Under the pieces are notes generated by a model, which made no database searches, was not told the DNA's origin, and worked only from the letters and a program-made list of their open reading frames with translations. From Acutalibacteraceae bacterium (lineage in GTDB: Bacteria; Bacillota; Clostridia; Oscillospirales; Acutalibacteraceae), in assembly GCA_045630265.1 (NCBI GenBank), contig JAZQSV010000041.1:525-64524 (forward strand): a DNA stretch of 64,000 nt. The letters are read 5' to 3'. Shown here in pieces: positions 1 to 64,000 of this stretch (position 1 is the stretch's first letter; each line of letters starts with the position of its first letter). A program made the position numbers and the translations under genes.

Positions 1-52
1 GTTGCAATATCGAGAGGTAAGCGGTAAATTAATAATGGTTGGTGCTTTGTTT

Positions 53-562
53 ATGAAAAAACGGCTGAAAGTAGTAGCGGTAATTTTAATTATTACCTCC
101 TTATTTATCTTTATAGTCGGCAAAAAGGATTATATATTTATAGGTGAGGAAAGGTTTTATTTCGGCATGTCCAAGGTGAGTGTGAGGTGTATATTAGGAA
201 AACCAATCGAAAAGGTGAGAAATGCACACGACACACCTTTTGATGAGTATGAATATGTACAGAAAAAGGGCGGCCAAGAAATTACCTATACCGTTACCTT
301 TGGAACATTTGGGTTAACCCGGATGTATGTAAGCGCGGCTGAGATGGATTATGAAGTGGCACTATCTATGGTTAATGAATCTATTAGCAAACAAAGGGAA
401 AATTATTCGTCGGACGGTGGTTATTTTTCAGAACAATTGAAGGGTACCGAGGGCAAAACCTTTATTGCATCAAATGGCGTGGATGACGGAGCAACGGGTA
501 TTTATTTCGATTATGAATATTTGTACGGCAACCTAAGTATAAGTGCAATTAAGCAAAGGTGA
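53..562 (+). CDS. hypothetical membrane-anchored protein
   Basis: ORF 2..562. The internal ATG at 53 precedes one hydrophobic helix (KRLKVVAVILIITSLFIFIV). No family recognised. The 5' end lies near the window edge. Confidence 0.4.
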   Translation: MKKRLKVVAVILIITSLFIFIVGKKDYIFIGEERFYFGMSKVSVRCILGKPIEKVRNAHDTPFDEYEYVQKKGGQEITYTVTFGTFGLTRMYVSAAEMDYEVALSMVNESISKQRENYSSDGGYFSEQLKGTEGKTFIASNGVDDGATGIYFDYEYLYGNLSISAIKQR

Positions 563-612
563 ACAATAGCAAAATCCCCTATTTCTTTTTGGAGAATAGG
601 GGATTTTTATCT

Positions 613-1083
613 TTAGTTCAGCACAGCAATGCCTATATTCAGGTAAAGGGCGAAGCAAAGCCAGAGCAAATAAGGTAGGAAGCAATAAAATGCCTTTTTA
701 TTTATTTTAGAGGAAAGGAAAAGGAGCACGGCGGTGAGGAAGATTATAAGGGCAAGCCAAATAGCCGCAAAGGTGAAGGCCTCTAATCTCCAAAAGATAA
801 GTGACCAAAGGGAATTTAAAATAAGCTGCGCCCAGTAAAATTTTAAAGCGGTTTCGGAAAGTCTGGTTTTCTCCCCGCTTAAAATATAAGCGCCGATACC
901 TATTAGCAGATACAAAATGCCCCAAACAATGGGAAAAAGTATTGACGGAGGTGAAAGGGGCGGTCGGGTCAGGTTTTGGTATTTATCCATACTGCCGCCA
1001 AGCAGTGCGCTTACTCCTCCCGCCAAAATAGAAGTGCCCACCCAAAAAAGCAAGGATTTAAGTCGTATAGGTTTTATATTCAT
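613..1083 (-). CDS. tspO: TspO/MBR family tryptophan-rich sensory protein
   Basis: Five-TM, Trp-rich sequence (PPLSPPSILFPIVWGILYLL, WAQLILNSLWSLIFW). The start was moved to the ATG at 1083, which has an AAAGAGG SD 7 nt upstream. Confidence 0.8.
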   Translation of the reverse strand: MNIKPIRLKSLLFWVGTSILAGGVSALLGGSMDKYQNLTRPPLSPPSILFPIVWGILYLLIGIGAYILSGEKTRLSETALKFYWAQLILNSLWSLIFWRLEAFTFAAIWLALIIFLTAVLLFLSSKINKKAFYCFLPYLLWLCFALYLNIGIAVLN

Positions 1084-1250
1084 AAAAATACCTCTTTTCA
1101 CAAGTTAGTGTATCCCTTTATAAACATTTTATTTTTGGAAACTTTAAGTTATACAAGGTGGGCTTGGACTATTTTTATTTTTAGAAAAATTTATTTTGTG
1201 AGAAAAAATGCCCTGCAAGGGAAGCTCCTTGCAGGGCAAAAAAGTTAATA

Positions 1251-1913
1251 TCAAATTTTAGGGCTCACTAAAAAATCTAAAAGTTCCGGTAAGGTGCCGA
1301 AAATACGTGCGGCGCCTGCGGATTTAAGCTCATTTTCATCGCCATAGCCGCAAAGCACGCCAAGAGGCAAAATGCCGTTTTTTACAGCACCCTCCATATC
1401 AAAGCACCTATCCCCAACCATTGCAATTTGCGATTTAGGAATATCGGGGAACTGCTTTAGCACCTCTGCAACAACCTCGGCCTTGTCGGTTAGGCGGCCG
1501 TCTAAGAAGCTGCCGACAGATAGGTCAAAATACTCCCAAAGACCAAACCTTTTTAAAATTTGGTCGGCATAAATTTTGGGTTTAGAGGTTGCAAGGGCAA
1601 GCTTTACACCCTTTTCCTTTAGTGTTTTAAGAAGGTCAGTAACACCGTTTATAGGCTCATTCTCAAAAAGGCCGGTAACGGAAAAATATTCGCGGTAGGT
1701 GTCAACCAAACGGCGGGCTTCTTCCTCGTCTACACCTAAAAGCTTAATATAAGAATCAATAAGAGGTGGGCCAATAAAAAAGAAAAGTTCTTCGCGCCTT
1801 GGCACAGTATAACCCCTTTTTTCAAGTGAATACATAACCGAATTGGTAATGCCCATCTTTGGGTCGGTAAGAGTTCCGTCCAAATCAAAAAGAACAAGTT
1901 TTACGTCATTCAT
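1251..1913 (-). CDS. HAD-superfamily hydrolase (phosphoglycolate phosphatase / 5'-nucleotidase-like)
   Basis: HAD motif I (LVLFDLDGTLTD) and motif IV (VGDRCFDMEGA). The ATG at 1913 is preceded by a GGAGGA SD. Confidence 0.8.
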   Translation of the reverse strand: MNDVKLVLFDLDGTLTDPKMGITNSVMYSLEKRGYTVPRREELFFFIGPPLIDSYIKLLGVDEEEARRLVDTYREYFSVTGLFENEPINGVTDLLKTLKEKGVKLALATSKPKIYADQILKRFGLWEYFDLSVGSFLDGRLTDKAEVVAEVLKQFPDIPKSQIAMVGDRCFDMEGAVKNGILPLGVLCGYGDENELKSAGAARIFGTLPELLDFLVSPKI

Positions 1914-2011
1914 ATCAGTATCCTCCAAAAGCAATATTAGTATAACACAAACCCCCATATTTTTCCACTTAATTTCAAAAGAAAAAAAGATAAAAAATTT
2001 GGCCTTGGTGG

Positions 2012-2040
2012 TTGAAAAGCTTTTATAAAAGTTATATAAT
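2012..2040 (+). promoter_or_regulatory. sigma-A type promoter, TTGAAA-17-TATAAT
   Basis: Hexamers at 2012-2017 and 2035-2040 with a 17-nt spacer, about 70 nt upstream of the DUF3048 gene. Confidence 0.55.
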
Positions 2041-2112
2041 ATTTTTATAGAATCATCGAGGGGACGCCTTAAGCTTTCGGCGCTCCTTTTTTATAAAAAT
2101 GGAGGATGTTTT

Positions 2113-3201
2113 ATGAAAAGACGTTTAATGGCTTTAGGTTTGGCAGGTTTAATGCTTATTTTATCGGTGGGCTGCAAGAAAAAGCCGGATGACATAAGCA
2201 GTGCTCCCGTTTCGTCGCAGGAAACCGTTGTGGATGTTTCTGAGCCAATTAACCCACTTACGGGTGTAGAGGGATTAAGCGAGGATGCGGTTGGCAAGCG
2301 TCCTGTTGCCATTATGATAAATAACGTTTATGCTGCAAGGGACAGCTACAACGCACAAAGCGTACAGGCAGGACTCACAGCTGCTGACATTGTTTATGAA
2401 ACCTACGCTGAGGGTGGCATTACAAGACTTCTAGCCGTATTTAAGGACATTCAGAATATGCCAAGGGTTGGCAGTATTCGCTCCGCCCGCTACTCCTACG
2501 TTGACCTTGCTATGGGACACGACGCAATCTATACCCATGCGGGCAAAAACTATACACAGTGCGCACCATATATGAATCAAATGGGCATTGATAATTTTGA
2601 TTTGCTAAACAAAGGCGCAAGCTTTCGCGTACAAAACGGAAAAGCATCGGAGCATACCCTTTATACCGACGGCAAAACCCTTTGGGACGGCTTTTTGAAA
2701 AACAAATGGCGCACAGAACTAAAGGTGGAAGAAACACCTTGGCAGAATTTCGTAGAAGAGGGCAAGGAGGTTACTCCTAAAGGCGGAGAATGTACCTACC
2801 TTAGCGTTAAAATGTCCAGCCAGTATATTTCTAATTTCAAATACGACGCTGAAAGCAAAAAATACGTACATTATAATTCAGATAGAGTACATAAGGATTA
2901 TAATGACCAAAGTACAGTTTCCTTTAAAAACGTTTTGGTGCTTAAAACTACCGTAACCGCTTTCGCAAATGACGAAAAGGGTGTTGTTAAAACCCACCTT
3001 GACGGCGGCGAGGGATACTATGTTTCCAACGGTGGTTACACACCTATTAAGTGGAGCAAGGGCGCCGCTAAAAACCCCATTAAAATTACACTTGCCGACG
3101 GCTCTAAGGTAGAGTATAATCCCGGTAATACCTACGTTTTGCTTGTTGATAAAAACAATGCGGTTGAAATTACTTCCGAGTCCGAAACCGCTGCAGAATA
3201 A
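2113..3201 (+). CDS. DUF3048 (YerB-like) lipoprotein
   Basis: Lipoprotein signal (LMLILSVGC). The segment KRPVAIMINNVYAARDSYNAQSVQAGLTAADIVYETYAEGGITRLLAVF is typical of DUF3048. Confidence 0.75.
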   Translation: MKRRLMALGLAGLMLILSVGCKKKPDDISSAPVSSQETVVDVSEPINPLTGVEGLSEDAVGKRPVAIMINNVYAARDSYNAQSVQAGLTAADIVYETYAEGGITRLLAVFKDIQNMPRVGSIRSARYSYVDLAMGHDAIYTHAGKNYTQCAPYMNQMGIDNFDLLNKGASFRVQNGKASEHTLYTDGKTLWDGFLKNKWRTELKVEETPWQNFVEEGKEVTPKGGECTYLSVKMSSQYISNFKYDAESKKYVHYNSDRVHKDYNDQSTVSFKNVLVLKTTVTAFANDEKGVVKTHLDGGEGYYVSNGGYTPIKWSKGAAKNPIKITLADGSKVEYNPGNTYVLLVDKNNAVEITSESETAAE

Positions 3202-3243
3202 TTTATATCTAAACAAACAATCGCATAAACTTTGGAGATAATA

Positions 3244-4449
3244 ATGAAATATTTAGTTTTACTTTTAGACGGAATGGCCGACTACCCCGTGCCCGAGCTT
3301 TCGGGCAAAACACCTATGGAGGTAGCAAAAAAACCGAATATTGATGCTTTGGCAAAATCAGCCGAGGTAGGTCTTTGCCGCACCGTTGCCGATGGGCTAA
3401 AGCCCGGCAGCGACGTTGCAAACCTTTCGGTACTCGGTTACGACCCCAAGGTTTGCTACACAGGTCGTTCTCCCTTAGAGGCAGCCAGTATTGGCATTGA
3501 CCTAAAACCCACCGACGTTGCAATGCGAACAAACCTTGTAACACTGTCTGATGAAGAAAGCTTTTACGATAAAACAATGGTCGACTACTGTGCTGACGAT
3601 ATTTCAACCGAAGAAGCAAAGCAGATTATAGATTTTATTGAACAAAAGCTTGGGAATGATATTTATAGGTTCTATTCGGGAGTAAGCTATCGACATTGTT
3701 TAGTAATTGACGGCGGCACTACAGAGCTTGGAACTATGACACCGCCCCACGACATAAGCGGCAGGGTTATTGGTGAACATTTGAGCAAAAGCGAAAATGC
3801 CGCACCCTTAATAGAGCTTATGAAAAAAAGCTATGAGCTTTTAAAGGACCACCCCGTAAATCTAAACAGAATTAAAAGGGGTAGGCGCCCCGCAAATGCC
3901 ATTTGGCTTTGGGGCGAGGGCAGAAAGCCGAGCTTGCAAGATTTTAAGGAGAAAAACGGCGTAAAGGGTGCTATTGTTTCGGCGGTTGATTTGCTCCGTG
4001 GCATTGGTAAGTGTGCCAATATGGAGGCCCCTGAAATTAAGGGAGCAACCGGTTACATTGACAGTGATTTTGAGGCAAAGAAAAACGCCGCAATTTCACT
4101 TTTTGAAAATGGCAACGACCTTGTTTATATACATATGGAAGCCCCCGACGAATGTGGACACAGAGGCGAGGTAGATAACAAGGTAAGAGCTATTGAGATA
4201 ATAGATAAAGAGGTTGTGGGCCCTATGTGCGAGTATTTAAGTGGCACACCCCACCGCATTTTGGTTATGCCCGACCATCCCACTCCGCTTACCCTCAAAA
4301 CCCACGTTAGCGACCCCGTTCCCTATCTTTTATATGATAGCGAAAGAGCGGAAAAAGGGGTTTTAAGCATAAATGAAAAAACCGCAAAAGAAAGCGGCAA
4401 TTTCATAGAGTTTGGTCCCGCTGTTATGGAAAAACTTCTTAAAAATTAA
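3244..4449 (+). CDS. apgM: cofactor-independent phosphoglycerate mutase, ApgM type
   Basis: MKYLVLLLDGMADYPVPELSGKTPMEVAKKPNIDALA, plus metal-site segments YIHMEAPDECGHRG and MPDHPTP. The ATG at 3244 has a GGAGA SD. Confidence 0.8.
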   Translation: MKYLVLLLDGMADYPVPELSGKTPMEVAKKPNIDALAKSAEVGLCRTVADGLKPGSDVANLSVLGYDPKVCYTGRSPLEAASIGIDLKPTDVAMRTNLVTLSDEESFYDKTMVDYCADDISTEEAKQIIDFIEQKLGNDIYRFYSGVSYRHCLVIDGGTTELGTMTPPHDISGRVIGEHLSKSENAAPLIELMKKSYELLKDHPVNLNRIKRGRRPANAIWLWGEGRKPSLQDFKEKNGVKGAIVSAVDLLRGIGKCANMEAPEIKGATGYIDSDFEAKKNAAISLFENGNDLVYIHMEAPDECGHRGEVDNKVRAIEIIDKEVVGPMCEYLSGTPHRILVMPDHPTPLTLKTHVSDPVPYLLYDSERAEKGVLSINEKTAKESGNFIEFGPAVMEKLLKN

Positions 4450-4476
4450 AAATTTGAAATTAAATTTGCCAAAAAA

Positions 4477-4508
4477 TCTATACCCTTTTCGGGGTATAGA
4501 TTTTTTTT
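4477..4508 (+). terminator. intrinsic terminator after apgM
   Basis: Stem tctataccc/gggtataga followed by a T8 run. Confidence 0.8.
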
Positions 4509-4569
4509 ATTAGGATAAAATAATTTCGAGTTAAAAACTCTTAAAATTTTGTTTTAAGGAGGAAAAACC

Positions 4570-4758
4570 TTGAATAAATCTTCGTCTAGCTTTTTAAAGG
4601 GTATGGGAGCAGGTGTGGTTGCAGGTGTGGCAGTAGTAACGGCCGGCTCCATGGTTATGAAAAATAAAACTGCCAAGAAAACCGTTACCAAAGGTACTTC
4701 CAAAGCGCTAAGAGCGGTTAGTGATTTTGTCGAAGGTGTTCAGACCCTAATGAAGTAA
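4570..4758 (+). CDS. small Gly/Ala/Val-rich membrane protein, unknown function
   Basis: TTG start 7 nt after an AGGAGG SD. One hydrophobic segment (GMGAGVVAGVAVVTAGSMV). A terminator follows. Confidence 0.45.
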   Translation: MNKSSSSFLKGMGAGVVAGVAVVTAGSMVMKNKTAKKTVTKGTSKALRAVSDFVEGVQTLMK

Positions 4759-4765
4759 AAAGAAA

Positions 4766-4790
4766 AAACCTCCTGATTTTCAGGAGGTTT
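4766..4790. terminator. bidirectional hairpin terminator
   Basis: aaacctcctg/caggaggttt, a perfect 10-bp stem between the convergent small ORF and degV. Confidence 0.75.
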
Positions 4791-4807
4791 TACATTTTTA
4801 AGTTTTA

Positions 4808-5671
4808 TTACTCTACGTCGGTCTTTTGGATGAACAAAACACCAATGGTATTTCTTCCGCAGTGGCCCGAAACGGTGGTGCCGGCCCTTGTAATGAAAAG
4901 CTCGTCGGGGTTTAAAATTTCTTTCACAATATTTGCGGCACTGTTTACTACGTTATCATCGCAACCCGCATGGGTAACAAAAACATGGTTTTTAACAATG
5001 TTGTCGGGATTTGCAAGGCGCTCCTTTACATATTCGGGAACAACCAAATCAAACCTGCCGCGATATTTTTTACCAACCGCCATAGCACCGTTTTTAACCT
5101 CAATACAGGGCTTAAGCTTTAGTAGGTTTGCGCCAAGCGCAGCAACTGCAGAGCAACGGCCACCCTTGTGCAAGTACTCCAGACTGTCAATAACAAAGGA
5201 AGCGTTTACCTTGTTTCTTAAAACTTCAATTTCTTCTGCAACTTCTTTTGCAGATTTGCCCTCTTCAAGCATTTCGGCTGCGGCAATAACCAAAAGGCCA
5301 ACGCCTGTGGAAAGGTTGCCCGAATCTATAACGTAAACGTTTTCCATATCTTCTGCGGCAAGCTTAGCGGCCTGATTGTTTGCTGAAAAGCCAGAACCAA
5401 TGGTGAAGAAAATAAGGTCATTACCGTCCTTGGTGTGCTCCTTAAAAAAGTCCTCATGTTCTGCAACGTTGGTAGCAGAGGTTTTAGCAAGATTACCGGT
5501 TTTTGCGTGATAAGCATATATATCATCAGGGGTGATGTCAACACCGTCTACAAAAGACTCATCGCCCAAAGTAATGCGGAAAGGATTTAAAATAACGTTA
5601 TAACGCTCGCAAAGTTCTTTGCCTAAATCGCAACTGCTGTCGCAGGAAAGAATAACCTTTTTATTAGCCAT
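4808..5671 (-). CDS. DegV family fatty-acid-binding protein
   Basis: ILSCDSSCDL N-terminus and overall DegV layout. AGGAGG SD. Confidence 0.85.
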   Translation of the reverse strand: MANKKVILSCDSSCDLGKELCERYNVILNPFRITLGDESFVDGVDITPDDIYAYHAKTGNLAKTSATNVAEHEDFFKEHTKDGNDLIFFTIGSGFSANNQAAKLAAEDMENVYVIDSGNLSTGVGLLVIAAAEMLEEGKSAKEVAEEIEVLRNKVNASFVIDSLEYLHKGGRCSAVAALGANLLKLKPCIEVKNGAMAVGKKYRGRFDLVVPEYVKERLANPDNIVKNHVFVTHAGCDDNVVNSAANIVKEILNPDELFITRAGTTVSGHCGRNTIGVLFIQKTDVE

Positions 5672-5870
5672 TTTTGTGCCTCCTATATTAAAAGTAGCAA
5701 GATTATTATATCATTTTTTTCGAAAAAATCAAGTTATTTTTCAAAAGGCGGTTTGTCCTGCAAAAAATTTTAAAAAACATCGAAAAATGTATATTTTTCT
5801 ATTTTACTTATAGCTTTCGGTGTGGTACAATAATATATGATAGATAGATTTTAAAAAAGGAGGTGTGGCA

Positions 5871-6893
5871 ATGGGCGAAAAAAATAGTAGCAAGGCAAAA
5901 ACCTGGATAATTTCCTTTATAGCACTTGTAGTTGTTATTGTTTTGGGGGCTTCGGTTATGGGAATTCAGTATTTTTCCATTAAAAACTCCAACAAAGAGC
6001 TAAACGGCAAAATATCGGAGCTTGAAAACAAAAACAAACAGCTTGAAAGCGAAAAGGTGTCCAACCAAAGCTTTTTGGATGGGGTGCAGAGTCAAATTAC
6101 GGAGTTTGAAAACAAGCTGAATGAGCAAAACGGTGTCATAAGCGATTTACAGCAAGAAAATGAAAACCTTAAAACAGAGGTTTCGCGCCTTACACAAATG
6201 AAGGCAAAGGCAGATAAAAATGAAACCAATCAAGCTCTTGCATATTATAAATCGCTCAACACGGGACCGAAGGTCTGTTATTTAACCTTTGATGACGGAC
6301 CTTCGGATAACACTCTAAAAATTCTAAACATTTTAAAGACGGGTAACACCAAAGCTACCTTTTTTGTTATGGGCACTAAAAAAATGGAGTACCTAAACAA
6401 TATTAAAAATGACGGTCATGCAATAGGTCTTCATACCGATACGCACGAGTGGACACTTTATAAAACCGAAGAAACCTATTTTGCCGACCTTTACGCCATA
6501 AGGGATAAGGTGCAAAGTATTACGGGACTAAGTCCGAATATAATTCGCTTTCCGGGAGGAAGCAGTAACGCCATAAGCCGACGGTATAACCACGGCATTA
6601 TGACCCGACTTACACAAAGCGTTGCTGAACAGGGTTTTTATTTTTTTGATTGGAACGTTGATTCGGGCGACGCTTCGGGTGGCAAAATTTCTGTCAACAC
6701 CATTCTGAATAATATTAAAAAGCAAAGCAAAAATAAGACGGAAATTTGCATTTTGATGCATGATACCGATAGTAAAAACACAACCGTTCAGGCACTGCCT
6801 TACATAATAAGCTACCTTCGAAGCGAGGGTTTTCGCTTTGAGGTGCTAAGCGGAGAAACCAATGGTTTTCACCACGAAAACCGTTATAACTGA
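5871..6893 (+). CDS. polysaccharide deacetylase (NodB/CE4) with N-terminal TM helix and coiled coil
   Basis: NodB motifs (CYLTFDDGP, GLHTDTHEW, IIRFPGG). The ATG at 5871 lies 7 nt after AGGAGG. Confidence 0.85.
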   Translation: MGEKNSSKAKTWIISFIALVVVIVLGASVMGIQYFSIKNSNKELNGKISELENKNKQLESEKVSNQSFLDGVQSQITEFENKLNEQNGVISDLQQENENLKTEVSRLTQMKAKADKNETNQALAYYKSLNTGPKVCYLTFDDGPSDNTLKILNILKTGNTKATFFVMGTKKMEYLNNIKNDGHAIGLHTDTHEWTLYKTEETYFADLYAIRDKVQSITGLSPNIIRFPGGSSNAISRRYNHGIMTRLTQSVAEQGFYFFDWNVDSGDASGGKISVNTILNNIKKQSKNKTEICILMHDTDSKNTTVQALPYIISYLRSEGFRFEVLSGETNGFHHENRYN

Positions 6894-6936
6894 AAACCTC
6901 TCTAATCCGTTCGGATAAGAGAGGTTTTATTTTTTA
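6894..6936 (+). terminator. intrinsic terminator after the deacetylase gene
   Basis: aaacctctctaatc/gataagagaggttt stem followed by a T-rich run. Confidence 0.75.
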
Positions 6937-6950
6937 ACAAATTGGGCTTA

Positions 6951-6989
6951 AATAAAAAGTTGTGGCTTATTTTTTAAGTAAGCCACAAC
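6951..6989 (-). terminator. intrinsic terminator of the orphan transcription unit
   Basis: Minus-strand RNA reads GUUGUGGCUUA-loop-UAAGCCACAAC followed by UUUUUAUU. Confidence 0.7.
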
Positions 6990-7339
6990 CAAACAAGTGA
7001 GTATATTAAAAATGTTACAAAAGTTTGTTTATATATTAAATTTAAGTATCAATTCGAACCGATTTATCCTAAATCGTAAAAGATTATCAGAACATTGGAC
7101 CCACCCTTAAAGTTTATTCTTTGTACTTGCGCGTGGGCGCTAAAATCTGAATCAGTAACACCTTCTTGTAGGTTTTTCTCATAACATTAACCTCATTTCT
7201 GGTTTTTGCCTCGCCGATAACCTGATTTTCAGGTAACCTTATTTCGGCGAAACGGCTGCCTGCCACGGTTCTGTTAACTTCACCGGAAACAGCCCCTTTC
7301 TTTATCGTCTGGTCTTTTCTTATCCTATCTCTTCTTTCT
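6953..7339 (-). ncRNA. candidate ncRNA of about 385 nt, or a leader with micro-ORFs; family unknown
   Basis: Bounded by an exact consensus promoter and a strong terminator. Contains stable hairpins (GGCUG..CAGCC; CGCCGA..ACCUGA-AAA-UCAGGU..UCGGCG). There is no long ORF downstream of the predicted TSS. Confidence 0.35.
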
Positions 7340-7345
7340 GGCTTT

Positions 7346-7374
7346 ATTATAGCACCTAAAACCTTAGTTGTCAA
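7346..7374 (-). promoter_or_regulatory. exact consensus sigma-A promoter, TTGACA-17-TATAAT
   Basis: Minus-strand TTGACA at 7374-7369 and TATAAT at 7351-7346 with a 17-nt spacer. It lies inside the 98-aa track ORF 7114..7410. Confidence 0.6.
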
Positions 7375-7525
7375 TAGTTTTTTGAAATATTTTTCAAAAG
7401 TTATGCACATTTTAAAATAAATTTAGTGAAAATCACCATAAATCGACAAGAAATTGTAACAATTTGCAAAAAAGGACAATTTATTGCAAATTGACATTCC
7501 CTAGTAGATTTGTCTGTTTTGTAGC

Positions 7526-8800
7526 TTACCAAACAAGTGCCTCGCACATAATGGCCTCTATTTTAGGGTAGATGCCTGCAAAGGCGGTTATGGGCAATGG
7601 GTTTTGTCCGCGTCCTGCCTCCACCGTGTACGCGGGGCGACGGTAGTTTTGCAAAAACCAGTCCTTATACCCTGCATAGTTAGAAAATTCGGGAGGAGAG
7701 GTAAGCAAATAACGAGAAACATCGGCCATAAGTTCGCCAAGCCGCCTAGACTCCTCTGTGGCATAGTTTTTAAACTGCCAATATATTTCTTCGCCTTGTG
7801 TGTGAAGTGAAATGGTTATATCAAAATCCTCTCTGAGGGTTAGGGAAAACATATTTTTTGTTTCAATGGCTGATAAGGGTGCAGTACCCACATAATCTCT
7901 GGGAGCGGGCTGATTAAATCCCGCCGCAAATTTAAGCTCTCTTGCCCTTTGCCAGTCGGCAGGGTAGTTAAGGTTTAGGTCAGTACCTTTAATATTTGCT
8001 TTCCAACCGTTTGGAAAAGGGATGTCGGGAAATCTTGCACCTATATCGTAGGCTTCTTTATAAAACGGGCTGTTTTTATCCAAGGCGTCGGTTACAAGGT
8101 CAACTCCATCGGGATTTACTAATGGTACGGCATAAAGTGTGCGCGAATTAAAAATTTCCTCCGCCGAATATCCGGCAATATAACCTGCGTTTATTACCTT
8201 TATAGAAAAGTTTTCAATAAAGGCAAGCAGAAGCGGTGTTGTAATCCATTCGTTGGCGTGGTGTGAAGCATTTGCAAAAACCGTTTTTTCACCTTTACCC
8301 ACCGTTAGCATTAAAATGCGTTTTCCCATTACGCTACGGCCAACGGTAGAAAGCATTAAAAACGGATAACGCGCCACAAGCCCCTCAATTACAAGCTCGG
8401 TGAGTAGTGAGGAATATGGAATGTCGGTTGGCACCACCTTAAAGCTGTATGGGATAATAATGTTTTCGCCTACGGTAAGATTTTCGGGGAAAATATCGGG
8501 ATTTGCCGTTTCTATTAAAGGCACTGTACTGTAAAATTGTCTGGCTAGGTTATAAAGTGTATCACCGCTTTTAATGGTGTAGGTTGTGTAGCCGGTTATG
8601 TATTTTTTAATTCTCAGCATGGTTTCCCTGCCCGCAATACCATCCGCGCTTATGCCTTCATCTGCCTGAAAGCGTCTTAGTGCGGCTTCGGTTTTGTCCC
8701 CAAAAATGCCATCCTTTTGGGAATTAAGATAACCCGAGCGCGCAAGAGCCAACTGCAAAAGCGAAACAAGACTTCCTCTGTCACCTTTTTTAAGTATCAT
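7526..8800 (-). CDS. M14 peptidase (gamma-D-glutamyl-diamino acid endopeptidase-like) with PG_binding_1 and LysM domains
   Basis: The N-terminus (GDRGSLVSLLQLALARSGY...DGIFGDKTEAALRRFQ) is PG-binding. YTIKSGDTLYNLARQF is LysM. The catalytic set is SHHANEW (HxxE), SLHTQGE and TVEAG. Confidence 0.85.
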   Translation of the reverse strand: MILKKGDRGSLVSLLQLALARSGYLNSQKDGIFGDKTEAALRRFQADEGISADGIAGRETMLRIKKYITGYTTYTIKSGDTLYNLARQFYSTVPLIETANPDIFPENLTVGENIIIPYSFKVVPTDIPYSSLLTELVIEGLVARYPFLMLSTVGRSVMGKRILMLTVGKGEKTVFANASHHANEWITTPLLLAFIENFSIKVINAGYIAGYSAEEIFNSRTLYAVPLVNPDGVDLVTDALDKNSPFYKEAYDIGARFPDIPFPNGWKANIKGTDLNLNYPADWQRARELKFAAGFNQPAPRDYVGTAPLSAIETKNMFSLTLREDFDITISLHTQGEEIYWQFKNYATEESRRLGELMADVSRYLLTSPPEFSNYAGYKDWFLQNYRRPAYTVEAGRGQNPLPITAFAGIYPKIEAIMCEALVW

Positions 8801-8865
8801 AAAATCACTCCTTTTTAAGATTATATGTTTTCTCCTTACATATTATTTGAAAAGGGGTGATTTAA

Positions 8866-9567
8866 ATGTTTGCAGCGTTATTTTTGGATAATAAAAAAAG
8901 GGGCCTTTATAAAATAAAATGCAAATACTTTTTGTGGCAAAAGGTGAGAATTACTTTTGTTTTAGCCCCCGTCCCAAAAAATGCAGGGCAACTTAAAAAG
9001 CTAAAGAATGCGCTTAGTGAATATAAAGGAAGGGTTATCCTTACCGCTAAAACAAAAATCCACTCCGAGCTTGAGGCTTATTTATATAATGGTGAAAATT
9101 TTATGAAACGGGTATTTGCAGAGGCGTTTTTTACGTATGTGAAAAAGCAAAGACCAAAGGCGATAGCTATATTTGATGATGGATTTTTAAACTTGAATTA
9201 TTATAAAACCTTGTCTACCTATACCGATGGAATGTACTTGGAATGTTCCCTGCCGCAGGAAGCCCTGGCAGAGGAGATACTAAAAGAAAGTGGGATTGTT
9301 ATTTGGCGAAAAAATTTAGCCAAAAATGGCACTGCATTCCTTAATTTGGATAAAGACAGAAAAGAAACATTTTTGGGATTAGACAATAAAATTTTCGACG
9401 TCAGGGATATGGAAAATTTAAGCGCAGAGCTTAAAACATTACTGCCAAAGGAACTGAAAGAGCTTTCCCCCTTTTCGGTTTTGTCCTTTTTGTTTTATCA
9501 GTGCGGTGAAAGGGTAGTACTGGAGTCGGCGGTTAAAATAGTTCTAAGCGCTCAAAAATACTTGTAA
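8866..9567 (+). CDS. hypothetical protein
   Basis: ATG 5 nt after an AAGGGGTGA SD. Ordinary amino-acid composition. No family recognised. Confidence 0.5.
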   Translation: MFAALFLDNKKRGLYKIKCKYFLWQKVRITFVLAPVPKNAGQLKKLKNALSEYKGRVILTAKTKIHSELEAYLYNGENFMKRVFAEAFFTYVKKQRPKAIAIFDDGFLNLNYYKTLSTYTDGMYLECSLPQEALAEEILKESGIVIWRKNLAKNGTAFLNLDKDRKETFLGLDNKIFDVRDMENLSAELKTLLPKELKELSPFSVLSFLFYQCGERVVLESAVKIVLSAQKYL

Positions 9568-9670
9568 TTGATAGAAAACTGATATATAATGTATTTGGAT
9601 ATTTTTTGCTATATTAAAAAAATATATATAAATAAGGCAAAACTTAAAATCTACAAAAGGCGGTGCAACT

Positions 9671-9856
9671 GTGAACGTTTTGGTTGGAGACATTTTAATA
9701 ATGAAAAAGCCACACCCCTGCGGAGATAAACGCTTCGAGGTTTTAAGGGTTGGAATGGATTTTAAAATTAAGTGTATGGGCTGTGGGCGCGAGGTTATGG
9801 CACCCAGAGCAAAAATAGAAAAGCGCATTAAAAGCGTAGAGAAAAAAGAGCCCTAG
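9671..9856 (+). CDS. DUF951 family small protein
   Basis: VGDILIMKKPHPCGDKRFEVLRVGMDFKIKCMGCGREVM matches the DUF951 signature with its CxxC pair. Confidence 0.75.
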   Translation: MNVLVGDILIMKKPHPCGDKRFEVLRVGMDFKIKCMGCGREVMAPRAKIEKRIKSVEKKEP

Positions 9857-9914
9857 CGGACTTTAAATTTCGTTATATTTTGTAAAAGTAGACTAAGAAT
9901 ATTTGGAGAAAAGT

Positions 9915-10988
9915 ATGTTAGATAAATTAAAAGCCGTTGAGCAAAGATATAGTGAAATTGGTGAAAAGCTTGTTATGCCTGAGGTTATTTCGGATAACGA
10001 GCAGTATAGAAAGCTTATGAAGGAGCACAGCGCACTTACCCCCCTTGTTGAAAAGTATAGGGAGTATAAAGAGGCGGTTTCCTCTTTTGATGAGGCAAAA
10101 ACACTTTTGGATGAGGGCGGACTTGATAAGGATTTCAAGGAACTTGTAGAGGAAGAGTATAAAACCGCAAAGGAAAATATAGAGGTATTTACCGAGGAGC
10201 TTAAAATTTTACTTCTCCCCCGCGACCCTAATGACGATAGAAACGTTATTATTGAAATCCGCGGTGGTGCAGGCGGTGAGGAGGCGGCGCTTTTTGCGGC
10301 CAATCTTATGAGAATGTATACAATGTATGCAGAATCTCGCCGCTGGAAGGTAGAGATTATGAATATAAACGAGACCGAAATCGGCGGAATTAAGGAAGTA
10401 AGCTTTATGATAGAGGGCGACGGCGCCTATTCAAGGTTTAAGTACGAAAGCGGCGTGCACAGGGTTCAGCGCGTCCCCGAAACCGAGACCTCGGGCAGAA
10501 TTCATACCTCTACCGTTACCGTTGCGGTGCTTCCAGAGGCTGAAGAGGTTGAGTTTGAAATTAACCCCGCCGATTTACAGATAGATACCTACCGAGCGGG
10601 CGGTGCAGGTGGTCAGCACGTTAACAAAACCGAATCTGCCATTCGTATTACCCATATTCCTACGGGTGTTGTGGTAGAGTGTCAGGATGAGCGAAGCCAG
10701 TACAAGAACAAGGATAAGGCAATGAAGGTGCTTCGAAGCCGACTTTATGAAGCCAAGATGCGTGAGCAGAACGAGGCAATTGCCTCTGACCGCCGTGCAC
10801 AGGTTGGAACGGGTGACAGAAGCGAGAGAATTCGTACCTATAACTATCCGCAGGGTAGGGTTACCGACCACCGTATAGGCCTTACACTTTATAGGTTAGA
10901 GCAAATCCTGAACGGTGATTTGGACGAGGTTATAGATTCGCTAATCACTTATTACAGAACTGAGATGTTAAAATCCAATCAGGAGTAA
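9915..10988 (+). CDS. prfA: peptide chain release factor 1
   Basis: GGQ motif ([25 protein letters not shown]) and an RF1-type PxT loop ([13 protein letters not shown]). The ATG at 9915 follows a GGAGA SD. Confidence 0.95.
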
Positions 10989-10997
10989 TAAAATTTT

Positions 10998-12029
10998 ATG
11001 AAAACCGAAATTTTAAGGGCAATGGATGACGGTAGCTTGGAAGCTATTGCCCGTGCGGGTGAAATATTAAAGTCGGGTGGTCTTGTTGCCATTCCTACCG
11101 AAACGGTGTACGGTCTTGCAGCAAATGCGCTGTCAAGCGAGGCGGTAAAAAGTATATACGTCGCCAAGGGCAGACCAAGCGATAACCCGCTTATAGTTCA
11201 TATTTCAAATATAGATGAGTTAGAAAAGCTAACCATAGAGGTAAGCGAGGACGCCAAAAGGTGTATGTCTGCCTTTTGGCCGGGACCTTTTACCGCGGTG
11301 CTTAAAAAGAGCAGTTTAGTGCCAAGCACGGTTTCGGGCGGGCTTGATACAGTAGCAGTAAGAATGCCAAGCCACAAGGTTGCAAGGGCAGTAATTAAAG
11401 CGGCGGGTGTGCCGCTTGCGGCCCCCTCTGCCAACCTTTCGGGGTCGCCAAGCCCTACAACAGCAAAACACTGTATAGACGACCTTTCGGGCAGGGTGGA
11501 TGCAATAGTAGTATCCTCGGATTGCGCCGTTGGTGTAGAATCTACCGTAGTAACCTTTGCTACCAACCCTCCCCGTCTTTTAAGGCCGGGCGGAATAACT
11601 GCAGAAGAAATAAGGAATATTGTACCCAATCTTGTAATTGATAAAGCAGTTGTAAGCGAGCCCGAAAAGGGGGAAAAAGTTGCCTCCCCGGGAATGAAAT
11701 ATAAGCACTATTCCCCAAAGGCGGATATTACCCTTGTAGAGGGTGAGAGCACCGCATTTGTGGATTTTTGCAATAATAATATAGATGGATTTGAACTTGC
11801 TTTATGCTTTTTAGAGGAGCAAAGGGATATAAATAAAATCGAAACGTTATCCTTTGGAGCGGAATCCGATTATAACACCCAGGCCGAGTGTCTTTTTGCA
11901 CTTTTACGGGAGCTTGATGAGCGCGGCGTAAAAAAGGTAGTAGCCCACGCCCCTAAAAAAGAGGGTGTAGGTCTTGCGGTTTATAACCGACTGATACGCG
12001 CTGCGGGCTTTAAGGTGGTGGTCTTATGA
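10998..12029 (+). CDS. tsaC: L-threonylcarbamoyladenylate synthase (Sua5/YwlC long form)
   Basis: VAIPTETVYGLAANA, KGRPSDNPLIVHI, and a C-terminal Sua5 domain. Confidence 0.9.
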   Translation: MKTEILRAMDDGSLEAIARAGEILKSGGLVAIPTETVYGLAANALSSEAVKSIYVAKGRPSDNPLIVHISNIDELEKLTIEVSEDAKRCMSAFWPGPFTAVLKKSSLVPSTVSGGLDTVAVRMPSHKVARAVIKAAGVPLAAPSANLSGSPSPTTAKHCIDDLSGRVDAIVVSSDCAVGVESTVVTFATNPPRLLRPGGITAEEIRNIVPNLVIDKAVVSEPEKGEKVASPGMKYKHYSPKADITLVEGESTAFVDFCNNNIDGFELALCFLEEQRDINKIETLSFGAESDYNTQAECLFALLRELDERGVKKVVAHAPKKEGVGLAVYNRLIRAAGFKVVVL

Positions 12030-12592
12030 GGATAATAGGACTAACGGGCCCGTCCGGCAGTGGCAAAACTGTTATCTCTGATTTTTTAAAGGAAAAAGGC
12101 TTTTTTGTTATTGACTGCGATAAGGTTGCAAGAGAAGTGGCGAAGAGTGAAGAGGTTTTAAATAAGCTTCAAAATGCTTTCGGTGATATTTTGGCAGATG
12201 GGGTGCTAGACAGAAAAAAGCTTGCTAAGCTTGCCTTTTCTACAAAGGAAAACACCAAAAAACTAAATGATATTATGCTGCCCAAAATAGTAAAAAACAT
12301 AGAGGAAATCATTGAAGCGCAAAGCGGAGATATACTTTTAGATGCCCCCACACTTTTTGAAAGCGGGCTGGACAAAAGATGTAAGGCAGTTATTGCCGTT
12401 TTAGCAGATGAGGAAATTCGCAAAGAGCGGCTTATAAAAAGGGATAATTTAACCACCGAACAGCTTTACAGCCGACTAAAAGCAGCAAAGCCGGATGAAT
12501 ATTATCAAGAAAGAACAAGTCATATTATTTATAACAATGGCGACGTTTCATCTGCTAAAAAAAATATAGTTAAAATACTTAAAGGAGTGTAA
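12026..12592 (+). CDS. coaE: dephospho-CoA kinase
   Basis: P-loop (IGLTGPSGSGKT) and a CoaE-length protein. The start overlaps the tsaC stop (ATGA). Confidence 0.9.
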   Translation: MRIIGLTGPSGSGKTVISDFLKEKGFFVIDCDKVAREVAKSEEVLNKLQNAFGDILADGVLDRKKLAKLAFSTKENTKKLNDIMLPKIVKNIEEIIEAQSGDILLDAPTLFESGLDKRCKAVIAVLADEEIRKERLIKRDNLTTEQLYSRLKAAKPDEYYQERTSHIIYNNGDVSSAKKNIVKILKGV

Positions 12593-12596
12593 TAAA

Positions 12597-14000
12597 ATGG
12601 CTGGTAATGAAACAGCAAAAACCTTAAAGGAAAAACTTTTTTATAAAAAGGAAAACGGTTTTTTAAAGGTAAGTGATACTGAAAAACAAAGCATTATGGA
12701 TTTTTCCGAGGGTTATAAATGGTATCTTGATAATTCCAAAATTGAGAGAGATGCCGTTAAAACTTCTGTAAACCTTGCAAAGGCAAACGGTTTCAAGGAG
12801 TATAAAAGAAATGAAAAATATAAGGCAGGCGACAGACTTTACGTTATAAACAAAAATAAATCCGCCATATTTTTCGTAATGGGTGAGGAACCCCTTAATA
12901 ACGGCATTACCATCAGCGCCGCACATATTGACTCCCCCCGTTTGGACCTTAAGCCCAACCCCCTTTATGAGGATACCGATTTAGCGCTTTTCAAAACCCA
13001 CTACTATGGCGGTGTTCGTAAATATCAGTGGACTGCAGTCCCCCTTGCTCTTCATGGTGTTTTTGCCAAAAAGGACGGAACGGTTATTGGGGTTAATATT
13101 GGCGAGGACGAAAATGACCCTGTTTTTGTAGTTAACGACCTTTTACCCCACCTTTCTGCCGAGCAGAATAAAAGAACCCTTTGGGAAGGTATTAAGGGCG
13201 AGGAACTTAACATTTTGGTTGGAAGTATGCCCTTTAAGGATGATAGTGAGAGTGAGCTTGTAAAACTCAACATTTTGAATATCCTTTATGAAAAGTACGG
13301 CGTTACCGAGGAAGATTTCCTTTCTGCAGAACTTGAGGCCGTACCCGCATACAAGGCAAAGGACGTTGGCTTTGACCGCTCGATGATTGGCTCTTATGCA
13401 CACGACGATAAGGTTTGCGCCTACCCCGCATTAATGGCTCTTTTCAGGCTTGAAACTCCAAAGAAAACCGCAATGTGTATTTTGGCCGACAAGGAAGAAA
13501 TCGGCTCGGACGGAAATACCGGCCTTAATTCTGATTTACTTGTTCATATTATAGATGACCTTTGCGCTGATAATGGACAAATCCCTTCCGTTACACTCAG
13601 AAACAGCTTTTGCCTTTCGGCCGACGTTAATGCAGCTGTCGACCCCACGTTTAAAGATGTATCCGAAAGCCGTAACTCAGCATATCTAAACTACGGTGCG
13701 GTAATTACCAAATATACAGGCGCCAGAGGTAAGGGCGAAACTAATGATGCTTCGGCAGAGTTTTTAGCTAAGGTACGCAAAATTTTAGACGATGCAGGTG
13801 TTATCTGGCAAACGGGCGAGCTCGGCAAGGTAGATGCAGGTGGCGGCGGAACTGTTGCTAAATATATTTCTGCCCATGGTGTAGAGGTTGTAGATCTTGG
13901 TGTTCCGGTACTTTCAATGCATGCCCCATTTGAAACGGTATCAAAGTTGGATGTTTATATGACATATAAGGCAATTTTAGCCTTCCATAAGAATGCGTAA
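12597..14000 (+). CDS. M18 family aminopeptidase
   Basis: ISAAHIDSPRLDLKPNP...FKTHYYGGVRKYQW and C-terminal DLGVPVLSMHAP. Confidence 0.85.
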   Translation: MAGNETAKTLKEKLFYKKENGFLKVSDTEKQSIMDFSEGYKWYLDNSKIERDAVKTSVNLAKANGFKEYKRNEKYKAGDRLYVINKNKSAIFFVMGEEPLNNGITISAAHIDSPRLDLKPNPLYEDTDLALFKTHYYGGVRKYQWTAVPLALHGVFAKKDGTVIGVNIGEDENDPVFVVNDLLPHLSAEQNKRTLWEGIKGEELNILVGSMPFKDDSESELVKLNILNILYEKYGVTEEDFLSAELEAVPAYKAKDVGFDRSMIGSYAHDDKVCAYPALMALFRLETPKKTAMCILADKEEIGSDGNTGLNSDLLVHIIDDLCADNGQIPSVTLRNSFCLSADVNAAVDPTFKDVSESRNSAYLNYGAVITKYTGARGKGETNDASAEFLAKVRKILDDAGVIWQTGELGKVDAGGGGTVAKYISAHGVEVVDLGVPVLSMHAPFETVSKLDVYMTYKAILAFHKNA

Positions 14001-14015
14001 AGGATAATCTTTCTT

Positions 14016-14912
14016 TTAAAAAAGTGAGGAAAGAGCAAGCGCCTCTCTTAGTGTTTTATATTCAGCTTCAAAATTTTTAATTTCATTTAAGTTTTCTTTT
14101 CCCGCCCGAATTAAAACAGCCGGGCGGGAAAATTCATTTGAAAACCAGTCGCAAATAATTGTGTCGCTCTCTAAAAATGGAGGAGAAACGCAGTATCCCG
14201 AAACGGCCGCAATAATTTCGGCCATTTTAACCCCAATACTTGCAGTTCCACCCAAGCCGCTGTAACTCACTCTTTGACCAAAACCGGAAAGGTGAACAAT
14301 GTGGTTTATATCATTTCTCTTTACAAAATTATAAAGGGAAAGGGTTTCAGCCTCACTTAAGGGGCAAGGACCACTGTAGCCGAAAGGTGCCGCAGACCTA
14401 ATGCCTTTCATTTTTTCACTTTGTCTTCTTTCTTCAAATTCAAATGGAAGATTGCGGCTAAGCTCTACGCCCCGCAAATTGCTTTGCCAGTTTTGTGTTT
14501 CGGCCTTAAATAGCTCGGAAGACGGGTCGTAGAACGGGGTGCCAAGAAGCTTGCCCTGCCTTTTAATTTCAAGCCCATCGGGGTTTAAAAGTGGAATAAT
14601 ACAAAGCGTTCTGCCAAAAAGAGCACTTCGCATATCAATGCCGCAAAGCGTTTTGCCCTTTTGCGTGCAATAGCATATATCTTCCAAAAATTTAAGTAAA
14701 ATAAGGGTAGAAAGGTAGTGAGTGGGATCATCCCCGCCAAGAAACAAAACCTTTTCCGCTGCACTTCCTATTTTAAGGACGGAAATTTCCCTGCCCGCTA
14801 CAGTTTTTCCAATGCTCTCACTTGTTAAAAAGGGATATTTTGCGCAAAGACGTCTTATAATTTTTTTAACTTCAAAATAACTGTAACCGGCGGGAATGAA
14901 TCTGCTTTCCAT
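14016..14912 (-). CDS. M14-fold protein with degenerate active site (probable pseudo-peptidase)
   Basis: Collinear with the catalytic domain of the 7526..8800 protein. However, HxxE becomes DDPTHY and the catalytic Glu (RPAYTVEAG) becomes Arg (RPAVLIRAG). Confidence 0.7.
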   Translation of the reverse strand: MESRFIPAGYSYFEVKKIIRRLCAKYPFLTSESIGKTVAGREISVLKIGSAAEKVLFLGGDDPTHYLSTLILLKFLEDICYCTQKGKTLCGIDMRSALFGRTLCIIPLLNPDGLEIKRQGKLLGTPFYDPSSELFKAETQNWQSNLRGVELSRNLPFEFEERRQSEKMKGIRSAAPFGYSGPCPLSEAETLSLYNFVKRNDINHIVHLSGFGQRVSYSGLGGTASIGVKMAEIIAAVSGYCVSPPFLESDTIICDWFSNEFSRPAVLIRAGKENLNEIKNFEAEYKTLREALALSSLF

Positions 14913-15022
14913 TTTATCACCCTTGTCTTTTTATTTATTACTTAATAGTATGCGGTAAAAACGGATTTTAAAATAGTTTTAAATTTTGGCTTATAGCTTT
15001 GGAGTATTTAAGGAGTGTTTTT

Positions 15023-15568
15023 ATGGATTTAACCGAGAAACAAGTAAAAAGTGAATATATTTATAAGGGTAAGATTATAAATTTAAGGGTGGACGATGCC
15101 CTGCTTCCCAATGGCAAGCCCGCAAAGCGTGAGGTTGTGGAGCATAGAGGTGGTGTAGCAGTGCTTCCCCTTACTGAAGATAAAGAAATTATAATGGTCG
15201 AACAGTTCCGCTACCCTTATGGGGAAGTTGTGCTTGAAATCCCTGCAGGGAAAATAGATGGCGGGGAGGAACCGATTGTATGTGGTAAAAGAGAATTAAA
15301 GGAAGAGGTCGGCGCTGCCGCTTTGGAGTTTGTAAATCTGGGTGAGCTTTACCCAAGCCCCGGCTACTGTGGAGAAGTAATATATATGTTTTTAGCAAAA
15401 GGGCTTACCTTTGGTAATACAAATCCTGATGAGGATGAGTTTTTAAGGGTAAAAAAAGTACCGCTTGAAAGGGCCGTGCAATTAGTGCTTTCGGGTGAAA
15501 TTAAGGATGCTAAAACCCAAAGCGCCGTTTTAAAGGTAAAACTAATGCTTGACAAAGGAACAATTTAG
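15023..15568 (+). CDS. NUDIX hydrolase, ADP-ribose pyrophosphatase-like
   Basis: Nudix box GKIDGGEEPIVCGKRELKEEVG. The ATG at 15023 lies 7 nt after AAGGAG. Confidence 0.8.
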   Translation: MDLTEKQVKSEYIYKGKIINLRVDDALLPNGKPAKREVVEHRGGVAVLPLTEDKEIIMVEQFRYPYGEVVLEIPAGKIDGGEEPIVCGKRELKEEVGAAALEFVNLGELYPSPGYCGEVIYMFLAKGLTFGNTNPDEDEFLRVKKVPLERAVQLVLSGEIKDAKTQSAVLKVKLMLDKGTI

Positions 15569-15577
15569 GATTATAAT
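15549..15577 (+). promoter_or_regulatory. exact consensus sigma-A promoter, TTGACA-17-TATAAT
   Basis: TTGACA at 15549-15554 and TATAAT at 15572-15577. It drives the TPP riboswitch-thiT unit. Confidence 0.7.
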
Positions 15578-15590
15578 ACGCTTGACAACA

Positions 15591-15678
15591 AAACAAGGGG
15601 TGCTAAGCTTAGCTTGGCTGAGAGGGCTTTTGCCTAACTCTGGAACCTGATTCGGGTAATGCCGACGTAGGGATGTTT
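15591..15678 (+). promoter_or_regulatory. TPP (THI-box) riboswitch aptamer
   Basis: GGGGUGC..GGCUGAGA..AACCUGAUUCGGGUAAUGCCGACGUAGGGA, closed by a P1 stem aaaca/tgttt. Confidence 0.9.
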
Positions 15679-15717
15679 ATTTGGTAGGTGCACATACCTT
15701 AAACGTTTAACTCTGTT

Positions 15718-15749
15718 CCTCCCCATTTTTTTGGGGAGGTGTTTTGTTT
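15718..15749 (+). terminator. riboswitch expression-platform terminator
   Basis: cctcccc/ggggagg stem followed by a T-rich tract, upstream of the thiT SD. Confidence 0.8.
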
Positions 15750-15778
15750 GTCAAAATATATTTGAAAGGAAAAGACAA

Positions 15779-16591
15779 ATGAAGAAAAATCTCACACACA
15801 AAATAACAGAAAGTGCAGTGCTTTTAGCCCTGGCTACAATACTAAGCGTTATTAAGCTTGTAGATATGCCTGTGGGGGGGAGCGTAACTTTATGCAGTAT
15901 GTTGCCCGTTTTGCTAATATCCTATAGATTTTCACCCGCCTTTGGGTTTTTAGGCGGCTTTGTTTATAGCGTTATTCAGCTCATTTTGGGCACCGAAAAT
16001 CTGTCCTACGCCACCTCGGCCTTAGCGACGGTAGCAATAATTTTATTCGACTATTTGCTTCCCTTTACCCTTATAGCGGTTGGTGGAATTTTCAAAAAAT
16101 TTATTAAGAATCAAGCGGCGGCCATTACCGTAGGTATGGCAACGGCATCTGTTATAAGGTATATCTGCCATACCATTTCGGGCTGTACCGTTTGGGCGGG
16201 ACTTTTGGTGCCCAGTAAAGAGGCACTTATATATTCTCTAAGCTATAATGCTACCTATATGCTACCCGAGCTTATTATAGGAGTTGTCGGTGCGTTCTAT
16301 CTCTCTCTTTCAGTAGATTTCTCGTCAGAGCGTTTAAGAAGACTTTCTACCTCAAAAAGCGGCGTAAAGGTTGGCGCACTTTCTGTTATAGGAAAGGTTT
16401 TAGCCGCAGTAACACTAATTTTGGACGTAGTACTTATTGCCCCCCACCTGCAAAACACTGAAAGCGGCGAGCTTTTTATGGCCGGCATTAAAAATATTAA
16501 CCTGACGGCGCTTCTTATTGTTACCGTTTTGGGTATATTTTTAACAGCGGCATGTAGTATAATTCCAAAAATTTTGACAAAAAAGGACTAA
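15779..16591 (+). CDS. thiT: ECF-transporter S component ThiT (thiamine) with a C-terminal extension
   Basis: KITESAVLLALATILSVIKLVDMPVGGSVTLCSMLPVLLISYRF, plus TPP riboswitch control. The ATG at 15779 follows a GAAAGGAAAAG SD. Confidence 0.8.
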   Translation: MKKNLTHKITESAVLLALATILSVIKLVDMPVGGSVTLCSMLPVLLISYRFSPAFGFLGGFVYSVIQLILGTENLSYATSALATVAIILFDYLLPFTLIAVGGIFKKFIKNQAAAITVGMATASVIRYICHTISGCTVWAGLLVPSKEALIYSLSYNATYMLPELIIGVVGAFYLSLSVDFSSERLRRLSTSKSGVKVGALSVIGKVLAAVTLILDVVLIAPHLQNTESGELFMAGIKNINLTALLIVTVLGIFLTAACSIIPKILTKKD

Positions 16592-16713
16592 AAAAGACTA
16601 AAATTTGCATCAAAAACCCTCCGAAACGCAAGTTATACTTGACTTTTTTGTGGAAAAATGTATAATTGAAATATAGATTTTCAAATTATATATTTTGAAA
16701 AGGAGGGTTTTCT

Positions 16714-17799
16714 TTGATAGGGTCTGTACTTTTTAAAGAGCGCGAACTTATTTTGCGCTTTAAAATGTCTGCTTCAGGTACTATCGAAAAGGCACCTTAC
16801 TCGCTTGGCGGCGCACTTTGTGATTTTACTGCTGTTAAGCCCACAATTTCTGAAAAGCTTTTTAAAATTTTAAATAAAAAGTTTGTGGCAGATACCTCTG
16901 CCCGTATTGATACACCTACTATTGGTGCATACGTTCCCTTCCTTCGCAAGGCGCTGGAAACAAACCCGTATCTATTTCTTTATTTGAAGTTCTATGCCGA
17001 GGCTCTTATCCTTTCCTGCGAAAGCAAGGCCGAGCTTATTCCTTTTTTAAAGGAGTTTTTGTCTAAAGAAGTGGCCGAACGGCATTTAGAGGGCATTATT
17101 GCTTTGGCCGACGCAGAGCAGACCGCTAACTGGCTTGGTGCAGTTATTTTAGAGGATTTTGAATATAGGCGTAACCGTCTGAAAGGTCAGCTTGACAGAA
17201 TTATATTTGGCACAACAGGCCTTGAGGATTTTACTCCAGAGCAAAGGTTTTTCATTTTAAAACAGGAAAGCGGTAGTGGTATTACAGGCAGCTTTACTGT
17301 TAACCTTTCTTCCGAGTATAACTTTGAAAGCTCCTCTAATCTTGGTACAATTAAGGCCGTTTTAAAGGGGAGCAATGAGGGTATAGCTGCGGAGTACGAA
17401 ATTAACACTCCCGACGACCTTGCCTCCATTGAACTTTTTATCACAATTTTGGCCGAGCTTCCTATGAAAAAGTGCCGCTGCTGTGGTGAATATTTTGTTC
17501 CGGTTGGCAGAAGCGACAGTGAGTATTGTAGCCGTAGCACCTTGGGTGACGAAAAGCGTTGCGACCAGATAGGCGCCATGAAAACCTTCAAGGGCAAATA
17601 CGCTGAAAATCCCATATATGCCGAGTATAATAAGGTGTATAAGCGTAACCATTCAAGACTTCGTAACGGCAAGATTTATGAGTCGGAGTTTAAAGAGTGG
17701 TCGGCCGCCGCAAGGCGTATGAGGGATGAGTTTATCAGTGAGAATCGCTCAGCTGAGGAGTTTGCCGAAAAGCTAAAAGAACTTGAAATTGCAGAATAA
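16714..17799 (+). CDS. hypothetical protein with C-terminal Cys cluster
   Basis: TTG start 7 nt after AGGAGGG. The C-terminal CRCCGEYFVPVGRSDSEYCSRSTLGDEKRCDQ suggests a zinc ribbon. Confidence 0.55.
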   Translation: MIGSVLFKERELILRFKMSASGTIEKAPYSLGGALCDFTAVKPTISEKLFKILNKKFVADTSARIDTPTIGAYVPFLRKALETNPYLFLYLKFYAEALILSCESKAELIPFLKEFLSKEVAERHLEGIIALADAEQTANWLGAVILEDFEYRRNRLKGQLDRIIFGTTGLEDFTPEQRFFILKQESGSGITGSFTVNLSSEYNFESSSNLGTIKAVLKGSNEGIAAEYEINTPDDLASIELFITILAELPMKKCRCCGEYFVPVGRSDSEYCSRSTLGDEKRCDQIGAMKTFKGKYAENPIYAEYNKVYKRNHSRLRNGKIYESEFKEWSAAARRMRDEFISENRSAEEFAEKLKELEIAE

Positions 17800-17959
17800 T
17801 TAAAAAAGATACAGAAAAATAAAAACACGCTTTACTTTTTACACTTTTTGTGTTATACTAACTCTGTTCCGTTTTCTGGGAGTAAGGGTTTAACCGCCAA
17901 GCGGTCATCACCTGCCTTACCCTCGGTTTACGGCAAAAATAAAAAATGAGGTGAAAGAA

Positions 17960-18223
17960 ATGACAAAAGAGCAAAAGAACGCAATTATTGCTGAGTACGC
18001 TACTCACGAGGGGGATACAGGTTCTCCTGAGGTACAAATCGCGCTTCTTACAACAAGGATTAATGAGCTTACCGCTCACCTTAAGGTTCACACTAAGGAC
18101 CACCACTCCCGCAGAGGTCTTTTAAAGATGGTAGGTCACAGACGTAACCTTTTGGCTTACCTTACTAAAAATGATATTGAAAGATATCGTTCTATCATTA
18201 AGCGTCTTAACATTCGTAAGTAG
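17960..18223 (+). CDS. rpsO: 30S ribosomal protein S15
   Basis: [55 protein letters not shown]. Confidence 0.95.
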
Positions 18224-18230
18224 TTTGGTA

Positions 18231-18276
18231 AAGCGGGCAGGCCGATACTTTTTATCGGTTTGTCCGCTTATCTTTG
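18231..18276 (+). terminator. rpsO terminator/attenuator hairpin ahead of pnp
   Basis: aagcgggcaggccgata / tatcggtttgtccgctt stem, with G-U pairs on the plus RNA, followed by tatcttt. Confidence 0.6.
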
Positions 18277-18458
18277 TAAGACGGAAAAACCGTTGTTTTT
18301 GCGGTTTTTCGGCCAAAAAAATGGCAGTTTTTCAGATAAAAATCGGCTTTTAAAAGGGTATTAGCAGTGAATTGACAGCTTAAACCAAAACCTTTAAACT
18401 GTGAATTTATTGCTAAACCTTCAAAGCCGTTTTAATAAAAAATTTGGAGGAAAATATT

Positions 18459-20567
18459 ATGTACGAAAATTTTAAAGTTTTCAGCACAGAGTTTGCAGGC
18501 CGCACCTTAACCGTTGAGGTTGGCAAAATGGCTCAGCTTGCAAACGGCGCATGTCTTGTTCGCTATGGCGAGACTGAAGTTTTTTGTGCCGCAACTGCTT
18601 CGGCAAAGCCCAGAGAGGGTATTGACTTTTTACCCCTTTCGGTTGACTTTGAGGAGAAGCTTTATTCCGTAGGCCGTATCCCCGGCTCCTTTACACGCCG
18701 TGAGGGCAAACCCACCGATAAGGCTATTCTTTGCTCCCGCGTTATCGACCGTCCCGTACGCCCCTTGTTCCCCAAGGATATGCGTAACGACGATTCCCTT
18801 GTTTGTACCGTAATGTCGGTTGACCCCGACTGCTCTCCCGAAATCGTTGGTATGATTGGTGCATCTATTGCCCTTTCTATTTCCGATATTCCGTGGGAAG
18901 GCCCTATCAGCGGTATTTCGGTTGGTTATGTTGACGGCGAGATTGTTCTTAACCCCAACGCAGAGCAGCAGGCAAAATCCGAAATGCAGGTTACTGTTTC
19001 TTCTACTGCTGATTTGGTTGCTATGATTGAGGCAGGCGCTAAAGAAATTCCTAACGACGTTATGTTCGAGGGTATTATGAAGGGCCACGCCGAAAACCAG
19101 AAGATGGTTGCCTTTATTAAGGATATCCAAAATCAAATCGGTAAAGAGAAATTTACATTCGAAACTTCCGATCCCGACCCCGCAATGTTCGAGGCAATTA
19201 AGGAGTTTGCTATTGACGACGTTAAGGCAGCTCTTGATACTGATGATAAAAATGTTCGCGATGAGAGACTTCTCCCCGTTTACGATGCAGTTCATGCAAA
19301 GTTTGATGAAATCTATCCCGAAATGGAAGCCAAGATTGATGAGTGTATGTACAAGCTTCAAAAGTTTGTAGTTCGTCGTTGGCTTTTGGATGAGGGCAAG
19401 CGTGTTGACGGACGTGGTATTAACGAAATCCGTCCTCTTTCTGCAGAGGTTGGTCTTCTTTCCCGCGTACACGGCTCCGGTCTTTTTGCACGTGGTCAGA
19501 CACAGGTTCTTACCATTGCAACACTAGGCCCCGTTCGCGATGCACAACTTTTAGACGGTATTGACAGCGAAACCGAGAAGCGCTATATGCACCACTACAA
19601 TATGCCTTCCTACTCGGTTGGCGAAACCCGTCCTTCTCGTGGCCCCGGCCGTCGCGAAATTGGTCACGGTGCTCTTGCAGAGCGCGCACTTTTACCTGTA
19701 ATCCCCAGCGCAGAGGAATTCCCCTACGCTATCCGCCTTGTTTCCGAGATTCTTTCTTCTAATGGTTCTACCTCTCAGGGTTCTATCTGTGGCTCTACAC
19801 TTGCCCTTATGGATGCAGGTGTTCCCATTAAGGCACCCGTTGCAGGTATTTCCTGCGGTCTTATTACCGAGGGGGACCGCTTTATGACAATGGTTGATAT
19901 TCAGGGTCTTGAAGACTTCTTTGGCGATATGGACTTTAAGGTAGCAGGTACTCATAAGGGTATCACCGCTATTCAGATGGACCTTAAAATTCACGGCTTA
20001 ACACCCGAAATCATTAAGGAAGCACTAGATAAAACCTATGATGCTCGTATCCATATTTTGGATGAGGTTATGCTTAAATGTATTGCTGAGCCCAGAGCAG
20101 AGGTATCCAAGTACGCTCCCAAAATGCTTTCCACAAAAATCCATCCCGATAAAATTCGCGAGGTTATTGGTTCCGGCGGTAAGGTTATTCAGAAGATTCA
20201 GGCAGACTGCAATTGTAAGATTGATATTGATGACGACGGTAACGTATTTATCTCTGCAATCGGCGCAGATGATGCAAAACGTGCACTTCAAATAGTTGAA
20301 ACAATTGCTCTCGACCCCGAGGTTGGCGCAATTTACAAGGGTAAGGTTACCCGCCTTATGAACTTTGGCGCATTTGTTGAAATTGCTCCCGGTAAAGAAG
20401 GTCTTGTTCACATCAGCAAGCTTGATACAAAGCGTGTTGAAAAGGTTGAGGACTGCGTAGCAGTTGGCGATGAGGTTATCGTTAAGGTTACCGAGATTGA
20501 CGACCAGGGCCGCCTAAACCTTAGCCGTAAGGACGCACTTATGGATATGGAAGCTAAGAAACAGTAA
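18459..20567 (+). CDS. pnp: polyribonucleotide nucleotidyltransferase (PNPase)
   Basis: Two RNase PH domains followed by KH and S1 (GKVTRLMNFGAFVEIAPGKEGLVHIS). The ATG at 18459 follows a GGAGG SD. Confidence 0.97.
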   Translation: MYENFKVFSTEFAGRTLTVEVGKMAQLANGACLVRYGETEVFCAATASAKPREGIDFLPLSVDFEEKLYSVGRIPGSFTRREGKPTDKAILCSRVIDRPVRPLFPKDMRNDDSLVCTVMSVDPDCSPEIVGMIGASIALSISDIPWEGPISGISVGYVDGEIVLNPNAEQQAKSEMQVTVSSTADLVAMIEAGAKEIPNDVMFEGIMKGHAENQKMVAFIKDIQNQIGKEKFTFETSDPDPAMFEAIKEFAIDDVKAALDTDDKNVRDERLLPVYDAVHAKFDEIYPEMEAKIDECMYKLQKFVVRRWLLDEGKRVDGRGINEIRPLSAEVGLLSRVHGSGLFARGQTQVLTIATLGPVRDAQLLDGIDSETEKRYMHHYNMPSYSVGETRPSRGPGRREIGHGALAERALLPVIPSAEEFPYAIRLVSEILSSNGSTSQGSICGSTLALMDAGVPIKAPVAGISCGLITEGDRFMTMVDIQGLEDFFGDMDFKVAGTHKGITAIQMDLKIHGLTPEIIKEALDKTYDARIHILDEVMLKCIAEPRAEVSKYAPKMLSTKIHPDKIREVIGSGGKVIQKIQADCNCKIDIDDDGNVFISAIGADDAKRALQIVETIALDPEVGAIYKGKVTRLMNFGAFVEIAPGKEGLVHISKLDTKRVEKVEDCVAVGDEVIVKVTEIDDQGRLNLSRKDALMDMEAKKQ

Positions 20568-20586
20568 TTAGCATTTAAAAGGTTTT

Positions 20587-20628
20587 AAACGGGTTTTAGA
20601 TAAACATCTAAAACCCGTTTTTATTTTA
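20587..20628 (+). terminator. pnp intrinsic terminator
   Basis: Perfect 15-bp stem aaacgggttttagat/atctaaaacccgttt followed by ttatttt. Confidence 0.85.
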
Positions 20629-20640
20629 CAAAATTTATTA

Positions 20641-20669
20641 TTGACTAGGCATATAAAAACAGGTACAAT
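20641..20669 (+). promoter_or_regulatory. sigma-A type promoter, TTGACT-17-TACAAT
   Basis: Hexamers at 20641-20646 and 20664-20669, upstream of the DUF1292 gene. Confidence 0.5.
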
Positions 20670-20702
20670 ATAATTAGAAACTATGAAACGGAGAGATTTA
20701 CC

Positions 20703-21008
20703 ATGAGTGAAAATAATACTTTTGGAAATGATATTGTTACCCTGACCGATGACGAGGGTAAAGAATATTCCTTTGAAATTTTAGACGCCATCGAAACCGA
20801 TACCGGCCGTTACCTTGCAATGCTTCCCTATTATGCCGACGCTAAGGATAGACTTGATGACAGCGGCGAGCTTGTACTTGTTAAAACCGTTTTGGATGAT
20901 GACGGTGAGGAGTATTTTGAGGATATTGCCGATGATGACGAGTACGAAACTATTGCCGATTTCTTCATTCAGCGCCTAAGCGAAGAGTACGATATAGATG
21001 AGCAGTAG
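20703..21008 (+). CDS. DUF1292 family acidic protein
   Basis: TLTDDEGKEYSFEILDAIETDTGRYLAMLP and an Asp/Glu-rich C-terminus. Confidence 0.8.
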   Translation: MSENNTFGNDIVTLTDDEGKEYSFEILDAIETDTGRYLAMLPYYADAKDRLDDSGELVLVKTVLDDDGEEYFEDIADDDEYETIADFFIQRLSEEYDIDEQ

Positions 21009-21314
21009 CCCATGCGATGGGCGGCGAGTTCGCGCATTCGGTTGGCAAAAGTTTTTAAAATGCGCCCGCGCTTAAAAGTTGCAAGACTGCTCATTTTTTT
21101 TAAAAATGTATATCTTTTAATTTCCTTCCCTGTTCGTGGACCGTGGTATTCTATAACCCTACAACCTTTATTTAGGGGACCTATCTCCCGCGGCGGGCTT
21201 GCAGACCTCCCGATTTTTATCGGACGAAGGGAGCGCGAAACCGTGGGGCGGCCACCCACCTGTTTTATTTGCAGGTTATCAAGCTGCCACTTGCGGCAGG
21301 GCAGGAAAATTTGT
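21008..21314. ncRNA. GC-rich structured non-coding region; candidate ncRNA of unknown family and strand
   Basis: About 300 nt with six or more local hairpins and no protein-like ORF. GC is visibly above that of the flanks. Confidence 0.3.
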
Positions 21315-21357
21315 AAAATTTAAAACGTGCCTACGACAATTTGTCATAGGCACGTTT
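21315..21357 (-). terminator. intrinsic terminator of the XRE gene
   Basis: A 15-bp stem (aaacgtgcctacgac/gtcataggcacgttt). The single mismatch becomes G-U only on the minus RNA. A U-run follows on the minus strand. Confidence 0.75.
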
Positions 21358-21403
21358 GCATTTTATTAGGGAGATGGACGGTATTTATGCCAACTAAATT
21401 GGT

Positions 21404-21604
21404 TTATTTTTTGTATTCCAGCAAATCGGAAATATCGCAACCAAGTGCAGCACAAATTCTATCAAGCACAAAACTGTCATAACGAATGACCTTGTTTTTG
21501 TAGTAGTTGTCTATAATTTGATATTGTATTCCCGTGCGCTTTGAAAGTTCATATCTGCTAACATTTAATTTTGTCAATGTCTTATCAAGAGTTATTTTTA
21601 TCAT
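21404..21604 (-). CDS. XRE/Cro-C1 family helix-turn-helix regulator
   Basis: LNVSRYELSKRTGIQYQIIDNYYKNK..LDRICAALGCDISDLLEY. The start may be at 21619 or 21604. Confidence 0.8.
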   Translation of the reverse strand: MIKITLDKTLTKLNVSRYELSKRTGIQYQIIDNYYKNKVIRYDSFVLDRICAALGCDISDLLEYKK

Positions 21605-21651
21605 AATCTTATTATACACCTCTAATTACATTTTATTGAGGATATATTTAC

Positions 21652-21680
21652 TTGACAATTCTCTTGAATAGATATATACT
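21652..21680 (+). promoter_or_regulatory. sigma-A type promoter, TTGACA-17-TATACT
   Basis: Hexamers at 21652-21657 and 21675-21680, in the divergent XRE/SLOG intergenic region. Confidence 0.6.
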
Positions 21681-21711
21681 TATATAACGACATATTTTTG
21701 CAGGTGGATAT

Positions 21712-22089
21712 ATGATAAAAAGAATAGTAATAGCAGGAAGTAGAGAATATAATAATTATACTCAAGCCAAAGAGGAATTAGAAGCTTGTTTGCTCGAGAT
21801 ACAAAATGAATATGACATTATCGTTCTTTCAGGTGGATGTAGAGGAGCCGATTTAATTGGGGAAAGATATGCCCGAGAAAAGGGTTACAAGGTGGAAAAA
21901 TACCCTGCAGATTGGCAAAAATATGGGCGAAGTGCAGGGCCTAAAAGAAATGAAGAAATGGCAAAAATCAGCGACTTGGTAATTTGTTTTTGGGATGGCA
22001 AAAGCAGAGGAACAAAATCTATGATAGGATATGCAAAAAAATATAACACACCAATAAAGGTTATACAAATTGAGCAACCAACAATGTAA
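21712..22089 (+). CDS. SLOG-superfamily protein (DUF2493 / cpYpsA-like)
   Basis: IVIAGSREY..VLSGGCRGADLIGERYA..GPKRNEEM..VICFWDGKSRGT is a DprA/LOG-like Rossmann signature. Confidence 0.7.
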   Translation: MIKRIVIAGSREYNNYTQAKEELEACLLEIQNEYDIIVLSGGCRGADLIGERYAREKGYKVEKYPADWQKYGRSAGPKRNEEMAKISDLVICFWDGKSRGTKSMIGYAKKYNTPIKVIQIEQPTM

Positions 22090-22120
22090 ATTTCATCATT
22101 CAATACACACGAAGATAATC

Positions 22121-22158
22121 AAACACCCAACCTATTTCGAGGTTGGGTGTTTATTTAT
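22121..22158. terminator. bidirectional terminator between the SLOG gene and comM
   Basis: aaacacccaacc/ggttgggtgttt stem with T-runs on both sides. Confidence 0.75.
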
Positions 22159-22185
22159 TATCTATTGTACGAAAAAGTTTCGCCA

Positions 22186-23709
22186 TTATTCCCAGTATTT
22201 CCTATCAAGACTTCTAAACTGTATGGCCTGTGCAATGTGGATGAAATCAATATTTTCTGCACCGTCTAAATCCGCAAGGGTGCGGGCCACTTTTAAAAGT
22301 CTGTCGTACGCTCTGCCCGAAAGCCCCATCGTTTCAAAGGCGGTTTTAAGTGTGGATTCGGCATCGGCGGTTAGGGTGCAGTATTTTTTAAGAAGTGCAG
22401 GGGTAAGCCGAGCATTACAGGTAATGCTCTCATTTTTATAGCGCTCGTTTTGTATTTGCCTTGCCTTGTCAACCCTTTTCTTAATCTCGGCTGAGGTTTC
22501 TTCGTTTATCCCGCCTTGCAATTCGTCATACTTTACAGGCGGCACCTCTACGTGAATATCAAGTCTATCCAGCATTGGGCCAGAAATCTTGCCAAGATAT
22601 TTTGACACGGCATTCGGCGTGCAGGTGCAACGCTTGGTTGGATGGCCGTAAAATCCGCAAGGGCAGGGGTTCATAGCTCCTATAAGGGTAAAGGAGCAGG
22701 GATAGGTTAATGTCCCCGCTACTCTGGAAACGGTAACAACACCATCCTCTAAAGGTGCACGAAGAGCCTCCATAACATCCCTTTTAAATTCGGGAAGCTC
22801 ATCTAAAAACAAAACGCCATTGTGGGCTAGGGAAATTTCACCCGGCTTTGGCAGTGTTCCTCCGCCTGACATAGCGGGTGTAGAAACGGTATGGTGTGGT
22901 GAACGGAAAGGCCTTACTTTAACAAGCGGGGAGTTTTTTGGTAATTCCCCCGCAATAGAATGAATTTTAGTTGTATCAACCGATTCTTCTTCGGTCATTT
23001 CAGGAAGTATGGTGGGAAAGCGTTTTGCAAGCATACTTTTTCCCGAGCCGGGAGGGCCGATAAGCAGTACGTTATGTCCGCCCGCCGCAGCAACCTCAAG
23101 GGCCTTTTTTGCAAGGATTTGGCCTTTAACCTCCGAAAAATCAAGAAGGTGAACGGTATGGCTGTTTTCAGTAAGAATGGGCGCAGCTTTTTTTATTGTA
23201 ATAGCGCCGTTTAAAAAGTCCGCAAGCTGCCTAATACTTTTAATGGGATAAATATCAATACCATGTACCACCGCACCTTCGGCCGCATTGTCTTCTGGAA
23301 CAAAAAGGCGTTTAATACCGCATTCTCTAGCTTTAAGTGTCATGCTAAGTAGCCCGTTTATTGGTCTGAGTTTGCCGTCTAGCGATAACTCTCCTATAAA
23401 TGCACTGTCACTAAAATCTCCGCTCAGCTGACCGGTTGCGACCAAAATAGATACAAGTAAAGGTACGTCGTAAAGGGTGCCTTCTTTTTTTCGGTCGGCG
23501 GGAGCAAGGTTGATTGTTGTTCGGCCTATTGGGAAATGAAAGCCCGCGTTTTTCATGGCTGCGCGCACTCTATCCTTCGATTCTTTAACCGCCGCGTCGG
23601 GAAGTCCTACAATGTCAAAACTGTAGGTACCGTTAGATACGTCGGCTTCGACCTCTATCATATATGCATCCATACCAAATATGCCAATACTGTTTTGCTT
23701 AGTGAACAT
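22186..23709 (-). CDS. comM: YifB/ComM family Mg-chelatase-like AAA+ ATPase
   Basis: N-terminal Lon-like domain, Walker A (LLIGPPGSGKSMLA), LFLDELPEF, and a C-terminal ChlI-like domain. Confidence 0.9.
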   Translation of the reverse strand: MFTKQNSIGIFGMDAYMIEVEADVSNGTYSFDIVGLPDAAVKESKDRVRAAMKNAGFHFPIGRTTINLAPADRKKEGTLYDVPLLVSILVATGQLSGDFSDSAFIGELSLDGKLRPINGLLSMTLKARECGIKRLFVPEDNAAEGAVVHGIDIYPIKSIRQLADFLNGAITIKKAAPILTENSHTVHLLDFSEVKGQILAKKALEVAAAGGHNVLLIGPPGSGKSMLAKRFPTILPEMTEEESVDTTKIHSIAGELPKNSPLVKVRPFRSPHHTVSTPAMSGGGTLPKPGEISLAHNGVLFLDELPEFKRDVMEALRAPLEDGVVTVSRVAGTLTYPCSFTLIGAMNPCPCGFYGHPTKRCTCTPNAVSKYLGKISGPMLDRLDIHVEVPPVKYDELQGGINEETSAEIKKRVDKARQIQNERYKNESITCNARLTPALLKKYCTLTADAESTLKTAFETMGLSGRAYDRLLKVARTLADLDGAENIDFIHIAQAIQFRSLDRKYWE

Positions 23710-23756
23710 TTAAATCAAATACCTCTCGCTAAACTTAATTAATTTAAATCAAGTTA

Positions 23757-24938
23757 CTATATTGAACGGTAGCGAATAACCTTAATTTGTTTTCCGCCTT
23801 TTATGTAAACTCGGGGAATTCGGTGGGCAACTGCGCAAACAAGTTCATAATTTATGGTACCAAGCTCGGTGCTCAATTTTTCTACGGGAAGTCCTTCACC
23901 AAAAACGGTAACGGTGTCGCCGCTTTGCACGCCATCCAGGTCAGTAACGTCAAGCATGGTCTGGTCCATACAAACTCTTCCCACTATGGGAGCCAAGGTA
24001 TTCCCAATAAGCATTTGTCCCTTGCCAGACAAACCTCTCATATATCCGTCGGCGTAGCCAATGGATATAGTAGCGATCTTCATATCCTTTTTGGCAGTAA
24101 AGGTTTTTCCGTAGCTAATGCTGTCGCCCCTTTTAATGTTTTTAACCTGAGTAACCTTTGCCTTAACTGTCATAATAGGCTTTAAGGGGATAGGAAGATT
24201 TAAATCCTTAGAGGGGGTAAGCCCATAAAGAATAATGCCGGCTCGGTAAAGGTCAGACGGCTCCGAAACGCTATCTAAAAGTGTGGCGGCCGAATTAGAG
24301 CAGTGAAGTTCCAGTTCACCCTTGCCGCAGTCGGCAGCTATCTGCCTTAAAATCTCACTAGCCGACGTAAAGAGTGCGTATTGTTGCTTTTTAAATACGG
24401 CGCCCTCGTCATTATCTCTGTCAGCAGTAGCAAAATGAGTAAACCCTCCTGTAATATTAAGCCCCCTTAAGGCAAAAACCTTTTTTATGTTTTCTCTCAA
24501 AGTTTTTGTGTCACTGCCTTGTCTGCAGTCAAAACCAAGGCGGCCCATACCGGTGTCAAGTTTTATATGGCATTTAAGGGTAACGCCTGCATCGGTTGCC
24601 GCTTTGCTTAGCCGCTTTGCACATTCAAGGTCGTAGATGCAAGCGGTAATGTCGTTCTTTGCAAGGTCCAAGACCGAATTCACGTCGGTATTTCCAAAAA
24701 GCAAAATTTCACCCTTGGTTTTAGCAAAACGAAGGTCTAATGCTTCATAAACGTTAGAAACGGCAAAACGTTTAATTCCCATACTATAAAGCTCTTTTGC
24801 CACCATTTTGGCGCCGTGGCCGTATGCATTGGCCTTAACAACGGCAATAATTTTTTCGGCGGGTATAAGTTTTAAAATTTGCTCAGTATTAAACTTTAGT
24901 GCATCAAGATTTATCTCTGCCCAAACGTGATAATACAT
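23757..24938 (-). CDS. alr: alanine racemase
   Basis: PLP-lysine motif AVVKANAYGHG and C-terminal VCMDQTMLDV. The ATG at 24938 follows a GGGAGA SD. Confidence 0.92.
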   Translation of the reverse strand: MYYHVWAEINLDALKFNTEQILKLIPAEKIIAVVKANAYGHGAKMVAKELYSMGIKRFAVSNVYEALDLRFAKTKGEILLFGNTDVNSVLDLAKNDITACIYDLECAKRLSKAATDAGVTLKCHIKLDTGMGRLGFDCRQGSDTKTLRENIKKVFALRGLNITGGFTHFATADRDNDEGAVFKKQQYALFTSASEILRQIAADCGKGELELHCSNSAATLLDSVSEPSDLYRAGIILYGLTPSKDLNLPIPLKPIMTVKAKVTQVKNIKRGDSISYGKTFTAKKDMKIATISIGYADGYMRGLSGKGQMLIGNTLAPIVGRVCMDQTMLDVTDLDGVQSGDTVTVFGEGLPVEKLSTELGTINYELVCAVAHRIPRVYIKGGKQIKVIRYRSI

Positions 24939-25152
24939 ACTTTGTCTCCCAAAACAAATATTCAAATATTATAAATATTATACACTCAAAAACTCGCTTA
25001 GTCAAGTCGCAAAGGCATAGCAAGGGATGGTGTCGAATACAAGTCTTTCTTGCGATTATTAAAAAAATATTTTCTGATTTAAGGCCGAAAAAGGGGTAAT
25101 AATTTTTATGTAAAGCCAAGGCCTTGTAAAACTTTATTCAGGGGGTATTTTT

Positions 25153-25920
25153 TTGCAGTACGGAAAGGTAGTAATTTGCGGCGTTGATACGTCCAAGCTT
25201 CCCGTTTTAAAGGAATCAGAAAAGGAGGAGTTGCTAAAAAAGGCAAGAGCTGGGGATAAAGCAGCCAGAGAGCAACTAATAAATGGCAATTTACGGTTAG
25301 TGCTTAGCGTTATAAAGAGATTTGTAGGTCGAGGGGAAAATCCCGACGACCTTTTTCAAATAGGTTGTATAGGACTCATTAAATCAATAGACAATTTTGA
25401 TATAACCCAGCAGGTAAAGTTTTCCACCTATGCGGTGCCAATGATAATTGGAGAAATAAGGAGATTTTTAAGGGATAATTCTCCTGTAAGGGTCAGCCGC
25501 TCCATAAAGGACACTGCCTATAAGGCAATGCAGGCAAAGGAAAAACTAACCGCCAAGCTTGGCCGAGAGCCTACCGTTACCGAAATTGCAAGGGAGCTTG
25601 ACATTAAAAGAGAAGAGGTTGTAATTGCACTGGAGAGTATAGTAGAACCAATGTCCCTTTACGAGCCGGTTTTCTCAGACGGCGGAGATACCCTTTACGT
25701 TTTGGATCAGCTTGGGGATAAGGGAGACGAGTCGGGCTGGCTAGATGAAATATCCTTTAAGGAGACCATTAAAAACCTAAGTGACAGAGAGAAAAAAATA
25801 ATGCGGCTTAGGTTTATATATGGCAAAACTCAAACCGAGGTTTCAAAGGAAATAGGCATTTCACAAGCTCAGGTAAGCCGACTTGAAAAGGGTGTTATTG
25901 ATAGGATAAAAAAGGGCTGA
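25153..25920 (+). CDS. sigG: sporulation sigma factor SigG
   Basis: KVVICGVDTSKLPVLK, NGNLRLVLSVIKRF and VKFSTYAVPMIIGEIRRFLRDNSPVRVSRS match SigG rather than SigF. TTG start after an AGGGGG SD. Confidence 0.85.
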   Translation: MQYGKVVICGVDTSKLPVLKESEKEELLKKARAGDKAAREQLINGNLRLVLSVIKRFVGRGENPDDLFQIGCIGLIKSIDNFDITQQVKFSTYAVPMIIGEIRRFLRDNSPVRVSRSIKDTAYKAMQAKEKLTAKLGREPTVTEIARELDIKREEVVIALESIVEPMSLYEPVFSDGGDTLYVLDQLGDKGDESGWLDEISFKETIKNLSDREKKIMRLRFIYGKTQTEVSKEIGISQAQVSRLEKGVIDRIKKG

Positions 25921-25946
25921 CTAAAAGATATAAGCATTAAAATAAA

Positions 25947-25995
25947 AAGGATAGTAAAGAACAAAAGAATGTTCCTTGCTATCCTTTAATTTTTA
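25947..25995. terminator. hairpin terminator between sigG and the nuclease gene
   Basis: aaaggatagtaaagaac / gttccttgctatccttt, a 17-bp stem with one mismatch. Confidence 0.55.
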
Positions 25996-26021
25996 TGCTT
26001 TGCGAAGCTTTTAAAGAATTA

Positions 26022-27569
26022 TTATTCTACCGTTTCTTCGGCTTCAAGCTCATTTAATTTCTTTTTCTCGCGGATAAGGAAAATAACAACAACTGCGGCT
26101 CCGCCAAGAATTACTACTGAACCGATAACAATAATTATAATTAAAGCTTTGTTTTTGCCCTTGCCCTCATTGTCATTGTCGGAGTTTTGGTTATCATTTT
26201 TGTCCTTGCTGTCCTCGCCGCTTATAATAGCCGAGGTTTCGGTAAAGCCACAATCTATGCAGGTGTGGGAGCGAATGCCCTCTTCCTTTTTAGTGGCTTC
26301 TTTTACAATTTTCCAATCACTGAAGTTGTGCACACCGCTAGGGTTGGTAGCGGCGCCTTTTTCTACTGTAGCACCACATTCCTTACAAACCTTATCACCC
26401 GAATAGCCGTTTGTTACGCAGGTCTCACGAACATAGTTTTTAACTTCAGTTTCGGTATGGGAGCAACCTGTAGTTGTGGGTTTATTTGTTGTAGGCTTAC
26501 TGGTTGTAGTATTACCGCCCTGATTGTTTGCAGGGGGTGTAGTGGTATTAGTATTATTGTTGTTGTTAGTATTATTGTTAGTGTTATTGTTGTTAGTATT
26601 TCCACCGTTACCGCTTGGAGTTTGGGTGGTACCACTCTTAGCAATACCTGAAGGGGTAGTTACTGTATTTGGAATTTCTTCACCAAATAATAGCCAAGCA
26701 TATTCGGGGTAGTCAACAAATACGTTTCTAACACCGGTGATAGACTGAACTGCATCGTTTCGGCCAAGCTCCCAGGTATCAACCGGGTCCTCTTCCATCC
26801 ACTGTAGTAAAACTTCTTTGCTTTCTATAACGCCTGACGGACCCCACATATAACTTGTGTTACCCCAACGAACATATGTATAAAGCATCATTCTTGCACA
26901 GTCACCCCGTAAATCATACTGGCCGTTTGCAAAATGGTTAGGGTTAAAATAGTTGCTGTTGGTAGTAGTGCCGTATGCCTTGTTGCCGCGGCTTGTGTTT
27001 TCGTTTGATGAGGTAGGACGTACGGTCATAATATCTGTAGCTTCGTTGCGGTCGGTGTTATCAACACTCTTATAAGCGGTTTTGCTCTTAGGCCAGCAGT
27101 GTTCGCGATTCCAGGTAGAACCCCCGTCCCAAGAAGGACCAATACCTGTGCCCGAATAAAGTGAGGCTATTTTAGTGCTTGTCTTAGCACTGTTCTGGCA
27201 ATCAGTAAAGGGGGATAAATAGCGTATTTCACCGTAGCTTGTAAGTTTTTTGTGGTTATCCTTCATTAATTCCTGAAGTTGCTTATAAAGAGCGCTATTA
27301 GGAGTTTGATTTAAAGCGCTGTTTCCTGCAAGAGCGGAAAGTTCGGCGTAGGAAGTGTTGTTATCATTATAAAAGGCGATAGCGTTTTGCGAAAGATAGG
27401 TTGCGTCCTGCTCGCGGGTGCCCCAGTTTTTGATGACTTTTGAGTATGAGCCATAGCTACCGTAGACATATTCAACGGTTTGGGCGCTTGCCACAAGACT
27501 TGTAAAAACAAGAGAAAGCACCAAAGCAAGGCAAACGGACCATTTGCCAAATGTTTTAACGGTTTTCAT
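26022..27569 (-). CDS. secreted endonuclease I / Bsn-like nuclease with Asn/Thr-rich linker, Cys-rich module and C-terminal TM anchor
   Basis: Signal peptide, then NREHCWPKS and TDIMTVRPTSSNENTSRGN (endonuclease I motifs). An NNNNTNNNTNNNNNTN linker follows, then CxxC pairs and the terminal helix LIIIIVIGSVVILGGAAVVVIFLI. Confidence 0.7.
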   Translation of the reverse strand: MKTVKTFGKWSVCLALVLSLVFTSLVASAQTVEYVYGSYGSYSKVIKNWGTREQDATYLSQNAIAFYNDNNTSYAELSALAGNSALNQTPNSALYKQLQELMKDNHKKLTSYGEIRYLSPFTDCQNSAKTSTKIASLYSGTGIGPSWDGGSTWNREHCWPKSKTAYKSVDNTDRNEATDIMTVRPTSSNENTSRGNKAYGTTTNSNYFNPNHFANGQYDLRGDCARMMLYTYVRWGNTSYMWGPSGVIESKEVLLQWMEEDPVDTWELGRNDAVQSITGVRNVFVDYPEYAWLLFGEEIPNTVTTPSGIAKSGTTQTPSGNGGNTNNNNTNNNTNNNNNTNTTTPPANNQGGNTTTSKPTTNKPTTTGCSHTETEVKNYVRETCVTNGYSGDKVCKECGATVEKGAATNPSGVHNFSDWKIVKEATKKEEGIRSHTCIDCGFTETSAIISGEDSKDKNDNQNSDNDNEGKGKNKALIIIIVIGSVVILGGAAVVVIFLIREKKKLNELEAEETVE

Positions 27570-27720
27570 AAATAAACTCCTTTTAAAAAAGTGATAAAGT
27601 TCAAACGTAATTCACGCTAAATTTTATTATACCATAGATTTTTCGAAAAAGAAAGATATAAGTAATATTTTGTAGTGAAAATATTAAAAATGTCGAAGGA
27701 GGGCATAAAGTATGCCTTTA

Positions 27721-27749
27721 TTGACATTTATCTTAAAATATGATAAAAT
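27721..27749 (+). promoter_or_regulatory. sigma-A promoter, TTGACA-17-TAAAAT with TGn extension
   Basis: TTGACA at 27721-27726, TG at 27741-27742, TAAAAT at 27744-27749. Confidence 0.7.
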
Positions 27750-27780
27750 AAATAGGTAAAGGATATTGAATTTCAAGCGA

Positions 27781-27845
27781 ATTGGTATAAGCTTGCAATA
27801 TGGGCAAGCGTTTCTACAAACCGCCGAAAATGGTTGACTACCTGT
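27781..27845 (+). promoter_or_regulatory. purine riboswitch aptamer, guanine class (C at the specificity position)
   Basis: GGUAUAA-GCUUGC-AAUAUGG-GCAAGC-GUUUCUAC-AAACCG-CCGAAAA-UGGUUG-ACU-ACC. L2, L3, J2-3 and J3-1 all match the G-box, and J3-1 reads GACUAC. Confidence 0.85.
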
Positions 27846-27866
27846 ATTTAAGGTGGTCTTTTTTTT
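27836..27866 (+). terminator. terminator of the riboswitch expression platform
   Basis: GACUACC (27836-27842) pairs with GGUGGUC (27852-27858), followed by U8. The 5' arm overlaps J3-1 and the 3' strand of P1. Confidence 0.55.
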
Positions 27867-27918
27867 ATAATAAAACACCTTAATTTAGCCAGATAAATAT
27901 TTTAAGGAGAAGAGATAA

Positions 27919-29622
27919 GTGAAACTTTTAGTAGACGGAAAGGTTTATTTTGCAAAACCGGAGCAGTCCCTTTACGACATAGCAAAGGAACTTGGCTTTA
28001 TAACGGGTAAACTTTCAACCGACCCTATTGCCGCAAAAATTGCGGGTAGAATATTTACCCTTAATTACATACCCGTAAGGGAAAAGGACCTTACTCCCGA
28101 TCGCCGTTCTATTCGTACTGCAATGGCGGCATCCGAAGGTGTTATAAACCTTATAAGGTACCAAAGCGACGTAGGAAGGGACGTTTACACCCGCACCGCG
28201 CAATTTATTTTGTTTTTGGCCATTAGCCGGCTTTATCCCAAAGCCCAAAGCAGTATGAACTGTACTATAGGCAGCGGGCTTTACATTAAGGTTGTGGGGG
28301 ATAAGAACTTTTCGGCCGCCGCCCTAAAACAAGAAGTAATGAATATAGTAAAGGAAGATTTTACGCTCAAGCGCAAAAAAATACAAACCAAAGAGCTAAT
28401 TGAATATTATGACAGTATTGGTATGCGTGATAAAGCGCGACTTCTTTTCTACCGTCAAAAGGACAGAATAGACGTTTATGAAAATAATGGATTTTTAGAT
28501 TATTTTTACGGCGAGATGGCACCCTCTACGGGGTACCTTCGTTCCTTTGACATACTTCCTGCTCCCGAAGGCTTTATATTTGTATATCCCGATAGTCAGA
28601 ATCCTGACAAAGTTTCGACCTATACTGAAAGCCCCAATCTTTTCAGCATTTCTAGGGAGAGCAAAAAGTGGGGCGAGCTTATGGGCTGCGCAACGGTAGC
28701 CGATTTGAATAAGCTTGTAGAGAATGGCAAGGTGCGAGAGCTTGTTAGAGTTAATGAAGCTTTGCACGAAAAGAAATTTTCTCAGATTGCGGATATGATT
28801 TGTGAGAGAGGTGCCAAGGCAGTAATGCTTGCGGGGCCAAGTTCTTCGGGCAAAACCACTTCTGCCAACCGTCTTGCTACTCAGCTTAGGGTTCATGGCA
28901 AAAAACCGGTGCTTATGAGCTTAGATGACTATTATATTGATAGGGATAAAATTCTTCCCGGCCCCGATGGCAAGGTAGATTTAGAGAATATAAACACTAT
29001 TGATACAGAGCTTTTTAAAGAACAGTTATCAAAGCTCATTGCAGGTGAGGAGGTTGAAATTCCGGAGTTTAATTTCAAGCTTGGTAAAAGGCAGTGGACA
29101 GGGAATAAGCTTCGGCTTAGTGAGAATTCGGTTATAATAGTAGAGGGAATTCACGGACTTAATCCTATGCTTTTACCAAAAGAGCTAGATAAACAGCTTA
29201 TTTTCCGACTTTTTGTAACACCTCTTTTGCCCCTTTCCTTAGACCACCATAACCGTATTCCTACAAGCTATTTACGTCTGCTTCGCCGAATAGTAAGGGA
29301 CTACGCTACAAGAGGCGCTACAGTTCAAAGAACGCTTTCTATGTGGGATTCGGTAAGACGGGGTGAAAAGAAGTGGATTTTCCCCTATCAAGAAAATGCC
29401 GATGTTATTTTCAACAGTTCCACACTTTATGAGCTAGCGGTGCTTAAAAAGCACATATATCCGCTGCTAAAAGAGATAGATGCTTCGGATGAGTATTACT
29501 CAGACGTCAGGACAATAGTAAAATTTTTAAACTACGTTTGTGAGGCGGATATAGAAAACGAAATTCCCCCCACAAGTATCGTAAGGGAATTTATAGGCGG
29601 TAACAGCTTTTACCAAAACTAA
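27919..29622 (+). CDS. uridine-kinase/PRK-family P-loop kinase fused to an N-terminal TGS/ThrRS-N-like region
   Basis: Walker A (LAGPSSSGKTTSANRL), SLDDYYIDRD and IIVEGIHGLNP. GTG start after an AAGGAGA SD. Confidence 0.75.
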   Translation: MKLLVDGKVYFAKPEQSLYDIAKELGFITGKLSTDPIAAKIAGRIFTLNYIPVREKDLTPDRRSIRTAMAASEGVINLIRYQSDVGRDVYTRTAQFILFLAISRLYPKAQSSMNCTIGSGLYIKVVGDKNFSAAALKQEVMNIVKEDFTLKRKKIQTKELIEYYDSIGMRDKARLLFYRQKDRIDVYENNGFLDYFYGEMAPSTGYLRSFDILPAPEGFIFVYPDSQNPDKVSTYTESPNLFSISRESKKWGELMGCATVADLNKLVENGKVRELVRVNEALHEKKFSQIADMICERGAKAVMLAGPSSSGKTTSANRLATQLRVHGKKPVLMSLDDYYIDRDKILPGPDGKVDLENINTIDTELFKEQLSKLIAGEEVEIPEFNFKLGKRQWTGNKLRLSENSVIIVEGIHGLNPMLLPKELDKQLIFRLFVTPLLPLSLDHHNRIPTSYLRLLRRIVRDYATRGATVQRTLSMWDSVRRGEKKWIFPYQENADVIFNSSTLYELAVLKKHIYPLLKEIDASDEYYSDVRTIVKFLNYVCEADIENEIPPTSIVREFIGGNSFYQN

Positions 29623-29631
29623 ATATATAAC

Positions 29632-29670
29632 AAAAAAGAAGCTCTCGGCCAATGCCGAGAGCTTTTGTTC
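29632..29670. terminator. bidirectional terminator; 3' end of the long pel/c-di-GMP operon
   Basis: aagctctcggc/gccgagagctt stem with A/T runs on both sides. Confidence 0.8.
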
Positions 29671-29678
29671 TATTTAAT

Positions 29679-31238
29679 TTATACAAAGGCAACTTTACTC
29701 TCTTCCTTGTGCATATACATAGCCTGGTCGGCCTTTGCAAAAACGTCCTCGTAAACTCTGTCAATTACGGGGTCAAAGAGTGCAACACCTCTTGCAACTG
29801 AAACAGCAACTTTTTTATCACACACGGTAACAAAATCTTTAGAACAGGCCTCATCCATACACCCTAAAAGGGTGTGGTAGTTAGAGTAGTCATCACCCTT
29901 TAAAATAATGGCAAATTCATCGCCACCAATACGGAAAATGGTGCTATCCTTAAATATATCGGTAAGGATTTTTGCGGTATGTATAATTAAATCATTACCA
30001 ACATCGTGGCCGTATTTGTCGTTGGTTTGCTTTAGGTTATTTATGTCGGCTACCACTACGCCAAATTTAGGGTTACCACAACAAATATCTTTGTTTAGCT
30101 CTGCAATGGCTTCGGTGTATGCTGTACTATTTTTAATGCCGGTCAGAGAATCTCTGTAAGCCAGTGCGTTAATGTAGGTGGTATATTCTTTGATTTTTGC
30201 ATAGGCGCTAGTTAAAACGCGGGAAAGGGTACCTACCTCGTCCTTAGATTCTATGGGAATTTCCTTAAGGTCGGTTTCATTTACACCAAGCGCCATTGTT
30301 TCGGCGGCGGAGGTGAGTTGCTTTAAGGGGCGTATAATTCTGTTTGTAACAACTATAGTATAAATAATCGAACAAATAAGAACAATGATAAATGCAAAAA
30401 CTATTTTGCTGAGCATAGGATGAATATCGTGTTGAATATCCTTATAATCAGCGCGAAGTTCTAAAAGCATACCGTTATTAAGCTGGGAGTTTGCCTTTGT
30501 GTGGGGATTTGCAGATTCTTCATGTTCAACCTTATTGTATTGAGTTTGACCGTCTTTGGAAATGAGCACGGCGTAGCCACTTTCGTAAACGTTAATATTC
30601 TGAATACGTTTTATCAGGTAGCTGAAGTCCATATCGAAGCCTACAACACCCACAAGCTCGTTTTGTATGTAAATCGGGGAAACGTAGGAAATAAGCTGAT
30701 TTGAATGGCCCGGGAAGTAGTAGGGCTCAAGCCACACGCCCTCCCTTGCATTTACTGCGGTATAATACCAACCAACGTTTTGGATATCATCCTTACCGAA
30801 CTGATTAAGATCTGTAAGGGGCATGTCCTTCAAAGATCCGTTTATAATCATCTTATAAAAACCGCTTGTACCGTCGGAGACGCTCGGGTCAAGGCGAATA
30901 TAAAATCCCTCTATACCGTTTGTGTTGAGAGCGATCTCAATTAGCATGCTTTCCATTTTTGCAAGGTATGTATTGCGGGCAGTTTTATTTTCAAGATCAT
31001 CTGCGTCTTTGATTTCGGTAATAGCATAATGCACCGCAATGCTTGCAGATTTTGTAATATCCCCCAATACGTCGTTAATTTGCGCAGCTTCCTTTTGGCA
31101 AACGTTGTTTAAAATTCTATCAGCATCACGGTGCATAACCTCGTGGGTCATTTCAACCGCAATAACAGATACTATTGCAGTAATAATCAGAAGTCCCGAA
31201 ATAACAACGGTTAGTATTTTAGTTTTAATTGACTTCAT
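29679..31238 (-). CDS. membrane sensor diguanylate cyclase (TM-Cache-TM-HAMP-GGDEF)
   Basis: Two TM helices flank a Cache-like periplasmic domain. HAMP segment (NRIIRPLKQLTSAAETMA). Intact RIGGDEFAIIL. No RxxD I-site 5 residues upstream (KDSTIF). Confidence 0.9.
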   Translation of the reverse strand: MKSIKTKILTVVISGLLIITAIVSVIAVEMTHEVMHRDADRILNNVCQKEAAQINDVLGDITKSASIAVHYAITEIKDADDLENKTARNTYLAKMESMLIEIALNTNGIEGFYIRLDPSVSDGTSGFYKMIINGSLKDMPLTDLNQFGKDDIQNVGWYYTAVNAREGVWLEPYYFPGHSNQLISYVSPIYIQNELVGVVGFDMDFSYLIKRIQNINVYESGYAVLISKDGQTQYNKVEHEESANPHTKANSQLNNGMLLELRADYKDIQHDIHPMLSKIVFAFIIVLICSIIYTIVVTNRIIRPLKQLTSAAETMALGVNETDLKEIPIESKDEVGTLSRVLTSAYAKIKEYTTYINALAYRDSLTGIKNSTAYTEAIAELNKDICCGNPKFGVVVADINNLKQTNDKYGHDVGNDLIIHTAKILTDIFKDSTIFRIGGDEFAIILKGDDYSNYHTLLGCMDEACSKDFVTVCDKKVAVSVARGVALFDPVIDRVYEDVFAKADQAMYMHKEESKVAFV

Positions 31239-31255
31239 TTTTCTGCCTCCCTTTT

Positions 31256-33355
31256 CTACTTGGCACCGTTTATGTTGTAAACATCGGTAATGTTTCTGTA
31301 ATAGCCCTCTAAAACGGTATGTCCGCTCGAGTTTTTTACTCGCTTACCACTAAAGCGCACAAGCAAATCGCCCAAAGAGGGGTGGCACCAGGTGAACTCA
31401 ATTTGTACGGCTTTTTCCCCAAGCTTCATTTTACTTAGGCACGTTTCAACCTCAGGTAAGCAGTCGGGATGAATGTTTTTATAAAAATATTCAAAAGATT
31501 CTTTAGGTGTGCTTTGGTTAGCCACACCGGTTAGTTGCGCCATAGTTTTGTCCATATGCAGTTCGTGGCCACCACTGCCGCCAAGACGCATTATCCAAAG
31601 CCCGACACCGTTCTCATGAAGAATATCTTTTGGGTCAAAATGGACAAAGCCGATTTTTTCTTTAAGCTCAAAAATTTTATTTATAAAGGCCTGTCGCTCG
31701 GCATATTCGTTAGAAGATTTATCTATATACGCCCTTTCAATGCCCTCTACAGTGTTTGGCTTATCAAACAAATATCCCTGAATAATATCGGGGAGCAGCA
31801 ACTCTAAGGTTACCAGCTCGCGGGTGCTCTCTACTCCTTCGCAGCAGGTTCTAATGGCGTTGCCTCTAGCAAATTCTATAACGTTACTTATAAGGTTGTG
31901 GTTATAGGTTTCCTTTTCAATACCGCTTACAAAAACTCTGTCAATTTTAATTTCGTCAACGTTCATTTGTTTCAAATAACTAAGATTTGAATATCCTGTG
32001 CCAAAATCATCAATGGCAAAGTTGATGTTATAAAATTTTAGTTTTTTAATGGTATTTACCAGTCGTGGGCTGTTATGAAGCTCAACCGATTCGGTTATCT
32101 CAACCGTAAGTGCATCTCCGGGAAGATCGGCCTGAGTAACTTTTTCTATTACCCTTTCGGCAAGGTCGTTATCTTCAAATTGCAGTGCTGAGAAGTTAAC
32201 ACTTATATGTAGGTTTGGCAAGAATTGGCGCCACTTTTTACACTGTGTAAGAGCTTGCTCCAAGACCCAAAGACCTACCTTTTTAATAAGACGCGACTCT
32301 TCCAAAACGGGTATAAATTCATCGGGAAAAACTCTGCCACGTGTTTGGGAATTGTAACGTAGCAGTGCCTCCACACCGTAAATTTCATAGCTACCGGCGC
32401 GTATTTGTGGCTGGTAATAAATTTCAAAGCCTTCGAAATTATTATCTATGCTTTGCTTTAATTCCTCAAGCAGCTCTAGTGAAGAAATCTTTTTACTTAA
32501 ATCCTCTGAAGAGAAAAACTCAATGCGGTTGTTGGAAATATTTTTTGCTTTTTTAAGGGTCATATTAACCGAGTCCAAAAGCTGAGTTTCATCTAAAAAC
32601 AAGGTATTATCGATAGGCACTGCACTGGCAGTAAAGGTGCACTTTCCCGCCATGGTTTGTTTAATTGTAAGATAACGCTCCATTGCCTCTTCTTGAGACT
32701 CTACGTCTAAAACAAGGGCAAAATAATTGTGGTCTACGTGGTATGCGGCCAATACCTTTTCTAAATTCTCGCAAAACTCGGCGATTTCTTTTAAAAGGGT
32801 ATCACCCCAATCCCTACCGTGGGTAAGGTTAAGGGTAGCAAGACTGTCAATATCAAGGAACATTAAGTATCCCTTGCTTTTGCTTAAATATCCCTTAAGG
32901 TCTGTGCGAAGCTTATTTTTATTCCAAAGAGCGGTAAGGGGATTGTAAAGATGGCGCAAATTTTCTTCCGAAACACGGCCCATCATAAGGTAGGGCTTGT
33001 CCTCGCCATCACGAATAACGGTACCATGGCAGTTTATCCAAACCTTTTGGCCCTTGCGATTAATCCAACGGTAGTCCATATTGTGGGTGTCTTTTTCACC
33101 ATTTACAATCTGGTTTAAGCTATCTAGTACCGCGCCGCGGTCGGCGGGGTGAATAATTTTAAGCATATCGGGAGTGCTGTTTGTTTCACTGCCGTTTTTG
33201 CGAATGTCGTAGTTTTTATCAATGTCTCCAAAAAACCATCTTGTATCTGCCTTAATGTCCCAAACAAAAAGATAGTCGTCTGTAGAGCGGTTAATGGTTT
33301 CAATTAGTTTCAGGGTAGTTTCAAAGCCGTCATTGGTCTTTAGAAAGTTATCCAT
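31256..33355 (-). CDS. c-di-GMP phosphodiesterase (PAS - degenerate GGDEF - EAL - C-terminal PAS-like)
   Basis: EAL set is intact (YGVEALLRY, DDFGTGYSNLSYL, CCEGVES, QGYLFDKP). The GGDEF position reads VDHNYF. The ATG overlaps the DUF4956 stop (ATGGATAA). Confidence 0.9.
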   Translation of the reverse strand: MDNFLKTNDGFETTLKLIETINRSTDDYLFVWDIKADTRWFFGDIDKNYDIRKNGSETNSTPDMLKIIHPADRGAVLDSLNQIVNGEKDTHNMDYRWINRKGQKVWINCHGTVIRDGEDKPYLMMGRVSEENLRHLYNPLTALWNKNKLRTDLKGYLSKSKGYLMFLDIDSLATLNLTHGRDWGDTLLKEIAEFCENLEKVLAAYHVDHNYFALVLDVESQEEAMERYLTIKQTMAGKCTFTASAVPIDNTLFLDETQLLDSVNMTLKKAKNISNNRIEFFSSEDLSKKISSLELLEELKQSIDNNFEGFEIYYQPQIRAGSYEIYGVEALLRYNSQTRGRVFPDEFIPVLEESRLIKKVGLWVLEQALTQCKKWRQFLPNLHISVNFSALQFEDNDLAERVIEKVTQADLPGDALTVEITESVELHNSPRLVNTIKKLKFYNINFAIDDFGTGYSNLSYLKQMNVDEIKIDRVFVSGIEKETYNHNLISNVIEFARGNAIRTCCEGVESTRELVTLELLLPDIIQGYLFDKPNTVEGIERAYIDKSSNEYAERQAFINKIFELKEKIGFVHFDPKDILHENGVGLWIMRLGGSGGHELHMDKTMAQLTGVANQSTPKESFEYFYKNIHPDCLPEVETCLSKMKLGEKAVQIEFTWCHPSLGDLLVRFSGKRVKNSSGHTVLEGYYRNITDVYNINGAK

Positions 33356-34019
33356 GATACTCACCGTTATACTGGATAAGTGTAGCGTCCTCTACACCCT
33401 CCACTTCCTTTATTTTATCTAGGAAGAACATATCGTTGTTCTTGCAGTACACTTCAACCGCCATTTCGGTCTTGCCTTTACGTACTGTCTTGGATTTTAC
33501 AAAGTATTTCATTTTACCTAAGGCGCGGATTACGTTATCGCCAACCTCGTCGCCCTCATAGTGAATAACGGCGATATAAATGCGTCCCTTTTGCTGCTTG
33601 TTGTAGAAGATAATAATCATACCTATCATTACTATAGCAGTAACAGCAACAAGCAAATACATACCTGCGCCTGACGTGATACCGGTGGTTATTGCCCAGA
33701 AAAGGTAAAGTAAATCAAGCGGGTCCTTAATTGCGGTTCTGAAACGTACAATAGAAAGAGCACCAACCATACCAAGAGAAATAACAATGTTGGTACTAAT
33801 GGCCAGGGTTACCATTGCAGTAAGAACTGTCATACCCACAAGGGTAATTGCAAAACTGCGGGAATAAATAACTCCAACGAAAAATTTGCTGTAGACAAAG
33901 TAAATAACTGCGCCCATAAGCACTGCCGTTATAAGACCAAGGGCAATGCTAGTAAGACTGGCACCATCAAAGGCACCTGATTCAAGTATTGACTTTTTTA
34001 TAAAATCTTGAACGCTCAT
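33348..34019 (-). CDS. DUF4956 family membrane protein
   Basis: Multi-pass N-terminal half followed by a soluble C-terminal domain. It is the usual partner of VTC-domain genes. The ATG at 34019 follows a GGAGGGA SD. Confidence 0.7.
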   Translation of the reverse strand: MSVQDFIKKSILESGAFDGASLTSIALGLITAVLMGAVIYFVYSKFFVGVIYSRSFAITLVGMTVLTAMVTLAISTNIVISLGMVGALSIVRFRTAIKDPLDLLYLFWAITTGITSGAGMYLLVAVTAIVMIGMIIIFYNKQQKGRIYIAVIHYEGDEVGDNVIRALGKMKYFVKSKTVRKGKTEMAVEVYCKNNDMFFLDKIKEVEGVEDATLIQYNGEYHG

Positions 34020-34033
34020 AAAATTTCCCTCCA

Positions 34034-34756
34034 CTAATTTTCAAACCAATATTTAAAACTGTTCATATACTCAGTTTTTTCGTAACAAAGCACGTATTTT
34101 GAAACTGCCGTAAATTCCGAACCTCTGCCGGGGAGTATTTCTCTGACAAACTGCGGCAAAAATTCGGTAAACTTTACCTCCATAACACATTTGCCCGGCT
34201 CCAAGACCGGAAGAGTGGGAAGCGTGGGGTCAAAAATATCAAAGCTACCCACCGCCGCGCGAACGTCCATATCAAAGGTAATTCGTACCGTACCTTCGTC
34301 CAGTATCCAGGGCTCTCTGTCGTAGTCAACAATGGTGCGGGGACGCATCATATTGCAGACGCATTCGGTATAAAATTCTCTGCAAAGAGGTTGGTCGCTG
34401 TGCAGCAAAAATTCGTAGTCGCCGTCTAAAATCTTATAAACCTCATCCTTTGTAAGCGAGGCCGCTTCTTTAAAAATATAGGCGCCGAATTTTTTCTTTC
34501 TTTCAAGCTTTATACTGCTGTCGCCGCAGTCGTATATGCGAATACGGTATTTTTTTCTTCTTAAAACACCGGCATCTTTTTCCTCGTATGCCGATTTATA
34601 GCAGTCCTCAAAGTAAAGACTTCTTAGCATATATCCGCCGTTTTTGGCGTGCTTATCAAGTTTAAGAAGTGGGTCAAGCCGCTTGCAAATAAGCTGCTTT
34701 TGGGCAGTATCTATAAGATATTTCCATTCGTTTCTATAACGCTCAGGTTTCGACAT
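34034..34756 (-). CDS. VTC-domain (polyphosphate polymerase / CYTH-like tunnel) protein
   Basis: YRNEWKYLI...MLRSLYFED...YRIRIYD...MEVKF is an alternating charged beta-strand pattern typical of the VTC/TTM fold. The ATG at 34756 overlaps the cotH 3' end. Confidence 0.7.
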   Translation of the reverse strand: MSKPERYRNEWKYLIDTAQKQLICKRLDPLLKLDKHAKNGGYMLRSLYFEDCYKSAYEEKDAGVLRRKKYRIRIYDCGDSSIKLERKKKFGAYIFKEAASLTKDEVYKILDGDYEFLLHSDQPLCREFYTECVCNMMRPRTIVDYDREPWILDEGTVRITFDMDVRAAVGSFDIFDPTLPTLPVLEPGKCVMEVKFTEFLPQFVREILPGRGSEFTAVSKYVLCYEKTEYMNSFKYWFEN

Positions 34757-36509
34757 AAATGTCCTCCACAATATTACCTTCTTTGTCTACGAAGAAACTC
34801 TTTGTACCGTAAATCTTACCTCGCTCCAAAATGTAGTAGTCAAAGGCATACTGCGTTTCACCGCTCTCGTTTTTAGCAGTTACGCGCATAAAGTACTGTC
34901 CTTTTGGAAGCTTATCAAATTTTGCTATTGGAATAGAAATATCTGTCTGTTTTACTAAAACGTTTTTGAAGTTATAATCCTTTGCAAGCTCAAATGTATA
35001 TGTAATATCTTCGCCATTGAAGTCAAAGGAGGCATCCCATTCTACTGTATATCCATCATTTTTTTTCACCGGAACACCAATATAAAATGGCATCGGCTTT
35101 TTCAAAGAGGCCTTATAAAGAGCATAGTTATCGGCTATTTCCTTGGTTATACTCTTAGCCACTTTGTCATACTCAGATTTTGTAAGGCGGGTATAGGTTA
35201 AATCTTTGCCCTGATATACGTAAGGTTTTAAAAGCTTTGAGTAGGCATCAACGTAGGAGTTAACAAGCTCGTCGCTCATAAGGTTCTTTAAATCTTCTAC
35301 TGCCTTGTCAAGTTCTTTAAGATAGGTTTCAGATTTAAGAAGGCGCTGGAATAGTACGTTACCCCAATAGTTACTAACGCCGCGTTCCCAATTAAGATAG
35401 TCGTTTCTTCCTAAAATTTTGTACTCCTCAGCGAGGAAGGAACCGTCGATATCCCAAGGGAGAATATACCATCTGTCCATGTTTTGTGGGCTGTAGATAT
35501 AGAAGTTGCGGTTTTGGGTATCAATATTACCTATAAGCAGGTTGAATGCCATCCAGTAGGCAATATTTTCTATATCTAAATGCTCTTCTACAATCTCCTC
35601 TATAGGAATGGAGAAATCGTTTATTTTTTCGAGCAGGTTAATAAGCTTTGTGTGGTCGTCGTCGCCCTTTATTTCCAAAATTTCCTCGAACTTTTTAAGG
35701 TCGTATTTGGGATCCTCTTTTAAAACAATAATATCTTCGTAGCGGTAAAATTCGCACACGTTGATTTTGTAAAGATGTCCTCTGTTGTCAAGACCGTGGG
35801 CCTTAAGAGCGGTTTTGTTAAGCTGTTCTACCTGCGTGTAAATTCCGTAGTCCTGAAATTTGCCGCTGCCGCCCGCCGTTGTATCCTTAACGTATAGGTG
35901 AACAAAGGTGGTGCGAAGACTAAGTAGCTGTTCGATATTTGTAAGCAAATCAAAGCCAAGTTTGTTTCTAAAGCGAAGACCGTCGCCCTGATGCTTATTA
36001 AGGGCAAGGGTGGTTTGTCCGCGCCAGTCGCCTTTATTCTCTTTAATGCTTATCTTGTAGTTTTTCTGGGGATTTCTACTGGAGGACTGACCCCTTATTT
36101 GCACCGTGCAGTTTGGGGCCATCTGTCCGTAGCCAAGCTCACCGGGCATAAGACCCTTTTCATCGCCTACCTGTAAAAGACCTGCAACCTTATATCGGTC
36201 TACACCCATTCGGTCGTAGTCATATGCAGAATAGGTATTTATCTCCTCCCAGGTGTGGTTGGTGCCCTCACCCTCGTTACCCGTAGAAACGGTAAGATAC
36301 ATAGTAACAATTTCAGTGTTACTGTATTGTGAGTATAGTAGATTCTTGTCCCTTATATGTATACTTTCTTCGGTTTCGAAGTCCTCTGCATCCAGCTTGG
36401 TGCCCAGGTTGGTATCAATTGCTGTGTTAATATTACTATCACTGCAACCGCAAACCGAAAGAAGCATTAAAAGGGCAAGTGCCAAAGACAAAAAAGCTTT
36501 AAGTTTCAT
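34743..36509 (-). CDS. cotH: CotH-family atypical kinase-fold protein, lipoprotein-type signal peptide, C-terminal Ig/FN3-like domain
   Basis: MKLKAFLSLALALLMLLSVCGC signal. CotH core (LALNKHQGDGLRFRNKLGFDL, NFYIYSPQNMDRWYILPWDIDGSF). Confidence 0.8.
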   Translation of the reverse strand: MKLKAFLSLALALLMLLSVCGCSDSNINTAIDTNLGTKLDAEDFETEESIHIRDKNLLYSQYSNTEIVTMYLTVSTGNEGEGTNHTWEEINTYSAYDYDRMGVDRYKVAGLLQVGDEKGLMPGELGYGQMAPNCTVQIRGQSSSRNPQKNYKISIKENKGDWRGQTTLALNKHQGDGLRFRNKLGFDLLTNIEQLLSLRTTFVHLYVKDTTAGGSGKFQDYGIYTQVEQLNKTALKAHGLDNRGHLYKINVCEFYRYEDIIVLKEDPKYDLKKFEEILEIKGDDDHTKLINLLEKINDFSIPIEEIVEEHLDIENIAYWMAFNLLIGNIDTQNRNFYIYSPQNMDRWYILPWDIDGSFLAEEYKILGRNDYLNWERGVSNYWGNVLFQRLLKSETYLKELDKAVEDLKNLMSDELVNSYVDAYSKLLKPYVYQGKDLTYTRLTKSEYDKVAKSITKEIADNYALYKASLKKPMPFYIGVPVKKNDGYTVEWDASFDFNGEDITYTFELAKDYNFKNVLVKQTDISIPIAKFDKLPKGQYFMRVTAKNESGETQYAFDYYILERGKIYGTKSFFVDKEGNIVEDIYVET

Positions 36510-36512
36510 TCT

Positions 36513-37964
36513 TTATCTCCTCTCAAACCGTTCTTCTAAAAATACCCCAAGTCGTGTGAAAAAGCCACTGCGGTCCTCTGCCACAAGGGGCTGTACAGAC
36601 AATATGTAAAATGGAAGCCGCTTGGTAAAATAGTCAAGCCGCAGTGCGGCAATTATTACAAAAACAAGTGCTGCAATTAAAAATCCAAAGCCGTAATAGA
36701 CGTATGAAAAGAAAAGGGAGAATATTGTAAGCACCGTTCCTAAAGTGGCAAAAACAAAGGTTGCAAGCAAGGCTCCCTTATAATCTGTAAAGTAAAGAAG
36801 AATAAGCATAAGCATATTGCCTATAGCGTAAAGCCCGTAGGCAACGCAAAGTGTTCTGAAATATCCGCGCATAATCTCGTTAAAGCCAAGGGGAAGTAAA
36901 TCCAACAAAAATCCGCCAAGTGCAATACAGGCCGCGGTAAAAAGCAGTTGTTTAAGCGAGGTGTAGAAAATTTCGGTTTTAAGGGTTCCCAGCATTTCTT
37001 TTTCGGACTGCTTAATATCACCAATAGTGCCTTTATCGTTATAAAGACTGTAGTGGTTGCGGTATTTGGGATAGAAATTAACCTCTACTGAAACAACAAA
37101 ATTAACAGTGGTCATAAGCGCCGTCATAAAGGCAATAAGTGCGGGAACGTCGTGCCATGGTGCGCCGTAGAACAGACCCTTAACGTGCACCCTTATATCG
37201 GAACACCATATTATAACAAGGTGAGAGAACATTCCAATATTCATAAAAAGTCCCGAAAGGGCAAGGGGTAAAAACTCATCCAGCCATCTAAGGAAGGTAA
37301 AGGCGCCAAGTTTTGTGTGGGGGAAGTAGCGATGAAGCAAAATTACGTTCCAGATAAGCATTATTCCATAACCGACACTAACTGAAAACAAAAGTGATTC
37401 AATGGTAGGGAACCTTAGCCACAAAAGCAATGTGCCAAGTAGTATAGAAACAGCAACCGAGGTTAAAAAGGAAAGGAAAATTCCCTTATAGTCCTTAATT
37501 GCAGTTAAAAAGCTCATGGCGTTCCAAACAATTATAAGCTCGCCAAAAAGTACAAAGCACAAAACTCCCTGAATCAGTGTTGCGCCAGAAAAAACCAAGA
37601 ATAAGCCGTAGAGGGGGCTTCCAACTGCCAACATTATAACGGTAGAGCCCCAAAATGCGGGTAAAACAGCACCGTTTTGCTCTTCAAAAAGCATATCGGC
37701 AATATAGCGGGTTACCACCATAGAGAAAAACGAAGAAACGGTAACCGAAGCCAAAAGTGTGTAGGTTATCATACAAATAAGCAACTCGCGATTATGTGTA
37801 TCTATTGCAAAAAAACTGCAAATAGCCATAATACCAAGTAGCAGTAAAACACCAAGCAACATAGGGCCTGCACATATAATTGTTGCATAACCGTAGGCCT
37901 TGGTTGTGTTAAGCACGCCCTTTTTTTGGAAAAGCTTTTTTAGTTCAAAGCCGATTCCTGCCAA
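36513..37964 (-). CDS. pelG: Pel exopolysaccharide export/polymerisation membrane protein PelG
   Basis: The N-terminus MAGIGFELKKLFQKKGVL is the PelG hallmark. About 12 TM helices. The TTG start lies inside the pelF 3' end. Confidence 0.85.
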   Translation of the reverse strand: MAGIGFELKKLFQKKGVLNTTKAYGYATIICAGPMLLGVLLLLGIMAICSFFAIDTHNRELLICMITYTLLASVTVSSFFSMVVTRYIADMLFEEQNGAVLPAFWGSTVIMLAVGSPLYGLFLVFSGATLIQGVLCFVLFGELIIVWNAMSFLTAIKDYKGIFLSFLTSVAVSILLGTLLLWLRFPTIESLLFSVSVGYGIMLIWNVILLHRYFPHTKLGAFTFLRWLDEFLPLALSGLFMNIGMFSHLVIIWCSDIRVHVKGLFYGAPWHDVPALIAFMTALMTTVNFVVSVEVNFYPKYRNHYSLYNDKGTIGDIKQSEKEMLGTLKTEIFYTSLKQLLFTAACIALGGFLLDLLPLGFNEIMRGYFRTLCVAYGLYAIGNMLMLILLYFTDYKGALLATFVFATLGTVLTIFSLFFSYVYYGFGFLIAALVFVIIAALRLDYFTKRLPFYILSVQPLVAEDRSGFFTRLGVFLEERFERR

Positions 37965-39370
37965 CTGTCTTCCACCTCTTTATACAAATCTCTGTATTTT
38001 GTAAGCATAATGTTGTATCTAAAATGTTCATAGGTGCGCCTTTGTCCTACTTCTCCCATTTTAAGGCGAAGCTCCCTAGATTCACAAAGGGTTTCCATAG
38101 CGTCTGCAAGTAGGTCGCGTTGCATAGGGGGAACAAAGTAGCCCGCCTTACCCAAGGTATCACCCGGTTTACCGTTTAAAAGCTCACTGCAGCAACCCAC
38201 GTCGGTTGTAACACAGGGGCGCCTTGCTGCAAAGGACTCCAAAACCGATAAGGGCTGTCCTTCAGAAATACTGGTAAGTAGCGTAAAATCAAGCTTTTCA
38301 AAATATTCTATTATATTAACTCGGCCGGTAAAGATAATTTTATCGTTAAGCCCAAGCTGATTTACAAGCGCGTAGCATTCCTCGGCATATTCCTCGTCAT
38401 CAACGCCGCCCATTATATGAAGTCGAACGTTATCCATACGGCAGGAAAGCTCAAAGAAGGCATAAATCATAGTTTTTATGTCCTTAATTGGAGCGAGTCG
38501 CACAACGGCGCCAATGTCTACAATGCCGTCTTCTTCCTTTAGCGGTATATTGCAAAGTTTTTCGTAGCTTATGCCGTTTTCAATAACCCTGCATTTATCT
38601 TTGTCGCAACCCATGTCAATCTGTGTTTGCATTGCTCTTGTAAAAAGGGAGGTTACCCTAAAGGCCCTTGCATAAATCAAATCGGAAAGCATATAGAAAA
38701 AGTCTATCCAATGGGGCTTAAAGGCGCGCGCCACCCATTTTGCACGAATAATTTCTTCCTCGCGTTCACGTGTATAAATACCATGTTCGGTAAGAAGTAA
38801 TGGCTTTTTATATATGTAGGCTGCCATAGAAGCAAGCAGTCCGCCGTAGCCGGTGCAAATGGCGTGGTAGCAGTCGGCCGTTGGAATTTCGGTACCCATA
38901 AGGTACAAAACGGGAAGTAGTCGAGAACGAACCGAGTGAAATGCATCGGAAAATGCAATAAAGGGGAAATCTGCTTTACAGGTTTCGGTTAGTGTCTCTA
39001 AAAAGCTTTGGCTTTTAAGGTAGGACATGGGGTTAATTTTTTTAACTTGATATAACTCAAAAAGAAGGTTCCAGTTAGGGCTGTTGGAGGATACAAGACA
39101 TCTGTGCGCCTCGGTTTCTGCCTCGGAAAAGTTGTGTTCAAAAACGCCGCTATCTTTAACTCTTAGGGCATCGTCCAAAAACACCTGTTTAACCTCTACA
39201 ACGTTTTCTGGAAGCTTGTAAACAAACTTATCTTTATCTTCGGCCTTAGCACCAATAACCCAAAGCACAAATTCGTGCTCGGGCATTTCGGTTATGTATT
39301 GGTGCATCCAGGTTGAAACGCCGCCGTTAATGTAAGGGTAGCAACCTTCCAAAATCAAACAAATTCTCAC
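37940..39370 (-). CDS. pelF: Pel glycosyltransferase PelF (DUF3492 + GT4)
   Basis: MRICLILEGCYPYINGGVSTWMHQYI N-terminus, and a GT4 C-terminus (LTSISEGQPLSVLESFAARRPCVTTDVG). Confidence 0.85.
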   Translation of the reverse strand: MRICLILEGCYPYINGGVSTWMHQYITEMPEHEFVLWVIGAKAEDKDKFVYKLPENVVEVKQVFLDDALRVKDSGVFEHNFSEAETEAHRCLVSSNSPNWNLLFELYQVKKINPMSYLKSQSFLETLTETCKADFPFIAFSDAFHSVRSRLLPVLYLMGTEIPTADCYHAICTGYGGLLASMAAYIYKKPLLLTEHGIYTREREEEIIRAKWVARAFKPHWIDFFYMLSDLIYARAFRVTSLFTRAMQTQIDMGCDKDKCRVIENGISYEKLCNIPLKEEDGIVDIGAVVRLAPIKDIKTMIYAFFELSCRMDNVRLHIMGGVDDEEYAEECYALVNQLGLNDKIIFTGRVNIIEYFEKLDFTLLTSISEGQPLSVLESFAARRPCVTTDVGCCSELLNGKPGDTLGKAGYFVPPMQRDLLADAMETLCESRELRLKMGEVGQRRTYEHFRYNIMLTKYRDLYKEVEDSWQESALN

Positions 39371-39379
39371 GTCAAACTC

Positions 39380-41227
39380 CTATTTAAAGGAAACCGTAAC
39401 AGTATCCTTATTAGCTTCAAGCAAATATAAATTTCCCGTAATGTGGGTAAGCTTTCCGCCCAGAACCTTATCGGGCTTATTTTCATTAAAGCGCACCATA
39501 AACTGCGCGTTGTCGTAAAAGTTTTCTATGGTAAGAACCATTTTATCGTCGTAAACCGTGGTTTTGGGCGCAACCGCGGCAAAGCGCTGAACGGCGTTGG
39601 ACATTTCAGAGCCGGTAAAGTTGCGTAGTTCGGGGGCCGAGGTGTAAAGCCAGCTAAGATAAGAGTCAAACCTTTTTGTAAGTTCTCTCCAACCAAGCTC
39701 TGCGCCACGATCGGGGTCAAGCGCATCGTCAGGGTGGGTAAAGTGGTTGTTTATATAGTGGAAATTAAGTTCAGAAAATGCGCCCATTGTCATAAAGTCG
39801 TCAATGTCGCAGCCTGAAATAATACGGGGCTGGTCAACGATGCCGTTTTCGTCAACCTCGTACTCTTGCAGTAGGGCAAAATCCAAAACGTCATCGGGAA
39901 GATAAATACCCGAAAGGGTTTTAATCTGGTCAAATTCAGTTATAAGCATCTCCCTGCCCTCATCTGAAATAAGGTTTGAAGGGGGAACGTAAACCGACAT
40001 TTCTACACCGGGAAAAAGCTCGTCGCAAAAATCGGTGAGATGGGTAAAGGCCTTTACCATAGCGGTGTAGCTCTCCCAAGTTTTATAATCAAAAATACCT
40101 TTATAATCTTTATTATTCAGACAAAGGGGTTGGTGGTTATAACCGTGGTAACCAATTTCTCCGCCCTTTCTAAGAAGCATATTGCCAAAGGTCATAAAGG
40201 TAGCGGTATCGGGCTGGGCGTCGGTTGTTCCGTCTATATTGTCATCGTAGCTTTCTATTGCAAGACCGGTATACTTAATGCCGTAGCGATCTGAAAAATT
40301 CATCATACTCGGCCACCAAATATTGATGTAAAAATCTCTGATGGTGGTGCCGTAGTCGCGGGTTATGTACTCACTGTTTCCGCTTGGAATCTGCGACGGA
40401 AAGTCGTCAAGATAAAAGGTAGAACCGTTTATAACAGGATAAACGTAAACCTTTTTCATAAGACTGATTGATGCGGCGAAGAAGCCCCTGTAGGCCTTAT
40501 CACACATGCCAAAGTTATCTACAACGAACATACCGTCACCATACACAGCTTTCCAAATTACGGGTATGCCGGTTTGGTTTTTTATGCGGGCGTATACTGT
40601 AGTCTTTCCTGGCATCAACTGAACCGTTCTTGCCGATTCATAAAAGTCAGTAACAACGTAGGATTTTCCTGCACCCACCATAAAGTCCTTTTCTACGTAT
40701 ATCTCATCTACGGCGGAGTAGCCAAAGCTTGCCGCAATACCAAGGCGGTTTTCAATGGCCGAGGAATAGGCGTTTTTATCAAGGGTAAGGGGAAAAAGCA
40801 CGCTTCCGCCCTCATAAACCCAATTACAAATATCAATAATTTTTTCTCCCACAAAGGAAAGGTCGGAGAAAAGAATAATAACGTTTTTAAAGCCCGAAAG
40901 CTCGGGTATCTGTTCATCTTTAAGGTTTACGTACTTAGTGCCAACCTTCATATCGGTTAAAATAACCTCAAACTGTTCCAGGGCGAAAACAGATGGCTCG
41001 TTTTCGCTGCTATAAAGCAGTAACGTATCGGATTCAAGGGAACTACAGGCTTTTGCTTTAGTTACTATGTTCTCTTTTGGGAGAGGTTCTAAGCTTTGTG
41101 CGGAATAATTAAACCTTACACCGCTAAGCTCAATAAAAAGGATAGCCGCAATCAGGGAGAATACCATAGCAATGGCCAAAACTCCCTTAAATCGGAAATT
41201 ATTAAATTTTTCCCTCAGCTTTCCCAA
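39380..41227 (-). CDS. pelA: DUF2194-type membrane-anchored polysaccharide deacetylase (PelA deacetylase-domain equivalent)
   Basis: N-terminal TM helix. CE4-like metal motifs (FYLDDFP and GYHGYNH). It occupies the position between pelE and pelF. Confidence 0.7.
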   Translation of the reverse strand: MGKLREKFNNFRFKGVLAIAMVFSLIAAILFIELSGVRFNYSAQSLEPLPKENIVTKAKACSSLESDTLLLYSSENEPSVFALEQFEVILTDMKVGTKYVNLKDEQIPELSGFKNVIILFSDLSFVGEKIIDICNWVYEGGSVLFPLTLDKNAYSSAIENRLGIAASFGYSAVDEIYVEKDFMVGAGKSYVVTDFYESARTVQLMPGKTTVYARIKNQTGIPVIWKAVYGDGMFVVDNFGMCDKAYRGFFAASISLMKKVYVYPVINGSTFYLDDFPSQIPSGNSEYITRDYGTTIRDFYINIWWPSMMNFSDRYGIKYTGLAIESYDDNIDGTTDAQPDTATFMTFGNMLLRKGGEIGYHGYNHQPLCLNNKDYKGIFDYKTWESYTAMVKAFTHLTDFCDELFPGVEMSVYVPPSNLISDEGREMLITEFDQIKTLSGIYLPDDVLDFALLQEYEVDENGIVDQPRIISGCDIDDFMTMGAFSELNFHYINNHFTHPDDALDPDRGAELGWRELTKRFDSYLSWLYTSAPELRNFTGSEMSNAVQRFAAVAPKTTVYDDKMVLTIENFYDNAQFMVRFNENKPDKVLGGKLTHITGNLYLLEANKDTVTVSFK

Positions 41228-42096
41228 AATGCAAAAACCTCCTTTGCTCTTGAAGAAAGGAAAATGTGACTGTCTTCTATTTCCTTCATCAGTTTCTTTA
41301 TATCATCACCTCTGCCAAGTGAGGCAAGGTATTTCAGTTTAAGTAAAAAATAATCTTCGGTTTTTGGGTAGGCCTTTTCCATTTGCCTTAGCGTTTCGCC
41401 CGCAAGGGTAAAGTTTTTGCGAATAAGCTCATTCTCTACCGTACGAACATAGTCGTGTATATTTGCCGTTTCGGAAAGCTTTTTAAGCATTAGTGAAGAA
41501 AAAAGCTCGCGATTTAGCACCTCTACCTGACCTTGCATAAGATTTTGTGAAAGGCAGTTCCATAAAAAGTCGGTATATTTTTCCAAAACAAGTGGGTTGT
41601 CGGGTTCAGCGGCATACTGCCTTTCAAGGTCTTGCAGCATATAGTCATTTTCCTTGGAAATTTCCACCATTGCCGTTACGGCGTAGTGAACAACCTCGGT
41701 ATCCTCGTTGTTGCCCGCCTTTTGTAAAAATTCAATATATTCCTTGGGGTTATCGTTAAGCACATCCATAATAATTGTGCGTCTTTCTTTGGCTGAGTTT
41801 ACAACAAGTGCCTCTTCAATAGGTACAGTGGAAGCGGCAACCTTTTTCTCATCTATGGTAATACCCTTATAAAGCTCCGATTCAAGTTTTAGTTTTTCTA
41901 CTCCAACTTCAATTCCGTCGTCGGCTTCAAACCAAATTTGAAAGTGTAGTATAAGTAGTAATATGGCACCCCAAAAAGGAATGAATAGTGCCACAAAGAA
42001 CATATACTTATGGACCTTTAAAATATTAAATTTAATGCCTAAAAATATTAGCAGACACAAAATTAAATGTACCGCAAGTACTATTAAGTATATCAT
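41215..42096 (-). CDS. pelE: PelE-like protein (two N-terminal TM helices plus helical repeat domain)
   Basis: The topology and operon position match PelE. The sequence itself is weakly diagnostic. Confidence 0.55.
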   Translation of the reverse strand: MIYLIVLAVHLILCLLIFLGIKFNILKVHKYMFFVALFIPFWGAILLLILHFQIWFEADDGIEVGVEKLKLESELYKGITIDEKKVAASTVPIEEALVVNSAKERRTIIMDVLNDNPKEYIEFLQKAGNNEDTEVVHYAVTAMVEISKENDYMLQDLERQYAAEPDNPLVLEKYTDFLWNCLSQNLMQGQVEVLNRELFSSLMLKKLSETANIHDYVRTVENELIRKNFTLAGETLRQMEKAYPKTEDYFLLKLKYLASLGRGDDIKKLMKEIEDSHIFLSSRAKEVFAFWES

Positions 42097-42121
42097 CTTA
42101 CACTCAGTCCTTATTGTATTA

Positions 42122-42413
42122 GGGTATCTTGCTCTACCTTAGGGTAGAACGACATACCCGAACCCGCCTCAAGGTGGCATATTTTGGCGTTTTTCATCCA
42201 TTTAATTCTTGTAATGCGAAAGCATTACCACGCCTTAAATGAACAAAAATCACACAAAATCTCCTCACTTTGAGGTCGAAGATTTTTAAAATAGAGGATT
42301 TTTGTTCTATAAAGGCAAAAACGCAGTAAATCCTTTCGGATTTACGAGTATTTTAACAAAGATAGAGCGAAAATCCACATTTTAAAAACGTGTTCGGATA
42401 TATCGCTCTACCC
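42122..42413 (-). repeat. pair of related imperfect palindromes bounding the pelD-pelE spacer; their arms also form a 22-bp long-range helix
   Basis: Left palindrome at 42122-42159 and right palindrome at 42363-42410. Positions 42142-42163 are complementary to 42392-42413, with 3 mismatches that are all G-U on the sense (minus) RNA. Confidence 0.6.
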
Positions 42414-45194
42414 TAAGTTCACATCCAAATCCAGCCCCTCAAAGCGTGGTAAAATATATTGAAGGTCAGCTTCAGAAGCTTGTGAGAGAAGTAAAATAAG
42501 TTCACCCTCATTTTCGGTGGCACCTATAATATCATTAGCACGAATCTTTGGGGCAAGAATGGTATCGAGTTCCTCTAAAGAGTGGCCCTTGCCGTTAATT
42601 TTAAGCAGCAAGAAGGTTGAAACCTTTTTCTCCGAAAGGGCCTTGAAGTTTTTAAGACATTCATCGAACGGTTCTTTGCGCATAATGTGGGTGTTTTCAA
42701 TGTACTGCTTTTCGTAAACTGCCTGACTATAGTCAAATGCGCGGAGAAGCGACATCTGAACAAGGTCTCGCAAAATTTTAAGAAGGTTTACGTAGTAAAG
42801 AGAGCGCTGGTCAATTCCCGCATGCCACAAAAAGATAAGCATTACAAGCCTTTCTCCGCGATAAACGCCCGCAGCATACATAGGAAGATCATGCCTTAAA
42901 TCTATGTTGCGCCAAATTTCACCCTTTTTAAGTGTGTCTATAACCTCTTTGTAGGTTTCGGTGGATATAGAACGGGAAACACCTTCGATGATGTCGCGGG
43001 AGGCGACCTCAAGTCGTCCAAAAGCACTTTTATCGTTTACCGAATAAACGGTAATGCTTTTGTTTTCAAGCACCTCCTCAAAGGTTTCCATAATTCTTAA
43101 ATACAAAAGCTGCGGCTCTACTGTATCAAGTCGGCGGGTAATATCAAAAATCTTACCAAAGCTATCCTTAGAGCCAATAATCTGTTTTTTTAGGTCCCTT
43201 TTCTCGCGGTAGGTGTCTTCATAAATCTCGCGTGTGAATACAAGCTTATCCTCAAGAAGGCGGTTTTGTTCGGATACAAACTGAATTGTATCATCCTTTC
43301 TTAGCTTTACATAACCACAAAGTGCGCCAACCAAAGCAAAGAATACAAATGCAAGCCAGTTGGTGGGCTCGTAAAAAATGGTCATTAAATTGGTACCCGA
43401 TATAACCTTGGCCACCAGCCAAGAAAGACTGCTAAGCCCTGCTGCCATAAGGCCAAAGTTAAGTCCGTGTATAGTGGCCATTATAACTATGTAGGCCATT
43501 CTAAAATCAACAACCGAGAATATTACGGTTGAGCCGGTTAAATGCAACAAAAGCTCGGTTACAAGGAAAAGAACAATAAGTTCGGTGAATTTAATGAAAA
43601 GACTGTGCTTTTCAATCCAGCTTTTTATCTTGTCCAACAGAGTTTCATTATGCTCGTTTTTAAGGGATACAAATCTTTCATACTCTTCGGGCAGGTCATC
43701 TAAAAGAGAAATTTTGGCAAACCAACCGTACTCGTTGCGAAGCGCACGGTTAGTAAGGGTAATTTCACTCGGTTCATTATCCCCAACAAAGTCTATTTTA
43801 GCGTCCTTTCTAAGGGAAACAAGTGCATTTGCAAAATCCGAAAAACGAATATTAAACTCGTCGCCAACCGTTAAAATGCCGCCGCCGCTTTTCCAGTTGT
43901 CGGTAAGGCGTATTAAAAGTTCGGAAAGGTCAGAAGGAGAAATAAAATGTATTTTTTCTTCCTTGGGACGCTTTATGGTTATGGTTTTACCGTCGTACAC
44001 CTTTTGGAAGATTTTATATAAAAAGTCGTTTTTATACCTTGCTGAATAAAGGTAAGGAATCTGCACAATCTTAACGTCAAGGGTTTTATTTTTTGAGTAG
44101 AAGTGGCAAAGTTTTTCCTTTGCGGCCGACAAAATAGCTCGGTCTGATTGCTCAGTAAAGGATGAATCAAGGGAGGAAAGGTAAACAACCTTAGCGTGTT
44201 TTTGAAGCTCAGCCGAATATTTTAAAACCTCTCTTAACTCTTCAGCATCATTTTTTTCGGTCGTATGGAAGGTGAGCTCGCTGGAGAAAAATACAATAAG
44301 ATCAAAATCGTAAGTTTCAAGCACTGCGCGGATAGAGGGCTTTTTAATACGGAAAAGCTTAATCCTGTCCTTAGAGCCAAGCTCGGTATTGCCTATTACC
44401 ATAACCTTGCTGTCGGGGAAGGTGGAGTCAATAAAATCCTTGGTTATGTACTGCGTGTTACCAATAAAAAGCACACGTTCGGGTACAAATCCGGCACTAT
44501 TAGCAGTAACCGCTCTTTGTTTTGTGAGAATTTCTCTAAGGGCTACAAGGTCGCTGTGGTTTACAACGTGAAGTAAAGCGTCAACAAGAATTTCGTTGAA
44601 GACACCGCACATGCCACTTGAAATCATCTGAACGGCAACGTCTTGTGAAAAGGCTTCCTTATAGCTGCGGTTACTGGTTAAAGCGTCGTAAGAGTCGGCA
44701 AGGGATACCACTTGCGCCGAAAGAGGAATATCGTCCCCTTTCAGTCCGTCGGGGTAGCCGGTGCCGTCGTACCTTTCGTGGTGGGCACGTGTAATCTCGG
44801 CTGCATATTGTTTAATTTTGGGATTCAGTCCTGAGAAATCAAGCTCGTTCACAAGCTTCTCACCGAAAACTGAATGCTTTTTAACAATGTCGTACTCTAC
44901 TGGAGAAAGTCGTCCGGGAAAATCTAAAATGCTTTTGGGAATTTTGGATTTTCCTATATCGTGCAGGGAAGAGGCAATAGATATAGCGTCAATGTCTTCG
45001 TCACTAAGGTCATATTTATCATGATTCTGGAGCTCTTTTAAGATTAACTGGGTAAGCATACGAACATGGTAAATATGAAAGCCGTTTTCCCCATTAAGAT
45101 TTTTAGGGATGGTGCTATCGGTGAAAACCTCTATTTTTACGGTCGCAGCATCGCCATTTTGCTCTAAAACCAAAAGGGAGTTTTGCTCTGCCAT
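42408..45194 (-). CDS. pelD: PelD-like c-di-GMP receptor fused to an N-terminal HD-GYP domain (HD-GYP - degenerate SDR - 4 TM - GAF - degenerate GGDEF)
   Basis: HD-GYP motifs SLHDIGKSKIP and HHERYDGTGYPDGL. The SDR-like region lacks GxxGxxG (FIGNTQYIT). A TM block is followed by a C-terminal GAF/GGDEF-like region with no GGDEF motif. Confidence 0.75.
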   Translation of the reverse strand: MAEQNSLLVLEQNGDAATVKIEVFTDSTIPKNLNGENGFHIYHVRMLTQLILKELQNHDKYDLSDEDIDAISIASSLHDIGKSKIPKSILDFPGRLSPVEYDIVKKHSVFGEKLVNELDFSGLNPKIKQYAAEITRAHHERYDGTGYPDGLKGDDIPLSAQVVSLADSYDALTSNRSYKEAFSQDVAVQMISSGMCGVFNEILVDALLHVVNHSDLVALREILTKQRAVTANSAGFVPERVLFIGNTQYITKDFIDSTFPDSKVMVIGNTELGSKDRIKLFRIKKPSIRAVLETYDFDLIVFFSSELTFHTTEKNDAEELREVLKYSAELQKHAKVVYLSSLDSSFTEQSDRAILSAAKEKLCHFYSKNKTLDVKIVQIPYLYSARYKNDFLYKIFQKVYDGKTITIKRPKEEKIHFISPSDLSELLIRLTDNWKSGGGILTVGDEFNIRFSDFANALVSLRKDAKIDFVGDNEPSEITLTNRALRNEYGWFAKISLLDDLPEEYERFVSLKNEHNETLLDKIKSWIEKHSLFIKFTELIVLFLVTELLLHLTGSTVIFSVVDFRMAYIVIMATIHGLNFGLMAAGLSSLSWLVAKVISGTNLMTIFYEPTNWLAFVFFALVGALCGYVKLRKDDTIQFVSEQNRLLEDKLVFTREIYEDTYREKRDLKKQIIGSKDSFGKIFDITRRLDTVEPQLLYLRIMETFEEVLENKSITVYSVNDKSAFGRLEVASRDIIEGVSRSISTETYKEVIDTLKKGEIWRNIDLRHDLPMYAAGVYRGERLVMLIFLWHAGIDQRSLYYVNLLKILRDLVQMSLLRAFDYSQAVYEKQYIENTHIMRKEPFDECLKNFKALSEKKVSTFLLLKINGKGHSLEELDTILAPKIRANDIIGATENEGELILLLSQASEADLQYILPRFEGLDLDVNLG

Positions 45195-45241
45195 ACTATT
45201 TCTCTCCTTTCGAAAATTTAAAGATAATATCTCAAATATAT

Positions 45242-45270
45242 ATTATAATATATATAAATTTCTTTGTCAA
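45242..45270 (-). promoter_or_regulatory. exact consensus sigma-A promoter, TTGACA-17-TATAAT, upstream of pelD
   Basis: Minus-strand TTGACA at 45270-45265 and TATAAT at 45247-45242, about 40 nt upstream of the pelD ATG. Confidence 0.7.
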
Positions 45271-45428
45271 TGAAGCATGTTAAAAAAGGTGATAATTACT
45301 TTGAAAAATTCTCAATTTCTATTGAATTTTTTCTGGGATATGGTAATATAGAATTATGAATTTTAAAAGTTAAAATTTATAATTTATAATTACTTTCGGC
45401 GATTAGTAGCTAAAAGGCAGGAAAACAC

Positions 45429-46805
45429 ATGCTAAAAAAATTTATAGGGACTAAGCAGTTTTATTTTAAACTTTTAACCCTTACCCTACCAATAATGGTG
45501 CAAAGTGGTATAACCAACTTTGTTAATATGCTGGATAATATTATGATTGGTGCGGTCGGCACCCCGCAAATGACAGGTGTTGCAATATGCAACCAACTTA
45601 TTTTTGTATTCAATCTTTGTGTTTTTGGTACCGTTTCAGGTGCAGGTATTTTCGGTGCACAGTATTTTGGCAAACAGGATTATAAGGGTGTGCATTACAC
45701 CTTTCGCTTTAAGCTTATATTTTGTATGATAGTTTCCCTTTTGGGGATTACTCTTTTCGCCTTCAAGGGTGAAAATTTATTACTTTTGTATATGAAGGGT
45801 GATGCGGGACTGACCGATGCTTTCCTTACCCTTTCTTTTGCTAAGGACTATCTAAAAATTATGCTTATAGGACTTATACCATACGCTATTGTACAGTGTT
45901 ACTCCAGTACCTTAAGGGAAAGCGGAAACCCTAATCTGCCAATGATTGCCGGCATAGTGGCAGTTTTTGTCAACCTATCGCTTAACTATATCCTAATTTT
46001 CGGAAAATTCGGTGCACCTACTTTAGGTGTTCGCGGTGCCGCAATTGCCACCGTTATTTCCCGTTTTGCCGAGCTTTTTGTGGTAGTATTCATAGCCCAT
46101 GTAAGGGTCGAGAAATACCGTTTCTTAAAGGGAGCTTACAAAAGTTTGTATATTCCAAGCCGCCTTTTCGGACAGTTTTTTATTAAGGGTCTGCCTTTAG
46201 TTCTTAATGAAACACTTTGGGCACTTAGCATGGCAACTATAAATCAGTGCTATTCTTCAAGAGGGCTGGACGCTGTTGCGGCAAACAATATATCCCAGAC
46301 TTTTTGGAACGTTTTTGCTATTGTTTATCTGTCGGTCGGCTCATCCGTAGCAATAATTGTAGGTCAGCTTCTGGGGGCCAACAAGCTAAAAGAAGCAAGA
46401 GAAGAAAGTACACGACTTATCTTCACTTCCTTTTGTTTGGCAACCCTTGTTTCAGTAGGGTATTTTTTCTTTGCAAAGGTTATTCCAAACGTCTACAATA
46501 CCGAAACGGAAATTAAAACCCTAGCCACCACATTAATGCAAATAACGGCCATTGCAATGCCCTTTGATGCACTGGCGCTTGCTTCTTATTATACAATACG
46601 TTCGGGCGGTAAAATGCTTATAACCTTTATGTTTGATAGCGGATTTTCTTGGTGCGTCAATGTGGTTGTGGCATTTGTCCTAAGCAGATACACAGCCCTT
46701 TCTTTTATAACTATATTTTTGGTGGTAAATTTGACCTCGATTTTAAAGGGTGCCATAGGAATTTTGTTTGTCAAAAATGGATTTTGGGTTAGAAACCTAA
46801 CCTAA
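45429..46805 (+). CDS. MATE family efflux transporter
   Basis: Twelve TM helices. N-terminus LTLPIMVQSGITNFVNMLDNIMIGAVG. Confidence 0.9.
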   Translation: MLKKFIGTKQFYFKLLTLTLPIMVQSGITNFVNMLDNIMIGAVGTPQMTGVAICNQLIFVFNLCVFGTVSGAGIFGAQYFGKQDYKGVHYTFRFKLIFCMIVSLLGITLFAFKGENLLLLYMKGDAGLTDAFLTLSFAKDYLKIMLIGLIPYAIVQCYSSTLRESGNPNLPMIAGIVAVFVNLSLNYILIFGKFGAPTLGVRGAAIATVISRFAELFVVVFIAHVRVEKYRFLKGAYKSLYIPSRLFGQFFIKGLPLVLNETLWALSMATINQCYSSRGLDAVAANNISQTFWNVFAIVYLSVGSSVAIIVGQLLGANKLKEAREESTRLIFTSFCLATLVSVGYFFFAKVIPNVYNTETEIKTLATTLMQITAIAMPFDALALASYYTIRSGGKMLITFMFDSGFSWCVNVVVAFVLSRYTALSFITIFLVVNLTSILKGAIGILFVKNGFWVRNLT

Positions 46806-46825
46806 TTTAATAACAGAAAATAACT

Positions 46826-46859
46826 AAGAAAACTCCGCGTATCTACGCGGAGTTTTCTT
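46826..46859. terminator. bidirectional terminator
   Basis: aagaaaactccgcgt/acgcggagttttctt, a perfect 15-bp stem. Confidence 0.8.
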
Positions 46860-46865
46860 AGTTGT

Positions 46866-47903
46866 CTAATTAAAATAGTCATCAAGGCTGGCAAAGGAAT
46901 AGCCCTCTGCCACTGCGGTGTCTATAATTCTTCCGAGAGCGTTTGCATTGTCTTTAGAAACAGCGTGGAGGAGTATTACGGCGCCGGGGTGGAAGCGGGA
47001 GGTAACGGTGGTGTGGGCGTAGTCCGGTCCCTTTTGAGTGGAGGTATCCCAGTCAGCATAGGCAACTGACCAAAAGACGGAGCGAAAACCAATAGAGGTA
47101 ACAAGCTCTAAAGCACATTCGGAATACGCTCCCTCTGGGAATCTGAAATAGGGGCTCGAATAACCAAAATTAGCTCTCAAATAATTATCTAAGGTGCCAA
47201 TTTCTTCCGCCATTTGGGGACGGGTAAGTTTTGGAAAGGAGGGATGGGTGGTACTGTGGTTGCCGACAATGTGCCCCTCATTTATCATACGTTCTACCAG
47301 GTAGGGGTTTTTCTTTGCGTAGTCAAGGGTTACGAAAAAAGCTGCCTTTACCTGCTTTTCTTTTAGGGAGTCTAAAATGCTGGCGGTAAGGTTTTGGTAC
47401 TCGTAGCCATTATCAAAGGTAAGGTACATTACTTTTTCCCTAGTTTTTGTGTCAAGGGCAAGAGCCTTTACATTTGGGAAACTGTCAAATGTGGCTTGGT
47501 TTGCAATCGACTGACTATGAGGAACTCCATTTTTTGCAACACCGTAGGAAAATCCGCGTCTTTCGGTATTAAGCCCCAATGAATTGTCGGGGTCGTTTAC
47601 GGTAAACGTAAATACCTGCAGTGGCTCTCTGGTAGGGAGTGTTACGTTAGGTAGCGGCGCCACACTGCTTACCTGCTCGGTGCTAACCGTAGGGCTACTG
47701 CCGACCTCTGCGCTTTGTAGCAAAGAAGAAGCGGCCTCTGTCTCCGACGGCGTTTTTGAAGACACGTTGTCCTTCCCAGAGCTCATCGCTTCTCCTGCTA
47801 AGGAAGAGGCGTTTTCTTTGATGTCATTTTCCTTTTTGCCCTTACAACCAAACAGCGAAAGGGTAAATATAATACAAAAAAACAAAGCAAAAATCCGCTT
47901 CAT
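46866..47903 (-). CDS. NodB-type polysaccharide deacetylase lipoprotein (PdaA-like)
   Basis: LSLFGC lipobox. YLTFDNGYEY, GHIVGNHSTTHPS, YFRFPEGAY. Confidence 0.8.
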   Translation of the reverse strand: MKRIFALFFCIIFTLSLFGCKGKKENDIKENASSLAGEAMSSGKDNVSSKTPSETEAASSLLQSAEVGSSPTVSTEQVSSVAPLPNVTLPTREPLQVFTFTVNDPDNSLGLNTERRGFSYGVAKNGVPHSQSIANQATFDSFPNVKALALDTKTREKVMYLTFDNGYEYQNLTASILDSLKEKQVKAAFFVTLDYAKKNPYLVERMINEGHIVGNHSTTHPSFPKLTRPQMAEEIGTLDNYLRANFGYSSPYFRFPEGAYSECALELVTSIGFRSVFWSVAYADWDTSTQKGPDYAHTTVTSRFHPGAVILLHAVSKDNANALGRIIDTAVAEGYSFASLDDYFN

Positions 47904-47989
47904 ATTATCTCCTCCAAAAATATAAATTCTTTAATTATATTTTAAGACAAAAAAATTTGCTTTTCAAGTGTTTTCGACATTTTATATAA

Positions 47990-48026
47990 CAAAAAATCAC
48001 CCAATCTCCTTTTGGAAATTGGGTGA
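47990..48026 (-). terminator. terminator of the sugar operon
   Basis: Minus RNA reads UCACCCAAU-loop-AUUGGGUGA followed by U6. Confidence 0.75.
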
Positions 48027-48043
48027 AAAAATTAAGCTTTATT

Positions 48044-48976
48044 TTATTTCTTTACCATTTTTTTAACTTCTTCCAAAACGCGGCGGATGATTTCCTCCTC
48101 GCTTATATTGGAAGTAGCGCGGCCGTTTCCAACCGAGCCGAAAAGCTCCATTTTCTTAATGGTTTCCTGCTTAATGGCTTCAACTGCGGCGGGGATAAGG
48201 TCAATAATACCCTTATTCATATCGGTAAATTTGCTAAATTCTGCCTTTACTGCAGCAACGTTTATATCGGTGAAAATATTAACCTTGCTAATACCCTCTT
48301 TAATGGCCTGTCTGAAATCGTCATCAGTAAGGCCAGAGCCACCGTGTAGTACAAGGGGAACGTCTACGGTTTTGGCAATGGTGCGAATTCTGTCAAAATC
48401 AAGCTTAGGGGGAAGCTTATACGCACCGTGGGCGTTACCAACTGCAATAGCAAGAGCATCTACACCCGTTTTATCTACGTAATCCTTTGCCATTTTAGGG
48501 TCGGTGAAGAACTTAGAGGGGTCTGCCAAATGGCTGCTGCCCTCCGCCGAGCCCTCGTTATCACCTACGTGGCCAAGCTCACCCTCAATGGTAGCTCCAA
48601 AGGAGTGGGCAATATCTGCCATCTCCTTTACCTTTCTAACGTTTTCGTCGTAAGAATCGGTAGAGCAGTCGTACATAATAGACGTAAAGCCAAGCTCAAG
48701 TGCTTTAAGACAGGTTTCTTTTTTAAGGCCGTGGTCTAAATGGATTACAACCGGTACGTTTGCCTTTTTGGCCATAGGAAGAAGGTAATAGGAAACCTCC
48801 TCCAAAGGGCCGTAAGGGAAAAGCACCTCTGCGGTACCCATAATAACGGGAGAGCCGGTTTGCTCTGCGGCGGCAATAATACCGCGTGCAAGTTCTAAGT
48901 TTACTGCATTGAAAAGACCAACTGCATACTTGCCTTTTTTGGCATTATACAGTACATCGTTCATATTAACTAACAT
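48044..48976 (-). CDS. class II ketose-bisphosphate aldolase (FbaA/GatY/IolJ family)
   Basis: AVGLFNAVNLE, PVVIHLDHG, GELGHVG, LVLHGGSG. Confidence 0.85.
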   Translation of the reverse strand: MLVNMNDVLYNAKKGKYAVGLFNAVNLELARGIIAAAEQTGSPVIMGTAEVLFPYGPLEEVSYYLLPMAKKANVPVVIHLDHGLKKETCLKALELGFTSIMYDCSTDSYDENVRKVKEMADIAHSFGATIEGELGHVGDNEGSAEGSSHLADPSKFFTDPKMAKDYVDKTGVDALAIAVGNAHGAYKLPPKLDFDRIRTIAKTVDVPLVLHGGSGLTDDDFRQAIKEGISKVNIFTDINVAAVKAEFSKFTDMNKGIIDLIPAAVEAIKQETIKKMELFGSVGNGRATSNISEEEIIRRVLEEVKKMVKK

Positions 48977-48983
48977 CTTTTAG

Positions 48984-49967
48984 TTACACCTCCTGTTTTT
49001 TTCTTTCAAATTGACTGCAAAAATCTCTTATTTCATTTTCGGTAACAAGCCCGCTCGTTGCATCTGCACTACCAAGCGCCATAACTGCCGAGGCCGAAGC
49101 AAACTCCAGAATTTCTTTATCGGTCCACCCTTTATATATACCTATAAGTGAGCCGGCACAAAATGCGTCGCCCGCACCGGTAGTGCCCTTTATATACCCG
49201 ATTGGGAGCTTATATGAATAAACCTTGCTAAAGCCGTTTTTAGAAAGGCATACGGCATAGTCGGGCTTATGTATTATAACCTTTTCTTTTACGCCGAGTT
49301 CCATAAGCCGGTGGGCAATTTTTTCAATGTTTTGGTCGGTGGGTTCAATGCCTGTCAGCTTTCCTGCTTCTGTTTCGTTAATTATAAGGTAATCGGTATA
49401 TGGAATACAGGGAAGCACAAGTTTGTATCTGTCGGAATTTTCGCTTACCAAATCAATAGCGGTTTTAATGCCCTTTTCCCCTGCTTTTTTAAGGATTTTA
49501 AGACCATCGCCGTTATCTACCTTTTCAAGCAACAAAAAGTAGCCAAGCAGTAGAATTTTGGCGTCAAGGGTATTAAAATCAATGTCCTCCACACCGAAAT
49601 CCGCACTGGTACCGGGGTAGCAGAAAAAGGTACGCTGACCGCCTACAACGCTCATAACCTCGGTAAAGCTGGTAGCATCTGCATCTGAAACAACAACGCC
49701 TTTTGCATCAACACCGCTTTCTTTTAAGGTTTTTAGTACAAATGCGCCGTCATCGTCCTGTCCAACCTTACCAATGGCCTTAACGGTCATATCGGGGCAG
49801 ATGTTTTTTAAATCCAAGGTAACGTTCGGAACACAGCCGCCAACTGCCTTTTGCAGGCGGGAAATTTGGGTTAGCTCGCCGCTTTGCGGGTAGGCCTTAA
49901 TTTCATTGATTTTATCAACAATAACGCTGCCCGCAACGGCAATTCCGTTTCTTTTTGTGCTGGTCAT
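48984..49967 (-). CDS. PfkB/ribokinase-family carbohydrate kinase
   Basis: The GTTGAGDAFCAG anion-hole motif and a PfkB-like N-terminal GG region. Confidence 0.85.
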   Translation of the reverse strand: MTSTKRNGIAVAGSVIVDKINEIKAYPQSGELTQISRLQKAVGGCVPNVTLDLKNICPDMTVKAIGKVGQDDDGAFVLKTLKESGVDAKGVVVSDADATSFTEVMSVVGGQRTFFCYPGTSADFGVEDIDFNTLDAKILLLGYFLLLEKVDNGDGLKILKKAGEKGIKTAIDLVSENSDRYKLVLPCIPYTDYLIINETEAGKLTGIEPTDQNIEKIAHRLMELGVKEKVIIHKPDYAVCLSKNGFSKVYSYKLPIGYIKGTTGAGDAFCAGSLIGIYKGWTDKEILEFASASAVMALGSADATSGLVTENEIRDFCSQFERKKQEV

Positions 49968-49969
49968 TA

Positions 49970-50917
49970 TTAGTTACACTCCGCAACTAAGGGACCTGCA
50001 AGCTCATTTAGGAAGAAGAGCCTTCCGGGAAGGGTGGGAATGTAGGAAGAAGTAATCCAGGGAGTAGCACCGTAGCGAAGTGTCATCCAAAGGGACATAC
50101 CCTGCCACTGCATTCCACGTCCGAGTGTACCGTCGGCGCCGCCAATAGCATAGTCGGCTTTAAGGAAAAGACCGGGGCCAATGGTGTTAGCGCGGCAAGG
50201 AACCAAGGTGGTTCTGGACTTAAAGCTTGTAAGAGCATTCTGTTCAACCGTTAAAGGATGGATTTTAGCAGCAATTCTGTAAGGTGCCTCCTCCCACTCT
50301 TTTGCGGTTTCATAGTCGGCCGCAAAGGTGGGTTCCCAGAAAGCAATGTGGCACATTCTGCCAATACCGTAAACAAGTACAAGTTTTGCACCCTCTGCTT
50401 TAAGAGCATCAATTTTTGCGGGATATGTAGGCAGATTTTCTTTGGTTGCAAAGTTTCTCTGTTCTTTGGGAACTGTAAGCACTCCAAGAGGATTAAAAAG
50501 GGCCTGCTCCATAGCGTACTGGAATGCGCCGCTATTGTCGGGAGCTAAGGTGTTACCCTCTGAATCTGCCCATTCATCCATATTAAAGGTATGAACGTGC
50601 TCACAGGAAACCTGCCACTCTTTAAGGAAGTATACAACCCATTTATACATTCCCATAGGACCTACGGGAAGAATAAAAGCAATTTTTTCGTTTCTTTCCT
50701 TTGCAAGTTTAATTTGCATTGCAATTTCGTGTCCCATATATGTTTCGAACTCGCCTAAGGATTCACATTTAATGGGAGTAAATCCCTCATTCCAATGCGC
50801 CTGACGCTCGGTAATTTTTTCGGGAGCGTCGATACAAGCGTCAATTTTATCAAAATCCCAACCTGCGGGATAAAATCCCTCCAAAGCGGATCCCTTTACT
50901 GTAGAATTAAAATTCAT
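49970..50917 (-). CDS. NagB-like glucosamine-6-phosphate deaminase/isomerase-fold protein with N-terminal extension
   Basis: [15 protein letters not shown]...[11 protein letters not shown] aligns with the NagB segment LGLPTGGTP...VTFNMDEY. Confidence 0.7.
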
Positions 50918-50960
50918 AATATTTTTTCCCTTCCCTAATATAGTTTTATTACCCTTTATT

Positions 50961-51668
50961 TTAGGGTAAGTAACGTTTGGTTGTACCTTTTAGGTAAACT
51001 TGACATTGCTTAAAGCCCTCTGCATAGTCGGCGCCACACTGGAAGCCCCTGTATCTGCAGCAGGTTTTAACCATATCGGGGAAATCAATACCGTCGTGGT
51101 CGCGCATCCAAACAATTTGTGATTCGTGGCAATTAAGCATTTCAAGTTTTTTGTCAATATGCTCTGAAACGTCAACGAACTCTGTGGGGTTAAAGTTAAC
51201 ACCGCAAAGAGTATCCATATAGTAAACGGGGGTAAGTCTTGCATTCTTGCCGGAGCCCATATTGTAGTGGGGAACGGTTGCGGCAAAGCAAGCGTCAAAA
51301 ACAAGTTTGCTTGTTGCAACGTGGTCGGGCATATAGTCGTTGGGGTCGTGAGTAATAATAAAATCGGGGTCAACCTGCCTTATAATTTCAACTACCTTAT
51401 CTCTTGACTCTCTGTTATTGTCGTAGATTTCAAGGTCGTCAAAGCCGCCCCAAATGGTTTCAAAGCCACCAAGTTCGCCGCTGCGTTTTGCCTCATTAAT
51501 TCTCATATTAGAGAGCTCGTCGGGCATAATAACTTCGTGGCCTTGGTTGCCGCTGGAAAGGTGGCAAACAACAACCCTGTCGCCACGCTCTTTACATTTT
51601 AAAAGTGTTCCTGCACAGGCGATTTCCATATCATCGGGATGGCAGGATATTACTAAAACTGTATACAT
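50961..51668 (-). CDS. PIG-L/LmbE family N-acetylglucosaminyl deacetylase
   Basis: [17 protein letters not shown] plus HPDDMPDH-type metal ligands. The ATG at 51668 lies 6 nt after AGGAGG. Confidence 0.8.
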
Positions 51669-51699
51669 AAAGTACCTCCTGAGGAAATGAACCGTTTGG

Positions 51700-52701
51700 T
51701 TAATTCCATCTTCCTTTATCGTAGATTTCGCAAATAAGCTTTTGAATCTTAAGTGCTTCCTCACCGGTTATGTCGGGTTGTCTATCTTCTTCTACGGCAT
51801 TGTAAAAATCTTTAATTTGGCGAATGTGCTGGAAGCCCCAGTAATCCTTACCGCCCTCATAGTAAATACCGTCGTTTTCGGTGGAGGTGGAAAGCTTTGT
51901 GCCATCGTTAAAGGTAATCTCAACGTCGTCATAGCTCATAACAACCTTGCCGTTTTCGCAAAGAAGTCTGATTTCAATCGGGTCATCACAGCCGTAGTTA
52001 TTCATAGCCCAGAAAGAAAGTGTTGCGCCGTTTTTGTAACGAACAAAGCCCTCGCCGGTATCGTCAACCTCCATAATGGAGTGGCCGCGGTTGCTAAGGT
52101 GTGCCTGAACATCGGCTATTTCGTCATTTATAAACCAGTTAGCAAGGTCCAAGGAGTGGATTGCTTGGTCGATAATAACGCCACCGCCCTCTTTATCCCA
52201 GGTGCCTTTCCAGTCGGAAAGGGAGTAATAGGAGTCGGGCTTGCACCAGGTAAGTGTAACCCTGGCAGAGATAACCTTACCAAGCTTGCCGTTTTCAAGA
52301 TTTTCCTTAACAAGCTTGGAGGAGTTGTTGTATCGGCACTGGAATATAATGCCGTATTTCAGGCCCTTTTCCTTTGCAATCTCTACGTTTTTAAGGCCGT
52401 CCTCATACTTAATGCTCATCGGCTTTTCACAAAGAACGTTTACGCCATGTTCAAGCGCATAGCGGGAAACAACGGGGTGCAAATAGTGGGGTATACAAAC
52501 GTGTACAACGTCGGGCTTTTCTTTTTCTATAAGTTCTTTATAGTCGTAGTAAGCGGGAACGTTATATTTTTTGGCCGCCGCATCTGCGCGGTCTTTCTTA
52601 ATATCGCAAACACCAACAAGTGTGGCGTTTTCCAAGTGGTCACAGGAGGTGGCGTGCATTGTAAAAATTGAGCCACATCCAATAATTCCTACTCTAAGCA
52701 T
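51700..52701 (-). CDS. Gfo/Idh/MocA family oxidoreductase
   Basis: MLRVGIIGCGSI Rossmann N-terminus and the EKP motif (LCEKPMS). Confidence 0.85.
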   Translation of the reverse strand: MLRVGIIGCGSIFTMHATSCDHLENATLVGVCDIKKDRADAAAKKYNVPAYYDYKELIEKEKPDVVHVCIPHYLHPVVSRYALEHGVNVLCEKPMSIKYEDGLKNVEIAKEKGLKYGIIFQCRYNNSSKLVKENLENGKLGKVISARVTLTWCKPDSYYSLSDWKGTWDKEGGGVIIDQAIHSLDLANWFINDEIADVQAHLSNRGHSIMEVDDTGEGFVRYKNGATLSFWAMNNYGCDDPIEIRLLCENGKVVMSYDDVEITFNDGTKLSTSTENDGIYYEGGKDYWGFQHIRQIKDFYNAVEEDRQPDITGEEALKIQKLICEIYDKGRWN

Positions 52702-53677
52702 TGAAAGATAACTCCTTCATTAAGAATTTTAAAGAAGCTACAGCAGAAGAAAGCTCGGCTCTTTCAATTTTTTCACCGTTCTTAGCACGCTCGGTAAAAT
52801 ATACAAGCTCGTTGTAATAGCCGCCAAGGTCAGAAATGTTTCCGCCTGCTTTTTCGCCACCTGCAAGTTGCTTTTTCTCTATAACAATTTCCTTTGCCTC
52901 GTCTTTGGTGTAAACCATAAATTTACCGCCTGCATTTTCAACAACGGCGTTTTCAAATACAACTCTGAATCCTGCATCAAAAGCGTGAGTAGCAGGTAAA
53001 TCCCAGGTACCTTCTACAGTTACACAGCAGTCATCATACTGCATAAGTGTGCTAACGTAGGAGTATTTTTCACCAAGTGAATTCTTAACCGAGTAAAGAG
53101 CTTTGGGCTCACCCAAAAGGGAAAGAACGTAGTCAACGTCGTGAATATGTAAATCCTGTCCAGCGCCGCCTGAAAGGGTAAAGTCCAAAAGCCAGTTGTT
53201 CCAACCCCAGTCGGGACGGGGGCTAAGGCGCTTAAAGAAAGCGTTTACGATTTTGCCGTATTTATTTTCATCTACAATTTCTTTAAGTGCAACGTATTCG
53301 TCCCAGAAGCGGATAACCTGGCCGATTTGTACGCTACAACCTGTGGCCTTGGATTTTTCTATTAAAGCCTCGCCCTCTTCGGTAGTGAGGGTAACCGGTT
53401 TTTCAACAAAAAGGTGTTTAACCTTATCCATAGCTGCTAAAGCATATTTAGCGTGAAGATATGTGGGAAGACAAACGTCGATAACGTCTACGTCTGCGTT
53501 TTCGATAAGCTCCATACCGTCGCCGTAGATTTTAGCATCGGTTCCCTCAGCAATTGCCTCGGCCTTTTCTTTTCTTATATCGGCCACAGCCGCAAGGGTT
53601 ACACCCTCAATGTTTTTGTAGCAGTTTGCATGCATTTGTCCCATGAAACCGCAACCAATAAGACCTACTTTAAGCAT
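52694..53677 (-). CDS. Gfo/Idh/MocA family oxidoreductase (second paralog)
   Basis: MLKVGLIGCGFMG and VEKPVT. Its stop overlaps the start of the next gene by 8 nt. Confidence 0.85.
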   Translation of the reverse strand: MLKVGLIGCGFMGQMHANCYKNIEGVTLAAVADIRKEKAEAIAEGTDAKIYGDGMELIENADVDVIDVCLPTYLHAKYALAAMDKVKHLFVEKPVTLTTEEGEALIEKSKATGCSVQIGQVIRFWDEYVALKEIVDENKYGKIVNAFFKRLSPRPDWGWNNWLLDFTLSGGAGQDLHIHDVDYVLSLLGEPKALYSVKNSLGEKYSYVSTLMQYDDCCVTVEGTWDLPATHAFDAGFRVVFENAVVENAGGKFMVYTKDEAKEIVIEKKQLAGGEKAGGNISDLGGYYNELVYFTERAKNGEKIERAELSSAVASLKFLMKELSFNA

Positions 53678-53682
53678 AGTTT

Positions 53683-54519
53683 TTACCTCCCTAAAATTTT
53701 ATCCATAGCGTTGGATGTGTTGTATATAATTGTTTCGGTGTAATGTGTGTAGTTAGGAATCATCTCTGCGCTCACCCAACCGTCATAACCAACCGATTTA
53801 AGTGCATTCATAACCTCGGGGTAATTAATATCACCTGCAAGAAGGTCAACAAAGCCATGAAGTCCGCCGGCAGCAACGCGGTAATCTTTAAAGTGCACCT
53901 TTTTAATGCGGTCGCCAAGAACCTTAATCCAGTGCTCGGGGTAACCGTTAAAGAGTACGTTACCAACGTCAAAATAGCTACCAACGTATTTACTGTCTAC
54001 CTTGTCAATGAAATCACGCATTTCCATGGGGGATACAAGGAATTTGTTCCATACGTTTTCAAGGCCTATTTCTACCTTGTATTTTTCAGCATATTCTTTA
54101 AGCTCGGTTATAGCTTCCAAGCTTCTTTGGTATGTGGTTTCGTAATCAATAACCTTACCGGGAGCCGCAAAGTCTGCGTTTACAGTACCGGGAATAACAA
54201 GGATGGTTTCTGCTCCCAGTATGCTTGCGGTTTCAAGATGTTTTTTAACAATGTCCTTTGCCCTTTCGCGAACGGCCGGATCATCGTCGTTAAGCCAGTT
54301 GTCCCAGTAAAGACCGCTTGCAACGCTATAAAGCTCAATGCCACAGTCTTTTGCCATATTTTTTACTTTAAGTAAATCTTTCTCTGTTGACTCTAAAGAA
54401 ACCTCGCCGGTTGCATCTAAAGCAACCTCAACACCCTCAAAACCTGCCTTTTTTGCAAGTTTAAAGTTGTTTTCCAGTGTATCTACCGGAAAAGACCAGA
54501 TGCTAATACCTTTTTTCAT
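53683..54519 (-). CDS. xylose-isomerase-like TIM-barrel sugar-phosphate isomerase/epimerase (IolE/IolI fold)
   Basis: FEGVEVAL, IGLENVWN and YFDVGN are the metal-binding pattern of the AP_endonuc_2 family. The ATG at 54519 follows an AGGAGG SD. Confidence 0.8.
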   Translation of the reverse strand: MKKGISIWSFPVDTLENNFKLAKKAGFEGVEVALDATGEVSLESTEKDLLKVKNMAKDCGIELYSVASGLYWDNWLNDDDPAVRERAKDIVKKHLETASILGAETILVIPGTVNADFAAPGKVIDYETTYQRSLEAITELKEYAEKYKVEIGLENVWNKFLVSPMEMRDFIDKVDSKYVGSYFDVGNVLFNGYPEHWIKVLGDRIKKVHFKDYRVAAGGLHGFVDLLAGDINYPEVMNALKSVGYDGWVSAEMIPNYTHYTETIIYNTSNAMDKILGR

Positions 54520-54651
54520 CACATTACCTCCTTGTATTTTTAAAACCATTGTGATATTATAATTATAAATCATAATATAAATTTTCAGTATATATTTTTT
54601 TATCCGAAATGTGCACTTTTGTACACCATTATTTTAAACTAGGGGATAATT

Positions 54652-55533
54652 ATGAAAGCCACATACATAAAAACAAAATTTCAAAGTGTTGTAAACATAT
54701 CAAAAATTGTAACGGCCCATTACTATGAGTTCGACCGCAATTTTATTTTCGAGGGTGAAAGCCATGACTTTTGGGAAATGGTTTACGTAGATAAGGGCAG
54801 TGTGCAAATTAGAAGGGACGAAGAAAATATTGCCCTAAGCCAAGGGGAACTTGTTTTTCACAGACCCAATGAATTTCACTCTATAAAAGCGCTTGATTCT
54901 TCACCAAATTTCTTCGTTATTTCCTTTGTTTGCGACTCTCCTATGATGCAGTATTTCGAGAAGTTTAATACGGTGCTTAAAAAGGAATTAAGACCGTTTT
55001 TGTCCTCGGTTATCAAGGAGGCAGAGCAGGTGTATTTACTGCCCAAAAACGATCCTAATTTAAAGAAATTGAAGAGAAGTGACAACGCCCCGTTTGGCGG
55101 CGAGCAGCTTATAAAAACGTATTTGGAACAGCTTCTTATTTTGCTCGTTCGAGACATAACGAAAAAGGGGGATACCCAAATTTTCCCCTCAAAGGAAAGT
55201 ATGGAAAACCACCTTGTAACCGGAATTAAGGAGTATATAGAAAACAACATAGAAAACACCGTAAGGGTTGCCGATATTTGCAAAAAATTCGGCTACAGTA
55301 AAAGCTATCTCAGTAAGCTTTTCCATGAGCAGTGCGGGGAAACCCTAGGGGTTTATACAACCCGTATGAAAATACGCAGAGCAAAGCAACTTATAAGGGA
55401 AGGAAGTCTTAATTTTTCACAAATTTCTGTACGCTTAGACTTTGATAATCCGCAGTATTTTTCCCGAGTTTGTAAGAGAGTAACAAAAATGTCACCCAGC
55501 GAATTTAAGGATTCGCTTACTTTTAAAAATTAG
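54652..55533 (+). CDS. AraC family transcriptional regulator (cupin sensor + HTH_18), divergent from the sugar operon
   Basis: N-terminal cupin (GELVFHRPNEFHS). C-terminal AraC HTH (FGYSKSYLSKLFHEQCG...FDNPQYFSRVCKR). Confidence 0.9.
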   Translation: MKATYIKTKFQSVVNISKIVTAHYYEFDRNFIFEGESHDFWEMVYVDKGSVQIRRDEENIALSQGELVFHRPNEFHSIKALDSSPNFFVISFVCDSPMMQYFEKFNTVLKKELRPFLSSVIKEAEQVYLLPKNDPNLKKLKRSDNAPFGGEQLIKTYLEQLLILLVRDITKKGDTQIFPSKESMENHLVTGIKEYIENNIENTVRVADICKKFGYSKSYLSKLFHEQCGETLGVYTTRMKIRRAKQLIREGSLNFSQISVRLDFDNPQYFSRVCKRVTKMSPSEFKDSLTFKN

Positions 55534-55548
55534 AATCAGAGCAACAAA

Positions 55549-55578
55549 AATAAGAGGTGCAGTGCACCTCTTATTTTT
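55549..55578. terminator. bidirectional terminator
   Basis: aataagaggtgc-agt-gcacctcttatt palindrome with T-runs on both strands. Confidence 0.75.
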
Positions 55579-55602
55579 GTGAATATACTTAAAGTCTTTA
55601 CC

Positions 55603-55683
55603 CTAGAGCGTTGCCTCAATCATGGTGTTGGCAAAATCGTCGCTTAGCTTGTCAATATAACACATAACCTTTTGCTTTTTCAT
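55603..55683 (-). CDS. candidate 26-aa small ORF (MKKQKVMCYIDKLSDDFANTMIEATL)
   Basis: AAGAGGA SD 8 nt upstream of the ATG. It lies 21 nt downstream of the methyltransferase stop and just before the terminator. Below the ORF-track size cut-off. Confidence 0.3.
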   Translation of the reverse strand: MKKQKVMCYIDKLSDDFANTMIEATL

Positions 55684-55704
55684 AATAGTTATCCTCTTTT
55701 CGTT

Positions 55705-56376
55705 TTACCAAATGAAGGGTACAAGTCTCCATTTAACCTTCAGTTTATATTCCTTGTAGCCGTCAAGCTCTTTTTCTAAAAAAGCTTCTTCACTTATTAT
55801 TCGCTTTGCAATAATAAATGGATAGGAAAGAAAAATAAGAAAACCGTAAAGTGAACCAAGTATTAGCGGCATCGAAAGAAATAAAATCAGTGTTGCGCTA
55901 TACATAGGGTGTCTTACAACAGAGTAAAGCCCGGTATCAATTACCTTTTGCCCTTTTTGCACTTCAATAGTGCGACTAAGGTAGGTATTTTCTCTTAAAA
56001 CTTCAGCGTAAATAATATATGCAAAAATAAAGCAAACGGTTGCAATTATAACCACAAGGTTTGGCAGGGTATAAAATGAAAACCTAAAGCCAAGCCCCGA
56101 AATAACAAAGCCCAAAATGAACATCAGTCCGCTAAGTTTTAAAACTGTATTCTGTTCTTTTTGTTTTTCCTTTGCATCGAGGCGTTTTTTCAACAGTTCG
56201 GGATTTTTAATGAGCATTATAATCCCTGCTATGAACATTGGGATAAATAAAAGGGCTAAAAGCAGCCAGCCGTTTAGAAAATAAAAGCTGCCCGCCGGCC
56301 AGAAAACAAGAAGGCCTACAAGTAAAGCTCCAAGCAGAAATTTTAATATTGCCTCTAGAAATAGCTTTGCTTTCAA
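55705..56376 (-). CDS. ICMT/PEMT-like membrane methyltransferase family protein
   Basis: GLYSVVRHPMYSATLILFLSMPLILGS motif. The start was moved to the TTG at 56376, which lies 5 nt after AGGAGGG. Confidence 0.7.
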   Translation of the reverse strand: MKAKLFLEAILKFLLGALLVGLLVFWPAGSFYFLNGWLLLALLFIPMFIAGIIMLIKNPELLKKRLDAKEKQKEQNTVLKLSGLMFILGFVISGLGFRFSFYTLPNLVVIIATVCFIFAYIIYAEVLRENTYLSRTIEVQKGQKVIDTGLYSVVRHPMYSATLILFLSMPLILGSLYGFLIFLSYPFIIAKRIISEEAFLEKELDGYKEYKLKVKWRLVPFIW

Positions 56377-56456
56377 AATATCCCTCCTAAATATAAACGT
56401 CTGTGTCATATTATACCACACTAAGAAGAAAATGCAAATATTCACTATTATATCCA

Positions 56457-56492
56457 AAAGGACGTGTAGAATCTGCTCTACACGTCCTTTTG
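56457..56492 (-). terminator. terminator after the HAD gene
   Basis: aaaggacgtgtaga/tctacacgtccttt, a 14-bp stem. Confidence 0.6.
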
Positions 56493-56525
56493 AATCTCCA
56501 TTTATAATATATATGTGTGGGCGGA

Positions 56526-57335
56526 TTAATCGTGTTGGCCTATTTTTTTAATAATAGTCTTAACAATTTCATCCAGCTTGCCACCTTCACAGTAGTTTGC
56601 TTCGGCAATAAAGTCTACGCGGTTTGCAGCTAAAAGTTGTTCTGCCGTTTCCTTTTTGTGTTTACGGAATACTGCAATAGAATGTCCCATATTAGTCTTT
56701 ACAAGCTTCATACAAGGCACATCGGTGAGTCCGTCGCCGATATAAATCATATTCCTAAAGGGAATTCGGCGCTCCTTTTCGGGCACGTAGGCGTTTAGAG
56801 CTTCGTCGTTCCAGACGTCCAGTACACCCTTATTTATTCTAAAAAGAAACTGTGTTTTATTGGTGTAGTTTACCGTAAGTTTCGGCCAGGTGGCAACGCC
56901 GTTTTGGTTGTACAAAAATTCGCATGCATATACTTTTTTGAAATGATTTTTTATGGCAGAGCCCTCAATAATTTCTTTGATTCCTGAAGAAATAATGTAA
57001 TGCTCAATTATAATGCCGTTTTCCTTGCCGTAGTTATCTATGCGGCGAAACCATTCCTCTACACCGGGATAATATTCAATGTCGCGGCCTAATGAGACAA
57101 GCGCATCTCTTGTAATATGAACGCCCTTTTCATGCGTCTTTTTTAGCATTAAATACAAATAAGCTAGAATTGAGTCCATATTTTGCTCTTCACAAAGTGA
57201 CTTGGCTTCATCCCAAAACTGCTTCGAAGTAATACCCAAGCTGGGTATAAAGCCATACTCTTGCATATCTTTGGTGGATAGGGTTTTATCAAAATCGTAC
57301 ATTATAGCAACAATGTGTTTTTGTGGTTTTGCCAC
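56526..57335 (-). CDS. HAD-like hydrolase
   Basis: Motif I (AIMYDFDKTLS) and motif IV (IYIGDGLTDVPCM). Confidence 0.7.
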   Translation of the reverse strand: MAKPQKHIVAIMYDFDKTLSTKDMQEYGFIPSLGITSKQFWDEAKSLCEEQNMDSILAYLYLMLKKTHEKGVHITRDALVSLGRDIEYYPGVEEWFRRIDNYGKENGIIIEHYIISSGIKEIIEGSAIKNHFKKVYACEFLYNQNGVATWPKLTVNYTNKTQFLFRINKGVLDVWNDEALNAYVPEKERRIPFRNMIYIGDGLTDVPCMKLVKTNMGHSIAVFRKHKKETAEQLLAANRVDFIAEANYCEGGKLDEIVKTIIKKIGQHD

Positions 57336-57469
57336 TTTTTCACCCCCAAAAAATTAAATGTTTTATTATTAATATTATACCATTTTTGCACAATTTTTCA
57401 ATACTGACAAAAACCGTCCTATCCATTCAACACGCTTTTAGCAACGTGGATGTTTAGGACGATTTTGTT

Positions 57470-59002
57470 TTATGGGGCTACAGGGGCAATGCCGACAAAT
57501 TGATTGCCACCTTTTAAAATTGTAAAGATGGTTGAGGCCTCACCTTCTATATTGGAGGATGGCATACTTCCGGGCATTTGCGGTCTTTCACCATTCGGCA
57601 TTTCGCCTTGCGGAAATTCGGGGCGCTCTCCTTTTGGCGGTTCGCCGCCTGGCATTTGGGGGGCTTGTGCGTTTTGGTTAGGCTCGGGCGGGCTAGCTAG
57701 TTCTCCGTTTGTCATTTGAGGCCTTTGCCCGTTCGGAATCATACCCTGCATATTTTGCGATTTAACACCTGTAAGCTGGGTGGTTCCTTTGAAAAACACA
57801 TAATCGTCTGGGGCAAGCTCATTGTTTGCAACAATAAGGTAGGTAAAGGCGTTTTTGGGAGAATATTCACCCACAACGTCGCCCTTAGAGTTTTTAAGAG
57901 TATAGGTTGTATCACCATTTTGGCGTGAGGCAAAGTTAAACACAACATAGGTTTGCGCGCCGCCTGCGATTCGGTCAAGCATATTTCCAGTGGCCGTTAC
58001 ATGGCCGCCGTTTATATAAATGCCTTTGTCTGAGTCGATTCCCGCATCACCGCTTGTAGAACAGGCAAAGGAGTTTACAAAACCGTCGTTGATTATAAGC
58101 CAACCGTTTGAATCAATTCCGTCTCCCTCGCCGGTTTTACCGTTACAAAGAATGTTTAACTTTCCGCCGTTTATTGTGGTAACCGAAACGCCGTCTTCGT
58201 TAGTGTTGATGCCATCATTACCTGAATTTATATGAATAATTCCGCCGTTTATGGTAAGGTGTAGCTCGCTGCCCAACCCCTCGTTTTCAGCGTTAATGTT
58301 TAATACGCCGTTTCCTGTTTTTTCGCCGGTTATATTCATTGACATTTTAGAGTAGAAAGCCCCGTCATATTTATGAAGCTTATTTGCATCCTCAACTTCG
58401 GATTTTTCCTCGTTTAAAATAACGCTGTCAGGCTTATAAATCTTGGCTACGTAGGAGCCGTTTATATTATTTATAGTGTTATCGGCAATAATTACATTAG
58501 CGCCTGCCGATTTTGTATCTACATCCATTTTGGCGGATTCTTCGTCCTTTTCAGCGCATTCATATACGTTATAGAAAATAATAGCAGGTGCAACCTTACA
58601 AGTAATATCAACATTATTAAGAATCAGTGTTACTACTGCATTGGGGTCTGTTTCTGCATCTTCACCCAGGTCGATTGCTATTTGCCCCAGTGAGAGTGTT
58701 CCACTCAAGACATATCTGCCTGGTTTTGTAATGTGAACAACAGTATGTGCATCTGCTTCACTTTGTTCGTGTTCGTCTTGCTTTTCTCCCTCACCATAGG
58801 TGAAATCTTGTCCTGCAAGATAAAACACAATGTCATTGGCAGAATAAACCGCCTGTGTAGCATCACTTGTAATCTCTTGTCCGTCAACTGTAATTTTGTT
58901 ATCGGATAAGTTGATTTGAGTTCCTTCATTTTTTTGTTCGTTAGAACGACAACCTGAAAGCAAAAGGGTTAGCACCACAAAACACGCTAATATTTTTTTC
59001 AT
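57470..59002 (-). CDS. Cthe_2159-like carbohydrate-binding beta-helix lipoprotein with Pro-rich C-terminal repeats
   Basis: LLLSGC lipobox. Repeated GxDGI/N turns (GNDGINTNEDG, GEGDGIDSNG, GDAGIDSDKG). The tail reads GERPEFPQGEMPNGERPQMPG. Confidence 0.7.
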   Translation of the reverse strand: MKKILACFVVLTLLLSGCRSNEQKNEGTQINLSDNKITVDGQEITSDATQAVYSANDIVFYLAGQDFTYGEGEKQDEHEQSEADAHTVVHITKPGRYVLSGTLSLGQIAIDLGEDAETDPNAVVTLILNNVDITCKVAPAIIFYNVYECAEKDEESAKMDVDTKSAGANVIIADNTINNINGSYVAKIYKPDSVILNEEKSEVEDANKLHKYDGAFYSKMSMNITGEKTGNGVLNINAENEGLGSELHLTINGGIIHINSGNDGINTNEDGVSVTTINGGKLNILCNGKTGEGDGIDSNGWLIINDGFVNSFACSTSGDAGIDSDKGIYINGGHVTATGNMLDRIAGGAQTYVVFNFASRQNGDTTYTLKNSKGDVVGEYSPKNAFTYLIVANNELAPDDYVFFKGTTQLTGVKSQNMQGMIPNGQRPQMTNGELASPPEPNQNAQAPQMPGGEPPKGERPEFPQGEMPNGERPQMPGSMPSSNIEGEASTIFTILKGGNQFVGIAPVAP

Positions 59003-59074
59003 ATTGCACCTCGATGAACTATAATATGATGTTTTTATTGTAACATATTTACATATAAAAAAGTGAACTGATTG

Positions 59075-59110
59075 TAAAAAATCGCCCTGCCCAGTGTTCG
59101 GCAGGGCGAT
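59075..59110 (-). terminator. terminator after the LRR gene
   Basis: atcgccctgcc/ggcagggcgat stem followed by U5 on the minus RNA. Confidence 0.8.
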
Positions 59111-59183
59111 AAGTTTGCTTTATAAATCTAATTAATTAGATTCTTTGATAGTAGACTGCGCAGCAGTACGCAAAAGAGGGAAA

Positions 59184-60119
59184 TTAATCAATAATTTTGT
59201 ATTGAGGATAAGTTTCCTTTATGTGTTTGGCGATTTTAGGATTTGTGTCATAAAAACGCACAAAGGTATTTTTATTAAAAGCCATTGCTCCTATATCTTC
59301 TAAACTTCGAGGCAGTTCAATTTCTTGCAGATTTTGACAATCTTCAAATGCACTTGTGCAAATCATTTTCAGGCCGTTGTTTAAAACAACCTTTTTTAAG
59401 TTAATACAATTAGCAAACGAAAATGTCCAGATACCCTCAAGCGAATGAGGACATATTATAGCTTCAATATTTTCGTTATTACAAAAAACTTGATGAGAAA
59501 TATGAACTGTTCCTTCTGGAATTTGTAAAACTTTATCCGTGCCATTATATTTTAAAAGTTGCCCGTTTACCACAATAAAATCTTCTGTGAATTGCTCAAA
59601 CCATTTTGTGCCATCAAATGAGTTTGGCGAAACCCAAGTTTTTGGGTTTAAAAATGTAACAGTGTCTAAATTTTTACACTTTTGAAACGCACCATTGCCT
59701 ATAAAGGTTAAAGATTTTGGGAGTGTAATGCTTTTAATTGTGGTATTTTCATACAGAACTCGTTCTTTGATACATTCTACGCCTTCTTCAAAAACAACAT
59801 TTTCCAGCGCTGTACAATGTGAAAAACATAAACTATCTATAACTTTGAATTTTCCGTTAATTTGTGCGATATGTTCTTTGGTTAAATATTTTTTAATTGC
59901 GGGAACATTATAAAGGTCTGTTGTTATAATTGCTTCATTGCCAGAATAATTAAACGCTTCCAAAACGGCATCTTCAATAATCATTCTGTTTTTAAAATCG
60001 GCAATATAATTGGTAGCTTCCGTCAACTCGGACAGTAGTTTTTTATAGATTAATGGGGCAGATATTTTAATATAATCAAGTTTTGATTTAGTATTGTTCA
60101 GTTCGAATATTTTTTTCAC
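59184..60119 (-). CDS. BspA-type leucine-rich-repeat (LRR_5) protein, no signal peptide
   Basis: Repeats of the form F..C..L..V.LP..L..IG..AF. The GTG at 60119 has the same GAGGTGA spacing as the paralogous leaders. The track start is 60128. Confidence 0.75.
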   Translation of the reverse strand: MKKIFELNNTKSKLDYIKISAPLIYKKLLSELTEATNYIADFKNRMIIEDAVLEAFNYSGNEAIITTDLYNVPAIKKYLTKEHIAQINGKFKVIDSLCFSHCTALENVVFEEGVECIKERVLYENTTIKSITLPKSLTFIGNGAFQKCKNLDTVTFLNPKTWVSPNSFDGTKWFEQFTEDFIVVNGQLLKYNGTDKVLQIPEGTVHISHQVFCNNENIEAIICPHSLEGIWTFSFANCINLKKVVLNNGLKMICTSAFEDCQNLQEIELPRSLEDIGAMAFNKNTFVRFYDTNPKIAKHIKETYPQYKIID

Positions 60120-60180
60120 GTTCCTCACCTCGTGTTCTGATTATATCATATATTATGTCCGATAAAAAGGACTTTGCAAA
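60120..60180 (-). promoter_or_regulatory. repeated promoter/leader module, copy 1
   Basis: Minus strand: TTTGCAAAGTCCTTTTTATCGGACATAATATATGATATAATCAGAACACGAGGTGA. Confidence 0.55.
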
Positions 60181-60207
60181 AAAATCTGCCCGAAGAAATT
60201 CGGGTAG
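60178..60207 (-). terminator. terminator preceding module copy 1
   Basis: ctgcccgaa-gaaa-ttcgggtag hairpin followed by U7 on the minus RNA. Confidence 0.55.
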
Positions 60208-60346
60208 ATGGGTTTGTTTTAGGTTATGAATAATTTCATATCATTAATAGCAGCTGTAGTGCAACGCACAAAAGAGGGATTTTAGTTATTGTGATTATTT
60301 TTAACATCAGCATCCCCGCTTAAAAGCATAATAAATATTTTTTTGT

Positions 60347-61096
60347 TTATAAAATATGATACTTCCTTTTGATGGTTTTATCAACAATTATTTCTTTTGC
60401 TTTTTCAAGATTGTCAATATATTTTAAATTGCACTTTTTCACACACGGTATTTTGCACTTTTCGAATATAAATTCTATAAATTGAATGCAAGGTGTAAAT
60501 TTGGGTAACACATATTCATCGGAATAGAATGTTATTTTATTTTTAAAGTCCAACATTTCTACCTTAGTCTCAGCGTAAAGATATTCTAAATAATCCAATC
60601 CACCGCAGGCAGATTCAAAATCAATTTGTTGAATAGCATTAAGATTTTTTTCTAGTTCCGACTTGTCAAGTGGTATTCTATCCGACATAGCTGTCTCAAA
60701 AACATATTTCCGATACTCAGTTGTGTTCACACCGATAAGCATTTCATCACACCATGCTAAATTTGTTATTGCTTGTTTTCCATATTCAGCAGCTTCACTT
60801 TGAAGTCTATACATGTTGAAATACCTTATATAATACTTTCCGTTGTTTTCAATAACATAAAAGTCATATTCTATGTTTCCATAACCACCTCTTGCCGTCT
60901 GTCCATACGTTTTATAATGAAAATAAACAACAATGTTATCATCTGTATTTCCAAAAACAAAATTTGTATATTTCCAATTATAGTATCTGTCACAATGTTT
61001 AGAAAGTTCATACACTTGATTGTATAACACACCAATCGACTTACCCTCATTTTGTTTCTTTTCCTCTTCATATAATTTATGACAAGGAATTTGCAT
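60347..61096 (-). CDS. hypothetical protein
   Basis: The ATG at 61096 lies 5 nt after GAGGTGA. Low-GC gene. No family recognised. Confidence 0.55.
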   Translation of the reverse strand: MQIPCHKLYEEEKKQNEGKSIGVLYNQVYELSKHCDRYYNWKYTNFVFGNTDDNIVVYFHYKTYGQTARGGYGNIEYDFYVIENNGKYYIRYFNMYRLQSEAAEYGKQAITNLAWCDEMLIGVNTTEYRKYVFETAMSDRIPLDKSELEKNLNAIQQIDFESACGGLDYLEYLYAETKVEMLDFKNKITFYSDEYVLPKFTPCIQFIEFIFEKCKIPCVKKCNLKYIDNLEKAKEIIVDKTIKRKYHIL

Positions 61097-61170
61097 TTCA
61101 ATCACCTCTTATTGTTATTATAATAGATTAACACACCGAAACAAAGGACTTCACTTTATAAAAACTTCAA
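61097..61170 (-). promoter_or_regulatory. repeated promoter/leader module, diverged copy 3
   Basis: Minus strand: AAGTGAAGTCCTTTGTTTCGGTGTGTTAATCTATTATAATAACAATAAGAGGTGATTGAA. Confidence 0.45.
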
Positions 61171-61368
61171 TTACTTACTGTTTTTGATAATGTACCAAAC
61201 TTCAATACACAAAAAGGGAGGAATTAAATGTATGCAATTATTTCTCCCTTATCATCAACTATTTTTGCACAATAGTTATTATCTCTTTCTGGTAAAAAAT
61301 AAAATCTATATTTTTTCATATTTGATTTATCAAATTTTTTTAGTATTTTCGGTTTCCAATTTTGTGTT

Positions 61369-61683
61369 TTACCACCAACATTCACAAAACTCAAAATCGG
61401 ACATTATATCTAACACTTTTGGTGTATATACTCTTGTAATTCTCAAATTCTCAATTAATTCGATTGGAACATAATCTACATAATATCTTCCACCACGACT
61501 AAGCCCCAAGACAGAAATGTTCGTTTTATTTTCGTCTGGTAATCTTTCATCCCACAGGCGTCCGCTAAGATACACCTTTGTATTTCCCTTAAATGATGCA
61601 GTTCCATATCTCAAAACACCGTTTTCGTCAATTCGGGTTTTCTTTATGTTTCCCGCAACGGCATATCTCCACAAGTTTTTCAT
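61369..61683 (-). CDS. hypothetical protein (104 aa)
   Basis: ATG 5 nt after GAGGTGA. No family recognised. Confidence 0.5.
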   Translation of the reverse strand: MKNLWRYAVAGNIKKTRIDENGVLRYGTASFKGNTKVYLSGRLWDERLPDENKTNISVLGLSRGGRYYVDYVPIELIENLRITRVYTPKVLDIMSDFEFCECWW

Positions 61684-61743
61684 TCAACTCACCTCTAATT
61701 ATAATATATCACACCTTATGTCCAATTAAAAGGACTTTGCAAA
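61684..61743 (-). promoter_or_regulatory. repeated promoter/leader module, copy 2
   Basis: Minus strand: TTTGCAAAGTCCTTTTAATTGGACATAAGGTGTGATATATTATAATTAGAGGTGAGTTGA. It matches copy 1 at 26 of the first 28 nt. Confidence 0.55.
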
Positions 61744-61776
61744 GAAAAATCCCCGTGGATTGTTCCACGGGGATTC
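61742..61776 (-). terminator. terminator preceding module copy 2
   Basis: aatccccgtgg/ccacggggatt stem followed by U5 on the minus RNA. Confidence 0.75.
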
Positions 61777-62080
61777 GATTGGGTTTATAAAGTCAGCAAA
61801 CTAAATTACTTGCTTTCCTTAATTGCAGCCTGTACTGCTTCGGCCGAGCCGCACTAAGCCCTTAAAGCCGCATAAACAAAGGCTTTGCGAGTATCAGACC
61901 ATTAAAATTCGGCACCTTTTGAGAGGGCTGTCTTACGCCTTTCCACCCTAACAGCAACATTAAAAATCAGGCAAAAACTAAAAATTCATACATTTTTCGC
62001 CCCGTTTTTCACCCAAATAACACCTGATTGCTCATCCTAACAGCAACTATACAGCTACTATCGACCAGCATTAAAAATAG

Positions 62081-62746
62081 TTATTTCTTTTTGCCTCTGC
62101 GCTGGTAGTCAGCGTTGATATCCTCACTCCAATCCGCACTAAGAGGTGCGCTTGCTCTGACATTGCAAACTGCTTTTGCAACCGACTCATAAAGAATATG
62201 AGTGCCCTCACCGTCAGCATTGTAGTTCACTGCTCGGTCAGCACCTATACCATAACGGGATGCTGTTTCAACCGCATCAATATTAGCACCGATGAAAAGG
62301 AACTCCCAACCGTATTTTTCTTTCTGTCGCTCAATCATCTTTTTAACCTGTTCGCTTGTGTACTTATTACTTGCGTTTTCTTGACCGTCGGTTGTAATAA
62401 CAAACATTGTATGCTCCGGTACATCCTCAGGACGAGCATACTTGTGTATGTTACCAATATGATGAATTGCCCCACCGATAGCATCGATAAGTGCAGTACA
62501 ACCACGAACTGTGTAATCGTTGTCGGTCATCTTTGGAATGTCATGGAGTTTTACGCGATCGTGCAGAACTTCACTCTCATCATCAAAAAGCACAGTAGAT
62601 ACATAGCAACCGCCGTCATGTTTCTTCTGCTTTTCAATCATCGAGTTAAAACCACCGATTGTGTCATTCTCAAGCCCTGCCATAGAACCGCTACGATCCA
62701 AAATAAATACGAGTTCAGTAATATTGTTTTTGTTTGTATTTTTCAT
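62081..62746 (-). CDS. stand-alone von Willebrand factor A (vWA) domain protein
   Basis: MIDAS motif (LVFILDRSGSM..T). The second ATG (62746) has an AGAGAGG SD. The track start is 62767. Confidence 0.8.
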   Translation of the reverse strand: MKNTNKNNITELVFILDRSGSMAGLENDTIGGFNSMIEKQKKHDGGCYVSTVLFDDESEVLHDRVKLHDIPKMTDNDYTVRGCTALIDAIGGAIHHIGNIHKYARPEDVPEHTMFVITTDGQENASNKYTSEQVKKMIERQKEKYGWEFLFIGANIDAVETASRYGIGADRAVNYNADGEGTHILYESVAKAVCNVRASAPLSADWSEDINADYQRRGKKK

Positions 62747-62838
62747 AATAGAAAACCTCTCTTTCATTTGATGTCATCATTGTACACCAATAAAAGAGAG
62801 GTTAGGTCGCTTCGCAAGCGACAAATTAAAAACCGAAT

Positions 62839-64000
62839 TTAAAAATATTTTGAATAATAGGAACCCAAATTCTGAACCAAAATCAATGCATTAATTATGT
62901 TCTCACGGAATGCATCTACGTTAGTATCAGTTTGTTGAAATTTAAAATCTTTATAAAACTGTTTTCCTAAGTCGAAAGCATTTTCAAGTGGTTCATGTTT
63001 TTCTTCATCAAAGTTGCTTTGTATCCTGCCTCCCCAAGCATCGCTCGGGCTATAAGAACATAAGAGTTTAGCTGCACAACCATCATCGATGGGGTTTGCG
63101 CTAAAACATGTATACTCTATGGCTTTTGCAAATAAATATCCAAATAGATTTGCTAAAAGTTCATCATTGTCAGACTCTACATCAGTAGGCAAAGCTTCAA
63201 GCATTTGTTTTGCATTGTTTTCAAACTCGCTTAAATTTGCTGAATCACATAACACAGCTTCAAAATGTTCTTCATCTTTTAGAATGCCGTGAAAAAGTGC
63301 TCTTGCTTTAATTGCTTCAGAAACAGATTTCGGAAATTCAAAATCCTCCAACGGATTATTTATCTCTGGCTTTTGATCAAATGTAAAATGATACCTCGAA
63401 TTCTGAGAGGTTGTAAGTTTTACAATATTCCCGTTTTTATCCAACTCAATAAAAACAATCGACGTGTAATTTGTTTCTTCATTTTCGGCAATAACTAAGC
63501 ATCGCTTTCCAACACCATACTCAAGTGCTTCCTCGCCATCATCAATTTGAGTAATAGTTGCAAACTGAACGATATGCTTATTCTCGTTGTCTTGTTGAAC
63601 AAATTTTACCCTATCAACAACCTCTTGAGAGCCAAGATATTTTTCCCCGTTATACTCAGCTGAGTACACTACATCTTCACTTAATATGCTTTTTATTCTA
63701 TCAGGATCGTTTCCGGAAAAAACATAACGCATTGCAGCAAGAGTATGTTCTTCATCACGGATAATACCTTCGTCATATTCGTATATTGCCACATCCCCCG
63801 AAAGAGTGCCATAGAAAGAAACAGTTGCTCCAACCTTGATATTTTCTCTATATTCCTCCGCAACTTGCTCTGCGGTATGTATAATATCAAGAGGCCCGAA
63901 TTCTGTATCAACAACACATCTAATAAAGGTATTATCGGATTCTCCGTTCGTCTCGAACTTTCCCCAATATGCTCCTTTAACAGTTCCACGAATAGCAGTC
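62839..64000 (-). CDS. hypothetical protein, 5'-truncated by the window edge
   Basis: The reading frame of ORF 62839..63792 stays open upstream to position 63999 (..TAIRGTVKGAYWGKFETNGESDN..YGTLSGD-VAIYEY). The GTG start in the track is therefore probably an artefact. Confidence 0.55.
   Translation of the reverse strand, partial: TAIRGTVKGAYWGKFETNGESDNTFIRCVVDTEFGPLDIIHTAEQVAEEYRENIKVGATVSFYGTLSGDVAIYEYDEGIIRDEEHTLAAMRYVFSGNDPDRIKSILSEDVVYSAEYNGEKYLGSQEVVDRVKFVQQDNENKHIVQFATITQIDDGEEALEYGVGKRCLVIAENEETNYTSIVFIELDKNGNIVKLTTSQNSRYHFTFDQKPEINNPLEDFEFPKSVSEAIKARALFHGILKDEEHFEAVLCDSANLSEFENNAKQMLEALPTDVESDNDELLANLFGYLFAKAIEYTCFSANPIDDGCAAKLLCSYSPSDAWGGRIQSNFDEEKHEPLENAFDLGKQFYKDFKFQQTDTNVDAFRENIINALILVQNLGSYYSKYF

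Follow-up and report, generated by a model that had tools for sequence, protein, structure and literature searches.

How specific outputs are obtained from c-di-GMP, a messenger that diffuses freely, has yet to be settled in the field: local sources of the nucleotide are documented, and local sinks have been called 'equally conceivable' and are little studied (PMC10118264). A 64,000-nt stretch of DNA from an Acutalibacteraceae bacterium (the whole of which we call the window) offers a natural case, in which a predicted c-di-GMP-degrading domain is covalently joined to the receptor subunit of an exopolysaccharide synthase, within a gene cluster that adds a cyclase and a second phosphodiesterase. 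Could the fused domain serve as a sink for the receptor that carries it? The original prediction for this gene had placed an HD-GYP domain, a degenerate SDR domain, four TM helices, a GAF domain and a degenerate GGDEF domain in that order in one protein, and all five modules were borne out:

42408..45194, minus strand: HD-GYP-PelD fusion gene, 928 aa plus stop, ATG start
45242..45270, minus strand: candidate sigma-70-type promoter of the cluster, TTGACA-17-TATAAT (12/12, a consensus match only)
45090..45194, minus strand: N-terminal 35 residues, a beta-hairpin in the model and the least conserved part (mean 30% identity among fusions)
44550..45089, minus strand: HD-GYP domain, aa 36-215 (Pfam HD_5, PmGH match, Foldseek)
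44751..44783, minus strand: HHERYDGTGYP motif, aa 138-148 (motif inspection and fusion alignment)
44481..44549, minus strand: HD-GYP/SDR linker, aa 216-238 (pLDDT below 50 for residues 213-234; 42% identity)
43650..44480, minus strand: degenerate extended-SDR (epimerase-like) domain, aa 239-515 (profile search, Foldseek, motif map)
43290..43649, minus strand: membrane block, aa 516-635, four predicted TM helices, aligning to the PelD TM region
43125..43289, minus strand: long juxtamembrane helix, aa 636-690, the most conserved segment (80% identity)
42705..43124, minus strand: GAF domain and connecting helix, aa 691-830 (Foldseek, hhalign)
42411..42704, minus strand: degenerate GGDEF domain, aa 831-928, whose A-site position reads NEGEL
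42531..42542, minus strand: predicted I-site R885-A-N-D888, equivalent to P. aeruginosa R367/D370
42444..42446, minus strand: second I-site arginine R917, equivalent to P. aeruginosa R402 and B. cereus R395

The segment 42408..45194 is a single unbroken reading frame on the minus strand, preceded directly at its ATG by the ribosome-binding site AAAGGAGAG; no strand had been given before, and the plus strand carries stops throughout. The motifs quoted in the original prediction were all found, namely SLHDIGKSKIP (with H78 and D79), HHERYDGTGYPDGL (138-151) and FIGNTQYIT (243-251). A cluster of 100%-identical proteins exists for the 928-aa product (P0001), and an exact look-up of the same protein in the contig index gave no match. 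Annotation in the databases sampled gives the fusion protein no name beyond 'HD domain-containing protein', which hides its link to Pel. The full-length structure model reached a pTM of 0.40, and for this reason its inter-domain geometry, including the placement of the HD-GYP domain relative to the GGDEF domain, was left unused.

The part of the protein that follows the HD-GYP domain identifies it as a PelD. The family profile of the SDR region matched PDB epimerases and L-threonine dehydrogenases with E values down to 9e-24, and Foldseek returned UDP-GlcNAc 4-epimerases. The GxxGxxG position reads G245-N-T-Q-Y-I-T251 and the catalytic YxxxK position R352-A-I-L-S356; because both motifs are lost, we call the domain degenerate, in agreement with the proposed likeness to the SDR of published Gram-positive PelD. 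Hydropathy and the model place the TM helices at about 531-553, 558-576, 578-598 and 614-633, the hydrophobic block 531-633 forming four main helices in the model. In the C-terminal domain, NEGEL aligns to the GGEEF of a canonical cyclase (family consensus xDGxxY), and GG[DE]EF is absent from the whole protein, as had been claimed for this region. Foldseek of the GAF-GGDEF part returned Dcsbis (6.5e-7) and the PelD structures 4etz, 4dn0, 4etx and 4dmz (4e-6 to 6e-5), and comparison of the family profile with six PelD sequences by hhalign gave a probability of 99.5% and an E value of 3.4e-22 across 366 columns that span the TM region to the GGDEF domain. The PelD relationship was detected solely by these two approaches, profile-profile hhalign and Foldseek. 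Pfam and NCBIfam searches of the whole protein and of C-terminal fragments yielded no PelD_GGDEF or GAF match, phmmer of the fusion protein against the PDB yielded no PelD match, a 24-sequence C-terminal profile yielded only weak GGDEF matches (E 0.014 to 1.2), and hhalign against a single PelD sequence gave a probability of 0.5%. The failure of single-sequence searches agrees with the report that BLAST and HMMER fail to find Gram-positive PelD (PMC7112168).

Within known PelD proteins, class III Gram-positive PelD consists of a degenerate SDR, four TM helices, a GAF domain and a degenerate GGDEF domain (Whitfield et al. 2020, PMC7112168; 2021 commentary, PMC7890745), and residues 239-928 here share that exact layout, with an SDR that lacks GxxGxxG and YxxxK and a retained RxxD I-site. 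The difference lies in approximately 235 additional N-terminal residues bearing the HD-GYP domain, so that the SDR is not the N-terminal domain but is preceded by residues 36-215. The published classes I-IV are told apart by whether SDR and GGDEF are present, and none has a phosphodiesterase domain; because an HD-GYP precedes its SDR, the window protein falls outside all four and adds a fifth architecture to the classification. With P. aeruginosa PelD (4dn0, 4dmz, 4etx) and class I B. cereus PelD it has in common the 4TM-GAF-degenerate GGDEF core, at approximately 12% identity over aligned profile columns, whereas class I PelD has neither SDR nor HD-GYP.

Next, aligning the C-terminal half with PelD, as had been suggested, located the RxxD I-site at residues 885-888. 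R885, D888 and R917 pair in the alignment with the corresponding R, D and R in B. thailandensis PelD and through them with R367, D370 and R402 of P. aeruginosa; the B. cereus triad is R363/D366/R395, with the same spacing of 32 residues between RxxD and the second arginine. None of the three tetrads put forward in the original prediction (RRLD, RNID and RAFD) is the I-site, which is a fourth, RAND: D690 of RRLD 687 is replaced by Asn in 28 of 64 sequences, D765 of RNID 762 is variable, and RAFD 818 sits in the helix joining GAF to GGDEF. RLTD, RFSD and RKDD were rejected as well, lying in the SDR or at the membrane boundary. Counted over 64 full-length fusion proteins, the set used for residue conservation throughout, R885, D888 and R917 are invariant, and in 111 diverse SDR-PelD proteins they are at least 90% conserved. 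The I-site residues of B. cereus PelD are required for c-di-GMP binding and biofilm formation, and the evidence that PelD binds c-di-GMP and that Pel production needs this binding comes solely from the P. aeruginosa and B. cereus proteins (PMC7112168). By alignment, the I-site of the fusion protein is predicted to bind c-di-GMP.

Is the N-terminal domain then able to degrade the same nucleotide? Its region matched Pfam HD_5 at 6.5e-26, PmGH (4mcw) at 2e-29 with the single sequence and 7e-34 with the family profile, and, with the family profile, PA4781 at 1e-31 and V-cGAP3 at 2e-30; the best Foldseek matches of the model were PA4781 and PmGH. Identity to PmGH and PA4781 (4r8z), both characterized c-di-GMP phosphodiesterases, is approximately 31-34% over about 190 aligned residues. 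They carry an input REC or GAF domain before the HD-GYP, whereas the window HD-GYP has no input domain and is followed by a membrane-anchored receptor. All eight metal ligands are present (E36, H40, H78, D79, H107, H138, H139 and D167), corresponding in that order to PmGH E185, H189, H221, D222, H250, H276, H277 and D305, and because the set includes the equivalent of E185, the domain belongs to the predicted trinuclear subgroup. K82, D170, R176, K179 and I156 stand for PmGH K225, D308, R314, K317 and I294, and G146-Y147-P148 and the extended HHExxDGxGYPx7I motif, which reads HHERYDGTGYPDGLKGDDI, are present. Among the fusions, E36, H40, H78, D79, K82, H107, H138, H139, GYP, D170 and R176 are invariant (64/64), D167 and G144 are each kept in 63 of 64, with D167Y and G144A as single-sequence exceptions, and I156 and K179 are invariant in a 60-sequence alignment. 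The HD-GYP is among the best-conserved modules of the protein, with a mean identity among fusions of 68%, compared with 55% in the SDR and 52% in the GGDEF domain.

The claim of an apparently intact HD-GYP stood for the ligands, the catalytic lysine and the GYP motifs, with a caveat at one position: PmGH D183 is replaced by an invariant Asn, N34. D183 is the proposed general acid of PmGH, and the D183A mutant is inactive (PMC4159591, from which the PmGH residue roles are taken); of the three residues that inactivate PmGH when changed to Ala (D183, K225 and D308), the other two have counterparts here in K82 and D170. After the Glu, the motif is E-N/S-G here and E-T-Q in PmGH. The residue equivalent to D183 is Asp in PA4781 and Ser in V-cGAP3, so this position is not universal among characterized HD-GYP domains. 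We infer that the domain is probably catalytically competent on c-di-GMP; given N34, turnover could be slow or absent.

The fusion gene is the first of a cluster ordered pelD-E-A(DA)-F-G-cotH-VTC-DUF4956, with an EAL phosphodiesterase gene and a dCache-HAMP-GGDEF cyclase gene last:

41215..42096, minus strand: PelE-like gene, 293 aa; two TM helices at the N-terminus, the C-terminal part helical
39380..41227, minus strand: PelA(DA)-type deacetylase (DUF2194), 2.3e-147, named after PMC7112168
37940..39370, minus strand: PelF GT4 glycosyltransferase, NF038011 (NCBIfam equivalog) at 1.1e-94, above cutoff
36513..37964, minus strand: PelG, PF16933 at 1.4e-130
33348..36509, minus strand: accessory genes as a block (cotH, VTC, DUF4956)
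34743-36509, minus strand: cotH
34034-34771, minus strand: VTC/polyP-polymerase-like gene
33348-34034, minus strand: DUF4956 gene
31256..33364, minus strand: protein with PAS, degenerate GGDEF and intact EAL (profile matches and motifs)
29679..31238, minus strand: dCache-HAMP-GGDEF membrane diguanylate cyclase, intact RIGGDEF

The PelE-like protein had no family match in Pfam and NCBIfam searches, so its assignment rests on position and topology; it adjoins pelD in related loci too. Wherever related contigs reach far enough, pelE, pelA, pelF, pelG, cotH, VTC and DUF4956 lie downstream of pelD. No riboswitch or other known RNA was found in the pelD-pelE spacer, and a whole-window scan at the gathering threshold found no known RNA in the leader 5′ of pelD. 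The pelD-E-A(DA)-F-G order is shared with class III clusters, and the accessory set of cotH, polyP-polymerase-like (VTC) and DUF4956 genes has been described for clostridia and streptococci (PMC7112168). At the cluster end a PAS-GGDEF-EAL gene stands in the place of DUF4832, followed by the cyclase; the same replacement by a PAS-GGDEF-EAL gene is reported for bifidobacteria (PMC7112168). The PAS-GGDEF-EAL protein is a probable c-di-GMP phosphodiesterase. With this EAL phosphodiesterase already in the cluster, a second degrading activity is not obviously needed, which speaks against a sink.

We suggest, with a probability of roughly 55%, that the gene product is a PelD with the class III layout, part of a Gram-positive Pel exopolysaccharide synthase made up of PelD-E-F-G and the deacetylase PelA-DA, and that its putatively competent HD-GYP domain is a tethered local c-di-GMP sink that sets the threshold of the synthase and resets it. 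The c-di-GMP would probably come from the dCache-HAMP-GGDEF cyclase encoded at the cluster end. With four TM helices both termini of PelD would be cytoplasmic, and the HD-GYP domain would thus be tethered beside the receptor site, where it would hydrolyse c-di-GMP. With such a sink, a higher c-di-GMP concentration would be required before Pel switches on, the synthase would be shielded from the global pool, and Pel would turn off fast once the local cyclase stops. Local sinks formed by specific phosphodiesterases have been proposed in the field (PMC10118264), and the earlier idea of a built-in feedback or timer is a reasonable one; we infer the sink and reset logic from the arrangement of the domains. 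The fusion and the co-encoded cyclase and phosphodiesterase make the local-sink idea directly testable in one protein. The pEtN-cellulose module of E. coli is reportedly assembled by non-covalent protein contacts, whereas here a covalent fusion makes receptor and phosphodiesterase one polypeptide, and the same cluster encodes the cyclase. As summarized in PMC10118264, which cites Richter et al. 2020, that module likewise sets a dedicated cyclase and phosphodiesterase beside a synthase-bound receptor, rather than relying on the global pool. PilZ receptor domains fused to HD-GYP, EAL or GGDEF, noted by Amikam and Galperin according to the summary in bioRxiv 10.1101/814665, also place receptor and turnover modules on one polypeptide; here, unlike in those fusions, the receptor is an I-site on a degenerate GGDEF domain and an integral subunit of a polysaccharide synthase. 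In the literature searched we found no functional studies of PilZ-HD-GYP fusions.

A possible but unlikely alternative is that the HD-GYP domain serves chiefly as a sensor, trigger or docking module and not as a sink. As a sensor it would bind c-di-GMP or pGpG with little turnover and pass its occupancy to the SDR-TM-GAF part, a role akin to the trigger enzyme proposed for RpfG (PMC4159591) and one for which the Asn at the D183 position, which could slow catalysis, would be suited. As a docking module, its GYP loop would hold the GGDEF domain of PelD, of the partner cyclase or of the PAS-GGDEF-EAL protein in a private signalling complex at the synthase, which fits the conservation of the loop and of I156 and the three GGDEF-type domains encoded in the cluster. 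Known non-catalytic HD-GYP domains, however, have lost some of the ligands or of the motif residues (in the 9rbz protein, LSQVGK takes the place of the expected HDIGK), and one of them, Bd1817, has a closed lid, whereas the fusion clade keeps its metal ligands even where identity outside the HD-GYP falls to 44%, a pattern that fits selection for catalysis.

It is still less probable that the domain acts on another nucleotide (pGpG from the EAL enzyme of the cluster, 3′3′-cGAMP or another cyclic dinucleotide), so that PelD would couple two signals. V-cGAP3 (5z7c), which is specific for 3′3′-cGAMP, is among the three closest solved relatives; PmGH hydrolysis runs through to GMP (PMC4159591), making pGpG a natural substrate of the PmGH subgroup, and the co-encoded EAL enzyme would yield pGpG. 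Against this, the guanine-contacting R314 and K317 of PmGH are kept as R176 and K179, the best matches are c-di-GMP enzymes, and the motifs and the part of the ORFs scanned in the 64-kb window gave no sign of cGAMP signalling.

The gut Oscillospirales-type Clostridia that carry the fusion are strict anaerobes. The domain retains the full set of iron-type ligands, and a further reading, which we consider equally doubtful, is that the HD-GYP acts as a redox-gated brake on Pel synthesis in these organisms. As long as the gut is reduced, the ferrous enzyme would continuously remove c-di-GMP from the neighbouring I-site, so that Pel stays off; on contact with O2 or NO, whether at the mucosa or outside the host, oxidation of the metal centre would inactivate the phosphodiesterase, and an unchanged cyclase output would then fill the receptor and lead to protective aggregation. 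The receptor would thereby sense, within one polypeptide, the coincidence of 'cyclase on' with 'oxidant present'. A related version would have the GYP loop dock the GGDEF domain of PelD itself, and substrate occupancy of the HD-GYP would be read out as a trigger.

Last, a scan of one genome per species yielded 80 loci, among which the database search proposed earlier found the full-length fusion in 66, with 63 ORFs complete and three cut by contig ends; isolate genomes with the fusion include Angelakisella massiliensis and Pseudoflavonifractor phocaeensis. That the fusion is a frameshift artefact joining a separate HD-GYP gene to pelD, a case raised in the original prediction, can be dismissed: poor conservation and low model confidence of the linker at aa 216-238 are all that favours it, whereas the frame is continuous, 63 independent species-level assemblies show the same single ORF (about 925-1050 aa), the fusion is found in more than 120 protein clusters at 90% identity, and 13 fusion-less Lachnospiraceae loci have no stand-alone HD-GYP ORF within 10 kb of pelD. 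This last result also led us to reject fusion of adjacent genes as the origin. Grouping by identity thresholds and UPGMA restricts the fusion to a single clade of Oscillospirales-type Clostridia, and a single origin is probable. Many uncultured Clostridia of ruminant and other animal guts carry a complete Pel system, apparently under c-di-GMP control, and matrix production and c-di-GMP signalling are essentially unexplored in them. Lachnospiraceae have the same cluster with a PelD of approximately 700 aa that lacks the HD-GYP domain. PelD likewise lacks it in a close relative (P0121), so the HD-GYP is dispensable for keeping the PelD gene.

The pelD gene is a single ORF of 928 codons with an ATG start at window 42408–45194 (−), and the plus strand across this interval carries stops throughout. 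The ribosome-binding site AAAGGAGAG lies immediately 5′ of the ATG, and a perfect match to TTGACA-17-TATAAT is present on the same strand at 45270–45242 (−). The motifs quoted in the original prediction were all recovered where expected, namely SLHDIGKSKIP (H78/D79), HHERYDGTGYPDGL (138–151) and FIGNTQYIT (243–251), and GG[DE]EF is absent from the whole 928-aa protein. Pfam, profile, Foldseek and AlphaFold model evidence supported the five-module architecture, and the presence of HD-GYP and PelD on one polypeptide is confirmed.

The PelD identity of the C-terminal half was not found by sequence-only methods, which likewise miss B. cereus PelD (Whitfield et al., PMC7112168), and we therefore assembled a PelD alignment for profile comparison. 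It was drawn from pel operons on plasmids and megaplasmids and comprised annotated PelD proteins of Burkholderia thailandensis, Pseudoalteromonas and Azonexus, proteins annotated only as GAF domain proteins from Azospirillum and Cetobacterium (a short Gram-positive-type protein), and the P. aeruginosa PelD sequence, added from a PDB alignment. A TM–GAF–GGDEF profile built from 111 diverse SDR-PelD representatives matched this alignment with 99.5% probability (E 3.4e-22) over 366 columns, spanning the TM region through the end of the GGDEF domain. Modelled on their own, residues 636–928 (pLDDT 75) consist of a long helix, then a GAF fold and a short GGDEF-like alpha/beta domain, and Foldseek matched this model to GAF–GGDEF proteins, with Dcsbis at 6.5e-7 and P. 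aeruginosa PelD (four entries) at 4e-6 to 6e-5. The profile match and the PelD entries bear out the proposed receptor arrangement.

Alignment with known PelD proteins also located the I-site, for which the tetrads RRLD, RNID and RAFD had been offered as examples. None of the three qualifies: RRLD and RNID are unconserved among 64 full-length fusions, and RAFD sits in the linker helix. In the profile alignment, R885 and D888 align with the RxxD of B. thailandensis PelD, which in turn aligns with RGLD of P. aeruginosa PelD (R367/D370), and R917 aligns with the Arg of 'YLARIE'/'YLQRLR' (R402). A weak, independent alignment to a canonical cyclase places the same RxxD 5 residues upstream of GGEEF, a position that reads NEGEL in the query. 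R885, D888, G891 and R917 do not vary among the 64 fusions and are at least 90% conserved in the 111 representatives (22–61% identity to the query). The B. cereus equivalents, R363, D366 and R395, are needed for c-di-GMP binding and biofilm formation (PMC7112168). These comparisons resolve the question at the level of sequence, with R885/D888 and R917 as the predicted I-site.

With its single sequence, the SDR domain (aa 239–515) gave weak matches (3m2p, E 0.018; Pfam Epimerase, 0.085), whereas a profile of the 111 representatives matched, at 9e-24 to 1e-18, L-threonine dehydrogenases (extended SDR) and NDP-sugar epimerases, and Foldseek returned UDP-GlcNAc 4-epimerases. When the motifs were placed on L-threonine dehydrogenase 5z75 through the family HMM, GxxGxxG fell on G245-N-T-Q-Y-I-T251 and the catalytic YxxxK on R352-A-I-L-S356. 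Since both motifs are altered, cofactor binding and catalysis are each degenerate, in keeping with the degenerate epimerase-like domain predicted originally. The predicted block of four TM helices was recovered by hydropathy and in the model within 531–633; because their number is even, the HD-GYP–SDR and GAF–GGDEF parts would lie on the same, cytoplasmic, side.

The HD-GYP domain (aa 36–215; Pfam HD_5, 6.5e-26) is nearest, among solved structures, to the c-di-GMP phosphodiesterases PmGH (4mcw, 2e-29) and PA4781 (4r8z, 1e-25) and the cGAMP phosphodiesterase V-cGAP3 (5z7c, 3e-24) when searched as a single sequence. A profile of 60 homologues gave 7e-34, 1e-31 and 2e-30, respectively, and PA4781 and PmGH were the top Foldseek matches for the full-length AlphaFold model (pLDDT 72). 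Residues were mapped using PMC4159591 and alignments to these proteins (PDB chain numbering is the paper numbering + 6).

PmGH residues and their equivalents in the query
PmGH E185: E36
PmGH H189: H40
PmGH H221/D222: H78/D79
PmGH K225: K82
PmGH H250: H107
PmGH H276/H277: H138/H139
PmGH G284-Y285-P286: 146–148
PmGH I294: I156
PmGH D305: D167
PmGH D308: D170
PmGH R314: R176
PmGH K317: K179

All eight aligned PmGH metal ligands are present, so the original proviso that some might be missing fails. Across the 64 fusions the metal ligands, K82 and GYP do not vary, except for D167 replaced by Tyr in one sequence; G144 is Ala in 1 of 64, D170 and R176 are invariant in 64/64, and the alignment of 60 sequences shows no variation at I156 or K179. 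Glu at the E185 position marks a predicted trinuclear subgroup (Bellini et al., PMC4159591), so that E36 places the domain there. The description of the domain as intact holds for the metal ligands, K82 and GYP, with a caveat on sequence grounds at the position of PmGH D183, the proposed general acid, whose D183A mutant is inactive (PMC4159591): here the query has N34, and the Asn is invariant. In our alignment V-cGAP3 has Ser and PA4781 has Asp at this position, which is therefore not diagnostic. Mean identity among fusions is 68% for HD-GYP, compared with 55% for SDR and 52% for the GGDEF domain, which argues for continuing selection on HD-GYP, among the best-conserved parts of the protein.

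Our preferred reading, to which we assign a probability of roughly 0.55, is of a class III-type PelD that licenses the Pel synthase through its I-site and carries in HD-GYP an active phosphodiesterase depleting c-di-GMP beside that site. Within this reading, the protein's identity and the conservation of its residues are observed, and enzyme activity, binding and regulatory logic are predicted. Hydrolysis of c-di-GMP adjoining the I-site would raise the threshold at which the synthase switches on, insulate it from the global c-di-GMP pool and allow it to be reset fast. It is less probable that HD-GYP serves as a low-turnover sensor, trigger or docking module through its GYP loop; RpfG provides a precedent (PMC4159591) and N34 at the D183 position points the same way, but the complete conservation of the ligands speaks against it. 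Activity on a different nucleotide (pGpG or cGAMP, for instance) seems more doubtful still. If HD-GYP does act as a brake on c-di-GMP, an iron centre might render it redox-sensitive in its anaerobic carriers, a proposal we regard as a long shot; PelD would then serve as a coincidence detector, responding to cyclase activity combined with oxidative exposure. Miner et al. (2013) reportedly described diiron HD-GYPs as redox-dependent.

Further HD-GYP–PelD fusions were readily found. A word-indexed protein search gave >120 clusters (90% identity) of 922–949 aa, 65–72% identical to the query; those that have a name come from Clostridia or Acutalibacteraceae MAGs and are labelled simply 'HD domain-containing protein'. 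Scanning a single genome for each GTDB species yielded 66 fusion loci (48–71% identity to the query), of which 3 are cut by contig ends and 63 are complete ORFs. These numbers refute an artefact, to which we give practically no credence, and with it the earlier proviso that a sequencing frameshift might have joined a separate gene to pelD. All 66 loci belong to Oscillospirales-type Clostridia, for the most part gut MAGs (goat, sheep, roe deer, buffalo and others); the isolates Angelakisella massiliensis and Pseudoflavonifractor phocaeensis are among the carriers, as are a Ruthenibacterium MAG and Candidatus Allofournierella.

Exhaustive HMMER searching with aa 225–928, which removes HD-GYP, gave 1088 homologous clusters (50% identity); among the best 150, nearly all are ~700 aa long with the SDR at their start, and only 2 have the N-terminal extension. 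The same gene cluster, with a PelD of ~700 aa, occurs at 14 Lachnospiraceae-type loci (Blautia, Marvinbryantia, Schaedlerella and relatives), and no stand-alone HD-GYP gene lies within 10 kb in any of the 13 checked. Over the shared region, fusions are at least 43.6% identical to one another, whereas true non-fusions reach at most 41.3% with any fusion, and UPGMA joins all fusions in one cluster; because of this gap and clustering, the sequences fit a single origin of the fusion.

Several members depart from the common form. The most divergent fusions (48–50%; L052, L053, L054 and L063, from Pseudoflavonifractor, Ruthenibacterium, Angelakisella and Allofournierella; 1010–1048 aa) have ~80–120 additional C-terminal residues beyond the GGDEF domain, forming a low-complexity tail rich in Pro, Lys and Ala. 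P0121 (L088 1–2701, on a 4.6-kb metagenomic contig) is a PelD without HD-GYP that shares 61% identity with the query and as much as 71% with the nearest fusion. In its in-frame upstream sequence, all that survives of HD-GYP is a vestige of the last helix (ERLVDCLEKV), after unrelated sequence, which indicates either secondary loss in a natural deletion variant or a chimeric assembly. P0124 (736 aa), recovered in the search of representatives, has HD-GYP and SDR, the whole TM block absent and a frame-shifted C-terminal end, and is probably a defective or mis-assembled copy.

PelD proteins have been sorted into four classes: I, TM–GAF–GGDEF; II, with an active SDR added; III, with a degenerate SDR added; and IV, with a degenerate SDR and without GGDEF, in streptococci (PMC7890745, PMC12345266). 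Our literature search found no description of an HD-GYP–PelD fusion, and Whitfield et al. (PMC7112168) name HD-GYP in generic terms only. Receptor–turnover fusions are known in principle, a preprint pointing to PilZ with HD-GYP, EAL or GGDEF (bioRxiv 10.1101/814665); the concept of local c-di-GMP modules at synthases is established, and that of local c-di-GMP sinks has been put forward explicitly, though it has been little studied (PMC10118264). HD-GYP–PelD is thus in effect a fifth PelD class, though no new kind of system.

Genes downstream of pelD, all on its strand
First: PelE-like, a 2TM + helical protein
Second: DUF2194 (PelA-DA)
Third: PelF (NCBIfam equivalog, 1.1e-94)
Fourth: PelG (1.4e-130)
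Next, in order: CotH, VTC-domain protein, DUF4956
Last two, window 29679–33364 (−): PAS-GGDEF-EAL, then dCache-HAMP-GGDEF

Through DUF4956 the gene order is that of the clostridial/streptococcal pel cluster with accessory genes (Whitfield et al., PMC7112168). In the PAS protein the GGDEF domain is degenerate, HNYF replacing the motif, and the EAL domain is intact, with every catalytic motif recognisable; the dCache-HAMP-GGDEF membrane protein has an intact RIGGDEF and no RxxD I-site. From this gene set, the 15.5-kb cluster is predicted to encode a sensor cyclase, two phosphodiesterase modules and a receptor. In ~35 of the loci with the fusion the EAL gene follows DUF4956, an arrangement absent from the Lachnospiraceae loci; the cyclase gene falls outside the fetched flanks in most related loci.

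The pelD and pelE ORFs abut or overlap in ~75 related loci, whereas 311 nt of non-coding DNA (window 42097–42407) separate them in the query. This spacer matched no Rfam family; it contains a terminator-like hairpin at 42345–42326 (−) followed by a T-run, and could partly uncouple pelD from the remaining cluster in this genome. An 89-nt piece of it (window 42313–42399) is 81% identical to L011:37–124, upstream of pelD in another MAG, which points to a small intergenic element, repeated or mobile. A polysaccharide deacetylase gene (Polysacc_deac_1, 1.6e-32) lies at 46866–47903 (−), on the same strand ~1.7 kb upstream of pelD, with a divergently oriented MatE transporter gene between the two. 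Above Rfam gathering thresholds the window also contains a TPP riboswitch at 15586–15690 (+), 6S RNA at 21119–21311 (+) and a purine riboswitch at 27763–27860 (+), all unrelated to the pel cluster.

Follow-up and report, generated by a model that had tools for sequence, protein, structure and literature searches.

What kind of sugar is handled by an operon that combines enzymes resembling those of inositol and keto-glycoside metabolism with amino-sugar enzymes, and do its seven products act in a single pathway? The genes occupy the minus strand from 48044 to 54519 of the window (the whole 64,000-nt stretch of DNA that was analysed), in an uncultured gut Clostridia bacterium, and by their spacing they form a tightly packed operon. 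The explanation that we favor, at roughly even odds (about 0.5), is that a core set of genes carries out non-canonical catabolism of a free, unphosphorylated N-acetyl amino sugar, while an accessory set provides an epimerization shunt resembling that of YcjQRS.

Organization of the Operon and Its Control Region

All seven minus-strand open reading frames and the divergent AraC-type frame of the initial annotation are present where it had placed them. Its general description, of seven enzymes with an amino-sugar flavor transcribed away from an AraC-type gene, was borne out by the open reading frame, family, and neighborhood data, and the operon indeed holds no gene for a transporter or a glycoside hydrolase. 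From the TIM barrel gene, which comes first, to the aldolase gene, which comes last, neighboring genes are separated by 5 nt, an 8-nt overlap, and 31, 43, 2, and 7 nt. A strong predicted intrinsic terminator (47997..48026, minus strand; a 13-bp stem with 6 GC pairs, then a T-run) begins 17 nt past the aldolase stop codon. We corrected the start of the TIM barrel gene, whose frame is callable up to 54573, to M19 at 54519, which is conserved in nine homologs and preceded by a Shine-Dalgarno-type AAGGAGG at 54530-54536. The start of the PIG-L gene was likewise corrected to the ATG at 51668, with AGGAGG 7 nt upstream; its homologs are 234-235 aa long.

The divergent gene (54652..55533, plus strand) encodes an AraC-family regulator with a cupin/AraC_binding N-terminal domain and an HTH_18 domain (PF12833, PF00165, and PF02311), which is probably the sugar sensor. 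Aligning the divergent intergenic region across four orthologous regions (63-83% identity between their AraC proteins) revealed two blocks of invariant columns. One of them, GTGYACAAAARTGMACRT (54607..54626), contains the palindrome AAATGTGCAC/GTGCACTTT (I4) and is a putative operator; the other, TATAATTATAATATCACAA (54549..54567, minus strand), is -10-like and, judged by its consensus only, a candidate promoter of the operon.

An Invariant Core and an Accessory Module

A synteny survey returned about 160 related loci, 44 of which were fully flanked and were used to count modules. The genes for the PIG-L deacetylase and the NagB-like protein were adjacent in 42 of the 44, which supports their being a genuine functional pair. 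The PfkB kinase accompanied this core in 33 loci. As the downstream partner, 16 of the 44 loci had a class II aldolase and 11 an MtlD-like dehydrogenase, and no locus had the two together. By contrast with the invariant pair, the trio formed by the TIM barrel and the two Gfo/Idh/MocA oxidoreductases (Ox1 and Ox2) was found in only 8-9 of the 44 loci, and AraC operons made up of this module alone also occur. The pair is thus the invariant core and the trio an accessory module, and the operon joins two units that are shuffled independently among gut Clostridia; the idea of one seven-step pathway is not supported by this comparison. A divergent AraC gene of the same family as the one described here was present in 33 of the 44 loci. 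Related loci often carry GH20, GH88, GH39, or DUF4838 genes; the products of these, and of the NanA-like lyase neighbors in relatives, all release free N-acetyl amino sugars.

The Core Enzymes and the Proposed Order of Their Reactions

The PIG-L/LmbE protein (50961..51668, minus strand; 235 aa; PF02585, 97 bits) is a zinc deacetylase with an HPDD motif. It reaches 122 bits against the BshB1 equivalog, under the cut-off of 182.5, and its closest solved relatives are diacetylchitobiose deacetylases (Dac; 8bgn, 3wl4, and 3we7), which use free GlcNAc or chitobiose. To our knowledge, every characterized PIG-L relative works on unphosphorylated GlcNAc moieties. We propose, from this kinship, that the enzyme deacetylates an unphosphorylated N-acetyl amino sugar; the GlcNAc-cyclitol substrate put forward at first finds no pointer to a cyclitol here. 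Its partner (49970..50917, minus strand; 315 aa) is a long NagB-family protein with an N-terminal extension of ~50 aa. It has no Pfam match and scores far under the models for NagB (TIGR00502, 41.8 bits vs. a cut-off of 236.9) and AgaI (21 vs. 271), and its AlphaFold model (pLDDT 90.8) aligns with the NagB fold in Foldseek (TMt 0.77-0.85). The catalytic D72, H143, and E148 of the Escherichia coli enzyme correspond to D114, H190, and E195, so that a role as 2-amino-aldose isomerase/deaminase can be proposed. The NagB phosphate ligands R172 and K208 have no counterparts at the aligned positions, and invariant basic residues (K233, R235, and R267) are found at a distance of 1-5 residues, which means that an anion site may have been retained.

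The kinase (48984..49967, minus strand; PF00294, 118 bits) falls far under the cut-off of every NCBIfam equivalog. Its solved relatives are ribokinases, with E. coli YdjH (3h49, 2.5e-15) second-best, and it resembles ribokinase, YdjH, and IolC more closely than it does LacC or PfkB-2, in keeping with its proposed role as a ketose kinase. Among solved structures, the class II ketose-(bis)phosphate aldolase (48044..48976, minus strand; PF01116, 299 bits) comes closest to E. coli YdjI (6ofu, 1.8e-55). Its sequence sets it apart as a pathway-specific enzyme distinct from the glycolytic one, as a separate Bacillus-type Fba, 33% identical to it, is encoded on contig C3. In related loci, the same position is filled by any of three class II aldolase types that are not orthologous to one another. 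The YdjH/YdjI pair is thus among the nearest solved relatives of the two enzymes, although the relationship is distant; according to work reported from the Raushel laboratory, the pair adds a phosphate to C1 of a 2-ketose and splits the resulting 1-phosphate into DHAP and an aldehyde. The E. coli ydj cluster differs from the operon in its Zn-dependent dehydrogenases and MFS transporters, its lack of amino-sugar enzymes, and its preference for long keto-uronates.

Put together, these assignments suggest a core route in which PIG-L would remove the acetyl group, the long NagB-family enzyme would isomerize and deaminate the unphosphorylated 2-amino-aldose to a 2-ketose and ammonia, the PfkB kinase would add a phosphate to the ketose (like YdjH and ketohexokinase, most likely at C1), and the aldolase would yield DHAP and an aldehyde. 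Phosphorylation would then follow deamination, whereas in the NagK/NagA/NagB and Aga routes it comes first. Gene content, modularity, family and fold, and co-occurrence are observed; we infer the sequence in which the steps run, the phosphorylation state and site, and the identity of the sugar, for which GalNAc, ManNAc, or GlcNAc epimers would be the simplest candidates. Several observations argue for an unphosphorylated substrate. At two related loci (L146 and L161), a rhamnulokinase scoring above its equivalog cut-off (539.6 vs. 527.95 bits) and a RhaD-aldolase/SDR fusion take the kinase/aldolase slot, 3-24 nt from the PIG-L and NagB-like genes and with no RhaA visible at either locus; the ketose that receives its phosphate at C1 must therefore come from the NagB-like enzyme. 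In Christensenella massiliensis the pair lies with a CUT2 monosaccharide ABC transporter and an aldose 1-epimerase (mutarotase), which indicates a monosaccharide substrate. The NagB-like proteins of the loci behind this argument are, for their part, only 62-63% identical to that of the operon. The argument also draws on the host genome, in which no PTS Enzyme I was found and contig C38 carries a canonical NagA with a second long NagB paralog, on the YdjH/YdjI relatives, and on the GlcNAc substrates of the Dac enzymes. No cognate transporter could be assigned in a search of the host genome, which weighs against the favored explanation.

An order closer to the Thermococcus and Aga routes retains a modest chance of being right. 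PIG-L would deacetylate a free HexNAc such as GalNAc, PfkB would make the hexosamine 6-phosphate, an AgaI-like NagB would convert it to tagatose or fructose 6-phosphate, and a housekeeping PFK and the class II enzyme would form and cleave the 1,6-bisphosphate. The gene order PIG-L-kinase-NagB-like of five loci (L079, L080, L082, L085, and L087) is equally compatible with a kinase step before the deaminase, a PFK gene follows the kinase in L057, and the aldolase scores about equally against the FBA, GatY, and KbaY models. A fructose 6-phosphate product would also most easily explain the MtlD-like partner, whose top score is to mannitol-1-phosphate 5-dehydrogenase (293 bits), and the basic residues of the NagB-like protein could serve the phosphate. 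In the archaeal Dac pathway, moreover, the PIG-L step can come before the kinase step. However, the rhamnulokinase and RhaD contexts, which lack RhaA, are incompatible with a 6-phosphorylated or 6-deoxy intermediate, the kinase leans away from LacC and PfkB-2, typical PfkB substrates are ketoses and furanoses rather than aldopyranosamines, and the genome already has NagA and a NagB paralog for a phosphorylated route.

The favored core route shares its chemistry with canonical amino-sugar catabolism (NagK/PTS, NagA, and NagB; AgaA/AgaS/AgaI, LacC/PfkA, and KbaY/GatY), namely de-N-acetylation, isomerization/deamination on a NagB fold with its catalytic Asp, His, and Glu retained, phosphorylation, and class II aldol cleavage. 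It differs in having a deacetylase of the PIG-L family where the canonical routes use an amidohydrolase, in the length and divergence of its NagB-like protein, in a PTS-less genome with a separate NagA and NagB-paralog locus, and in the proposed timing of phosphorylation, after deamination. In the archaeal chitin pathway of Thermococcus and Pyrococcus, a PIG-L family Dac likewise deacetylates GlcNAc or chitobiose that is not yet phosphorylated, but its deaminase is a SIS-type GlmD acting on GlcN-6-P, its GlcN kinase is ADP-dependent, and it has no aldolase, NagB-fold enzyme, or Gfo/TIM module.

The Accessory Module

The TIM barrel (53683..54519, minus strand; PF01261, 159 bits) is a xylose-isomerase-like protein with an invariant E-D-H-E metal site (E172, D202, H227, and E270 in open reading frame numbering). 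With its AlphaFold model (pLDDT 85), the best Foldseek matches were UlaE, D-tagatose/psicose 3-epimerases, TM0416, IolI, and YcjR (6wn6; E 8.5e-14, TMt 0.79, at a sequence identity of only ~18%). All of the top 50 structural neighbors are epimerases or isomerases, and none is a 3-keto-glycoside lyase. Residues and model suggest that it is a keto-sugar epimerase. Ox2 (51700..52701, minus strand) is probably a pyranose C3 dehydrogenase, in line with the Gfo/Idh/MocA part of the initial annotation: its closest solved relatives are the glucuronide 3-dehydrogenase Oxido1 of P2B11 (8tdi; 7e-41, 36% identity), WlbA-type UDP-GlcNAcA 3-dehydrogenases (3q2i and 3q2k), and DgpA. It keeps the equivalents of W179, Y185, and H209 of the P2B11 enzyme, with N147Q, R181K, and N205D as changes, and WlbA uses a 2-acetamido sugar. 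Ox1 (52694..53677, minus strand; PF01408 and PF22725), with DgpA as its closest solved relative (87 bits), is proposed as the second dehydrogenase/reductase.

An epimerase-type site like those of UlaE, DTE, and YcjR favors a YcjQRS-like 3-keto epimerization shunt over oxidative glycoside cleavage. One dehydrogenase would oxidize the C3-OH of an N-acetylhexosamine or its glycoside, the TIM barrel would epimerize the center adjoining the keto group, and the second dehydrogenase would reduce the ketone; if so, the shunt would turn an epimer unusable by the core into a usable one. E. coli YcjQ, YcjR, and YcjS, also two sugar dehydrogenases and a xylose-isomerase-like epimerase, interconvert gulosides and glucosides through 3-keto-glycosides (PMC11543891). 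Unlike both operon dehydrogenases, YcjQ is a Zn-ADH, and the genes that accompany it in the ycj cluster include phosphorylases and an ABC transporter but no amino-sugar enzymes.

The initial annotation had instead explained the missing hydrolase by oxidative, non-hydrolytic (3-keto) glycoside cleavage. An N-acetyl-amino-glycoside would then be cleaved through oxidation, elimination, and hydration, as in the Alistipes AL1-3, B. thetaiotaomicron BT2156-2160, and fosmid P2B11 clusters, and the module would feed free HexNAc to the core. In these clusters, too, 3-dehydrogenases of the Gfo/Idh/MocA family stand beside TIM barrels of the "sugar phosphate isomerase" kind. The P2B11 genes, which come from a Gram-positive gut bacterium, are arranged Iso-Oxido-Oxido-Iso with no nearby transporter or regulator (Nasseri et al., bioRxiv 10.1101/2024.03.25.586180), and a matching TIM-Ox-Ox-TIM order occurs in some related loci. 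The likeness of Ox2 to Oxido1 of P2B11 and the hydrolase-free operon still speak for this explanation, but we now regard it as unlikely, since the characterized AL1/BT1 lyases bind metal through His-Asp-His, the TIM barrel's structural neighbors are epimerases, a DUF1080-type lyase/hydratase is absent, scores for the BT_2158/BT_2159 families are 29-38 bits vs. cut-offs of 650-750, related loci do carry glycoside hydrolase genes, and the C. massiliensis locus points to a monosaccharide. The operon also differs from these clusters in that its module is joined to amino-sugar enzymes.

Uronic-acid sugars are used by the closest solved relatives of Ox2, the TIM barrel matches IolO and the fructuronate/tagaturonate epimerase TM0416, and YdjH and YdjI prefer keto-uronates, all of which would suit a 2-acetamido-2-deoxy-hexuronic acid (GlcNAcA, ManNAcA, or GalNAcA). 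Its carboxylate could be bound by the basic residues of the NagB-like protein, and the resulting fructuronate or tagaturonate would be phosphorylated by a 1-kinase like YdjH and cleaved by an aldolase like YdjI to DHAP and tartronate semialdehyde. We consider such a substrate very unlikely, as the MtlD-like partner scores only 25-43 bits against UxuB and UxaB; genes for UxuA/UxaA, KDG, and glycerate are absent nearby; and the rhamnulokinase contexts suggest neutral sugars. The analogy to the iol operon fails, and an inositol or aminocyclitol (GlcNAc-inositol) pathway is scarcely credible: the family-level matches to IolG, IolE, IolC, and IolO are weak, every Iol equivalog score lies 3- to 7-fold under its cut-off (IolG, 131/119 bits vs. 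355; IolE, 42 vs. 290; IolC, 75 vs. 300), a profile search of the TIM barrel against the PDB reached IolE structures only at E 0.03-0.19, IolD and IolB are missing, and none of about 170 related loci has an inositol-gene context.

Distribution of the Two Modules

The proposed core route for N-acetyl amino sugars is widespread and uncharacterized. We found no publication matching it, a review from 2025 on amino-sugar metabolism in the gut does not include any such route (PMC12118421), and the NagB-like gene occurred in 57 of 300 sampled genomes of the class. Among genomes with an ortholog of the TIM barrel, 19 of 30 had the NagB-like gene, vs. 37 of 269 (odds ratio 10.8, p 1e-8, uncorrected for phylogeny), and where the two genes co-occur they are often unlinked. 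Finally, in the AraC tree, regulators that adjoin PIG-L and those that adjoin the TIM barrel are intermingled.

Organization of the operon and its flanks

ORF calling in the window confirmed seven co-directional open reading frames on the minus strand (48044-54573), divergent from an AraC ORF at 54652-55533. Named from the promoter end, the Pfam and NCBIfam models identify a xylose-isomerase-like TIM barrel, two Gfo/Idh/MocA oxidoreductases (Ox1 and Ox2), a PIG-L protein, a protein weakly similar to NagB, a PfkB kinase, and a class II aldolase. The start of the TIM barrel gene was corrected to M19 (54519), which is preceded by AAGGAGG, and that of the PIG-L gene to the ATG at 51668, preceded by AGGAGG. 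Adjacent genes overlap by up to 8 nt or lie at most 43 nt apart, and a strong terminator lies 3′ of the aldolase gene, so the seven-enzyme operon that the initial annotation had read from the sequence is real. The divergent intergenic region contains two conserved blocks, one operator-like (54607-54626) and one resembling a −10 box (54549-54567). Directly downstream of the terminator we observed a PdaA-like polysaccharide deacetylase of the delta-lactam type (46866-47903, minus strand; 231 bits, cut-off 298). Its N terminus is considerably extended and a promoter-like site of its own precedes it; the gene probably belongs to sporulation and has no relation to the operon.

The operon joins a conserved core to an accessory module

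To place the operon in context, we scored the neighbours of NagB-like relatives with 60-97% identity in 80 genome and 80 metagenome loci, and counted co-occurrence in the 44 loci that had at least 5 kb of upstream and at least 4 kb of downstream sequence. The PIG-L gene was adjacent to the NagB-like gene in 42 of them. A divergent AraC gene and a PfkB kinase gene were each found nearby in 33 of the 44, a class II aldolase in 16, and an MtlD-like dehydrogenase in 11. The last two never shared a locus (0/44) and are thus mutually exclusive beside the core, together accounting for 27 of the fully flanked loci, which suggests that the product of the kinase may go one of two ways, such as cleavage as a ketose 1-phosphate or redox isomerisation via a hexitol phosphate. 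The aldolase slot itself is filled in the relatives by three non-orthologous class II types.

The TIM barrel, on the other hand, lay near the NagB-like gene in 9 of the 44 loci, accompanied by a Gfo/Idh/MocA gene in 8, and TIM-Ox modules also occur alone as AraC-controlled operons. Across an even sample of 299 genomes of the class, those carrying the NagB-like gene are strongly enriched in TIM orthologues (19/30 vs 37/269; odds ratio 10.8, p 1e-8, ignoring phylogeny), yet despite this co-occurrence the two genes are often on separate contigs. Given the low frequency of the TIM barrel beside the core, the stand-alone modules and the frequent unlinking, the seven-gene arrangement is a minority fusion of a conserved core (PIG-L and NagB-like genes, with kinase and aldolase) and an accessory TIM-Ox1-Ox2 module, and not the single seven-step pathway envisaged in the initial annotation. 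In a tree of the AraC proteins, the TIM-adjacent and PIG-L-adjacent regulators are intermingled (11 label changes over 15 rows). This shows no clean event in which an AraC unit of the TIM module was fused to the core, and supports only repeated module exchange within one AraC regulator family.

The operon matches neither the inositol nor the canonical Aga pathway

The AlphaFold model of the NagB-like protein (pLDDT 90.8) aligned in Foldseek with solved NagB structures at E 1e-15 to 2e-16 and TMt 0.73-0.85, which places it in the NagB fold. Its residues D114, H190, and E195, equivalent to the catalytic Asp72, His143, and Glu148 of NagB, are invariant in 101 family members, and its score against TIGR00502 is 41.8 bits (cut-off 236.9). 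At the phosphate site, the TGGT ligand loop of NagB is shortened to PVGP and the positions of Arg172 and Lys208 align to T/S and G. Because the invariant residues K233, R235, and R267 lie beside the latter two positions, we have withdrawn the loss of the phosphate ligands as an argument. The PIG-L protein scores 97.1 bits against PF02585 (gathering threshold 28.2) and carries the HPDD zinc motif and a PDH motif. It falls below the cut-offs of the bacillithiol and mycothiol deacetylases (BshB1, 122.4 bits vs 182.5; MshB, 37.5 vs 224), and its closest solved relatives are diacetylchitobiose deacetylases.

The resemblance to inositol catabolism noted in the initial annotation failed every comparison. 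The Iol equivalogs scored below their NCBIfam cut-offs (IolG, 130.7 and 118.5 vs 355; IolE, 42.3 vs 290; IolC, 75.1 vs 300), the profile of the TIM barrel matched solved IolE at E 0.03-0.19, and neither IolD (the ThDP hydrolase) nor IolB was found among the seven operon proteins and the flanks. The canonical Aga (GalNAc/tagatose) pathway did not fit either: the deacetylase is a PIG-L protein (PF02585) instead of an AgaA/NagA amidohydrolase, there is no SIS protein of the AgaS kind in the operon, and the AgaI model PRK09762 gave 21.2 bits against 271. The kinase reached 47-50 bits with the hexose-kinase (1-PFK) models, whose cut-offs are 216-292, while the aldolase scored 240 against 383 for GatY and 169 against 542 for KbaY. 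As for the PTS route of that pathway, no PTS Enzyme I was found in the host, a 1.43-Mb metagenome-assembled genome of a gut Clostridia bacterium that is 83% complete and encodes three ROK proteins.

Outside the window, the host genome carries a second amino-sugar locus (contig C38:10510-15645) with, in this order, a transaldolase/FSA-like gene, NagA, a long NagB paralogue, an aldose 1-epimerase, and a 444-aa protein. This paralogue (325 aa) is 30% identical to the operon protein and has an N-terminal extension too. The 444-aa protein has no Pfam match; proteins of similar size with weak matches to neutral ceramidase occur in two related PIG-L/NagB-like loci, L130 and L165. A Bacillus-type Fba is located among housekeeping genes on contig C3. 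Considering this separate NagA locus, the Fba elsewhere and the missing Enzyme I, the operon is something other than the organism's standard route for GlcNAc-6-P, and its aldolase is specific to this pathway; that the aldolase is the glycolytic Fba is ruled out by the gene on C3 and by the three aldolase types in the relatives' slot.

Proposed order of the core pathway

We propose, with a probability of about 0.5, that in the core PIG-L would deacetylate an N-acetyl amino sugar, the NagB-like protein would deaminate and isomerise the unphosphorylated product, the kinase would phosphorylate the resulting ketose, and the aldolase would cleave the ketose phosphate. This order, read from sequence and gene context, rests jointly on four kinds of evidence. 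First, in two metagenome loci (L146:714-5854 and L161:947-7389) a rhamnulokinase, scoring above its equivalog cut-off, and a RhaD-aldolase/SDR fusion substitute for the PfkB kinase and class II aldolase, 3-24 nt upstream of the PIG-L and NagB-like genes, and no RhaA isomerase is visible in either locus. The simplest reading would be that PIG-L and the NagB-like protein replace RhaA, turning an N-acetyl amino sugar that is incapable of carrying a 6-phosphate into a (6-deoxy) 2-ketose; these loci may encode an N-acetyl-L-rhamnosamine or N-acetyl-quinovosamine pathway. Second, the complete genome of Christensenella massiliensis holds a tandemly duplicated block of ~11.7 kb (C1:2266000-2299000) with two NagB-like copies, each with a ROK regulator, a CUT2 monosaccharide ABC transporter, a Gfo/Idh/MocA enzyme, two SDRs, a mutarotase, and PIG-L; PfkB kinase and aldolase are absent from both blocks. 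Third, other related loci include a GH20C hexosaminidase, DUF4838, GH39, GH88, a NanA-like lyase, DegT aminotransferases, and a second, NagA-like amidohydrolase, all of which free or process free amino sugars. Finally, among solved structures, diacetylchitobiose deacetylases come closest to PIG-L, YdjI is the best match of the aldolase and YdjH the second-best match of the kinase. In E. coli, the YdjH/YdjI pair phosphorylates 2-ketoses at C1 and then cleaves the 1-phosphate.

The main rival order would be Thermococcus-like, with the kinase acting between PIG-L and the deaminase, followed by PFK and cleavage of a bisphosphate. It draws on the position of the kinase gene between those of PIG-L and the NagB-like protein in some loci, on the best score of the MtlD-like partner, which is to mannitol-1-phosphate 5-dehydrogenase, and on K233, R235, and R267 beside the phosphate-ligand positions, three residues that are also kept in the rhamnulokinase-linked loci. 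We consider this order unlikely. The probability of a uronic-acid substrate is low, a reading weakened by the Mannitol_dh partner, which is MtlD-like and not UxuB- or UxaB-like.

Extending deamination before phosphorylation beyond this operon, we tentatively suggest, with somewhat less confidence than for the order itself, that PIG-L and the long NagB could form a generic deacetylate-then-deaminate module acting without phosphorylation, which would convert many free 2-acetamido sugars directly into 2-ketoses for C1 phosphorylation and cleavage. Its substrates could include HexNAc epimers, 6-deoxy sugars (N-acetyl-rhamnosamine or N-acetyl-quinovosamine, for instance), ManNAc released by sialic-acid-type lyases, and di-N-acetyl sugars that are processed jointly with DegT aminotransferases. 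A large cluster recurs in L130 (1040-10903) and L165 (2345-14355 on contig C2 of genome G041). Besides PIG-L and the NagB-like gene, it encodes a NanA-like lyase (234 bits vs a cut-off of 281), the ceramidase-like protein, a DegT aminotransferase and a NagA-like amidohydrolase, as well as several enzymes of the Gfo/Idh/MocA, AKR, and SDR families and a kinase with an MtlD-like gene. Speculatively, such a set could serve to break down a nonulosonic acid or a deoxy sugar with two N-acetyl groups.

The initial annotation had suggested looking for a cognate transporter elsewhere in the genome, and one lead was obtained, an MFS protein (within the region C64:51200-56536) that is 67% identical to an operon-linked MFS of the related locus L029. 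It adjoins a GH2-like gene, with another xylose-isomerase-like TIM barrel close by. It is the sole lead, as no homologue of the C. massiliensis SBP/permease or of the SBP from locus L098 was found in the host genome.

Role of the TIM-Ox1-Ox2 module

The TIM barrel has an invariant E-D-H-E metal site (E172, D202, H227, and E270), the arrangement of ketose epimerases, and its neighbours by sequence profile and structure are UlaE, D-tagatose/psicose 3-epimerases, TM0416, IolI, and YcjR, the 3-keto-glucoside 4-epimerase. In composition the module is exactly like YcjQRS of E. coli, with two dehydrogenases and one TIM-barrel epimerase. These three observations favour, by analogy, a 3-keto epimerisation shunt, which would broaden the range of N-acetylhexosamine epimers fed to the core.

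Ox2 is 36% identical (7e-41) to Oxido1, the glucuronide 3-dehydrogenase of the oxidative glycoside-cleavage cluster P2B11, with three of six named active-site residues identical and three conservatively changed. It also matches WlbA-type UDP-GlcNAcA 3-dehydrogenases and DgpA, while the BT_2158 and BT_2159 models score 29-38 bits against cut-offs of 650-750. By sequence, Ox2 thus appears to belong with the pyranose C3 dehydrogenases; this assignment and the amino-sugar nature are the parts of the initial annotation that stand, unlike the inositol link and the unitary pathway. Its further idea, that the module cleaves glycosides oxidatively, agrees with P2B11 (Nasseri et al.) both in the similarity of Ox2 and in the TIM-Ox-Ox-TIM order shared by several related loci, but it is at odds with the TIM barrel. 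The characterised 3-keto-glycoside lyases AL1/BT1 bind their metal through His-Asp-His, a site that the E-D-H-E barrel does not have; no such lyase was present in its top 50 structural neighbours, and no DUF1080 lyase/hydratase partner was found among the operon proteins. Oxidative cleavage is therefore rather improbable, and the epimerisation shunt is the role we prefer.

Novelty, distribution, and lateral spread

Full-text literature searches on PIG-L/LmbE plus NagB-like clusters, YdjH/YdjI, and Christensenella amino sugars returned no description of such a pathway. A review from 2025 on how amino sugars are metabolised in the gut (PMC12118421) covers only the phosphorylated Nag, Aga, and Nan routes, with no PIG-L/NagB-like route. 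The operon is best seen as a previously undescribed form of amino-sugar catabolism, in which the NagB fold probably acts on a class of substrates new to it. In the gut, amino sugars derived from mucin, glycosaminoglycans, chitin, and the envelopes of bacteria rank among the chief nutrients. If the proposed order is right, the public annotation of the NagB-like protein, 'glucosamine-6-phosphate isomerase', is wrong for the whole family, and a pathway is missing from the metabolic models of Christensenella and of uncultured Clostridia that are abundant. If the module is generic, the NagB fold would have a new activity, and about one-fifth of the sampled Clostridia genomes would carry a second general scheme for catabolising amino sugars. 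Because the core is combined in turn with different kinase/aldolase pairs, epimerase shunts, aminotransferases, and lyases, its neighbours offer a natural guide to substrates among rare bacterial amino sugars. As a cultured carrier, C. massiliensis makes the question directly testable.

The NagB-like family occupies a small part of sequence space (99 representative clusters at E < 1e-30) and is abundant in gut metagenomes, with thousands of proteins; the metagenome scan yielded relatives of the window type only, and none of the type of the distant members P0141 and P0195. An even sample of 300 genomes of the class includes 57 that carry the gene, spanning 31 genera. Its absence from all ten relatives that were sampled within the same family and order, together with proteins 85-93% identical in metagenome-assembled genomes with different family labels, suggests lateral spread. 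Lateral acquisition of the operon is also compatible with this patchy distribution and with the contrast in G+C content, which is ~44% in the operon (48000-54000), 37-38% in the next 3 kb (54000-57000), and 30-34% farther out.
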